39,689 nucleotides of DNA from Candidatus Woesearchaeota archaeon (GCA_964462045.1 CAYWWB010000004.1:1-39689); one strand, 5' to 3'. Shown: positions 1-39,689, numbered from the stretch's first letter. Numbers and translations: made by a program. The notes: generated from the letters alone by a model not told the origin.

Positions 1-837
1 GAAATGAAAGATGTTGAAACTTTTACAAATGAATCTACAACTGGTTTAGATAATGCATGGGATTTTGTTGATAACCCTTATGATGATACTAATAATAAAG
101 ATATTTGGGATATTGAATCAGAAATTAACAATGGATATCCTCATCTTACTGAAATAGAAAGTTCAGGTGAGGTAAATAGTGACACATTGGTTACTGTTTC
201 ATCTGGAAGTCCTTTTTATACAAACAAATCTTCCAATCCATTTACATTAAGTAATATGGTTTCAGGAGAAGAGAGGCAAATTACTTTTGATATTAATGCA
301 ACAGGTTCAATAGGAGATATTTATGAAATGTTTGGAGAAGCGGTTCTTCTTGAAGATGATTCAATAAGTGATTCTACTTCAAGAAAAGATGTTTCTATAG
401 TAGAGACAAGCTTTGCAGTAGAAATGTCTCCTTTACTGAGTCAAAAAATTAATTGGACTATTAATTCAATTCCATTAAACAATGAATCTGCTCATGGAAA
501 TAATGGGACTGGAGAAACACAATATTATATTAATGTGACTGCAGATTATACCACTGTAGACGTATATATGAAAGCTAATAGAGATTTAGAAAGTCCTGGA
601 TTAGATAAATTAGGATTAGGGAATGAAACTTATTGGTATAATTATACAAATTCAAGTGTTCCTTTTAATGGAGAAAAACAATTGACAACAAATTATCAAG
701 ATAATAAAATTCTTGAAGATGTTGGAGACACAATAGTTTATCTTAAATATTATTTAGATGTTCCATCTACACAACCTGCTGGTGAATATAATAACACTGT
801 TTCATTCAAAGTTGTAAAACATGGTGAAACCCCTTAA
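1..837 (+). CDS. 5'-truncated secreted/surface beta-rich protein, paralog of 957..1523; function unknown
   Basis: The frame is open to the window edge (gaa precedes the ATG at 4) and the visible part has no signal peptide. Many N-x-S/T sequons. C-terminal block VYLKYYLDVPSTQPAGEYNNTVSFKV aligns with VYYRFWLDTPNDQPTGTYQNEVWFKG of the next gene. Confidence 0.7.
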   Translation, partial: EMKDVETFTNESTTGLDNAWDFVDNPYDDTNNKDIWDIESEINNGYPHLTEIESSGEVNSDTLVTVSSGSPFYTNKSSNPFTLSNMVSGEERQITFDINATGSIGDIYEMFGEAVLLEDDSISDSTSRKDVSIVETSFAVEMSPLLSQKINWTINSIPLNNESAHGNNGTGETQYYINVTADYTTVDVYMKANRDLESPGLDKLGLGNETYWYNYTNSSVPFNGEKQLTTNYQDNKILEDVGDTIVYLKYYLDVPSTQPAGEYNNTVSFKVVKHGETP

Positions 838-919
838 TTTTTAAAAATTTTAAAAAAAATTTAATTTTATCGACGGAAAAACATAAAAAATAATTAATAA
901 ATTATGTATTTTATAAAAC

Positions 920-934
920 CGAAAAGTTTATAAA
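920..934 (+). promoter_or_regulatory. Archaeal BRE/TATA (cgaaaag-TTTATAAA) 22 nt upstream of the ATG at 957
   Basis: Close match to the BRE (purine-rich) plus TATA consensus. The spacing implies a leaderless or near-leaderless mRNA. Confidence 0.5.
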
Positions 935-956
935 TAATAATATTTTTAAGAAAAAC

Positions 957-1523
957 ATGGTTAACAAAAAAAGAGCAACATTAAACATCTTAAGTGCAAT
1001 CTTGGTATTGTCTTTAGGAATGATTCTTATTCAAAATATTGGTAATGTTGATGCATATGAATCTGTTGCAAATACAACATCTCATGCAGATATTGATCAA
1101 TATTTTGCTCTTGAAATGTCTGCAAATTTAACAGATGGGATAAGATTTGGAAACATAGATGATTTAAATATTGATAATCATAATGCTTCAGGAAATTATA
1201 ATACATCAGATTTAACACAATTTTATATTTTAGTTTCAGAAGATTCAAATACAAATGTTAGTTTTCAAATAAATGCTAGTGATTTTACAAGTGGAACAGA
1301 CACATTAGGAGTTACAAATGAATCTTTTAGTAATAGTACTACCAATACTCTTAATAATCCTTCAATAGGTAATGAAACTTCACTTACAGAGGCCCTTCAA
1401 GGTGCAGGGAATGAGATTGATGTTGGAGAAAAAGTTTATTATAGATTTTGGTTAGATACTCCAAATGACCAACCAACAGGTACATATCAAAACGAAGTTT
1501 GGTTTAAAGGGTCTAGTGTTTAA
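957..1523 (+). CDS. Secreted beta-rich protein, paralog of the preceding ORF; function unknown
   Basis: ATG at 957. N-terminal signal/anchor KKRATLNILSAILVLSLGMILIQNIGNVDA. N/S/T-rich with many sequons. Shares a C-terminal strand motif with ORF 1..837. BRE/TATA at 920..934. Confidence 0.75.
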   Translation: MVNKKRATLNILSAILVLSLGMILIQNIGNVDAYESVANTTSHADIDQYFALEMSANLTDGIRFGNIDDLNIDNHNASGNYNTSDLTQFYILVSEDSNTNVSFQINASDFTSGTDTLGVTNESFSNSTTNTLNNPSIGNETSLTEALQGAGNEIDVGEKVYYRFWLDTPNDQPTGTYQNEVWFKGSSV

Positions 1524-1549
1524 AATATAAAAAAATAGAGGTGTGATTT

Positions 1550-2188
1550 ATGAAAAATAAAAATTTAAAATTTATTGTTTTATTTGCAAGTTTAATTATT
1601 TTTTCTAGTTTAGTTACTGCTGGAATTGGAATAAAAGTATCACAAGAATCTATTTTAGTTCCTGAGGGAGAAGAAGGATGTGTTACATATTATGTTTATA
1701 ATCCTTTTGATAAAGATTCTAAAGCTTCTATAAGTGTTACAAGTGAATTAAGAGATATCTTACAATATCAGGATAAAGAAACACAAATAATTCCTGCTGA
1801 AACATCTAGTGGTGAAGCTATCCCTGTTGAATTTTGTTTTCAGATTCCAAAACAAGTTTATGAAAAAGATTGTTTAGTTGGAGATATGTTATGTAAACAA
1901 GAGTGTAATATGGAAAGAAAAATATTTGAGGGTGAAGTTGTATTAAATGAAATACAGGAAGAGGGTGAAAATAATGAAGGTTCTGCAACAGCATTAACAT
2001 TAGGATATCCATTAAAAGTGGGTGTTAAATGTAAAGAACATCCAAGAGATTTAACTCCAGTGTATATTATTATTGCTGCAGTAGCTTTAATATTAATATT
2101 AATAACAACAAAAAAAGATAAAAAGAAAAAGAGTTCTTCTAGTAAATCTAGTAAAAAAAAGAAAAAATCTTCTAAAAAGAAAAAGTAA
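1550..2188 (+). CDS. Membrane-anchored surface protein with signal peptide, C-terminal TM helix and Lys/Ser-rich cytoplasmic tail
   Basis: Signal peptide LKFIVLFASLIIFSSLVTAG, C-terminal TM VYIIIAAVALILILITT, then KKDKKKKSSSSKSSKKKKKSSKKKK. A GAGGTG Shine-Dalgarno-like box lies just upstream. Confidence 0.7.
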   Translation: MKNKNLKFIVLFASLIIFSSLVTAGIGIKVSQESILVPEGEEGCVTYYVYNPFDKDSKASISVTSELRDILQYQDKETQIIPAETSSGEAIPVEFCFQIPKQVYEKDCLVGDMLCKQECNMERKIFEGEVVLNEIQEEGENNEGSATALTLGYPLKVGVKCKEHPRDLTPVYIIIAAVALILILITTKKDKKKKSSSSKSSKKKKKSSKKKK

Positions 2189-2215
2189 TAAAAACTCTTT
2201 TTGTTTAATTTTTTT

Positions 2216-5200
2216 ATGAAAATGAAAAAAAGAGTGTTGAGTATTGTTTTTGTTTTTATTGTCATAATTTCTTTAATATTTTTTATTAAGGGATTTCAAA
2301 TTTCAAATACTTCATCACATTTTACTATTTCTTTAAGTGAAGAAAGATGGGAGAATATATCTGCTCCTGAAGGCGTTTTTGAACCTTCTAATCCTTCTTT
2401 ATTTGGAACACATATAAATCATTTTGAAATTGGTTTTGTTAATTTAAGTATTAGTTCAAATGAGGTTCTTGAATGTAAAATAAAAACATCTAATAAAAAT
2501 ATTCTTACTATAAATGAAACAGGTTTATCAAAATCAAATGAAAATTATACTTTAAGTTATTCAATAAAACAAACTGATTCAATAATAAAAGATTCTAATG
2601 TGGGATACATTCCCTGGGTTTTGGAAAATTGTTCTATTATTGATTCTTCTGAAAATATTGTTGATTTTCAAAATGTTTCAAGAAGGATTTATGTTCATGA
2701 TGATGAATATTGGGAAGACAATGAAGTTACAAGAGCAGTAACTTGTGAAGGGACTCCCCATGTTTATTTTAATAATACTGGAAAATGTGAGTTTTCTGAA
2801 GACACAATGTTTGCTTTACAGATGAGAAATGGTAATCCAGTAAATGAGACTTGCTTTAATAGTCCTGGTATTGCTTGTGCAGATTCTTATTGTAATGGTA
2901 TTTATTTCCCTACTTGTGATCCTGTAGATTATTTTTCAGGATTTAGTATTGAAGAAAAAGACCCAAATAATTATGCAGAAATAACTTCTAGTTTCGCAGG
3001 ATATAGTACTCCTATAGCTTTTACAAAATATACTAATTCAAGTGGAACCTTTAAATTAAGAGTTCTTGAATCTCTTTCAAGTAAATCTTTTTCAGTAACA
3101 TTATATAATTTAACAAATGTAGATGAATCAAATACAAATATTTACGGGCCTTCTTCTTCACAAGGAGATTTATCTATAACAAATCAAGGAGATGGAACCT
3201 ACACAGTTGCATTTTACAATTTCTCAGAATATTCAGGAACTTTAGATTTTACTTTTAATATTTCTTTTACTCAAGAAGGATTAAATGATAACAGGACAAT
3301 GAAAGTAGTTATAGCTTATGGAACAGACACTAATCAAGGAGATCCAGATTATTTTATTTCTTTATTAAACGAATCTGTAGGATTGTATAATAATGATGAA
3401 GGACAGATAACAGGAATAACAACTGATACAGGAGGTGTTTGTGGAGATGAAGCTAATAATGATTTTGATTATTTAGGAACTTTTAGTGGGAATGATGTAT
3501 GGGCTTGGAGTTATGATTGTTTTGATGAAGATTGTCATTTAATGCAAGGAGACGACTCTCAAACAAATGAATTTGGTTCTGGTAAAACAGGGTTGTGTAA
3601 TTATCAAACAGAATTAAATTGTTCAGATGAATTTGATAATGATTATGATTATGTTTATGATGGAAGTTCAAATCCTGGAGGAAATTTAGATTTTACAGAT
3701 TGCCATGATGCAGATTGTTTTCATAATGGGGATGGGTTAAATACTTGCCCGACAAAAGAGTTAATATGTAATGACTCTGTCAACAATGATTGGGATTATA
3801 CTCTTGGAGAATCAGATAATTCAGGAGATATGAAAATAGAAAATAATGGGACAAAATATGATTGGACACATCAATCTGATGTAACTGATTGTGAAGATAT
3901 TGATTGTGATGGTAAAATTGGGGGAAGTTCTGGAGAATTATGTAATTGGGGATATGAATTAAATTGTTCTGATAATTTTGATAATGATGCATTACAATTA
4001 AAAGATTGTGAATTAAATTCTGTAGGAAGCTCAACAGCGCAAGTTACTCCTGCTTATGCAGAATATGATTGTAGTTCTTTTTGTAGAAGTTCTGTAGAAA
4101 ATCATGAATCAGGAACACAATGTTTTGATAATATAGATAATGATTGGGATGCTATAACAATCAATGGATATTATAATGATAATTATGCAGATTATCATGA
4201 TGGAGGAATTGATTGTAGATGGGGGGGATATTTTGGAATAGGAAATAATTATAATCCAGAAGAAGAATGTAATTTATCTCTTAATTCCAACTTAAAAAGA
4301 TGTGAGCTTGGAAGAGAATTAACATGTAATGATAAATTTGATAATGATTTTGATAAAGATGCTAGTGGGATGCCCACACCAAAATGGAATTTAAACACAA
4401 GTCTCTATTTTGAGATTTTTGGTATTACTTATACATCTCATGGGGATTATGATGATTATGATTGTGCAAAAGAAAGTATTGTTCCTTCAAATGAAGCATT
4501 AAATGATTCGTGGTGTTTTGATGGTGTGGATAATGATTTAGATGCTTATTATTTTAGTGGGAATGGATACTCTCAAAACTCTTCAGGGGGATTTGATTGT
4601 GATGATACAGATTGTTTTGGAATAATAAACCCTGCAGATGAGGATGAAGCTTGCATTGATAGTGAGTATAATGCTTCTAATCCTTTATTTACGAATCTTC
4701 CTTTTCCTGGAAGATTCTGTGCAAATAATATAGATGATGACTCAGACGGACCTATTGATTGTGATGATTTGGATTGTTATAGGCAATTTACAATGTGTTC
4801 TCAAGGGCCTTGTTATAAAAAGGAAGATATAAGATGGGATTCTTGTGCAGATTCTATTGATAATGATAATACAAACGGGACTGATTGTGCAGATTCTGAT
4901 TGTTATGGATTATTTGGTTCAGAAGAAGGAGATTTTTGTGAACAAACAGAATCTAATTGTTTAGATGGATTTGATAATGATGCTGATGGAAATGCAGATT
5001 GTGCAGATTCTGATTGTTATGGGCTTGTAGGAGATTATAGGGATGGAGAAGTTTATTGTTCTTCAAATGAAAATACTTTAGATTTGTGTTATGATGGTTT
5101 TGATAATGATGCTGACGGAGTTTATGATTGCTATGAATCTGAATGTAATAGTTATTGTGAACTTTCAGATATTTCTGGAACAAACCCGATATCATTACCA

Positions 5201-7336
5201 GTTAATTTGGGAACAACAAGTCTTAATTCAGTTTCAGATGCATATATTAAAGATTATACAAAACAAGTAAGAAAAGGAGAATATTATAATTTAACTATGA
5301 AAATGGATTCTAGTTCTAGTGATGCTCAATGGACTTTGGGAACTGCAACAGGGGGAAGTTTCCAAAAATCATATTTTGATACTGGCACTGCTCAATTACA
5401 AGGACCTAATTCAGATAATTTTACTCTAACTGAAACTTCAGTTGGTTTTACAATAGAATCAAATGAAGCAGATTTGTCTTCAGGTTATGAAATGTCTTTT
5501 GTTATTCGAGCTAATTCTGTTATGTCTCAATCTACTTATGAATTAACTTATGCAGAATCAACTGGTTCAAAATTATCTTTAAATAATGATATTTATCATG
5601 AAATAAATGAAAATGTAAACCCTGAAGCCCAAAAAATAGAAATTATTCCCAATAATACCGGGATTAATTACGGAGATTCAGTATATTTGAGAGGAAATAT
5701 CTCTGATAATAACCAATTAGGAGTATGTCAGTGGGAGGTTTATGGACAAGCTTCTTTTAGTCCTTCGGATTCAACTAATTGTAAAGCTAGTTTTAGTCCA
5801 ACACAAGAAGGGACATATTATATTAATTTAACTCCAAAAGATTATTATTCTAATGAGGGAGATACAATCACAAAAGAATATGATTTGAATATAATCCCAA
5901 CTAAAAATGAAGCAGAATTGAATCAAACTTTCTACAATTCTACAATTGATACTTTAGAATTTAATTTTAGTTTTAATGTCCCTTCTGGAGATTCTTTAGG
6001 AAATTGTGAAATAATGATGAAAAATTCAACAAATGAATATTCAATGAAAAACATCTCTGCAACAGGAAATCTTTGTCAAGGAACAATTGATATTTCTTCA
6101 ATAAATGATGGAATGTACACTTTCTTTGCAAAAGTAAATGAAACAACTGAAGGAAATTTAATTTTAAGTAAAAGTGATTCTTCATTAATTTGTTCTCAAG
6201 TTGTAAATGGAACTTGTGTTTTTGCTGATTTTAATAATAATACTTATCCGGATATTTGTGTAAAAGACACTACCCCCCCTGAAATAACTTTAATTTCTCC
6301 AAATAATGAAACCTCCACAACCTCTCCTGCTAACTTTAAATACAGTGTTACGGATTCTACTGACATAGCAAATTGTAGTTTAATTATAGACGGATCAATT
6401 TCTGAAACAGACACATACATAACTAAAGAAACAGAACAACAATTTTCAGAAACATTCTCAACTGGAACTTATTCTTGGAAAATAAATTGTACAGATGAAG
6501 TTGGAAATATTGGTGAGTCAGAAACCAGAACAATAACTGTTAAAAAACCTACAACTGGACCTGGAGGCGGTGGAAGTGATACAGGTAGAGGCGGAATAAG
6601 TGGAGGCATAGCACCTTCTGAACCATCATATGAAAGTTTTTCAATAGATAAAGAAGAAATTAGAACAAGAGCATATACTAATGAAATAAAAACAGAAATG
6701 ATAGAAATAAAAAACACTAAAGAAGAGACAATTGAATTTAAAATAGAAAGTGATACTTCATTTGCACTTTTACCAAAAAATATTACTCTTGAACCTAATG
6801 AAACCAAAATTATTCCTGTAAAATTTTACTCTCCAAACAGAATAGGAAATTATTTTGGAAGTGTAACAGTAGAATCAGAGGATGGAAAGAAAGTAATTCC
6901 AATAAAACTTTCAGTAATGGCTCCCTCACTTTTAGAAATAGATACTCGTGTTTTAGATAAAAGTAAATTAGTTACTTTTGAAAAGGAAGTTTTTGCAAAC
7001 ATAACTATAAAAAATAAAGACGATTTAAAAAAGAATATCACTTTAACATATTTCATAAGAAGAAACGCACAAGAATTTAAAAACAAAACAGAGAATATTA
7101 TGTTAAATGCTGGTGAAGAAATAAGTATTGTGAGGGGACTTCCTAAAGAAAATACTTTCTTAATTAAAAAAGATTATTTTCAAACAGAAGTAAAATATTC
7201 CAAAACAACACTACATTCAGAAGATAATTTTATAATAATTAATTGGATAACTGCAATAATCACTCTAATTGTTTTAGGTGTTTTAATTTCTCTAATTATT
7301 ATAAAAATAAAAAAGAACGAAAAAAACGAGGAATAA
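2216..7336 (+). CDS. Giant (~1700 aa) Cys/Asp-rich surface protein: signal/anchor, 11 CxDxxDNDxD...DCxDxDC modules, Ig-like domain, Gly-rich linker, C-terminal TM anchor
   Basis: One uninterrupted 5.1 kb frame. The track start at 2201 is TTG; the first ATGs are at 2216 and 2222. N-terminal hydrophobic VLSIVFVFIVIISLIFFI; C-terminal TM WITAIITLIVLGVLISLIII followed by KIKKNEKNEE. Dozens of N-x-S/T sequons. Confidence 0.9.
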   Translation: MKMKKRVLSIVFVFIVIISLIFFIKGFQISNTSSHFTISLSEERWENISAPEGVFEPSNPSLFGTHINHFEIGFVNLSISSNEVLECKIKTSNKNILTINETGLSKSNENYTLSYSIKQTDSIIKDSNVGYIPWVLENCSIIDSSENIVDFQNVSRRIYVHDDEYWEDNEVTRAVTCEGTPHVYFNNTGKCEFSEDTMFALQMRNGNPVNETCFNSPGIACADSYCNGIYFPTCDPVDYFSGFSIEEKDPNNYAEITSSFAGYSTPIAFTKYTNSSGTFKLRVLESLSSKSFSVTLYNLTNVDESNTNIYGPSSSQGDLSITNQGDGTYTVAFYNFSEYSGTLDFTFNISFTQEGLNDNRTMKVVIAYGTDTNQGDPDYFISLLNESVGLYNNDEGQITGITTDTGGVCGDEANNDFDYLGTFSGNDVWAWSYDCFDEDCHLMQGDDSQTNEFGSGKTGLCNYQTELNCSDEFDNDYDYVYDGSSNPGGNLDFTDCHDADCFHNGDGLNTCPTKELICNDSVNNDWDYTLGESDNSGDMKIENNGTKYDWTHQSDVTDCEDIDCDGKIGGSSGELCNWGYELNCSDNFDNDALQLKDCELNSVGSSTAQVTPAYAEYDCSSFCRSSVENHESGTQCFDNIDNDWDAITINGYYNDNYADYHDGGIDCRWGGYFGIGNNYNPEEECNLSLNSNLKRCELGRELTCNDKFDNDFDKDASGMPTPKWNLNTSLYFEIFGITYTSHGDYDDYDCAKESIVPSNEALNDSWCFDGVDNDLDAYYFSGNGYSQNSSGGFDCDDTDCFGIINPADEDEACIDSEYNASNPLFTNLPFPGRFCANNIDDDSDGPIDCDDLDCYRQFTMCSQGPCYKKEDIRWDSCADSIDNDNTNGTDCADSDCYGLFGSEEGDFCEQTESNCLDGFDNDADGNADCADSDCYGLVGDYRDGEVYCSSNENTLDLCYDGFDNDADGVYDCYESECNSYCELSDISGTNPISLPVNLGTTSLNSVSDAYIKDYTKQVRKGEYYNLTMKMDSSSSDAQWTLGTATGGSFQKSYFDTGTAQLQGPNSDNFTLTETSVGFTIESNEADLSSGYEMSFVIRANSVMSQSTYELTYAESTGSKLSLNNDIYHEINENVNPEAQKIEIIPNNTGINYGDSVYLRGNISDNNQLGVCQWEVYGQASFSPSDSTNCKASFSPTQEGTYYINLTPKDYYSNEGDTITKEYDLNIIPTKNEAELNQTFYNSTIDTLEFNFSFNVPSGDSLGNCEIMMKNSTNEYSMKNISATGNLCQGTIDISSINDGMYTFFAKVNETTEGNLILSKSDSSLICSQVVNGTCVFADFNNNTYPDICVKDTTPPEITLISPNNETSTTSPANFKYSVTDSTDIANCSLIIDGSISETDTYITKETEQQFSETFSTGTYSWKINCTDEVGNIGESETRTITVKKPTTGPGGGGSDTGRGGISGGIAPSEPSYESFSIDKEEIRTRAYTNEIKTEMIEIKNTKEETIEFKIESDTSFALLPKNITLEPNETKIIPVKFYSPNRIGNYFGSVTVESEDGKKVIPIKLSVMAPSLLEIDTRVLDKSKLVTFEKEVFANITIKNKDDLKKNITLTYFIRRNAQEFKNKTENIMLNAGEEISIVRGLPKENTFLIKKDYFQTEVKYSKTTLHSEDNFIIINWITAIITLIVLGVLISLIIIKIKKNEKNEE
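3440..5158 (+). repeat. Intragenic array of about 11 Cys/Asp-rich metal-binding-like modules (thrombospondin type 3 / MopE-like DNDxDG motif)
   Basis: Module cores read from the translation: CGDEANNDFDY, CSDEFDNDYDY, CNDSVNNDWDY, CSDNFDNDALQ, CFDNIDNDWDA, CNDKFDNDFDK, CFDGVDNDLDA, CANNIDDDSDG, CADSIDNDNTNG, CLDGFDNDADG, CYDGFDNDADG. Most are followed by DCxDxDC. A 26-nt perfect DNA repeat gattgtgcagattctgattgttatgg occurs at 4883..4908 and 4997..5022. Confidence 0.8.
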
Positions 7337-7366
7337 TTTTTTAAAACATTCTAAATACACTAGTAT

Positions 7367-8395
7367 ATGGTGGAGGTTTATTATTCTAAAAATATTGAAG
7401 GAATTTTGGAAAATATAGACTTTTCTAATTTGGGGGAGAATGTTGCAATAAAAACTCATTTTGGTGAGAAGGGATGTGATACCTATATTAATCCTGAAAT
7501 TGTTAGGAGGGTTTATGAAAAAGTGCAATCCTTAGGAAAAAAAGCTACACTTATTGAATGTAATGTTTTATACAAGGGAGAAAGAACTAAAGCTTCAAGT
7601 CATAAAAAACTAGCTAAAAAACACGGGTTTGATTTTGCTGAAATTGATATCTTAGATGGAGAAGGGGGAGACGAGTATGTTGAAAAAGATGTTGAAAAAG
7701 GAGTTGTGAATAAAGCTAAAGTTGGTAGGGGGATTGGAAAATATGATTCTATGGTTGTATTGAGTCACTTCAAAGGGCATATCGCAGCTGGTTATGGAGG
7801 GGTTTTCAAAAATGTTGGGATGGGATTAGGTTCAAGAGCAGGAAAACTTCATATGCATTCGAATATAAGTCCTTCTATTAATAGAAACAATTGTATAGCT
7901 TGTGGAAAATGTATTGAAAATTGTGATTTTGATGCAATCCACTGGAAAAAAGACAAAAACGGAGAGAAAAAAGCTGAAATAGATAGTAATAAGTGTGTAG
8001 GGTGTGCCATGTGTATTGCTGTTTGTCCTCAAAAAGCTGTTAAAATTCCTTGGGAAGGGTGTTCAAATGACGAGCTTCAAAAAAGAATTGTAGATTATTT
8101 TGACTCTATTGTGAAAGATATTGGAAAGGATAATATGATTTATATAAATGTCTTAGAAAACATAACAAAAAATTGTGATTGTGATGGAGAAAAACAAGAA
8201 CCTATTATGGAAGATATAGGGATATTGGTTTCTTATGATCCTGTTGCAATAGATAAAGCAAGTTTAGATTTAGCAAATAAAAATTCAAACAATGAATTTG
8301 ATAATATAAATGATGTTAATAAAAATGTCCAGGTTGATTATGCTTTTGAAAAAGGGCTTGGAAACAAAAATTATGAGATAAAGAATATTAAATAG
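7367..8395 (+). CDS. DUF362-family protein with inserted 2x[4Fe-4S] ferredoxin domain
   Basis: Two ferredoxin cluster motifs, CIACGKCIENC and CVGCAMCIAVCP, sit in a DUF362-like scaffold (IKTHFGE..., NCDCDG). Confidence 0.75.
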   Translation: MVEVYYSKNIEGILENIDFSNLGENVAIKTHFGEKGCDTYINPEIVRRVYEKVQSLGKKATLIECNVLYKGERTKASSHKKLAKKHGFDFAEIDILDGEGGDEYVEKDVEKGVVNKAKVGRGIGKYDSMVVLSHFKGHIAAGYGGVFKNVGMGLGSRAGKLHMHSNISPSINRNNCIACGKCIENCDFDAIHWKKDKNGEKKAEIDSNKCVGCAMCIAVCPQKAVKIPWEGCSNDELQKRIVDYFDSIVKDIGKDNMIYINVLENITKNCDCDGEKQEPIMEDIGILVSYDPVAIDKASLDLANKNSNNEFDNINDVNKNVQVDYAFEKGLGNKNYEIKNIK

Positions 8396-8431
8396 AATAA
8401 ATTTTTAAAGGTAATAATTCTAAACTAAGTT

Positions 8432-8857
8432 ATGGACGAAAAAAAAGAGGAAAAAACTTGTGAAGGTTGTGCAGGTTTATGTTGTAAATATGTGTCTATT
8501 GAAATAGATGTTCCAGAAGAAATAGATGATTTTGAAGATATTAAATGGTATGTTATACACAAAAATGTAAATGTGTATGTTGATGAAGATGATGAGTGGT
8601 ATGTTGAATTCCTAACACCCTGTGAATATGTAAGGGAGGATGGGAAATGTTCTATTCATGAAGATTTTACTAAAAATCCTGAAATAAAACGTCCTAAAAT
8701 ATGTAAAGAATATTCTACAGATGAGTGTCCTTTTTATAATAAATATAAAGAAAAATATACATTCAAAAACATTCATGATGTTGAAAATTATATTGAAAAC
8801 GTCTATAAAAAAGGAAAACATATAATTCCTGAAGACGAAGATGAGGATGAAGAATAA
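8432..8857 (+). CDS. YkgJ/UPF0153-type CxxCxxCC zinc/iron-chelating domain protein with acidic tail
   Basis: N-terminal CEGCAGLCCKY matches the CxxCxxCC signature. Further conserved Cys residues (TPCEY, GKCSIH). C-terminal EDEDEDEE. Confidence 0.65.
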   Translation: MDEKKEEKTCEGCAGLCCKYVSIEIDVPEEIDDFEDIKWYVIHKNVNVYVDEDDEWYVEFLTPCEYVREDGKCSIHEDFTKNPEIKRPKICKEYSTDECPFYNKYKEKYTFKNIHDVENYIENVYKKGKHIIPEDEDEDEE

Positions 8858-8858
8858 A

Positions 8859-11390
8859 TTATTGTTTTTCTATTTTTAAAATTTTCATAATCCCTTTTGT
8901 AGCAAAAATACTTACTATAAAAGTTATGATAGTCCCTCCAATTAAAATTAGCCAAGGAACTATTCCTAAAGGTGTTAATTCAAATAAGTTATTCATGGGG
9001 GTATATATTATAACTAATTGTAAAATCAAAGAAACTCCCAATGCAATCAAAAGTAGTTTGTTTGAAAACCATCCTTGTTTTTCCCTGTATCTAATACTCC
9101 CTATTCTTACAAATTCAAAAAGTATTAAACCTGTAAATAAGGTAGTTCTTGCAATGTTTTCTCCAAATAAACTATTTGTTAAAAAGAAAGTTCCCAATAA
9201 AGTCAAAACAATTATTGAACCAATAATCAAAGTAAGATAAGTGAGTTCTTTGTTTATTATTCCTTCTGATTTATTTCGGGGTTTTCTTTTCATAATGTTT
9301 TTAGAAGGGGGATCAACACCTAAAGCTAAAGCAGGGAATCCGTCTGTTAATAGATTTACCCAAAGAAGTTGTACTGGGAGTAAAATAGGATATTCTAAAG
9401 TTAAAAATAATGTTGCAATCAAAATTAACATAACTTCTGCAAAATTACTTGTCAAAAGATAATTAACAAATTTTCTACAGTTATCAAAAATTCTCCTCCC
9501 CTCCTTTACACCTAAAACAATATTAACAAAATTATCATTTAATAAAACAATATCTGATGCTTGTTTTGCTACATCTGTCCCTTTTTTACTCATTGAAACC
9601 CCTACATCAGCCATTTTCAATGCAAGAGCATCATTTACACCATCTCCAGTCATAGAAACAATATTCCCTTGATTTTTCAATATCTTCATTATTCTTAATT
9701 TATGTTCTGGAGAAAGCCTTGCAAAAACATTTACCTCATTATTTAGTTTTTTAAAGAGTTTTTCATCATCCATATTTTCCAAATCATTCCCTACCAAAAC
9801 CTCTCTTGTTTTAAGGCCTATTTCAGAAGCGATTGCTTTTGCTGTTTTTGGATTGTCACCTGTTAACATTAAAACTCTTATTCCTGCTGTCTTACATTCT
9901 TCTAATGCTCCTTTAACCCCTTTCCTTACAGGATCACTTATTCCAGTCAAACCAATCCAAATAAGCTCTTTTTCAATATCTTTCTCATTAATAGAATCTT
10001 CTATATTTTTATATGCAAATCCCAATACTCTCAAAGCTCTTGAAGAAAATTCATCATTTTTATCTAATATTCTCTCCTCATCTTTTTTTGTTAATTTTCT
10101 TATTTTTCCATTCTCAATAATCTTGTTACATTTTTTAATTAAAACTTCTGGTGCTCCTTTGGAATAAACCGCAGATTCTTTGTTGTTTTTAATTACAACA
10201 GACATCATTTTCCTCTCTGAAGAAAAAGGTATTTCATTTGTTCTTTTGTATTTTTTTTCTAAATCTTCCTTATTAAAATCAAAATCTTTTCCAAAATTAT
10301 ATAATGCTACTTCTGTTTCATCTCCAATAAGTCTTTTTTTTCCTTTTAATTTATGAACATCATTATTTAAAACAGAACAATAAAGTAAATTTCTAATTTG
10401 ACCTTTGTCTAATTCTCCAACCCCATATTCTTTATCTAAATAAACATCTGTAACCGCCATCTCTCCCCTAGTCATTGTTCCGGTTTTATCTGAACAGATA
10501 ACATTTACTGAACCTAAAGATTCTGTTATTCCTAACTTCCTTACCAAAACTTTCTTCTTCATCATTGCTTTTGCACCTAAAGCCAAACTCAAAGTTATAA
10601 CAGCGGGAAGCCCTTCTGGAACTGCTGCAACAGCCAATGCAACTGCAGTTAAAATAGATTGATATAATGAAAATTTGAATAAACCCACAATTAAAACTAA
10701 AACAGCTATTCCTAAAACTATCCAAGATAATTTTTTACTTAAAACAGACATTTCCCTATAGAAAATGGTTTTTTCCTCTTCCATTGAACCTAATTTCTCT
10801 GCAATAGAACCTATTTTTGTTTTCATCCCTGTAGAAATAACTTTTGCAACAACATTTCCAATTGTTAAATAAGTGTTCTTATAAATTTCCTCTCCTGGTT
10901 TTTTTAAAACTGCACTTGATTCTCCAGTTAAAGCGGATTCATCAAATTTTGCCTGAGAACTTTCTAAAATTTTTGCATCTGCAGGAATCACATCCCCTCC
11001 AGAAAGGACTATTATATCGCCAGGGACTATTTTTGAAGAATTTATTATTTTTTCTTCTCCATCCCTAATAACTCTTGCCTTGGGTTGGGACATCTTTTGA
11101 AGAGCTTCTATACTTTTTTCAGCTTTATAATCCTGAAAGAAACCACTTAATGCTGAAGCAATAACAATTACCAAAATAAGAATTATGTCTATTAGATTAT
11201 TCTCTGGAGAATATTTTGTAATTAGGGTTAATATAATAGCTGCCACTAATAAAATGAGAATTAAGGGGGATTTAAATTGAGATAAAAGAATTTTCCAAGG
11301 AGAAACTTTCTTCTTTCTCTCAAGAACATTCTCACCATATTTTTCAAGTCTTTTTTTTGCCTCTTTTTTTGAAAGCCCTTTTTTATTCAT
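8859..11390 (-). CDS. Cation-transporting P-type ATPase, P2A (SERCA/Ca2+-ATPase-like)
   Basis: Motifs TGES (LTGESSAV), PEGLP, phosphorylation site CSDKTGTMT, KGAPE, TGDN, GDGVNDALALK. About 10 hydrophobic segments. Confidence 0.92.
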   Translation of the reverse strand: MNKKGLSKKEAKKRLEKYGENVLERKKKVSPWKILLSQFKSPLILILLVAAIILTLITKYSPENNLIDIILILVIVIASALSGFFQDYKAEKSIEALQKMSQPKARVIRDGEEKIINSSKIVPGDIIVLSGGDVIPADAKILESSQAKFDESALTGESSAVLKKPGEEIYKNTYLTIGNVVAKVISTGMKTKIGSIAEKLGSMEEEKTIFYREMSVLSKKLSWIVLGIAVLVLIVGLFKFSLYQSILTAVALAVAAVPEGLPAVITLSLALGAKAMMKKKVLVRKLGITESLGSVNVICSDKTGTMTRGEMAVTDVYLDKEYGVGELDKGQIRNLLYCSVLNNDVHKLKGKKRLIGDETEVALYNFGKDFDFNKEDLEKKYKRTNEIPFSSERKMMSVVIKNNKESAVYSKGAPEVLIKKCNKIIENGKIRKLTKKDEERILDKNDEFSSRALRVLGFAYKNIEDSINEKDIEKELIWIGLTGISDPVRKGVKGALEECKTAGIRVLMLTGDNPKTAKAIASEIGLKTREVLVGNDLENMDDEKLFKKLNNEVNVFARLSPEHKLRIMKILKNQGNIVSMTGDGVNDALALKMADVGVSMSKKGTDVAKQASDIVLLNDNFVNIVLGVKEGRRIFDNCRKFVNYLLTSNFAEVMLILIATLFLTLEYPILLPVQLLWVNLLTDGFPALALGVDPPSKNIMKRKPRNKSEGIINKELTYLTLIIGSIIVLTLLGTFFLTNSLFGENIARTTLFTGLILFEFVRIGSIRYREKQGWFSNKLLLIALGVSLILQLVIIYTPMNNLFELTPLGIVPWLILIGGTIITFIVSIFATKGIMKILKIEKQ

Positions 11391-11409
11391 TTTAGAATAT
11401 TTGTTAAAA

Positions 11410-11417
11410 TTTATAAG
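11410..11417. promoter_or_regulatory. Single quasi-palindromic TATA box (TTTATAAG) midway between the divergent start codons at 11390 (-) and 11439 (+)
   Basis: 19 nt from the ATPase ATG and 21 nt from the AEP ATG. No other TATA-like element occurs in the 48-nt spacer. Confidence 0.4.
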
Positions 11418-11438
11418 GATAAAATGTTTTTAAAGATT

Positions 11439-12308
11439 ATGAAAAAAGGAGATAAAACGATTTTAAATAAAACAGGGCAACTGGATTGTTTTTCATATTA
11501 CAAAAAGATTTTTAGAAAAAAAAGAAAGTTTTTGAAAAAATTTTTACAAGATAAAGAGATAGCCACAAAAATCTACCTTCCAAAAGATGATTTTTATTTA
11601 GTAAAGAGGGGTTCAAAAGAAGAGCCATTATATTTTCCTGAGATAAAAACTTCAAAAAATTTTCTTTCATTAAGAAAAGATAATGATTTAAGTGATGTTC
11701 GAGATAAAATTTCAAAAAAAGAGGAGAAAATATGGCATTATTTTGTTCCAAGAAAAATGATTGAAATGCATTATGCTTGTAATAAAGAAAAAGGAAACAA
11801 AATAAATCGGATTTTTATAGATATTGATCCAGGGGAAAAATTTAAAGCAGAAACAGGAAGAAAAGTAGCTTTAGAACTATTAAAAGAAATTAAAAAAGAT
11901 AAAGATTTTAGAGAAAAATTTAATTTTAAAACAGAGGTTATTTGGACTGGTAAAGGATTTCATGTTTATATAATATTAAAAAAAGAACATTCAAAAAAAA
12001 TTTACCAAAGATATTTTTCCTGGGAAGGAAAAAAGGAAAGTTTTATTGAAAAATGGGCTAAATCTATTTCAGAATCTATTGGATTTAAGGTAGAGGCAGG
12101 GCATGAAAGGAAAAGAAACAAAATTATCTTAGATACCTCTGCTACACCTCCCGGAAAGCTTGCTAGATGCCCTTATTCTTTACATTTGAATGAAAAGGGA
12201 AAATTAGTTGGAATTTGTGTTCCTTTGAAAAAGAAAGATTTAGAAAACAATAATATAGTTAGAAAATTAGAAAATTTAAATTTGAAAAAAGTAATTAAAG
12301 AATATTAA
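11439..12308 (+). CDS. Archaeo-eukaryotic primase (AEP) superfamily protein, PriS / LigD-Pol-like, compact
   Basis: Motif I IFIDIDPGE, motif II VIWTGKGFHVYI, motif III ILDTSATPPGKLARCPYSLH. ATG at 11439 is preferred over 11424 because the TATA box at 11410..11417 lies only 6 nt from 11424. Confidence 0.65.
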   Translation: MKKGDKTILNKTGQLDCFSYYKKIFRKKRKFLKKFLQDKEIATKIYLPKDDFYLVKRGSKEEPLYFPEIKTSKNFLSLRKDNDLSDVRDKISKKEEKIWHYFVPRKMIEMHYACNKEKGNKINRIFIDIDPGEKFKAETGRKVALELLKEIKKDKDFREKFNFKTEVIWTGKGFHVYIILKKEHSKKIYQRYFSWEGKKESFIEKWAKSISESIGFKVEAGHERKRNKIILDTSATPPGKLARCPYSLHLNEKGKLVGICVPLKKKDLENNNIVRKLENLNLKKVIKEY

Positions 12309-12309
12309 A

Positions 12310-12516
12310 ATGAAAATTTTTGTTAAATTACATCCAAGTTCTTCAAAAGAAGAAATAAAAAAACTTGAAGAATCTTTTTATGAAGTTTGGATTAAAGAAA
12401 AACCTCTTGAGAACCAAGCAAATAAGGCTCTTGAGAAAATTATGAAAAAGTATTTTAGAAAACCTGTTAAAATTGTTAGGGGTTTAAAATCCAAAAAGAA
12501 AATTTTAGAGATTTAG
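12310..12516 (+). CDS. DUF167 (YggU/UPF0235) family small protein
   Basis: 68 aa. Pattern V.V.P.S...I...E....V.I.E.P.EN.AN.AL...........V.I..G..SKKK.L.I is typical of DUF167. Follows the AEP gene by 1 nt. Confidence 0.6.
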   Translation: MKIFVKLHPSSSKEEIKKLEESFYEVWIKEKPLENQANKALEKIMKKYFRKPVKIVRGLKSKKKILEI

Positions 12517-13067
12517 ATATTGTGTCCGGGGCAAAGAATAGTGTAATCTATTGAATTAAGTTTTTCAAGAGAGTTTTCCATATCTTTTGGAGAACTTTCA
12601 AAAAAATCAGTTCTTCCTATACCATTATGAAAAAGAGTATCACCTGAAAATAAAATCCCTTTTTCCCCATAATATATGCATATACTTCCTGGGGTGTGTC
12701 CAGGAGTTTTAATTATTTTTAATTCAGGGAAATTTTTTCTTACTTCTTCTGCTTTTTTTATTTCAGGAAATTTTTCTTCAGGAAAATCTTTTTTACTTGC
12801 GTAAATTTTGAGGTTTTTATTTTTTATTTTAAACAAATCCAAATTACCCAAATGGTCCCAATGATTATGTGTTAAGATTAATTTATTGATATCTGAAGGC
12901 TTTAAATTTATCTCTTCAAGTCCTGAAATAAGTTCTTCTTGGTTATTGTAAGAAGTTGTATCTATTAGTATATATTCTCCCCTTATTTTTAATAAATAGA
13001 CACTTGAGCCAAAAAATCTAAAATTTAGTTCCCAAACATTGTCTTGGTTTTCAATTCTTTTTATCAT
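12513..13067 (-). CDS. MBL-fold metallo-hydrolase (glyoxalase II-like)
   Basis: HxHxDH motif THNHWDH, then TPGHTPGS, SGDTLF and CPGH ligand motifs. The start is moved to the ATG at 13067 (MIKRIENQ...), which removes the overlap with the divergent gene at 13124. Confidence 0.85.
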   Translation of the reverse strand: MIKRIENQDNVWELNFRFFGSSVYLLKIRGEYILIDTTSYNNQEELISGLEEINLKPSDINKLILTHNHWDHLGNLDLFKIKNKNLKIYASKKDFPEEKFPEIKKAEEVRKNFPELKIIKTPGHTPGSICIYYGEKGILFSGDTLFHNGIGRTDFFESSPKDMENSLEKLNSIDYTILCPGHNI

Positions 13068-13123
13068 ATTAAAACAAAAGGAATATTTTATATAAGATTT
13101 ACTCTTGAAGTTTTTAGAAGAAA

Positions 13124-13522
13124 ATGAAATATGAATTTGCTCCGGATTTGCAAACACTTGCAGAAGAAATTTGTTTATTATTATTTCCTCACATAAAAAT
13201 AACAAAAATAAAATGTTTTAGAAGTTATGGGAGTTCTACAAAAAGGACAATTGCAAGATGCCATACTTTGGGAAAGATAATGCAAATGGCTATAGGGGTT
13301 GAAGCATATTATGCAATAGAAGTTCTTTCTGAAAAATTTGATAAGCTTTCTGAAAAAGACAAAGTGAAAACAATAATTCATGAGTTAATGCATATACCAA
13401 AAGCTTTTGGGGGTGGATTCAGACATCATGACTGGGTTACTAATAAAAATGTAAATAAGATGTATAAAACTTACAAAGCTAAAAAAGAAGAAAGAAAAAA
13501 GATAAATAATTGGTTTCAATAA
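13124..13522 (+). CDS. Predicted small Zn-metallopeptidase (HExxH; SprT/COG4900-like)
   Basis: HELMH motif in IIHELMHIPKAFGGGFRHHD, with basic N- and C-terminal parts. Confidence 0.6.
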   Translation: MKYEFAPDLQTLAEEICLLLFPHIKITKIKCFRSYGSSTKRTIARCHTLGKIMQMAIGVEAYYAIEVLSEKFDKLSEKDKVKTIIHELMHIPKAFGGGFRHHDWVTNKNVNKMYKTYKAKKEERKKINNWFQ

Positions 13523-13953
13523 TGTAATTTTAGTTTTTTTTCTAAATCTTTTACATCGCCATTATTTAAATGAATTAACTTAATATTATTTTTTTTCATA
13601 GAATCAATTTTTTCTCCAGAAAGAAAAATTTCCAGATGATAAAATCTATTCCATTTTCCATCAAACTCACATCCATTTAACTCTTCTTCTGTATTTAATT
13701 CATAAGGAGCAGAGCATAATGTTTCATCTATTGTCGGATGATAGGTATATAATCTATTTACATTATTGTATTTTAAACATTTTAAAACATTAGAAAAATC
13801 AAATAATTCATCCCAACCTAATTCAAATTTTTTTAAAACAGGTTTTAAGTAATTATTTTTTATTGTATAAAGCATAAATTGGCTATTATTCTCAAAGTAA
13901 TCATTGTCCCAGATTTCAAAACCAAATACTCTTTTATCCTTTTCCATATCCAT
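13516..13953 (-). CDS. Hypothetical protein
   Basis: Long ORF. The track start at 13968 is GTG; the first ATG is at 13953. No recognisable motif. Confidence 0.5.
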   Translation of the reverse strand: MDMEKDKRVFGFEIWDNDYFENNSQFMLYTIKNNYLKPVLKKFELGWDELFDFSNVLKCLKYNNVNRLYTYHPTIDETLCSAPYELNTEEELNGCEFDGKWNRFYHLEIFLSGEKIDSMKKNNIKLIHLNNGDVKDLEKKLKLHY

Positions 13954-13986
13954 CAAAGTTATAAACACTTTTTAATTATTATTATA

Positions 13987-14316
13987 ATGAAGATAAAATA
14001 TGGGAATAAAAAAATTGAAATTCCAGTAAAAAAAGTTTCTTTTTTAGGAAAAATAAGGGGTTTAATGTTTAGAAAAAAAGAGATTTCTCCTGCTTTATTA
14101 TTTGAATTTAATAAAAATACTTCTTTAGAAATACATTCTTTTTTTGTAAGTTTCTCATTTTTGGCTTTGTGGCTTGACGAGAAAAACAATCTTTTAGAAA
14201 AAAAAATAGTTAAACCAAACAAAATAAAAATAAAACCAAAAGAAAAATATAGGAAGCTCGTCGAGATACCCTTAAACAGAAAGTTCGACGATATAATTTC
14301 AAACCTCGTCGATTAA
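13987..14316 (+). CDS. DUF192 (COG1430)-like small protein
   Basis: The ATG at 13987 gives MKIKYGNKKIEIPVKKVSFLGKIRGLMFRK...LLFEF...FLALWLDEKNNLL. The G.mfr / l.F / D pattern resembles DUF192. Confidence 0.5.
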   Translation: MKIKYGNKKIEIPVKKVSFLGKIRGLMFRKKEISPALLFEFNKNTSLEIHSFFVSFSFLALWLDEKNNLLEKKIVKPNKIKIKPKEKYRKLVEIPLNRKFDDIISNLVD

Positions 14317-14389
14317 CAGAAACATTTAAATAGTAAATAGTCTCAATACTATTATTGGGGAAACTCAAACTAAATAAAAGGAGGTAAAA

Positions 14390-14599
14390 ATGGGAAAGAT
14401 AATTGCTAAGAACATTGTCGAGAGAAAACCAGGATATCTTTACTACGTTGATTCTAAGGGAAACGTATGTGAAGCTAAAATGGCTAGAGGTGGTAAAAAG
14501 AAAAAAAAGAAGGCTACTAAGAAAAAAGCTTCTAAAAAGAAAACCACTAAAAAGAAGACAACAAAGAAAAAAGCTTCTAAAAAGAAAAAGAAGAAATAA
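14390..14599 (+). CDS. Small basic protein: ~35-aa N-terminal domain plus poly-Lys/Thr/Ser tail; candidate nucleic-acid-binding protein
   Basis: Strong SD AAGGAGGT 7 nt upstream of the ATG. N-terminal KPGYLYYVDSKGNVCEAKMARGG, then KKKKKKATKKKASKKKTTKKKTTKKKASKKKKKK. Confidence 0.65.
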   Translation: MGKIIAKNIVERKPGYLYYVDSKGNVCEAKMARGGKKKKKKATKKKASKKKTTKKKTTKKKASKKKKKK

Positions 14600-14643
14600 T
14601 TTCTCATAGTTGTCTTTTTATTTTTTTTATTTTTTTAATTAAT

Positions 14644-14652
14644 TTTATATAT
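14644..14652 (+). promoter_or_regulatory. TATA box (TTTATATAT) 20 nt upstream of the kae1 ATG
   Basis: Sequence and spacing match the other promoters in this window. Confidence 0.45.
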
Positions 14653-14672
14653 TGTTTTTTGTTTTGATTTTC

Positions 14673-15689
14673 ATGGATAAAATAATAGTCTTAGGAATAG
14701 AATCAACAGCACATACTTTTGGAGTTGGAATTGTCAAAGGTAAAGAAGTTCTGGCTAATGTTAAAGATATGTATACTACAGAGTCTGGAGGCATAATTCC
14801 AATGGATTCTGCTAAACATCATAAAGAAGTTTCTGAGAACGCCTATAATAAAGCTCTGGAGGAAGCAGGGATTAAGGAAGAAGAAATTGATTTAATTGCA
14901 TTTTCACAAGCTCCTGGTTTGCCCCCTTGTTTAATTGAAGGAATGAAATTCGCAAAGAAGATTTCAAAAAAACTTGGTGTTCCGTTAGTTCCTGTAAATC
15001 ATTGTATTGCTCATTTAGAAATTGGAGATTTAGTAGGGGCGAAAGATCCTGTTATGCTTTATACTTCTGGGGCGAATACACAAGTTATTGCTTATGAGGC
15101 AGGGAAGTACAGGGTTTTTGGTGAAACCTTGGATGTAGGGGTTGGAAATTTTATTGATAATTTTGCAAGATTTTTAGATTTGGGATTTCCTGGAGGACCT
15201 AGAATTGAAAAATTAGCCTCTAAAGGAAAGAACTTAATTGAAATACCTTACAGAGTTAAAGGGATGGATATTGCATTATCTGGAATTTTAACTAATTTAA
15301 AACAAAAATTTGAATCTGAAAAATATTCAAAAGAAGATTTAGCTTATTCTCTTCAGGAAACTGTTTTTGCTATGCTAGTTGAAACTGCTGAGAGAGCTTT
15401 GGCTCATACTGGGAAAAAGGAATTGCTTTTGGGAGGGGGTGTTGCTTGTAATTCTCGTTTACAGGAAATGTGTAAGCAAATGTGTGAAGAAAGAGACAAA
15501 TCTTTAGGAGAAGTTAATTTTTTTGTGCCTGATAAAAGTCTATTGGTGGATAATGGAGCTATGATTGCATATCTTGGTTTAAAGATGTTTAAAGCAGGAA
15601 TAAGTTATAAACCAAATTCTAAGGAATTTGAAGAACTTGATATAAAACCTCGTCAGAGAACAGATGATGTTGAAGTTTTGTGGAGATAG
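14673..15689 (+). CDS. kae1: tRNA N6-adenosine threonylcarbamoyltransferase Kae1 (KEOPS catalytic subunit), stand-alone
   Basis: LGIESTAHTFGVGIV, metal-binding HCIAHLEIG, GGGVACNSRL, DNGAMIA. The track start at 14652 is TTG; the ATG at 14673 lies 20 nt downstream of the TATA box at 14644..14652. Confidence 0.92.
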   Translation: MDKIIVLGIESTAHTFGVGIVKGKEVLANVKDMYTTESGGIIPMDSAKHHKEVSENAYNKALEEAGIKEEEIDLIAFSQAPGLPPCLIEGMKFAKKISKKLGVPLVPVNHCIAHLEIGDLVGAKDPVMLYTSGANTQVIAYEAGKYRVFGETLDVGVGNFIDNFARFLDLGFPGGPRIEKLASKGKNLIEIPYRVKGMDIALSGILTNLKQKFESEKYSKEDLAYSLQETVFAMLVETAERALAHTGKKELLLGGGVACNSRLQEMCKQMCEERDKSLGEVNFFVPDKSLLVDNGAMIAYLGLKMFKAGISYKPNSKEFEELDIKPRQRTDDVEVLWR

Positions 15690-15748
15690 TTATACAAAAA
15701 ATTATTGGAAAAGATTAGATTTTTATAATAAATATTTTTTCTATTAAA

Positions 15749-16081
15749 ATGAAATCTAAAGACATTAAAGGGATAATGCATGATTTGCTTGATTTAAGAA
15801 ATTGGAGGAATCCTCTTCAGATGGTTTCAATTCCAAATAAAATTGAACTAGATTTGATTACTGGGGAAGGAAATTGGGATGAAGAAGATAGTTTAACTGA
15901 ACTATTAGAAGAAAAAAGAGGGTGGTTTTTAGATAGAATAAAATCTCTAAAAGGAGATATAAAGGATTTTCAAAAAGCTAAAATTATTGTTTTTGTAGCT
16001 AAAGAAAAAGTAAAAATTAAATATAAAGGAAAAGAATTTGAGAAAGAAAGAGTTCTTGATCCTTGGTTATCTCAAGTTTAA
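15749..16081 (+). CDS. Hypothetical 110-aa protein directly abutting the radical SAM gene
   Basis: The stop TAA at 16079..16081 is immediately followed by the ATG at 16082. No Cys and no recognisable domain. Confidence 0.55.
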   Translation: MKSKDIKGIMHDLLDLRNWRNPLQMVSIPNKIELDLITGEGNWDEEDSLTELLEEKRGWFLDRIKSLKGDIKDFQKAKIIVFVAKEKVKIKYKGKEFEKERVLDPWLSQV

Positions 16082-17185
16082 ATGTATTACCACATTATTT
16101 TAACAGAAAGATGTAATTCACAATGTAGGTATTGTTATGAGAAGTCTTTGAAAGAATTTGATAATTCTCTTTCTGAAAAATGGGAATTTGAATTTGATGT
16201 TCCAAGTGAGACTGAAGTTTCTGTTGAAAAATTAAAGAATTTTATAAAAAAAGACGATGTAATTATATTTTATGGTGGAGAACCTTTATTAAAAATTAAG
16301 AAGATTAAAGAAATTATGGATGCTTTTCCTGAAAATAGATTTTGTATGCAAACAAACGGGAAATTATTGAATAAGATTTCTTCAGAATATCTAAATAAGA
16401 TGTCAAAAATTTTAGTTTCTATTGACGGAGACAAGGAAAGAACAGACTTTAACCGAGGCAAAGGAACTTATAATTTAGTTATGAAGAACCTTGATTTTAT
16501 TAGAGAAAACGGTTTTGAAGGAGAGATTGTTGCAAGGATGACTTTGGATAATGAAATTGGAAGTGATATTTATGAACAAGTTAAACATTTAATTGAAACA
16601 AAAAAATTTGATTCTTTTCATTGGCAAATAGATGCTGGTTTTTATGAGTTTGATTTTGATTATGGGAAAATAAAAATATTTGTTGAAGAATATAATAAAA
16701 GCATAACAAAACTTGTTAATTATTGGGTAGAAAACATAAAAAGGGGAAGGGTTTTGAAAATATATCCTTTTTTAGGAATATTTGAAAGCTTGTACTTTGG
16801 AAAGAAAACAAAATTGAGATGTGGAGCAGGTTATGCAAATTATACTATTACAACTAATGGAAAAATTGTTGCTTGTCCGATTATGAATAATATTAAGAAT
16901 TTCCAGTGTGGGAATTTGGATTCTAATGAGCTTAAAGATATTAATGTTATTGAGCCTTGCAGTTCTTGTGAATATTTAGATATTTGTGGGGGAAGATGTC
17001 TTTATAGTAATTATGCAAAACTCTGGCCTAAAGAAGGGCAAGAGCTAATTTGTAAAACAATAATTCATTTAATTAATTCTATAAAAGAAAAAATTCCTGA
17101 AATAAAAACAGCTTTAGATAAAGATATTATAAAAATAGAAGATTTTGATTATGAAAAATATTTTGGTCCTGAGATTATTCCTTAG
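16082..17185 (+). CDS. Radical SAM enzyme with C-terminal SPASM domain (peptide/protein-modifying maturase-like)
   Basis: CNSQCRYC (CxxxCxxC) at residues 11-18. GGEPLL. Complete SPASM signature: CGAGYANYTITTNGKIVAC, then CSSCEYLDICGGRC (CX2CX5CX3C). Confidence 0.88.
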   Translation: MYYHIILTERCNSQCRYCYEKSLKEFDNSLSEKWEFEFDVPSETEVSVEKLKNFIKKDDVIIFYGGEPLLKIKKIKEIMDAFPENRFCMQTNGKLLNKISSEYLNKMSKILVSIDGDKERTDFNRGKGTYNLVMKNLDFIRENGFEGEIVARMTLDNEIGSDIYEQVKHLIETKKFDSFHWQIDAGFYEFDFDYGKIKIFVEEYNKSITKLVNYWVENIKRGRVLKIYPFLGIFESLYFGKKTKLRCGAGYANYTITTNGKIVACPIMNNIKNFQCGNLDSNELKDINVIEPCSSCEYLDICGGRCLYSNYAKLWPKEGQELICKTIIHLINSIKEKIPEIKTALDKDIIKIEDFDYEKYFGPEIIP

Positions 17186-17507
17186 TTTTATAATCACTTT
17201 TTAATCTTTTTACAACATATTTAACATGGCTTGAAACTGTTTTTCTGTAACGAGATTCAGCAGTTGAATTGTCTGTATGCCATTTCGCATCTTCTAGTTT
17301 TGAAAAAGCCCTATTAATATTTCTTCTTACATTTTTATTTTTTAACATATAATCTGGAATTTTAGAAAAATATTCTTCTGCTTTATCATAAATTGAATTT
17401 AACCAGGTTTTATTTAATCCACGATGTATTAAATTAGTATTAGATAAATAAATTAAATTCCCATAAGCTTCTGTTGCTTTAGTTTTTTGAAATCTTTTTT
17501 TATTCAT
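17175..17507 (-). CDS. Hypothetical small helical protein (last gene of a 4-gene minus-strand operon)
   Basis: Start lies 1 nt after the stop of the upstream gene. Basic and helical. No motif recognised. Confidence 0.55.
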   Translation of the reverse strand: MNKKRFQKTKATEAYGNLIYLSNTNLIHRGLNKTWLNSIYDKAEEYFSKIPDYMLKNKNVRRNINRAFSKLEDAKWHTDNSTAESRYRKTVSSHVKYVVKRLKSDYKTKE

Positions 17508-17508
17508 T

Positions 17509-17793
17509 TTAACCTATATTAACATCTCCTCTCGGAGCATTTTCGCTCATATATTCTATTTTAGATAAAGAATTTTTTAATGCTGTTTCTAATTGTGAAG
17601 AAACTGTGTCTATATTTTCCTGTATTTCAGAATCTCTAAACTGCCTTGGAATCTGTTTTTTGTATTCATTGAATCTCTCTATATTTGATTCTACAAAAAT
17701 TCTTTTTTCTTGAGAAGAAGAATCATATTTATCTTTTAATTGCATTAAATTTTGATATGCTTTTATTGCATCTGTTATTTCGTAATTTTTCAT
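17509..17793 (-). CDS. Hypothetical small helical protein
   Basis: Lies 16 nt downstream of the Ig-repeat gene. Charged helical composition. Confidence 0.55.
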   Translation of the reverse strand: MKNYEITDAIKAYQNLMQLKDKYDSSSQEKRIFVESNIERFNEYKKQIPRQFRDSEIQENIDTVSSQLETALKNSLSKIEYMSENAPRGDVNIG

Positions 17794-17809
17794 TTTAAAA
17801 AATAAAAAA

Positions 17810-18961
17810 CTAATAAGGAGCTTCAGCTCCGAAAAGTTCCCAAAGCCAGTTTATGAATCTTTGAAACCAATTAAGTTCCCTATCATCTTCTGATACATCT
17901 ACTTCTGTTGTCTTTGGTTCGTATTGTTTTTTGTAAATTTTATGTTCATAACTTTCTTCTTCATCATCTTCATCATCTTCTGAAAGACTTGGATTGATTT
18001 TGAAATCTACACTTTTATTATTTTCATTACCATTTGAATCAGTTGCATAAATTGTTAATGTGTAATTTCCTTTATCTAATACTATTGAATCATCATATGA
18101 ACTAACAAATCCAGCAGTCAAAGATCTTCTTGAAATTCTTTGAGTACCATTTAATTCATATTCTAATTCTGCTGATTCATCTGTAGATATAGTTATGTTT
18201 ATTTGATTAACTTCATATTCTTCTCCATCTATTGGTGAATCAATTGTAATTTCTGGAGCAGTTGTATCAACATCTGGTAATGTATTTACTGTAAATGTAA
18301 CACTATCACTTCCTTCATTTCCATTAACATCAGTTGCATAAACTGTTAAAGAGTTTGAACCTTCTTGAGTAGTTATTGTAAAAGGACTATTACACCCTGA
18401 AATTGTTTGTCTGCTTCCACCATTAAGAACATATTCACAAGTATCTATTCCTTCATTATCAGTAGCATCAAACCCAACTGTAACATCAGTTGAATCTAAT
18501 GTTTCTCCATTACTTGGAGAATTTATTGTTACTTGAGGAGCTTCATTATCTTCTCCTTTTACTGTTAAAGATAATTCGTTTGATATAGATGTTGAACCAT
18601 CTTTTAATTCTACATATAAAGTTAGTGTATGTTCTCCTACAGAAGTTGTTTTTCCTATAGTAACATCATTTTGATAATATAAAGAACCCCCTGCAGCAGA
18701 ATTTTGTTCAAACCCTGAATTCCATGTTCTAACTGGAGTTCCGTCTATCCTTAATGAAACTTCTTTTATTTCAGAAACATCATATGTAAGAACTTCAAAA
18801 TCTACTTGAGTGTTTTTTCCTTCAGTTATAGTTCCTGAAAATCCTGAATCATATTGTAAGTTAGTGTCTATATTAGCAGCTTGAATAAATCCTAAAGAGA
18901 TAACTAAAGCTAAGAAAATCATTAATACTCTTCCAGCCTTATTAAAATTATTTTGTGTCAT
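17810..18961 (-). CDS. Secreted protein with tandem Ig-like domains, acidic linker and amphipathic Trp-rich C-terminus
   Basis: Signal peptide RVLMIFLALVISLGFIQA. Repeats APQVTINSPSNGETL...TVYATDVNGNEGSDSVTFTVN and APEITIDSPIDGEEY...TIYATDSNGNENNKSVDFKIN resemble PPEITLISPNNE...CTDEVGNIGESETRTITV of the giant protein. C-terminus NWFQRFINWLWELFG. Confidence 0.8.
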   Translation of the reverse strand: MTQNNFNKAGRVLMIFLALVISLGFIQAANIDTNLQYDSGFSGTITEGKNTQVDFEVLTYDVSEIKEVSLRIDGTPVRTWNSGFEQNSAAGGSLYYQNDVTIGKTTSVGEHTLTLYVELKDGSTSISNELSLTVKGEDNEAPQVTINSPSNGETLDSTDVTVGFDATDNEGIDTCEYVLNGGSRQTISGCNSPFTITTQEGSNSLTVYATDVNGNEGSDSVTFTVNTLPDVDTTAPEITIDSPIDGEEYEVNQINITISTDESAELEYELNGTQRISRRSLTAGFVSSYDDSIVLDKGNYTLTIYATDSNGNENNKSVDFKINPSLSEDDEDDEEESYEHKIYKKQYEPKTTEVDVSEDDRELNWFQRFINWLWELFGAEAPY

Positions 18962-18962
18962 T

Positions 18963-20411
18963 TTATCTGTTTAAATACCAATTTATTCCTAAACCATATT
19001 TAAAATCTCCAGATTTGCTTTTTTCTCCAAGCCCGGTTTCATATTTTACATTTCCTTCTACTGAAAAACTACTATTATCTTTTCCAGGAAAATACTCTAT
19101 TCCTGCAGAACCTGTAAAAGTAACTTCTTTTCCTAAATTTTTAATATAATTATCTCCTTCTCCATTACCTATCTCAAGTCTTGTTGAATCAACCACATTT
19201 CCATTTGCGTCTTCTGATATTATGTCTGTTGATATCTCCCCTTCATATTGTTGTTTAACATTTCTATAAGTCAATCCAACTTTTCCCTCCAATCCAAAAC
19301 TGTTTGAAATCATTCCGTTAAAACTAATTCCTGCTCCCCATTCATAATTTTGATACATAGGAGTTTTAGTAACATCTTTATTAGTTATAGCATATCTAGT
19401 TGTATCTCCTTCTTTATATAGAGGTTCTTTTTCTTGTTGAAGACTTTCATTTGTAGGTTTTCCTAAATTCCATGTATTATTTTGGTTCCCTATATTATAT
19501 GATATAAAAGGCCCTATTGAAAGATTTTCACTTCCAAATCCCAATGTAAAAGAAGCTTGTCCATAAAGATTGTCTCCAGCTACTACCCCATCAACATCTA
19601 ATTTTGGTTGGAACCAGCTTAAATCAAAATTCCTATTTCCACTTCTCTTCTTACTTTTATCATCATAAGGAGAATAAAAATTATCTTCTTCTACTTCAAC
19701 AATTCCTTGAACTTCACCAGTTGTAGGTTCTATTAAGTCATATTTTTTGGGATAATCTGAGTTTAAAATTCCTTCAAGATTTCCTCTTGATTTTTCTTTA
19801 TCAACTTTCCATCCCCAAATTTCATCAGTTTGAACATAATAGTTTTCTCTGTTGTCTGTTACACCAATTTCTTGAACATCATCTTTGTATGCCCAAACAA
19901 CATTTTGTTTTTCTCCATTTCCTGAAGGTTGGTGAAAATAATAAACTGTATCATTTATTCCGTCACTTCCTTTTATAACGAGTGTCTTAAATAAATTTGA
20001 GAAATCTTTTGTTTTAATTTCTAATTTATCTCCTTGAAAATCTAAGTTTTTTGTATCATATTGAGGAGTAGCATCTTCTGGTTTTTTTGCAAATTGACCA
20101 GAATTATTTAATATAATTCTATTTCCTTCAATTTCATAAGGAGAAAATACAACACTAGGTTTATTACCATTCATTTTACTAACAGGATATTTTTCAATTC
20201 CCAAAGGATTATCTCTTGATTCTTTAATTTCTTTAAAAGCGTAAACAGTTCCATGTTCCATGATAGCTTCTTGAGTTTCACTACTTCCCACAGAACCAGA
20301 TTGAGTAAAATCAACATCTTGAGCTTTAACATTAGGTGATAAAGCTGTAAGAGCTGCTAATCCTAAACCTCCTAAAAGGCTTTTGAATTTGTTTGTTTTT
20401 TTGTTTGTCAT
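18963..20411 (-). CDS. Secreted 482-aa protein whose C-terminal half looks like a transmembrane beta-barrel (OMP-like)
   Basis: Signal peptide FKSLLGGLGLAALTALSPNVKA/QD. C-terminal half has alternating Gly/aromatic-rich strands: YGQASFTLGFGSENLSIGPFISYNIG, YEWGAGISFNGMISNSFGLEGKVGLTYRN, VTFTGSAGIEYFPGKDNSSFSVEGNVKYETG, and terminal FKYGLGINWYLNR. Confidence 0.75.
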   Translation of the reverse strand: MTNKKTNKFKSLLGGLGLAALTALSPNVKAQDVDFTQSGSVGSSETQEAIMEHGTVYAFKEIKESRDNPLGIEKYPVSKMNGNKPSVVFSPYEIEGNRIILNNSGQFAKKPEDATPQYDTKNLDFQGDKLEIKTKDFSNLFKTLVIKGSDGINDTVYYFHQPSGNGEKQNVVWAYKDDVQEIGVTDNRENYYVQTDEIWGWKVDKEKSRGNLEGILNSDYPKKYDLIEPTTGEVQGIVEVEEDNFYSPYDDKSKKRSGNRNFDLSWFQPKLDVDGVVAGDNLYGQASFTLGFGSENLSIGPFISYNIGNQNNTWNLGKPTNESLQQEKEPLYKEGDTTRYAITNKDVTKTPMYQNYEWGAGISFNGMISNSFGLEGKVGLTYRNVKQQYEGEISTDIISEDANGNVVDSTRLEIGNGEGDNYIKNLGKEVTFTGSAGIEYFPGKDNSSFSVEGNVKYETGLGEKSKSGDFKYGLGINWYLNR

Positions 20412-20726
20412 TTTTATTGTTTTTTTGAATTTTTTAATCTTTATAAACCTTTTGGTTTGTTGTTATTGAAAGGTTTAAACACTTTTGTGTTATTGTAAAA
20501 TAGTTAATTACAACTACTTTATAAATTTTTCGGTTTTTAACTATGATTAAGTAAAAACAAAATTTCAGAGTTTTTTCGAATATAAAAATATTTGTATTAT
20601 TTAAGATATGTGTTTTTGTCGTCAATAAAAAAATAAAAAGAAAGATAAATTCATTGGGTGTCATCAGGAAATCAAAAAAAGGAAAACATTTTCTGGAAGG
20701 GTTGTTTTGTAGTATATTAATTAGGG

Positions 20727-20916
20727 GGTTCTCGTTTCATTTGGATTTCTTTTAGGAAATACGGATGAATGGAAATCTCTGATTTACTTTTTGTCTAATC
20801 TTTTTTTGAAAAAGATCTTCATGGTAGGTTCTCGTTTCATTTGGATTTCTTTTAGGAAATACGGATGAATGGAAATCTCTGATTTACTTTTTGTCTAATC
20901 TTTTTTTGAAAAAGAT
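20727..20916. repeat. Two perfect 90-bp direct copies (20727..20816, 20827..20916) separated by a 10-nt spacer
   Basis: ggttctcgtttcatttggatttcttttaggaaatacggatgaatggaaatctctgatttactttttgtctaatctttttttgaaaaagat occurs twice with a period of exactly 100 nt. Each copy ends in the palindrome atcttttt..aaaaagat. Confidence 0.95.
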
Positions 20917-20930
20917 TATTTGAAAGATAC

Positions 20931-20949
20931 ATGCGCGAGCCGGGATTCG
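20931..20949 (-). other. Orphan 19-nt copy of the tRNA-Gly 3' end (T-loop to discriminator, plus 1 nt); att-like scar
   Basis: atgcgcgagccgggattcg at 20931..20949 is identical to 21036..21054 in the intact tRNA-Gly, in the same orientation, 87 nt downstream of the gene. Confidence 0.85.
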
Positions 20950-21036
20950 TGCGAAAAGCAAGTTTTCGCGTCATTCGCTAAAATCAAAGATTTTATCAAA
21001 TGAAACTCCGTTCGAATCCCCTATTTTTTTGCAGAA

Positions 21037-21107
21037 TGCGCGAGCCGGGATTCGAACCCGGGCCACATCGTTGGCAACGACGCATTCTACCACTGAACTA
21101 CTCACGC
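21037..21107 (-). tRNA. tRNA-Gly(GCC)
   Basis: Minus strand reads GCGTGAG-TA-GTTC-AGTGGTA-GAAT-G-CGTCG-TTGCCAA-CGATG-TGGC-CCGGG-TTCGAAT-CCCGG-CTCGCGC-A. Full cloverleaf, anticodon GCC, no encoded CCA, no intron. Confidence 0.95.
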
Positions 21108-21126
21108 TTTTTAATAATAAAAGAGA

Positions 21127-21756
21127 TTATTTGGTTTTTTTAAAATATTCTAATAAAGAAATATATGTCTTAGGATTTTTAGAATGTAATTCTCCTTTGT
21201 CCCAAGGGATATTAGATGTTTTTAAAATTCCATCTGCATTTACATTTCTTATTAATGTATTATAATTACTAATGTTTTCTTTTGTTAAAAAATATGCTGA
21301 ACCTTTAACCCCTTTTGGAATTTCTGCTAAATAAACTTGTATTTTTTTGTCATGCAAGTCATTTACAATATTTTGAAGTGATTTTTTTATTTTATAATCT
21401 GGTGCCCACCTACTATTAGTTCCTTCAAAAAGAATAATCTTATTTGAATTTACTTTTTTTAATTCAGAAATTACACTAGGCAATTCATTTTCAATATTAA
21501 AAATTGTTCTTCCCTCATATGAAAATTTATCGCAGTTTTCACACCCCATCATATCTGAATTAGTGATATCACTATCTTCAATAATAATATTTTCTAATTT
21601 TTGGTTGTTTTTTGTTAAATAATTATTCAAAGCAACTATATGTGAATTTCCAAGAACAACAGCGGGTGAGATTTTTTTTGTTTGTTGAGAATGTAAATTA
21701 TAATTAATACCTAGTGTCAAGGTTAATGCGAGCAGTGTGTTTGCTATCTTTCCCAT
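21127..21756 (-). CDS. Secreted 209-aa protein (weak SGNH/GDSL-hydrolase-like resemblance) lying between two tRNA genes
   Basis: Signal peptide MGKIANTLLALTLTLGINYNLHS. VVLGNSHIV and ILFEGTNS are loosely reminiscent of SGNH blocks I and III. The ATG is 2 nt after the tRNA-Val 3' end; the stop is 19 nt before the tRNA-Gly 5' end. Confidence 0.65.
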   Translation of the reverse strand: MGKIANTLLALTLTLGINYNLHSQQTKKISPAVVLGNSHIVALNNYLTKNNQKLENIIIEDSDITNSDMMGCENCDKFSYEGRTIFNIENELPSVISELKKVNSNKIILFEGTNSRWAPDYKIKKSLQNIVNDLHDKKIQVYLAEIPKGVKGSAYFLTKENISNYNTLIRNVNADGILKTSNIPWDKGELHSKNPKTYISLLEYFKKTK

Positions 21757-21758
21757 AA

Positions 21759-21831
21759 TGGACCCGGCAGGAATCGAACCTGCGATCTTCTCGGTGTAAA
21801 CGAGATGTCATAACCCCTAGACCACGGGTCC
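21759..21831 (-). tRNA. tRNA-Val(UAC)
   Basis: Minus strand reads GGACCCG-TG-GTCT-AGGGGTTA-TGAC-A-TCTCG-TTTACAC-CGAGA-AGATC-GCAGG-TTCGATT-CCTGC-CGGGTCC-A. Anticodon TAC, no encoded CCA, no intron. Confidence 0.95.
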
Positions 21832-22025
21832 ATGTTTTTGTTAGACCCGTTCAAAAAACCTTTTGGTTTTTAGTTGTTTCGTCTTTCCATCATTTGAAGC
21901 GGAAATCCAAAACAGACCACGGGTCCATGTTTTTGTTAGACCCGTTCAAAAAACCTTTTGGTTTTTAGTTGTTTCGTCTTTCCATCATTTGAAGCGGAAA
22001 TCCAAAACAGACCACGGGTCCATGT
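21819..22025. repeat. Perfect 95-bp tandem repeat (2 full units plus a 17-nt third copy) that includes the first 13 nt of tRNA-Val and its upstream leader
   Basis: Units at 21819..21913 and 21914..22008, partial copy at 22009..22025. Each starts with agaccacgggtccatgt, the reverse complement of acat+GGACCCGTGGTCT. Confidence 0.95.
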
Positions 22026-22140
22026 GTTTTTTATTAAATATTTAATAAAGTTGTAACTTTTAAAGTTTTTCTTTATAAAAAAAGTTATCTAAAAGATAGT
22101 GATAACAACATTTAAAAATAAAAAGTAATTTATTTAATGC

Positions 22141-23982
22141 ATGGTTAACGATAAAAATAAAATTCCTGGAATGGAATTAAATGACACTAAAAAATATTCT
22201 AATTCTCAAACTTCAACATCTCCAGAAAATAATCCTAATGGTTCTGTTTCGCAAGGAAATTCTCAACAAAACGAAGAACAAAAAAAAGAAAATGAAAGAA
22301 TAAAAAAGATAATGGAAAAATTAAAAAGCACTATTTTAGAAAAATATTCTTTTATCCAATCAATAAGTATTTTGCCTCCTCAATCAATTAAAGTTTTCAT
22401 AGATGAAGAAGAAGTCCCAAAAGAAACTGAAAAACACCACCACCTAAATATAGTTGTTCCAGATAAAAAAGAAAAAAAATTGCCTGAAATAAAGAAAGAC
22501 ATTGTAAAAGAAATTGAAAAAACTAAAGAGTATATTTGGTTACATTTAAGGACCCCTCAAGAAATATGGGGAATTTGTTTGGATTCAAAATTTGAAATTT
22601 TTAGTGCTATTGCTATGTCATATCCATTATATGATAAAGGAATTTTAGGAGCTATGAGGGTCACAGAAATCCATAAATCAATGGTTTTACAAAAATTTGA
22701 CAAATATGTTGTTTCTTATGTTTTAGGCGGAAGTATGATAAGAGGAGAAGCAAAAAAAACTTCTGATATTGATGTTTTCTTAATTATTAATGATACTGAT
22801 GTTAAAAGAATGCCTCGTTTGGAATTAAAAGAAAGATTAAGAGGAATGATTTATCAATATGTTAGTGAAGCTATGGGAATGGCTGGAGTTAAAATGCAGT
22901 TAGAACCTCAGATTTATTTATTAACTGATTTCTGGGAAGCAATGAAAGATGCTCACCCAGTAATGTTTACTTTCATTAGAGATGGTGTTCCAATTTATGA
23001 TAGAGGAACTTTCATGCCTTGGAAATCTTTATTAAATATGGGTAAACTTAAACCAAGTCCTGAAGCTATTGATATGTTTATGTCTATGGGAGACAATACA
23101 AGAAAAAGAATTGAAAGGGCGCAATTAGATTTAGTTGTAGGAGATATTTATTGGGGAACCATAACTCCGAGCCAGGCTTTATTAATGCTTTATGGAGTTG
23201 CACCTCCTTCGCCAAAGCAAGTTGTTCCTGAAATGAAAAAAATATTTGTTGAAAAAGAAAAAATGCTTGAAAAAAAATATATTGACATCCTAGAAAAAAT
23301 TGTTATTAAATATTATAAGGGGTATGAGCACGGGAAAGTAAAGAAAGTTTCAGGTAAAGAAGTTGATATGCTTTTAGAGGAAATGGAAGAATACAATAAA
23401 AGAATGAAAGAGTTAAGAAAACAAATTGAAAAAAGAACCGATGAAAGAACCATTGAACAATTCTACAAAGATGTTTTTGAATTATTGAAATCAATTTTAG
23501 GGAATAAAGCAAAAGAAAAAATAGTTGAAGAATTTAATAAAAAAATGGTAAAAACAGGAAAATTTTCTCCCCAACATTTGAGGATTTTAAAGAACATTGT
23601 TAAAGCAAGAGAAGAATTCAAAAAAGGGAAACTTGATACTCATAGAGTTCATCAAGCAAGAAGAGAATCTAGAACCCTTATTAATGATTTAATAGAATAT
23701 TCTCAAAGATGTGAATTAATGCCTTTAGAAAAAGGGAGATTTTATTTGAAATATAAAGAGAAAGGCAAGGAAAAAAATGCTGAATTATTAAGTTACAATG
23801 GAAAAGCATTTTTATTAAAACAAAATGAAATCAAGAAAATAACAAACAAAATTGAAGAATCAAATCTTGAAGAAATTAATAAAGAGGCTGAAAAACAAAA
23901 AAGTAAAAAGGAAATTGAATTAAAACCAGAAGTATTTAAATTAATAAAGAAAGAACTTGGAAATTATGAAATTGTTCTTTGA
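22141..23982 (+). CDS. Large (613 aa) Pol-beta-superfamily nucleotidyltransferase-domain protein with helical C-terminal extension
   Basis: NTase signature LGGSMIRGEAKKTSDIDVFLIIND. The downstream helical block GKLKPSPEAIDMF...YWGTITPSQALLMLYGVAPPSPKQVVPEM is paralogous to ORF 26780..27742. Long Lys/Glu-rich coiled tail. Confidence 0.8.
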   Translation: MVNDKNKIPGMELNDTKKYSNSQTSTSPENNPNGSVSQGNSQQNEEQKKENERIKKIMEKLKSTILEKYSFIQSISILPPQSIKVFIDEEEVPKETEKHHHLNIVVPDKKEKKLPEIKKDIVKEIEKTKEYIWLHLRTPQEIWGICLDSKFEIFSAIAMSYPLYDKGILGAMRVTEIHKSMVLQKFDKYVVSYVLGGSMIRGEAKKTSDIDVFLIINDTDVKRMPRLELKERLRGMIYQYVSEAMGMAGVKMQLEPQIYLLTDFWEAMKDAHPVMFTFIRDGVPIYDRGTFMPWKSLLNMGKLKPSPEAIDMFMSMGDNTRKRIERAQLDLVVGDIYWGTITPSQALLMLYGVAPPSPKQVVPEMKKIFVEKEKMLEKKYIDILEKIVIKYYKGYEHGKVKKVSGKEVDMLLEEMEEYNKRMKELRKQIEKRTDERTIEQFYKDVFELLKSILGNKAKEKIVEEFNKKMVKTGKFSPQHLRILKNIVKAREEFKKGKLDTHRVHQARRESRTLINDLIEYSQRCELMPLEKGRFYLKYKEKGKEKNAELLSYNGKAFLLKQNEIKKITNKIEESNLEEINKEAEKQKSKKEIELKPEVFKLIKKELGNYEIVL

Positions 23983-24038
23983 TTTTTCTTAGAATGATTA
24001 ATAAAAACCTTTAAAAACCAATTTTCTTGATAATTAAT

Positions 24039-24299
24039 ATGACAGTTGGAAAAATTTTACAATTTAGAAGAGGAAGGCATACAATAAAAGAAAGGCATTT
24101 TTTAATTGAAATTCCGAAAGTTGAAAATAAAAAAGATGCTGAAAAACTAATTGGAAAAGAAGTATTATGGAAATCTCCTGCTGGAAAAGAAATTAAAGGA
24201 AAGGTTTCTGGAGCTCATGGAAATAAGGGAGTTGTTAGGGTTATTTTTGAAAAGGGGCTTCCTGGACAAGCAATAACAACAGAGGTAGAAATAAAATGA
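24039..24299 (+). CDS. rpl35ae: 50S ribosomal protein L35Ae (eL33)
   Basis: GKILQFRRGRHT...GKEVLWKSPAGKEIKGKVSGAHGNKGVVRVIFEKGLPGQAI matches the L35Ae pattern (HG..G.vr..F...lPg.a). The track start at 24027 is TTG; the ATG is at 24039. Confidence 0.8.
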   Translation: MTVGKILQFRRGRHTIKERHFLIEIPKVENKKDAEKLIGKEVLWKSPAGKEIKGKVSGAHGNKGVVRVIFEKGLPGQAITTEVEIK

Positions 24300-24475
24300 G
24301 CACAAATACGAAAAATGAGTCTAATGTAGTTTTTAATCCTTTTAATAATCTTTATGAACCTATTTCAAATAGATATGTAAAAAACAGGGCTTATCAAAAT
24401 GAAAATCTTTCAAACCAGAAAAATTTTTCAAAAAATAATTTAAATAAAAAAATAACAGAAATTTATTTAGGATAA
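24296..24475 (+). CDS. Possible 59-aa N/K-rich small ORF between the two ribosomal protein genes
   Basis: The ATG overlaps the rpl35ae stop (ATGA at 24296..24299). The stop at 24473..24475 lies 1 nt before the rpl10e ATG. Below the size cut-off of the ORF track. Confidence 0.35.
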   Translation: MSTNTKNESNVVFNPFNNLYEPISNRYVKNRAYQNENLSNQKNFSKNNLNKKITEIYLG

Positions 24476-24476
24476 A

Positions 24477-25019
24477 ATGGCACTAAGAAAAGCAAATGCA
24501 TATTCAAAGAAAAGAGTTGTACCTTATACAAGAGTTAGTAAGAAAAGACAAAAATCTTATATTAAAACAGTTCCAAATCAAAAAATTGTTAAATTTGTAA
24601 TGGGAAATGAAAAAGCTTTTAGTAATAAAAAATTACCTCATGTTTTGACAGTTGTTTCAACAGAAAATGTTCAAATAAGGCACAATGCATTAGAAGCTTG
24701 TAGGCAATATATTAATAAGCAGTTAGTAAAAGAGTTGAATAAAAATTATATGTTCCAAGTTATTCCTTTTCCTCATCATGTTCAAAGAGAAAATAAAATG
24801 CTTACTGGTGCTGGTGCAGATAGAATGCAGACAGGTATGCAGTTAGCTTTTGGAAAGGCTTCTGGAAAAGCTGCTATTTTAAAACCAGAATCAAGAATAT
24901 TTGTAGTTGCAACAGCAACCCCCCAAGCTATAGCATTTGCAAGAAAGGTAATTAAAAAAGTTAATCCAAAATTACCTTGTAAAATTAGAATAGATTATAG
25001 GGATTTGAAAAAGGAATAA
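24477..25019 (+). CDS. rpl10e: 50S ribosomal protein L10e (uL16)
   Basis: MALRKANAYSKKRVVPYTRVSKK...KIVKFVMGN...LTGAGADRMQTGM is typical of the archaeal/eukaryotic L10e family. Confidence 0.9.
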   Translation: MALRKANAYSKKRVVPYTRVSKKRQKSYIKTVPNQKIVKFVMGNEKAFSNKKLPHVLTVVSTENVQIRHNALEACRQYINKQLVKELNKNYMFQVIPFPHHVQRENKMLTGAGADRMQTGMQLAFGKASGKAAILKPESRIFVVATATPQAIAFARKVIKKVNPKLPCKIRIDYRDLKKE

Positions 25020-25048
25020 ATTTGTTACCTCTACAAAATTACAACAAA

Positions 25049-25064
25049 CCGAAAGATTTATAAA
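25049..25064 (+). promoter_or_regulatory. BRE/TATA (ccgaaaga-TTTATAAA) 21 nt upstream of the ATG at 25086
   Basis: Nearly the same element as at 920..934. Supports the 54-aa ORF as the first gene of the array. Confidence 0.5.
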
Positions 25065-25085
25065 GTCTGGAATTCTACATATAAT

Positions 25086-25250
25086 ATGAAAAATAATATG
25101 GTAAAATATTCAATAAAAGGAAAAAATTTTAGTAGTGATACTATTAAAAGAAAAACCTGGACAGGATTAAAACCTGGATTCAAATATGAATCAAATTCAA
25201 ATAAAAACATGTATCAAAAAATAAAAGATTTAGGAAAAAAATTAATTTAA
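25086..25250 (+). CDS. Possible 54-aa basic small ORF, first gene of an orphan small-ORF array
   Basis: The ATG is 21 nt downstream of a strong BRE/TATA (ccgaaagaTTTATAAA, 25049..25064). The stop is 1 nt before the next ATG (25252). Confidence 0.45.
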   Translation: MKNNMVKYSIKGKNFSSDTIKRKTWTGLKPGFKYESNSNKNMYQKIKDLGKKLI

Positions 25251-25251
25251 A

Positions 25252-25914
25252 ATGACAGAAAAAAAAGAAGCAACTCAACAAGAAAGTGATAAAAATTATA
25301 TTAAATCTACTTTAGAGAACAAATTAATTATGGGTTGTTTTGGAGCTGGAGATATAATGGCAAAACCTAATGAATTTGGTTCTAGGGGAAATAATAATGC
25401 TAGAAGCTTTTATGAAAATATGATGTTTAGTGAAGAAATGAATAACCAAAGACAAAAAGTTTATAATGAAATGGGAATGGGAAAAAACAAATATGGAATT
25501 CCTGAAATGCCTTCTAATAGGGAAATGCAACAATATTTTGAACAAAGAGTTGAAACTGTTTTTCAAAGATTCAAATTAAGTGATGTTGCAGAAAGTGTTA
25601 AAAAAATGGTTCCAGGATTTGATTTTGAAATTCCAGGAGAAATAAAAGATTATACTTATCAAGATGGAATAAATGATGCTGAAAAAAGAGGGGCTATTGA
25701 TAAAAATAAAGGCGCTCTTGATTACGAAAAATTAGGATTAAAAGAAAGAACATATTTTGAATCATTCAACCTAATAAAAGAAGCCTATAAAGAGGGAGCT
25801 CTACAAGAAATAAACTCTAATGTTAGTAAACTAAACCAAGTAGGAAAAGAAATTATAAATACCTATAATGAATCAAAACCAAGTGGCACTGGAAGTAACA
25901 CTAATGTTTCATAA
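25252..25914 (+). CDS. Hypothetical 220-aa protein
   Basis: Long ORF with no recognisable motif, tightly coupled to its neighbours. Confidence 0.6.
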   Translation: MTEKKEATQQESDKNYIKSTLENKLIMGCFGAGDIMAKPNEFGSRGNNNARSFYENMMFSEEMNNQRQKVYNEMGMGKNKYGIPEMPSNREMQQYFEQRVETVFQRFKLSDVAESVKKMVPGFDFEIPGEIKDYTYQDGINDAEKRGAIDKNKGALDYEKLGLKERTYFESFNLIKEAYKEGALQEINSNVSKLNQVGKEIINTYNESKPSGTGSNTNVS

Positions 25915-25923
25915 AAAGGGAAA

Positions 25924-26049
25924 ATGATAAACAAAGAGAATGTTAAAAAAATATTTAATGAATTGTATGAAGTATCAGAAAAAAATAATTTAGAATTTGA
26001 TGAAGTTGTTAGAATTTATGAATATCAAACAAAAAAAAATGACTCGTAG
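25924..26049 (+). CDS. Possible 41-aa small ORF
   Basis: The ATG at 25924 lies 9 nt after the previous stop. Overlaps the next small ORF by 11 nt. Coding status is uncertain. Confidence 0.3.
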   Translation: MINKENVKKIFNELYEVSEKNNLEFDEVVRIYEYQTKKNDS

Positions 26050-26149
26050 AGCTTATTCTAAAAGACCTTATCTTAATTTTGATAAAATAGATAAAGATTC
26101 TTGTGAAGTTGTAAAAAGATATTTTAATATAAAAAAATACAAAAATTAA
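26039..26149 (+). CDS. Possible 36-aa basic small ORF
   Basis: ATG at 26039. The stop at 26147..26149 lies 2 nt before the next ATG (26152). Coding status is uncertain. Confidence 0.3.
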   Translation: MTRRAYSKRPYLNFDKIDKDSCEVVKRYFNIKKYKN

Positions 26150-26151
26150 AA

Positions 26152-26502
26152 ATGGCAGGAAAAAAAATTGAAATGAAATTTGAAGGTATTGCTCCAGTTG
26201 TTAGTGATTTTAAACCAGGAAATTATTATTCATTATTCGTGGATGGAATTGAATACGGGGGATATATTGAAAAAAGACTCCCATTAAATGGAAAAACATA
26301 TTTTAATACTTTAAGAAAAATAAATAATAATTGCATAATAAATAATCTTTATGAAATTCATGAAAAAGATGGGATTGTTTTAAACACTAAATTATATTGT
26401 GGAAGAACAACAAAAAAAGGGGTTTCAAAAGAATCTCATTGGATAGAGGCTAATGATAAATTAAATAAAACAATGAACAAATATTTTCAAAATACAAAAT
26501 GA
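26152..26502 (+). CDS. Hypothetical 116-aa protein, tandem paralog of 26499..26783
   Basis: LNGKTYFNTL...NLYEIHEKDGIVLNTKLY aligns with LGNKTYVKTL...HRFYEIKNKVIRNTSTKFY of the next ORF. Confidence 0.6.
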   Translation: MAGKKIEMKFEGIAPVVSDFKPGNYYSLFVDGIEYGGYIEKRLPLNGKTYFNTLRKINNNCIINNLYEIHEKDGIVLNTKLYCGRTTKKGVSKESHWIEANDKLNKTMNKYFQNTK

Positions 26503-26783
26503 TACAAAAAACATTAGGAGATAGGACTGAAAGATTAATTCTTCCTAGAAATATTAAAGTTGGAGAAAAATTTGAACTTCCAATAACTGAAAATTTTTCT
26601 AGAAAAGAAGAAGTTTATTCAGTTAATACACTTGGAAACAAAACATATGTCAAAACATTAGAAACTGATAAAACAGAAGACATAACCACCCATAGATTTT
26701 ATGAAATAAAAAACAAAGTAATTAGAAACACTTCCACAAAATTTTATGATAATTTAGAAGAAAGGAAATGTTTTCTTAATTAA
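26499..26783 (+). CDS. Hypothetical 94-aa protein, tandem paralog of 26152..26502
   Basis: ATGA start/stop overlap with the previous gene. The shared motif is given in the previous entry. Confidence 0.6.
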   Translation: MIQKTLGDRTERLILPRNIKVGEKFELPITENFSRKEEVYSVNTLGNKTYVKTLETDKTEDITTHRFYEIKNKVIRNTSTKFYDNLEERKCFLN

Positions 26784-27742
26784 TTATTTGAATCTTCTTT
26801 TTCACTATTTTGTTGCTCTTGCTCTTCTTGATTATTATTAAAATCATAATAATTTTTATTTTCAACAATTTCTTTAACTAATTTAGCCATTACTTCTAAA
26901 AATTCTTCTGCTTTTTCTCTTAATTCGTCAAGTTCCACTCCTTTTAAATCTGTTAATCTTCCACGAGTTATTTTTTTATGTATTTCTTTTAAATCTTTAA
27001 ACCACTGAACATATTTTGATTTTAATAATTTTTTTTCAACAAAATTGATTCTAAGTTGTTCTGGGATGTGCTCTGGTGACGGGGGAAAAATTCCTCCTGC
27101 AATCAAAGCTGCGTGAGATGAATCAACCATACACCAATAAAGCCCTTCAATTGCTCCTAATGTGGCAGAGCGACTTCTTGCTAAATGATCTGGTGCTCTT
27201 TGCAAAGCAGAATAAACTGCTTCAGGTGTTGCTTTTATTTTTCCATGAATTAATAAATATTTTAATGGAATAAAAAATCCTGCTAAATCAATTAAAGCTT
27301 CTCCGTGCCTAATTATGTTTAAAACAATTGGGTCTCCCCGAATCATATCATCCCACCAAGTACTTAATTTTACTGTATTTATATGCAAACTCTGATTATA
27401 TGGGTTTTCATTAATGATATTATTTAGTTCTTGCCTATACCAAGCAGTTAATTCTTGATCCCATTTAATTGAAACATCGTCAATTATAATTATTATATCA
27501 ATGTCAGAACCTGCTGTTCTTGTTTTTTTTGCTGTAGAACCAAAAAGAACTATAGCTTTAATTGATTTGTCAAATTTTTTATATGTTTTTGTTGCAAAAT
27601 CCATTGCAATATCATGTTCTGATTCAAGTTTTAAAGTAGGAATATTTTTTTTAGAATCTTTTTTTGTTTTCTTTTTTTCAGATTTTTTAGAAGACTTTTT
27701 TTTACTTACAGTTTTTTTAGAAGATTTTTTCTTTTTTGCCAT
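26780..27742 (-). CDS. Nucleotidyltransferase-domain protein with N-terminal Lys/Ser-rich tail and helical C-terminal domain
   Basis: LFGSTAKKTRTAGSDIDIIIIID (GS...DxD). Helical block GKIKATPEAVYS...LYWCMVDSSHAALIAGGIFPPSPEHIPEQL is paralogous to 22141..23982. N-terminus MAKKKKSSKKTVSKKKSSKKSEKKKTKKDSKK. Confidence 0.8.
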   Translation of the reverse strand: MAKKKKSSKKTVSKKKSSKKSEKKKTKKDSKKNIPTLKLESEHDIAMDFATKTYKKFDKSIKAIVLFGSTAKKTRTAGSDIDIIIIIDDVSIKWDQELTAWYRQELNNIINENPYNQSLHINTVKLSTWWDDMIRGDPIVLNIIRHGEALIDLAGFFIPLKYLLIHGKIKATPEAVYSALQRAPDHLARSRSATLGAIEGLYWCMVDSSHAALIAGGIFPPSPEHIPEQLRINFVEKKLLKSKYVQWFKDLKEIHKKITRGRLTDLKGVELDELREKAEEFLEVMAKLVKEIVENKNYYDFNNNQEEQEQQNSEKEDSNN

Positions 27743-27790
27743 TTCACACCTCTTATTATTTTAAGTAATTTTAAGTTTTTAAATTTAGTG

Positions 27791-29596
27791 TTATTCCATA
27801 GGTTTTCCTGACATCCTACTTCCTCCCCCTCCTTTACTTCCCCCGAGTTCTAAAGGTAACTGGGAGAACCCTGCACCAAAAGTTTGATAATTAACTTGTG
27901 GGAGCATCTCTCCGAGTCCCGCACTATAATTTTGTTGAAGCCCTATTGCTTGATTCCAATAAGGAATTGTATCTTCTGAATAAAATGGAGAGCCAAATGC
28001 TTCTAGTGTTTCGGGATAAGGAGATTTTTTAAAGGCTTGAGCAAAACCCCCTGCTTCTAAAATTTTTCTTGCTTTTCCTTTTCCTCCTTTTTCTAATTCT
28101 TTTAAAATTTGTTTAAAAGGAACATTACCCATCCCTGGAGGAAGGTGGGAATCCGAATAACCAAAATTATCTGTTATATGAACCTCTTTAACATGTTTTG
28201 CTATCTGTTCTACTTCTTTTCTCAAATCTTCATCAGAATACCCTTTTTTCTTTGAAATGTTTAAATGTCCTACATCCAAAGTAGCACCAATTAATTTATC
28301 TGCAATTTTATTTGCTTGTTTTTTTGATATATTTTTTTCTGAAATAAGTTTGTCTGCAAATTGTTTTTTTGACGAAGTTAATAATTTATCAAAATCTTTT
28401 GCAGAAGAAAAACCCATTCCTTGGTAAAGATTTTCCACGCTTACAACAGGAGCATTTTCTCCGAAATTTTTATAAGCATTAAAAGCAACATTTGCAAATG
28501 TTTTTGAAGAATTTTCAAGAGCAAATTCATCTATTGGAACATATTGTTCTGGAACAACTACTCTCAAACCATCTATTAATTTTTGCAGTGCTTGTGATTG
28601 TTGAACAGGATCATTTGAAATTTCTTCTTTAAAACTTTCATTTAGTTTTTTTAAATATTCTCCCTGACTCATTTCTTTTCCTTCAGGAGTTATAATAATT
28701 TTTTCTTTATCTGAGTGTTTCCAAGCTTTATCAAAAAAACCTCCTGCTTGTTGTCTTAAATCATGTAAATAAGGAGATACTTTTTTGTATGCCTGCAATC
28801 CTTGATAAGCCTCAGGATCTTTTTCTAATGTTTCATCCTTTATTTCTCCTCTATTGTATTGATTTATAAAATGGTGTATTTTTTCTGCATTGGGTTTTAA
28901 AATTTCATCTGCTCTGTCTTTATTAAAAAAAACTTGATTAAGCTCTTTTTCCCACGAGGTTTCATTCATACTATTTAATCTCTCTTCTGGAGTTAGTTCT
29001 TGGGGTTTCTCTAAATCCCCTCCTGGAGAATATTGTATTTCTTTTTCTAGAACATTAACGGGCTTTCCAGATTCCTTATCTATTACAACTAGTTTTTCTA
29101 CTTCTGGGCCTTCTTTGCCCATTTTAAATTCAGAACCTGCTGTTCCTGAAGAATGGATTGTAACATTTGTATTCCCATCTGGATTTAATTCATGAGCTTT
29201 TTCCATAACATCATTTAATTCTCTTTCAGAAGCTTCCCTGCTTGTTTCACTCCATCCTTGTTCTCCCATACCCGAAGGCTCAACAATTGGAGCATGCATG
29301 GAAAGATTATTCTCTGTTCCAGTTAATTTGGACATACGATTAATTTCTTTAAAATGTTGTTTTGGAATAGTTTGAAAAACGTCTGGTTTTAATGCCTGAA
29401 CTTCAATAGGTTTAATCCCCTGATTTAATAGTTTATTAACTTCCTGTATTTGGTTTGCTACAGTTGGATTTGTTTGTCCTCCAACAGCACCAGCAGGAAC
29501 TCTATAACCAACAAAATTAGTTTGATATGCTTTATTAGGATCTAAAGAAGAATATCCTCCCTGATACATTGTTGTAAAATTATCACCTCTTGCCAT
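27791..29596 (-). CDS. Xylose-isomerase-like TIM-barrel (AP endonuclease 2 family) protein with a large internal helical insertion and Gly-rich C-terminus
   Basis: LSMHAPIVEPSG, VTIHSS, then about 250 aa of unrelated helical sequence, then LDVGHLN and VKEVHITDNFGYSDSHLPPGMGNVPFKQIL (the H..D....D.H...G.G pattern of PF01261-type barrels). Confidence 0.65.
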   Translation of the reverse strand: MARGDNFTTMYQGGYSSLDPNKAYQTNFVGYRVPAGAVGGQTNPTVANQIQEVNKLLNQGIKPIEVQALKPDVFQTIPKQHFKEINRMSKLTGTENNLSMHAPIVEPSGMGEQGWSETSREASERELNDVMEKAHELNPDGNTNVTIHSSGTAGSEFKMGKEGPEVEKLVVIDKESGKPVNVLEKEIQYSPGGDLEKPQELTPEERLNSMNETSWEKELNQVFFNKDRADEILKPNAEKIHHFINQYNRGEIKDETLEKDPEAYQGLQAYKKVSPYLHDLRQQAGGFFDKAWKHSDKEKIIITPEGKEMSQGEYLKKLNESFKEEISNDPVQQSQALQKLIDGLRVVVPEQYVPIDEFALENSSKTFANVAFNAYKNFGENAPVVSVENLYQGMGFSSAKDFDKLLTSSKKQFADKLISEKNISKKQANKIADKLIGATLDVGHLNISKKKGYSDEDLRKEVEQIAKHVKEVHITDNFGYSDSHLPPGMGNVPFKQILKELEKGGKGKARKILEAGGFAQAFKKSPYPETLEAFGSPFYSEDTIPYWNQAIGLQQNYSAGLGEMLPQVNYQTFGAGFSQLPLELGGSKGGGGSRMSGKPME

Positions 29597-29640
29597 ATTT
29601 AAAAAAGGATTTTTTTATTTATTAATTTATCTCTTGAAAA

Positions 29641-30297
29641 CTATCTTTTAATTTCGTAACCTTTTTCTGTTTTTTCAAAATGAAAATCTTCTGTCGAGTT
29701 TTTTATATCTTTCTTTAGAGGATCTTCAAATTCTTTTGGTTTAACAACATAATCTTCTGAAACAGAGGAGTTTTGTAATTCTGGAGCTTTAATAGGATTT
29801 AAAGTTTGAAAGGAATTTTTTTCCATATTTTTTTCAAGATTTGCTCTCTCTGGGGTTACAGTCATAGGATTTATTCCTTGTTGAAAATTCTCTTGGTTTT
29901 GAGAAGTTTGATAGGATTTATTTGTTTTATAATTTTTTATATTCATGTATTTTATTTCATCTTCTTCTGATTCTTCTTTTGTTAAAGGGGGAACACTTTG
30001 CTCGAGATTTTGTGAAGGCTGTTCTTGAGAAAGAGTTTTTTCTAAAGAAGATTTTGAAATTTCGATTGGTTTTAGTGTTCTTGTTCTTGATTGAATTGGG
30101 TGAGTTTCTTCTTGCTTTTTAAGCTTTTTTTCTTTTGGTTCTTTCTTAAAATCTTTTGAAAATTCTTGTTTTTTATTTTCTTCTTTAGAATTTTTTTCTT
30201 CTGAATCTTTTTTAGAAATTTCTTTTTCTTTGGGATTTTTCTTAGGAGTATCTACATTTTTTTCTTGTTCTTCCTCTGAAGAAGATTTTTCAGTCAT
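29641..30297 (-). CDS. Glu/Lys/Ser-rich low-complexity (probably disordered) protein
   Basis: 218-aa ORF upstream of and co-oriented with the TIM-barrel gene (44-nt gap). EEKNSKEENKKQE-type composition. Confidence 0.5.
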   Translation of the reverse strand: MTEKSSSEEEQEKNVDTPKKNPKEKEISKKDSEEKNSKEENKKQEFSKDFKKEPKEKKLKKQEETHPIQSRTRTLKPIEISKSSLEKTLSQEQPSQNLEQSVPPLTKEESEEDEIKYMNIKNYKTNKSYQTSQNQENFQQGINPMTVTPERANLEKNMEKNSFQTLNPIKAPELQNSSVSEDYVVKPKEFEDPLKKDIKNSTEDFHFEKTEKGYEIKR

Positions 30298-30503
30298 GTT
30301 TTATATAAGTTAAAGAAGTATAAAAATTTTGTTGATAGATAAATTTATAATATATTTTTCTTATTATTCTTCATCAGAGGGATTTTCCTTAAGTTCCTCT
30401 TCATCTTCATTATCTCTATTGATAAGAGGATGTAAAAAAATATCATCCATTTCCATATAGTAAATAAAGGAAAAAGGATTATTTAAATGTTTCAAAAACC
30501 AAA

Positions 30504-32288
30504 ATGAGAGGTAAAAGGGGTGAAAAAATAGATTTTAAGGAAAATTTTAGAATTTTCTGGAAGTCTCTGAAAGGATATAAATTTTTATTTTTTGTAGTTT
30601 TAACAATAGCATTTATAGTAGAAATTCTTTTTGTTGTTGATAAATTTTTATTTAAGGAGATTATTGATAAAGGGCATTTATTTTTACAGGGAGAATTAGC
30701 AAAAAGTGTTTTTGTTGATGTTTTGGTTATTGTAGCAGGGGTGTTTTTAGGGGTTGTTATGTTAAGGAGTATTGGAGATTGGTTAAAACTACATCTTTTA
30801 ATAAAATTAGATACAAAATTAATCCTTAATATAAAAAAGAAATTTTTTAACCATATTTTAGGACTTTCCCATGACTTTCATACAAATCATAAAACAGGTT
30901 CATTAATTTCAAGATTATCAAGAGGTGCTCAAGCAATTGAAAATATGTCTGATATTTTATTGTTTAATATAACTCCCTTGTTTTTCAGTTTGATAATTGT
31001 CGGAGTTTCATTAGCTCAATTTAGTTTGGCTCCTTTACTTGTTTTAATTGGAATTGTGGCTGTTTTTATAACATATAGTTTAATAATATTGGAAAAACAA
31101 CAAAAAGATAGTATAAAGCACAACAAAGCACAAGACAGGGAAAAGGCTTTGATTGGAGATGTTTTTACAAATATTGATACAATAAAATACTTTGGACAAG
31201 ATAATAGAATAAGAAGTTTTTTTAGTAGAGCTGCTAAAAACGTTAGAAGAAGGGCTATTAAATCTGCAAATCATTATAGGTGGTTTGATGGAGGGCAAGC
31301 ATTAATTTTAGGAATTGGAACTCTCTTGCTTCTTTACTTTCCATTAAAACAATTTTTAGCTGGAGAAATTACAATTGGAACTGTTGTATTTGTTTATACG
31401 ATTTATGGTAATGTTATTAGGCCTATGTTTAGTTTTGTCTTTGGAATAAGAGGATTTTACAGATCTATGGCAGATGTTCAGGAATTATTTAAATATGAAA
31501 AAATCAAAAATGATATTAAGGATAAACCTGGAGCAAAAAATCTTAAAGTAAAAAAAGGAGAAATAGAATACAAAGATGTTGATTTTAGTTATGGGAGGAA
31601 AAAAGTCTTTAAGGATTTTAATTTGAAAATCAAGCCAAATGAAAAAGTTGCTCTAGTTGGGCATTCTGGATGTGGAAAAACAACTTTGATAAAACTTTTG
31701 AATAGATTTTATGATGTTAAATCTGGTAAAATATTAATTGATGGAAAGGATATAAGAAATTTTAAGAAAAAATCTGTAAGAAGTGAGACTGGAACTGTTC
31801 CTCAAGAGGGAATTTTATTTGATGATACTATTTACAATAATATAAAGTTTGCAAGGCCTTCTGCTTCAAAAAAAGAAGTCATGAAAGCCATAAAACTTGC
31901 TCAATTAGATGAATTAATTGAAAATCTTCCTAAAAAAGAAAAAACAATTGTTGGTGAAAGAGGAATAAAACTTTCAGGAGGAGAAAAACAAAGAGTTTCA
32001 ATTGCCAGAGCAATTTTAGCTGACAGAAAAATTTTGGTTTTAGATGAAGCAACATCTTCTTTGGATTCTGAAACAGAACACAAAATACAAAAAGCACTTG
32101 AAGAGTTATTAAAAGGAAGAACTTCAATAATCATAGCTCACAGACTTTCTACAATAATGAATGCAGATAGAATTATTGTAATGAAAAACGGAAAAATTGT
32201 TCAGCAAGGAAGTCATAGAGATTTAATTACTGAGGGAGGAGAGTATCAAAAACTTTGGGATTTCCAGAAAGGAGGTTATATTGAATGA
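30504..32288 (+). CDS. ABC transporter, fused permease/ATPase (MsbA/exporter type)
   Basis: Six N-terminal TM segments. Walker A GHSGCGKTT, signature LSGGEKQRVSIARA, Walker B ILVLDEATSSLD, H-loop IIIAHRLST. Confidence 0.92.
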   Translation: MRGKRGEKIDFKENFRIFWKSLKGYKFLFFVVLTIAFIVEILFVVDKFLFKEIIDKGHLFLQGELAKSVFVDVLVIVAGVFLGVVMLRSIGDWLKLHLLIKLDTKLILNIKKKFFNHILGLSHDFHTNHKTGSLISRLSRGAQAIENMSDILLFNITPLFFSLIIVGVSLAQFSLAPLLVLIGIVAVFITYSLIILEKQQKDSIKHNKAQDREKALIGDVFTNIDTIKYFGQDNRIRSFFSRAAKNVRRRAIKSANHYRWFDGGQALILGIGTLLLLYFPLKQFLAGEITIGTVVFVYTIYGNVIRPMFSFVFGIRGFYRSMADVQELFKYEKIKNDIKDKPGAKNLKVKKGEIEYKDVDFSYGRKKVFKDFNLKIKPNEKVALVGHSGCGKTTLIKLLNRFYDVKSGKILIDGKDIRNFKKKSVRSETGTVPQEGILFDDTIYNNIKFARPSASKKEVMKAIKLAQLDELIENLPKKEKTIVGERGIKLSGGEKQRVSIARAILADRKILVLDEATSSLDSETEHKIQKALEELLKGRTSIIIAHRLSTIMNADRIIVMKNGKIVQQGSHRDLITEGGEYQKLWDFQKGGYIE

Positions 32289-32815
32289 AACTAATTGTAA
32301 TTTATGGGCCACCAGCAGTAGGAAAATTAACAGTTGCTAGAGAACTAGAGAAAACAACAAATTTCAAGATTTTTCATAATCATTTAACAGGAGACATAGC
32401 TTCTACTATTTACGAATTTAATTCAGAACCCTGGAAAAAATATGTTATAAAACAAAGAAAAGATTTTTTTAAGGAAGCAGCAAAATCCAATGCAAATATA
32501 ATTTTTACATATGTTTATGGAAAAGGTATTGATGAGAGTTTTATAAAATGGTTGACTAAAAATGTAAAATCAAAAAAAGCAAATGAAATTTATTTTGTTC
32601 AATTAAAATGCAATAAAAAAGAATTAGAGAAAAGGGTTGTTTCTCCACAAAGAAAGAAATATGAGAAATTAAAAAGTAAAAAAGGTTTGAGAGAATGTTT
32701 TAAAAAGTGGGATATGGAATCTCCTTTGCCTCTTACAAAAGTTATTATCAACAATACTAAAAAGTCTCCTAAGGAAACTGCTAAAAAGATTAAACAGGAT
32801 TTGAAGTTAAAATGA
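32285..32815 (+). CDS. P-loop kinase/NTPase-like protein (AAA_33 / small-molecule kinase-like)
   Basis: Walker A-like IVIYGPPAVGKLTVAREL. ATGA overlap with the ABC exporter stop codon. Confidence 0.55.
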   Translation: MKLIVIYGPPAVGKLTVARELEKTTNFKIFHNHLTGDIASTIYEFNSEPWKKYVIKQRKDFFKEAAKSNANIIFTYVYGKGIDESFIKWLTKNVKSKKANEIYFVQLKCNKKELEKRVVSPQRKKYEKLKSKKGLRECFKKWDMESPLPLTKVIINNTKKSPKETAKKIKQDLKLK

Positions 32816-32859
32816 AAATAAGAAAGTTTTGGTAAAATGAAAACAAGATAAAGAAATAA

Positions 32860-33600
32860 TTATTTCCCTTTTCTAACTTTAAATATTATTGTGGGAGGCA
32901 CATGGTTCATTGCTTTTGGAAGAAATTCCCATACATTATACCAGGGATCCTTTTTATAGTGTTTCCTAGAATCTGGTTCAATAATTTTTTCTATTTTGAA
33001 ATTTGCTTCAACTAAAATGTTAACTATATCAGAAATTTTTCTATGATACATAACAAATTTTTCATTTCCATCTCTTTCTTCCCATTTCCCTGTTTTAAAA
33101 TAACTTTTTATTATCTTTAATGTTTTTGGATTTATGAGGCTATAAAAAGGATGAGGTATAGCTAAAACAAAATTTCCTCCTTTCTTTAATACACGATGCA
33201 CTTCTTTAAAACAACTTTCTAGATTATCTACGTAATGCAAAGCCCAGGCAGTAAAAACAATATCCTGGCTATTTGGTTTTATCTTATTTAGTTTTTTTAC
33301 ATCTCCTTGATATAGATCTATTTTTGCTTTGTTTTTTTCTGCTAATTTTTCTGCAAATTTCAATTGTTCTTTAGAAATATCTATTCCGGTAACTTTTGCA
33401 CCTTTTTTAGCCATAGCAATTCCGCATTGGGCTCCTCCGCAACTTATTTCAAGAATTTTCTTATTTTTTAAATCACCTAATAATTTTAACTTATCTTCAA
33501 AAGGGGCTCCCGGTCCATAATGTATTCCTATTGGAATTTTACATTTCTCTTGGTAGTTTTTAGAAGAATATTCCCACCACTCTTTTGTTTCTTTTGTCAT
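32860..33600 (-). CDS. Class I SAM-dependent methyltransferase
   Basis: Motif I ILEISCGGAQCGIAMAKKGAKVTGIDIS, then DIVFTAWALHYV and LKKGGNFVL. Confidence 0.85.
   Translation of the reverse strand: MTKETKEWWEYSSKNYQEKCKIPIGIHYGPGAPFEDKLKLLGDLKNKKILEISCGGAQCGIAMAKKGAKVTGIDISKEQLKFAEKLAEKNKAKIDLYQGDVKKLNKIKPNSQDIVFTAWALHYVDNLESCFKEVHRVLKKGGNFVLAIPHPFYSLINPKTLKIIKSYFKTGKWEERDGNEKFVMYHRKISDIVNILVEANFKIEKIIEPDSRKHYKKDPWYNVWEFLPKAMNHVPPTIIFKVRKGK
33346..33400. repeat. 55-nt exact direct repeat, copy 1 (inside the methyltransferase gene); copy 2 is at 39635..39689
   Basis: tttttctgcaaatttcaattgttctttagaaatatctattccggtaacttttgca is identical at both places. Copy 2 is cut by the window end. Confidence 0.95.
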
Positions 33601-33635
33601 TTCAACCTCTTCTCATAATTATATAAGGAATCTTT

Positions 33636-33869
33636 TTAAAACTTTTTCTTAGTTTCATAATAATTTTTTTCAAATTTTTTATAATCCAAATCTCTTAAAT
33701 TTGAACCAATCCTTTGAATTCCATCATATACAATAGCTCCAAAACCAATACCTAAAACAAAATAATCAGTAATGTTTCCATTTCCAAGAAAAAAAGTTGA
33801 AAGAGGAGATAAACTCTCTAAACTTCCCAAACCAATATTCAAATAATTCTCTAAATTTTGTCTTTTCAT
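33636..33869 (-). CDS. Hypothetical 77-aa membrane protein (last gene of the orphan operon)
   Basis: Hydrophobic GNITDYFVLGIGFGAIVY. Starts 1 nt after the upstream stop. Confidence 0.55.
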   Translation of the reverse strand: MKRQNLENYLNIGLGSLESLSPLSTFFLGNGNITDYFVLGIGFGAIVYDGIQRIGSNLRDLDYKKFEKNYYETKKKF

Positions 33870-33870
33870 T

Positions 33871-34380
33871 TTAATTTTTTGTTATATCAATAACTTTATT
33901 TCCTAAATGAATATCTTTCATCTCTCCTTTTGAAGAATTATAATGGCTTCTTTCTAAAGGGTAATTCCCTATTACTGGATTCTTATTTACAGGTAAAAAT
34001 AGATTGTCTCCTTGTTTTTTTATAAAGGCAAGATATAATCCACCTGAGTTATTAATTTGTTCATTGTTTCTTAAAATATTATAATTTTCATCACTGATAT
34101 GAACATTATCTACTTCAAAACCATGCCTATAAATTGCACTACTTAAGAAATTTAAAAATTCCTTTTCATTAGAACCCATGTTTTGATTCACATATCCAAT
34201 AACTTCAGGTCTTTGAGAATATTTTTCACATATTAAATTATAGTTAGGAATAAATACTATTGAATCAGAAGGTTCATCTACTTTTCCTTCAATTGTTTTA
34301 AACCTTTGAACTCTTCCATCGGGCAAGTGTGTGTATACAGATTCTCTTTCAGTCTTAAATCCTTTTATATTTTTATCCAT
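33871..34380 (-). CDS. Hypothetical 169-aa protein
   Basis: The ATG at 34380 (MDKNIKGF...) overlaps the upstream stop by 8 nt. The longer track ORF (to 34551) runs through a GC-rich Gly tract in another frame and is not preferred. Confidence 0.55.
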   Translation of the reverse strand: MDKNIKGFKTERESVYTHLPDGRVQRFKTIEGKVDEPSDSIVFIPNYNLICEKYSQRPEVIGYVNQNMGSNEKEFLNFLSSAIYRHGFEVDNVHISDENYNILRNNEQINNSGGLYLAFIKKQGDNLFLPVNKNPVIGNYPLERSHYNSSKGEMKDIHLGNKVIDITKN

Positions 34381-34870
34381 TGTAATTGCTTGATTTATTT
34401 TGTTTATTTTGTGGAACGTATGCAAGAATAATTCCGCATCCTGCTCCTGCTGCTCCACCACCCCCGCCTCCTGAAGATCCTCCAAATCCACCAAATCCAC
34501 TGCTTTTCTTACTCTCATCAATTTCCCATGACTTAATTGGTTTTTCCTCATTTAATTTTTCTACTAATTTTTCTATTGCTCCTTTTTCTGGTCCGTGTTT
34601 TCCTCTTCCAATTTTATACTTTAACTTTCCTATAATACTTGAATCAGGCAAGTAATCAACATTCTTTTTTGATGAATCTCTCTGAATTGCTTTTGAAACC
34701 AAGTATTTTTGTAATTCTTTGTTTGGAGTTACTTCGTAGTTTTTATTTGTTTCACTTCTAACTGGTTTGTATTTTCCTGCAAAATCTGGATTGGGCTGAT
34801 ATTTTGGTTCTGCCTTACTTGATACTAGAAGATTTCTTTCATACTTTGCTAGGTGTTTTTTGTTTGTCAT
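34373..34870 (-). CDS. Hypothetical 165-aa basic protein with a C-terminal poly-Gly tract and hydrophobic end
   Basis: MTNKKHLAKYE...; C-terminal SSGFGGFGGSSGGGGGGAAGAGCGIILAYV. Confidence 0.6.
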   Translation of the reverse strand: MTNKKHLAKYERNLLVSSKAEPKYQPNPDFAGKYKPVRSETNKNYEVTPNKELQKYLVSKAIQRDSSKKNVDYLPDSSIIGKLKYKIGRGKHGPEKGAIEKLVEKLNEEKPIKSWEIDESKKSSGFGGFGGSSGGGGGGAAGAGCGIILAYVPQNKQNKSSNYNG

Positions 34871-34883
34871 TTTATTCTGTTAT

Positions 34884-35330
34884 TTATTTAATTGAGTCTT
34901 GGATCTTTGATAATGCTTCAAATAGTTGCTTGTTTTTTTCATCCAGTTTTCTATTTGTTTCCTTTGTTTCTCTAATGTATTTCTGTAATGCTTCATCATT
35001 CTTGTATTTTTTATTTAACAAAGGACCAGAACTATATTCTCCAATTCCTACACCATATAAACTTCCGATGTCTCTTTCAAGATTACTTCCTGCTACTCTG
35101 TCAGCAAGAGTATTTCCTGAATTCTCTTCAACAGACTCTGGCTCTAATTCAATACCCGAAGGATTGTTTTTTTCTTTATAATTTTTTGGAGCGTCATCTT
35201 CTGAATTCATAGTAAGGCTCAAAATTTCTCTAACACTTAGATAGTCTTTTCTTTTCAATTCTTTCTCATGTTCAGGGCTGGGAATTTCATTATCTCTTAC
35301 TGCTTCCCAATCATACTTCATCTCTTTCAT
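34884..35330 (-). CDS. Hypothetical 148-aa acidic/helical protein
   Basis: ATGA overlap with the upstream gene. No motif recognised. Confidence 0.55.
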   Translation of the reverse strand: MKEMKYDWEAVRDNEIPSPEHEKELKRKDYLSVREILSLTMNSEDDAPKNYKEKNNPSGIELEPESVEENSGNTLADRVAGSNLERDIGSLYGVGIGEYSSGPLLNKKYKNDEALQKYIRETKETNRKLDEKNKQLFEALSKIQDSIK

Positions 35331-35836
35331 TTTGTCTTTTCCTCCTGTATTTTTTGTTCTAATGCTTTTCTGATTTTCTTTGAATGTTCCCCAGTTAAAT
35401 TGTCATATGCCTTGTTTATCCTTTCTCCAGTTATTCCCCTTACTTCACCAAATGCTTCAGTCTGTTTGGAATTCATATACTCTGTCAATCCAAGTTCATA
35501 CATATTATCTTCCATTGTTTTACATACTCCGCATTCCGGATTGTGAACTATATAACCCATTCCTCCTTCAAAACCATCTATTTGATGTAAAGGTAGTAAG
35601 TCTTCTTTCTTTAGATAATTGGACATAACAAGTCTTTCATCTCCATTTTCAGCTGAGCTTATTTCCTCAATTATGTCGTCAATGTCTAATTGCACATCTT
35701 TTCCGTAATTTATTTCCCATGCTTTATTAAATGCTTTACTTTCAACTCTACTTTCTATATTCTCTTTCAGCTTAGAGTATTTTTCCTTAAGTTCTTTAAG
35801 TCCTTCTTGTTTTTTTGTATATTTTTTGTTTGTCAT
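35327..35836 (-). CDS. Hypothetical 169-aa protein
   Basis: MTNKKYTKKQEG...; single CGVC pair. Starts 1 nt after the upstream stop. Confidence 0.55.
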   Translation of the reverse strand: MTNKKYTKKQEGLKELKEKYSKLKENIESRVESKAFNKAWEINYGKDVQLDIDDIIEEISSAENGDERLVMSNYLKKEDLLPLHQIDGFEGGMGYIVHNPECGVCKTMEDNMYELGLTEYMNSKQTEAFGEVRGITGERINKAYDNLTGEHSKKIRKALEQKIQEEKTK

Positions 35837-35837
35837 T

Positions 35838-36227
35838 TTATCTTCTCATTTGATAATTTACTTTAGATTCATAGTTATTTGTAGGGTTGTAACTAGCAGG
35901 GCCAATGTTTTCTACTTTAGCACTGTCATATTGTTTTTGAACTGGTTCAGGATTGTAATTATTTTGCCAAGTAGGAGAGATACAGTAAAAAGCAGCGGCA
36001 GTTCCAATAGTTGCAAAGCTCACAGCTATAGCTGTTTTTACTCTTTCTCCTAAATCTTTTTCAAACAAAGAGCTAGTTGGTTTTTTTGTGAAACCAGTAG
36101 GTCTCTTAGTGAAACCCTTAGTTTTCCTAAATCCTTTCTTTCTCTTGTTAAATCCTTTTGTGTTTGTTTTGTTTGTCATTTTATTTTTTGTTTTTTGTTT
36201 ATTTGGATGATATTTTGTTATCATCAT
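35838..36227 (-). CDS. Hypothetical membrane protein with a basic (T/K)KGF(N/R/T)K repeat N-terminus and one TM helix
   Basis: TKGFNKRKKGFRKTKGFTKRPTGFTKKPT, then TM AIAVSFATIGTAAAFYCI. The ATG at 36227 lies 23 nt from the TATA box at 36251..36258. An alternative internal start is at 36179 (MTNKTN...). Confidence 0.55.
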   Translation of the reverse strand: MMITKYHPNKQKTKNKMTNKTNTKGFNKRKKGFRKTKGFTKRPTGFTKKPTSSLFEKDLGERVKTAIAVSFATIGTAAAFYCISPTWQNNYNPEPVQKQYDSAKVENIGPASYNPTNNYESKVNYQMRR

Positions 36228-36250
36228 GTAATGAATACAATTACAAAGAT

Positions 36251-36258
36251 TATTTAAA
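36251..36258 (-). promoter_or_regulatory. TATA box (minus-strand TTTAAATA) 23 nt upstream of the ATG at 36227 of the orphan operon
   Basis: Lies in the 95-nt divergent intergenic region shared with the TrmB gene. Confidence 0.4.
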
Positions 36259-36285
36259 TGTTACCCTCCTACAAGTGTAGAGTAA

Positions 36286-36302
36286 TAGAAAGATTTATAT
36301 AT
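36286..36302 (+). promoter_or_regulatory. BRE/TATA (tagaaaga-TTTATATAT) 20 nt upstream of the TrmB-family gene ATG
   Basis: Sequence and spacing match the other promoters. Confidence 0.45.
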
Positions 36303-36322
36303 TCTCGGAATTATGGAGGATT

Positions 36323-37069
36323 ATGATTGAAAATGTATTGAGAGAAATAGGACTTACACAGAATGAGATTAAAGCATATCTTGCTTTATTAGATTTAGGA
36401 GAATCAAAAACCGGAGATATCTTGAAAGAGTCAGGACTTAATTCAGGTAAGATATATGAAATTCTGGATTCCCTCCATAAAAAAGGGCTAGTGTCCTATA
36501 TTACAAAATCAGGTGTGAAATATTTTAGTCCTGCAAACCCTAAAAGGCTTCTGGATTATCTGGAGGAGAAAAAAGAGAACATAAAAAAGCAGGAAGAGGA
36601 TTATAAAGATATTTTACCGCAGCTAATGAACAAGGTTTCTTCAACAAAATCAGAATCAAAAATAGAAGTTTTTACAGGATTAAAAGGGATGAAAAATGCT
36701 CATTTAAAAGAGCTTGAATTCCCTAAATCAGAGACTGTATATGTTTTAGGAGTAGGTCCTGCTGAAAAATACAAAAAAGAAATATGGGATTTCTTTGTAT
36801 ATAATCTTGAACCTAAAAGAGAAGAAAAAGGACATGAGGTAAGAAAATTACTAACAGAAGATGCAAGAGGAAGTGAAAAAGCTCATGGAAAACACGCTAA
36901 AATCAGATATTTGCCTTATGCTTCTTTAGTATCAATGAATATTGTGGGTAATCTAACAACAATAGGTTTATTTACAAAAGAACTTATTTTTATATCAATA
37001 GAAAGCCAGGAAATAGCAGACAGTTTCAAGGAACAGTTCAACAATCTCTGGAAGATTGCTAAGGATTAG
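36323..37069 (+). CDS. TrmB-family transcriptional regulator (N-terminal wHTH plus C-terminal domain)
   Basis: LREIGLTQNEIKAYLALLDLGESKTGDILKESGLNSGKIYEILDSLHKKGLVSYI is a typical TrmB HTH. Divergent from the orphan operon, with a 95-nt shared intergenic region. Confidence 0.85.
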   Translation: MIENVLREIGLTQNEIKAYLALLDLGESKTGDILKESGLNSGKIYEILDSLHKKGLVSYITKSGVKYFSPANPKRLLDYLEEKKENIKKQEEDYKDILPQLMNKVSSTKSESKIEVFTGLKGMKNAHLKELEFPKSETVYVLGVGPAEKYKKEIWDFFVYNLEPKREEKGHEVRKLLTEDARGSEKAHGKHAKIRYLPYASLVSMNIVGNLTTIGLFTKELIFISIESQEIADSFKEQFNNLWKIAKD

Positions 37070-37305
37070 GTTTTTTACCAATGCATCACATTAATATAAA
37101 CAGGAGATTTAGTTGAAAGAACTTTTTTTATGAAATTGTCTTTTTTCTTAGTTCAGGTGGGCTTTTATCCATCCCATAAAATTTGAGGTGCGCGCTCTTT
37201 TTTGCTTTTTTCTTTTTAAAGAAGAAGATGAAGGGTTCTTATTTTGCTTCTTTTTCTAAAAGAAGGTTCCGTTAAGTTTTAATATTAGAAAAACTAAGAA
37301 AGTTT

Positions 37306-37917
37306 ATGAAAGAATCACACCCTTGGGTAAAAGCTGAAAGAGAGTTTTATAAAAAGATGTATGGGGATTTAGTGAGAGACTTAGATTTATCAAAACCAAT
37401 CTCTGTTTTAGATTATGGTGCAGGAACTGGAGGATTTGCAGGTTTTTTAGCAGAATACAATCCACAAATAAAAGTTACTGCTGTTGATTCAAATCCTGAA
37501 GCAGTTAAATTGGGAAGAGAACACTACCAACATCTTCCTAATTTAGAATTTCTTGTCTCAGATGAAATTCCAAAAGGAAATTATGATTTAATTTTCAAAA
37601 ATTTAGTTTTGCATGAACTTAGTGGAAAAGGAGACAAGAAAACCATTACATCTTTTTTAAAAAAAGCCCATAAGTATTTGAAAGATGAAGGACTAGTTTC
37701 TGTTTTAGATAACAGAAAAATCCCCGAAGAAGACTTTAAACAAATCTATGAAAATAACCAAAGTAGAAGAAAGGGGACTTTTGAAGAAGAGTATCAGGAA
37801 CATAATAGATATACTATGAAAGATTGGCAAGAGATGTTAGAAAAATCTGGATTTTATACGGAAAAACATGCAGAACTTCCACCAAATCTGTTTCATTACA
37901 GAGGTCGGAAGAAATAA
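37306..37917 (+). CDS. Class I SAM-dependent methyltransferase
   Basis: Motif I VLDYGAGTGGFAGFLAE, then DLIFKNLVLHEL and LKDEGLVSV. Confidence 0.8.
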   Translation: MKESHPWVKAEREFYKKMYGDLVRDLDLSKPISVLDYGAGTGGFAGFLAEYNPQIKVTAVDSNPEAVKLGREHYQHLPNLEFLVSDEIPKGNYDLIFKNLVLHELSGKGDKKTITSFLKKAHKYLKDEGLVSVLDNRKIPEEDFKQIYENNQSRRKGTFEEEYQEHNRYTMKDWQEMLEKSGFYTEKHAELPPNLFHYRGRKK

Positions 37918-37919
37918 TT

Positions 37920-37933
37920 TCGGCGTAAGCCGA
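37920..37933 (+). terminator. Stem-loop with GNRA-type loop (tcggc-gtaa-gccga) directly after the methyltransferase stop
   Basis: A 5-bp GC-rich stem starts 3 nt after the TAA at 37915..37917. Function as a terminator or processing signal is inferred only. Confidence 0.3.
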
Positions 37934-38123
37934 CAAATTGTCCGAAGGACTAAGAACCCCTCAAAGTAAATGAAAAATTTGGGTGTAACGAAGTGAAACC
38001 TTTTATCGTTTGTTAAGCGAAATTTTCCCAAAATTTCGAGAGAGTTTTTTTGGTTCGATAAAAGAAGTTTTTCTATTTTTGTCGAAGACAAAAACTATCT
38101 GTGCGTAGCACTAGCGCGCTTCT

Positions 38124-38174
38124 TTGGGTGGGACTTATCAATTAGAGATTTAAATTTTTAGCAGAAGAAAAAAT
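38124..38174. repeat. 51-nt exact direct repeat, copy 1 (copy 2 at 39010..39060)
   Basis: ttgggtgggacttatcaattagagatttaaatttttagcagaagaaaaaat is identical at both sites, 886 nt apart, flanking ORF 38278..39009. Confidence 0.95.
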
Positions 38175-38277
38175 CGAGATTTTGCGAAGCAAAATCGGAG
38201 GAGTAGCGATTGCTATTTTAGGGGGAGGGATTAGGCATGTGCGATAACTTAATAAAAACCCAATATTTCTAAATATT

Positions 38278-39009
38278 ATGAATGTTCAAAAAGCAAAATC
38301 TCAAATAAAAAAATTAGCAGAAGAGTTTGATTTAAAATATAAGCCAAATTGGTTTAAACATTTATGGATTTCTGTGAGGCATGAAATTTTAACAGAATAT
38401 ATTGGAACTTGCCCAGATCCAATTTATCAAAAATACGGAAAAACCGCAGAACAAAGAATAAAAAATATTGATAAATTTGTAAATTCAAAAGATTTCAAGG
38501 ATTGTCTAAAAAGATATGGTGGGCAAGTTTCACAAAAAAGCAAGTTAAAGCAAGAAGAAAAATGGATTAAACAAATTAAGAATGAAGAATTGAAAAACGA
38601 GCTTTTAAAATTTCATGCTAAACTAAAAAACCAATTTGGAGAAAATGATTTTTTGGCTCTTCTGACAATACCAAGAAATAAAAAAGAAAAAGAATGGCAA
38701 ATGAGATTTTGCTTGAGGCACGAATGGATTCACATTTTATTGGACAAAAATAAAATTCAATTTCAGGAAATTGCTAAAAAATATTGGCCATATGACGAGG
38801 GAATAAATGAATACATGGGTGCCTATTTAGATGGCACATTGGATAAGTTAGAAAAATTTAGGGACAAAGAAAATTATCCAATGGAAAAGAAAAATTGGGT
38901 TTATGCTATAAAATTGAGAGAATTGTTTAAAAATAAAAAAACTCCAAAGGAAAGAAAAAAAGCACTTCTCGATTTGATTTCTAATTTAAAAAATCGAGCA
39001 CATGCCTAA
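38278..39009 (+). CDS. Hypothetical 243-aa protein with an HExxH motif (possible metallopeptidase-like)
   Basis: LRHEWIHILL contains HEWIH. Lys-rich helical protein. The stop codon abuts repeat copy 2. Confidence 0.55.
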   Translation: MNVQKAKSQIKKLAEEFDLKYKPNWFKHLWISVRHEILTEYIGTCPDPIYQKYGKTAEQRIKNIDKFVNSKDFKDCLKRYGGQVSQKSKLKQEEKWIKQIKNEELKNELLKFHAKLKNQFGENDFLALLTIPRNKKEKEWQMRFCLRHEWIHILLDKNKIQFQEIAKKYWPYDEGINEYMGAYLDGTLDKLEKFRDKENYPMEKKNWVYAIKLRELFKNKKTPKERKKALLDLISNLKNRAHA

Positions 39010-39060
39010 TTGGGTGGGACTTATCAATTAGAGATTTAAATTTTTAGCAGAAGAAAAAAT
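39010..39060. repeat. 51-nt exact direct repeat, copy 2
   Basis: See copy 1 at 38124..38174. Confidence 0.95.
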
Positions 39061-39107
39061 TCGACTTAACAGAGCTTATATCTAATTTCAAATAATTTCT
39101 TAATTTG

Positions 39108-39124
39108 CGAAAAGCTATTAAATA
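39108..39124 (+). promoter_or_regulatory. BRE/TATA (cgaaaagc-TATTAAATA) 20 nt upstream of the GNAT ATG
   Basis: Sequence and spacing match the other promoters. Confidence 0.45.
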
Positions 39125-39144
39125 CACGCTTTTTTATTCTTATT

Positions 39145-39609
39145 ATGGTAGAAATTAGAAAAGCAAATCTTCAAGATGCAAATTCAATCAGTCAAATGAT
39201 GACTGAAAATATTAATTTACTTTCTTCAAAAAGTTATTCAAAAGAACAAATTTCGGCAATGAAAAAATATGTTTCTGAAGAAAATATAAAAAAATACATC
39301 AAAGATTTTGAAGTTTTCATTGCCTTAGATAATAATGAAGTTGTTGGCACGATTTCTTTTGATAAAGATTTAATTTTCTCTGTTTATGTTAAAGGTTCAA
39401 CAAATTTTATTGATAAAGGAATCGGAGATGAAATGTTAAAATTTGTAGAAAGCTATGCAAAGAAATTAGGAGAAAATAAAATCTCTGTTATTTCAATGCC
39501 AACAACAAAAACTTTTTTTGAAGAAAGAGGATACAAAGTTGTGGAAGATTTGCTATTAGATTTTGATGGCGTGGATTTTCCAGAATTTAAATTAAGTAAG
39601 AATATTTAA
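39145..39609 (+). CDS. GNAT-family N-acetyltransferase
   Basis: Size and pattern (IRKANLQDANSI..., VVGTISF..., GIGDEMLKFVESYAKKLG, ...FFEERGYK) fit GNAT motifs A and B. Confidence 0.75.
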   Translation: MVEIRKANLQDANSISQMMTENINLLSSKSYSKEQISAMKKYVSEENIKKYIKDFEVFIALDNNEVVGTISFDKDLIFSVYVKGSTNFIDKGIGDEMLKFVESYAKKLGENKISVISMPTTKTFFEERGYKVVEDLLLDFDGVDFPEFKLSKNI

Positions 39610-39689
39610 CGGAAATTATTTGAAACTCTGCGGTTTTTTCTGCAAATTTCAATTGTTCTTTAGAAATATCTATTCCGGTAACTTTTGCA
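39587..39689 (-). pseudogene. Truncated or divergent copy of the 32860..33600 methyltransferase (N-terminal part; continues beyond the window)
   Basis: The minus-strand frame reads ...AKVTGIDISKEQLKFAEKTAEFQIISVKYSYLI*. The first 18 residues are identical to the full-length gene, followed by divergence and an early stop that overlaps the GNAT 3' end. Confidence 0.45.

Follow-up and report, generated by a model that had tools for sequence, protein, structure and literature searches.

The window, comprising the whole 39,689-nt stretch of DNA that was analysed, contains six short open reading frames (ORFs; g1 to g6) on the minus strand, divergent from a TrmB-like regulator. The ORF layout agrees with the initial annotation, both in the spacers of 1, -4, 13, -8 and 1 nt between the six genes and in the 95-nt divergent gap at 36228..36322:

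36227..35838, minus strand: g1, 129-aa ORF; basic, pI 10.2
35836..35327, minus strand: g2, 169-aa ORF; acidic soluble ORFan, N-terminus MTNKK
35330..34884, minus strand: g3, 148-aa ORF; acidic ORFan
34870..34373, minus strand: g4, 165-aa ORF; basic ORFan, N-terminus MTNKK
34380..33871, minus strand: g5, 169-aa ORF
33869..33636, minus strand: g6, 77-aa ORF; ORFan
36228..36322, no strand assigned: divergent control region; two TATA-like boxes, back to back and identified by eye, and a palindrome
36323..37069, plus strand: TrmB-like regulator, 248 aa; N-terminal wHTH at residues 6-73

A genome-trained codon model scored frame 0 of g1-g6 at 0.24-0.32, positive in every case, and both alternative frames as strongly negative. 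The same six products were called by an independent gene caller on independent Logan contigs. As GC content is ~29%, stops are expected at ~8% of codons; hence 129-169 consecutive codons would be free of stops with a probability of ~1e-5, by our own estimate. The start of g3 overlaps the stop of g2 by 4 nt, and the start of g5 is M58 within a longer 226-aa ORF.

The fourfold basic repeat and transmembrane (TM) segment previously described in g1 are both present, as N-terminal [KT]GFxK units (KGF or TGF) and one TM helix (residues 65-83, KD 1.68), followed by a C-terminal tail rich in N/Y/P; the protein would be single-pass, with a polybasic cytoplasmic head. Its true start may be M17 at 36179 (MTNK...), the one that aligns with the orthologous locus in G036, a genome from another genus. 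Similarly, g4 has the expected Gly-rich tract and hydrophobic tail, the latter being a short CGIILAYV followed by a polar tail. A hydrophobic central stretch exists in g6, but this is only moderate (KD 1.35). The products g4 and g6 are best regarded as putative proteins with weak hydrophobic segments, and g2 and g3 as probable acidic soluble proteins, with g2 also containing a single CGVC motif and a sub-threshold, local match to Thioredoxin_2 (E 0.008, 17 bits vs a cutoff of 27).

The regulator was correctly assigned to the TrmB family (Pfam TrmB PF01978, E 1.4e-16, 60.5 bits vs a cutoff of 25.6). It resembles TrmB, TrmBL1 and TrmBL2 in its N-terminal wHTH, in being ~250 aa, as is TrmBL2, and in lying divergent to its presumed target genes with a palindromic candidate operator. 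However, the TrmB_C sugar-binding domain, as in TrmB and TrmBL1, had no Pfam match in residues 120-248; the NCBIfam TrmBL1, TrmB and TrmBL2 equivalogs matched only the N-terminal ~130 residues, far below cutoff (62 vs 650 bits); and the protein belongs to a lineage-specific expansion that reaches 10 copies per genome in relatives. Comparison with PADLOC gave only weak Csa3-like HTH matches.

Within the control region, the TATA-like boxes lie at ~36254-36261 for the minus-strand operon and ~36295-36302 for the regulator, with a perfect palindrome, CTACAAGTGTAG, between them at 36269-36280, which is unique in the window (0.02 expected). A dimer of the TrmB-like protein would bind this candidate operator, itself assigned by eye, to control both transcription units. 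The closest orthologue of the regulator, in G036 (63%), has a homologous intergenic region with a palindrome at the corresponding place, and its divergent gene retains the MTNK start, followed by unrelated cargo. What is conserved is a unit of regulator, two-TATA control region and the opening codons of its divergent partner (aaaATGACAAACAAAA, MTNK), behind which the cargo differs in another genus. The start motif ATGACAAACAAA occurs five times in the 721-kb genome, three of them at g1, g2 and g4, against ~0.4 expected by chance (own estimate).

A mosaic block that varies within the population

The operon makes up the left half of a mosaic block 6,289 bp long, which is bounded by direct repeats, the R1 copies at 33346-33611 and 39627-39689:

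32860..33600, minus strand: MT1, intact class I SAM methyltransferase, the next gene after g6; R1 forms its 5' part
33346..33611, minus strand: R1 copy A, ~266 nt; 5' end of MT1 (codons 1-85) and 11 nt upstream
37076..37144, minus strand: R2, 69-nt relic, 98.6% identical to C29 4729-4797
37306..37917, plus strand: MT2, second SAM methyltransferase cassette
37908..38121, plus strand: structured 3'-flank element, comparatively GC-rich; paralogous copies on C14 and C43
38124..38174, plus strand: 51-nt direct repeat, copy 1; promoter-like (TTTAAAT), 98% identical to C43:1528-1588
38278..39009, plus strand: HExxH-motif protein, 243 aa, flanked by the 51-nt repeats
39010..39060, plus strand: 51-nt direct repeat, copy 2
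39145..39609, plus strand: GNAT acetyltransferase, 154 aa
39627..39689, minus strand: R1 second copy, MT1 5' fragment cut at ~codon 87; runs off the contig end

MT1 (33600..32860) is a seventh co-oriented gene, 35 nt after g6. The contig ends in an internal 55-mer of R1, and the end of C29 corresponds to 33457-33611, a stretch that includes the MT1 start codon, with three mismatches; as this overlaps R1, the reverse complement of C29 is the probable continuation past the contig end. R2 corresponds to the last 67 nt, and a portion of the stop codon, of a 354-aa ORF on C29. This contig encodes methyltransferases and GNATs, a deaminase, a deacetylase and RsmH in an array that resembles the right half of the block. 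Within that half, the 243-aa HExxH-motif protein matched no family, stem changes in the element at 37908..38121 appeared compensatory by eye, and a variant of the MT2 cassette lacking 37276-37911 was present in one metagenome run (X3). Codon and tetranucleotide usage of the block are native to the genome (52nd percentile). Its seams contain no tRNA or Rfam RNA, and its 10 genes include no integrase, recombinase or replication initiator detectable with Pfam, PHROGs or NCBIfam.

Depths were obtained from Logan contigs in three metagenome runs (X1/X2/X3). The left flank was at 19.2/12.7/41 and C29 at 20.4/12.9/39.4, compared with 13/7.5/33.6 for the operon and regulator, and ~10-11/6-8/23-30 for the right half. 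Block depth was thus 0.59-0.85 of that of both chromosomal flanks in all three runs, a presence/absence polymorphism in which the block is carried by about 60-85% of the population. It was absent from both available genomes of the same genus. The depth of the R1 unitig (31/23/58.5) was close to that of chromosome plus block in X1 and X2, but fell short of this total (~75) in X3. A SPAdes-type contig links chromosome and block by way of R1, and the assembly graph, which consists of contigs only, also closes into a circle of 6,289 bp (block-left, R2, block-right, R1). An integrated form (Cleft-R1-operon/TrmB-R2-MT2..GNAT-R1-S-R2-C29) and a circle sharing R1 and R2 predict equal depths, and therefore contigs cannot separate them.

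Relatives of the six products and the g5 domain

As the initial annotation had stated, none of the six products belongs to a nameable family, there being no Pfam, PHROG, NCBIfam or PADLOC match for any of them. Homologues of g1-g4 and g6 were absent from ~460 genomes of the order (60 and 400 relatives), and a word search of 5.8 billion proteins found none for g2. The suggested defence function gained no support from PADLOC, whose models identified no family among the six genes, and the same six-gene order did not co-occur in any other genome, which, by the standard that the initial annotation had itself set, counts against the system that had been proposed.

The exception is g5, in which an unnamed domain of ~165 aa stands alone; the domain occurs in CPR bacteria, in DPANN archaea and in a phage-type polyvalent protein. 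This family comprises 257 representative clusters at 50% identity, with source taxa in Ca. Paceibacterota and Nanobdellota; among 182 sampled members the domain is solo in 89, C-terminal in 59 and internal in 22. Across 49 members there was no consistent Pfam or PHROG family. The AF2 model of g5 is alpha/beta, with a pLDDT of 96, and had no fold match in the PDB; using Foldseek, it matched only large proteins of uncultured phages (five Caudovirales proteins of 1.1-1.4k aa, E 2e-5 to 1e-4). The polyvalent protein, P0117 (3,491 aa), aligns at residues 716-859 with positions 12-170 of the g5 HMM, carries LPD38 (8e-31) and ART-PolyVal (6e-13), and has strong PHROG matches, including phrog_14770 at 1.6e-78. 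LPD38 is restricted to phage-type polyvalent proteins (PMC5512222).

The g5 domain invites comparison with the LPDs (Iyer et al. 2017, PMC5512222), which it resembles in occurring both solo and inside a 3,491-aa protein alongside LPD38 and ART-PolyVal, and in the match of its model to domains of 1.1-1.4k-aa Caudovirales proteins. It differs in matching none of the Pfam LPD models, in occurring mostly in cellular genomes of CPR and DPANN, frequently at the C-terminus of otherwise unrecognisable proteins, and in a three-helix insert in the solo form that is missing from the polyvalent versions. Homologues of g5 at 68% and 37-39% identity have unrelated neighbour genes. Solo relatives in CPR genomes are surrounded by housekeeping genes, so that a role of the solo form in conflict or mobile DNA is no more than a candidate one.

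Origin and role of the six genes

Five genes have no homologue in the ~460 genomes of the order, the neighbours of g5 relatives are unrelated, and the TrmB orthologue has other cargo; hence a six-gene system is not supported. The suggestion of a regulated accessory system fares well as regards accessory, orphan-like, mobile-looking DNA next to a TrmB-type regulator, but not as regards a coherent six-gene system. Instead, we somewhat favour the view that the six genes are accessory cargo that varies between strains, was assembled by recombination and is controlled by a local TrmB-like regulator, rather than a conserved machine. The setting would be a flexible part of the chromosome of a Pacearchaeota (DPANN) archaeon, which otherwise encodes small modification enzymes there, such as methyltransferases and GNATs. 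There, a bidirectional archaeal promoter, common to the wHTH regulator, would drive the co-oriented six-gene string. The block was probably built and inserted via recombination at short homologies with resident genes, with seams that would retain displaced gene ends: R1 (~85 MT1 codons), R2 (67 nt of the 354-aa gene) and the 51-nt promoter-bearing repeat. The start motif shared by g1 (at M17), g2 and g4 suggests three sub-cassettes, g1, g2-g3 and g4-g5-g6, which may have been stacked behind the promoter by 5'-end displacement. This stacking is proposed from an 18-nt motif and one orthologous locus, however, and an internal duplication of the start region would give an identical picture.

Closure into a circle, and a depth that is unlike that of the chromosome and varies among samples, could instead reflect a small mobile element of a Pacearchaeota host, a plasmid or virus that is autonomous or integrative, existing as a circle and/or through Campbell-style integration via R1 and R2. 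The ORFans would then be replication or virion proteins, with g1, g4 and g6 structural, and the TrmB-like protein a lysogeny or copy-number regulator. Archaeal viruses and plasmids typically show a density of ORFans, small proteins that are basic or membrane-bound, and a wHTH regulator. The block is also missing from the same-genus genomes, and the g5 domain is found in phage polyvalent proteins too. Yet there was no Rep, integrase, packaging ATPase or capsid signal using Pfam, PHROGs or NCBIfam, and IMG/VR scans with g5, g2 and the g5 profile gave no match. Furthermore, a replicating episome would not usually have fewer than one copy per chromosome, the cassettes of the right half (methyltransferase, GNAT) are of an ordinary cellular type, as on the neighbouring chromosome, the composition is indistinguishable from that of the host, and the assembler joined chromosome and block. 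We therefore regard such an element as possible, though doubtful. Slightly more doubtful still is a free-living or integrating episome, plasmid or virus, made up wholly of unrecognised genes, having no known Rep, integrase or capsid, that enters the chromosome via R1/R2 homology, with the TrmB-like protein as a switch and g5 as an establishment or anti-host factor.

The tight packing, with stop/start overlaps suggestive of co-translation, the mixture of membrane and soluble products, and the possession of a divergent regulator would also be expected if the genes and regulator were a dedicated multi-protein system for defence, envelope or host interaction, functioning and inherited together; but with five genes unique among the ~460 genomes and no co-occurrence in any other genome, unrelated neighbours of g5 homologues, other cargo at the TrmB orthologue and nothing from PADLOC, this is improbable. 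It is just as improbable that the block is an assembly or binning artefact, originating from another co-occurring strain or organism and joined through common R1 k-mers. The discrepant depth of block and flanks in 3/3 runs, and a contig ending exactly in a 55-mer repeat, would be consistent with such a misjoin. However, the codon and tetranucleotide usage is typical of the genome, R1 and R2 are 98-100% identical to the chromosome, no other flanks matched the block in depth, and the ratio of 0.59-0.85 throughout samples is as expected of a sub-population of the same species.

Given membrane, weakly hydrophobic and soluble products, together with a g5 domain that occurs in polyvalent proteins, the role of this recombination-built cargo would most likely be an accessory function close to the membrane, with origins in mobile DNA or conflict, rather than housekeeping. 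The block is similar to flexible (additive or replacement) genomic islands exchanged by homologous recombination in its strain-variable presence, native composition, lack of an island-encoded recombinase, seams formed by truncated copies of flanking genes (R1, R2), and surroundings of small accessory enzymes. It differs in that R1 preserves the 5' end of a gene, with start codon and 11 nt upstream, when a 3' end is more usual, in that it is also self-closing in the assembly graph, and in that its cargo consists almost entirely of ORFans. An integron, with divergent intI, Pc promoter, attI and promoterless cassettes, likewise places a divergent gene and promoter before packed unrelated genes, with a short recurrent sequence heading successive units, and cargo that differs among relatives sharing a platform. 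Here, however, the divergent gene encodes a wHTH regulator rather than a tyrosine recombinase (IntI), the recurrent motif overlaps the start codon, and neither attC-like inverted repeats or hairpins between cassettes nor a recombinase were found; the likeness does not go beyond layout.

The genomes of DPANN archaea are tiny, and the routes by which they gain genes are poorly understood. This locus provides a base-resolution view of a population-variable patchwork built without a local recombinase. Its seams are the displaced starts and ends of genes, and the unit of regulator, promoter and start codon stays put while the cargo behind it is swapped. The g5 family, with a confidently predicted new alpha/beta fold, links CPR bacteria, DPANN archaea and phage polyvalent proteins. 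Hence it represents a concrete target for structural and biochemical work, and may mark gene flow between both groups of ultra-small cells, or parasites that they share.

Six orphan genes and their searchable relatives

The locus is best read as a flexible-island or cassette patchwork. Its six minus-strand genes (g1 to g6) lie where the initial annotation had placed them, and an ORF listing reproduced both their spacers of 1, -4, 13, -8 and 1 nt and the 95-nt gap between g1 and a divergent ORF, which encodes the expected TrmB-type wHTH (Pfam 1.4e-16). Most of the protein features described there were also recovered: g1 combines a polybasic [KT]GFxK repeat with a good transmembrane helix, g4 has a Gly tract followed by a short hydrophobic tail, and none of the six falls into a nameable family, with 0 matches in Pfam, PHROGs, NCBIfam and PADLOC. 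The hydrophobicity of g6 is only moderate.

Features of the locus (window positions)
32860-33600, minus strand: methyltransferase MT1
33636-36227, minus strand: g6 to g1
36269-36280: palindrome CTACAAGTGTAG
36323-37069, plus strand: TrmB-like regulator
37076-37144: R2, directly after the TrmB stop, 98.6% identical to the end of an ORF on contig C29
37306-37917, plus strand: methyltransferase MT2
38124-38174 and 39010-39060: 51-nt perfect repeat, flanking the HExxH protein gene on both sides

The six genes are real. At 29% GC, chance would very seldom leave frames of 129-169 codons open, and when codon usage was modelled from 375 long ORFs of the genome, g1 to g6 scored positive in their own frames and strongly negative in the two alternatives. 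The start of g5 is M58 of a longer ORF, a start also chosen by a separate gene caller run on Logan contigs. The window is the whole of contig C4, in a 0.72-Mb genome of 49 contigs and 28% GC (relatives' genomes range from 0.4 to 1.4 Mb), in which the six genes have no paralogues elsewhere.

That these genes form a coherent system, as the initial annotation proposed, is contradicted by their distribution, as the same set was found together in no other genome searched. With g1-g4 and g6 joined into a single query, neither 60 relatives nor 400 genomes of the order gave a match, apart from a spurious one at E 1e-3 in G154 that reflects the poly-Gly tract. In word-based searches, which were judged too insensitive for homologue detection, g2 matched only itself in a word-limited scan of 5.8 billion proteins, and g5 had a single relative, at 68% identity. 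Five of the six genes are ORFans.

The 68% relative of g5 lies on a 1.7-kb Logan contig (L004), between an unrelated 166-aa gene and a JAB-like gene, and another, at 37-39%, adjoins a predicted DUF2268 Zn protease in a Pacearchaeota MAG (G034). A scan of GTDB genomes with g5 matched only the known Candidatus Pacearchaeota MAG, from which the source of the window is judged to be a DPANN archaeon; scans of IMG/VR with g5, g2 and the g5 profile and of JGI metagenomes with the g5 profile found nothing, and when all block proteins were compared by tblastn with the loci of g5 relatives, g5 alone matched. The JAB-like product (L004 1095-1697), which begins 1 nt after the g5 homologue, carries a JAMM-like motif (HTHPNSESVVPSSNDL) and has a weak Prok-JAB match (E 0.03). 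A link between g5 and metalloproteases was considered and rejected, because the HExxH protein of the window is unrelated to DUF2268 and the genes around four other family members are unrelated. Finding a protease gene beside two of the g5 relatives may be coincidence.

A population-variable block bounded by duplicated gene ends

The seams of the block are duplicated gene ends. C4 ends in 55 nt (39635-39689) that recur without a mismatch at 33346-33400 within MT1, and the reverse-complemented end of C29, another contig of this genome, matches 33457-33611 with 3 mismatches, a stretch that takes in the start codon of MT1 and the 11 nt 5' of it. Hence R1, comprising ~266 nt of the 5' end of MT1, is present in two copies, 6,289 bp apart, the second being truncated at codon ~87 of MT1. 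On C29, the counterpart of R2 is the last 67 nt of a 354-aa ORF, together with part of its stop codon. Within the right half of the block, the 51-nt repeat has a counterpart of 97-98% identity on contig C43 (L038 1528-1599), a promoter-like segment (TTTAAAT), and the MT2 flanks are 76-77% identical to contig C14.

Two further stretches were noted. A comparatively GC-rich structured element (window 37908-38121; C14:3682-3890, L037; C43:1386-1477, L038) lies directly 3' of the stop codons of three unrelated genes, and has nested hairpins with compensatory changes between copies in two stems (ATCG..CGAT vs ATCC..GGAT; TTTGTC..GACAAA vs TTTGCC..GGCAAA). No Rfam family matched it; it may represent a family of 3' elements or terminators, or mark a recombination seam. 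The ~170 nt on C43 3' of the 51-nt-like segment (1600-1770), GC-rich, ORF-poor and adjoining seryl-tRNA synthetase, had no Rfam match at the gathering threshold and may be an unannotated ncRNA.

The block varies within the population, as is evident from assembled depths.

Logan contig depths (contigs, not reads) in three metagenome runs of a single study
Left flank: X1 19.2; X2 12.7; X3 41
C29: X1 20.4; X2 12.9; X3 39.4
Operon and TrmB (single perfect 3,540-nt contig): X1 13; X2 7.5; X3 33.6
MT2, HExxH and GNAT part: X1 ~10-11; X2 6-8; X3 23-30
R1 unitig: X1 31; X2 23; X3 58.5

The block is therefore present at 0.59-0.85 copies per chromosome. An X3 contig (depth 16.6) joins 37275 to 37912, representing a variant that lacks MT2 (37276-37911), and hence the right half of the block itself consists of independently variable cassettes. 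A contig joint from 33382 to 36181 was discarded as an artefact of the repeated MTNK start motif, one side being just 21 nt. A look-up for a second contig with the GNAT gene or g6 gave only the Logan contigs described here, and in G002, of the same genus, synteny breaks at a contig end, with no empty site recovered there.

These depths fit two arrangements equally: an integrated order Cleft-R1-[operon+TrmB]-R2-[MT2-HExxH-GNAT]-R1-S-R2-C29 in some cells, or a 6,289-bp circle apart from the chromosome, with R1 and R2 common to both. Integration is favoured because the MAG contig runs from the chromosome into the block. The main rival, that the block is a small episome or virus, is supported by a graph that closes into a circle and by the many ORFans, but we consider it less likely, given a depth below 1, a right half of cellular type, and no sign of a Rep, an integrase or a capsid protein. 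On the right flank, C29 (L035) 184-8177 carries 12 co-oriented, tightly packed small-enzyme genes that are the same in kind as those in the right half of the block, including four SAM methyltransferases, two GNATs, a cytidine-deaminase-like protein, a polysaccharide deacetylase, DUF952 and a bacterial-type RsmH/MraW (Pfam 1.7e-87). The block is native in composition: among 6-kb chunks its tetranucleotide distance ranks at the 52nd percentile, and its codon scores lie no more than ~1-2 SD from the genome mean. It contains no tRNA or Rfam RNA. The integrated patchwork could have arisen by recombination at short homologies, either Campbell-like or as a double crossover.

The regulator and its control region

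The regulator resembles TrmBL1 over its N-terminal ~120 residues only (NCBIfam). Its sole close orthologue, at 63% identity, is in G036 (genus g35), beside PCNA and primase genes, where it diverges from an unrelated two-gene cargo. The intergenic region beside this orthologue aligns with window 36150-36335. Both TATA boxes are shared, as is the start aaaATGACAAACAAAA, corresponding to M17 of g1, and each region has a palindrome in the equivalent place; the window's own, CTACAAGTGTAG, has only one copy in the window. The regulator, promoter and start form a conserved unit whose cargo has been swapped.

Three of the five occurrences of ATGACAAACAAA in the genome are the starts of g1 (M17), g2 and g4, and ~200 kb of loci fetched from other genomes contain it solely at the orthologous start in G036. 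The start motif may be a marker of swap boundaries, and three sub-cassettes could be stacked at it. A fourth occurrence lies at 20411, where the motif AAAATGACAAACAAAA heads a minus-strand gene for a 482-aa exported protein (MTNKKTNKF...).

Of 61 genomes, 39 encode members of the ~250-aa TrmB-like family, with up to 10 copies each. Three genomes of 1.0-1.4 Mb (G019, G036 and G033) each have 6-10 paralogues, an expansion that is striking for genomes so small. These paralogues are not generally paired with genes of the g1-g6 type.

Control would be exerted by the TrmB-like protein binding at the palindrome, and the cargo may have a membrane-proximal accessory role and a mobile-DNA origin. The observation made in the initial annotation stands, while its interpretation is borne out in part.

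A new domain family containing g5

The product of g5 belongs to a new domain family. Exhaustive HMMER searching of 1.84 billion representatives returned 257 matches, 166 of them at <1e-10. Sources that carry a name are Ca. Paceibacterota and a Nanobdellota archaeon; the domain is recognised by no Pfam or PHROG model, and a PDB sequence-profile search with the family gave no meaningful match. Among 182 sampled members, it stands alone in 89, is C-terminal in 59, internal in 22 and in tandem in 3. Carriers reach 4,240 aa, the majority having no Pfam domain, and contexts on four long contigs are ordinary bacterial neighbourhoods. Four giant carriers have one g5-type domain each: P0104 (4240 aa), P0118 (3125 aa), P0116 (2555 aa) and P0141 (3280 aa). 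The first three lack any Pfam domain, and P0104 also lacks a PHROG match.

An alignment of 49 sequences, in which T10, Y16, R26 and H158 are invariant, raised the AF2 prediction from pLDDT 41 (with 3 sequences) to 95.9, with pTM 0.89. The predicted fold has a core rich in beta structure and an insert of three helices. Foldseek found no match to this model in the PDB (best E 0.69, TM <0.25), and five matches among uncultured Caudovirales proteins of 278-1,395 aa (probability 1.0, E 2e-5 to 1e-4, TM ~0.48). At the sequence level, the family member P0117 (3,491 aa) contains both LPD38 and ART-PolyVal, with a phrog_14770 match at 1.6e-78, and hence counts among the phage-type polyvalent proteins as defined by Iyer et al. 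2017 (PMC5512222). The by-product of this locus is an uncharacterised domain family common to CPR bacteria, DPANN archaea and phages.
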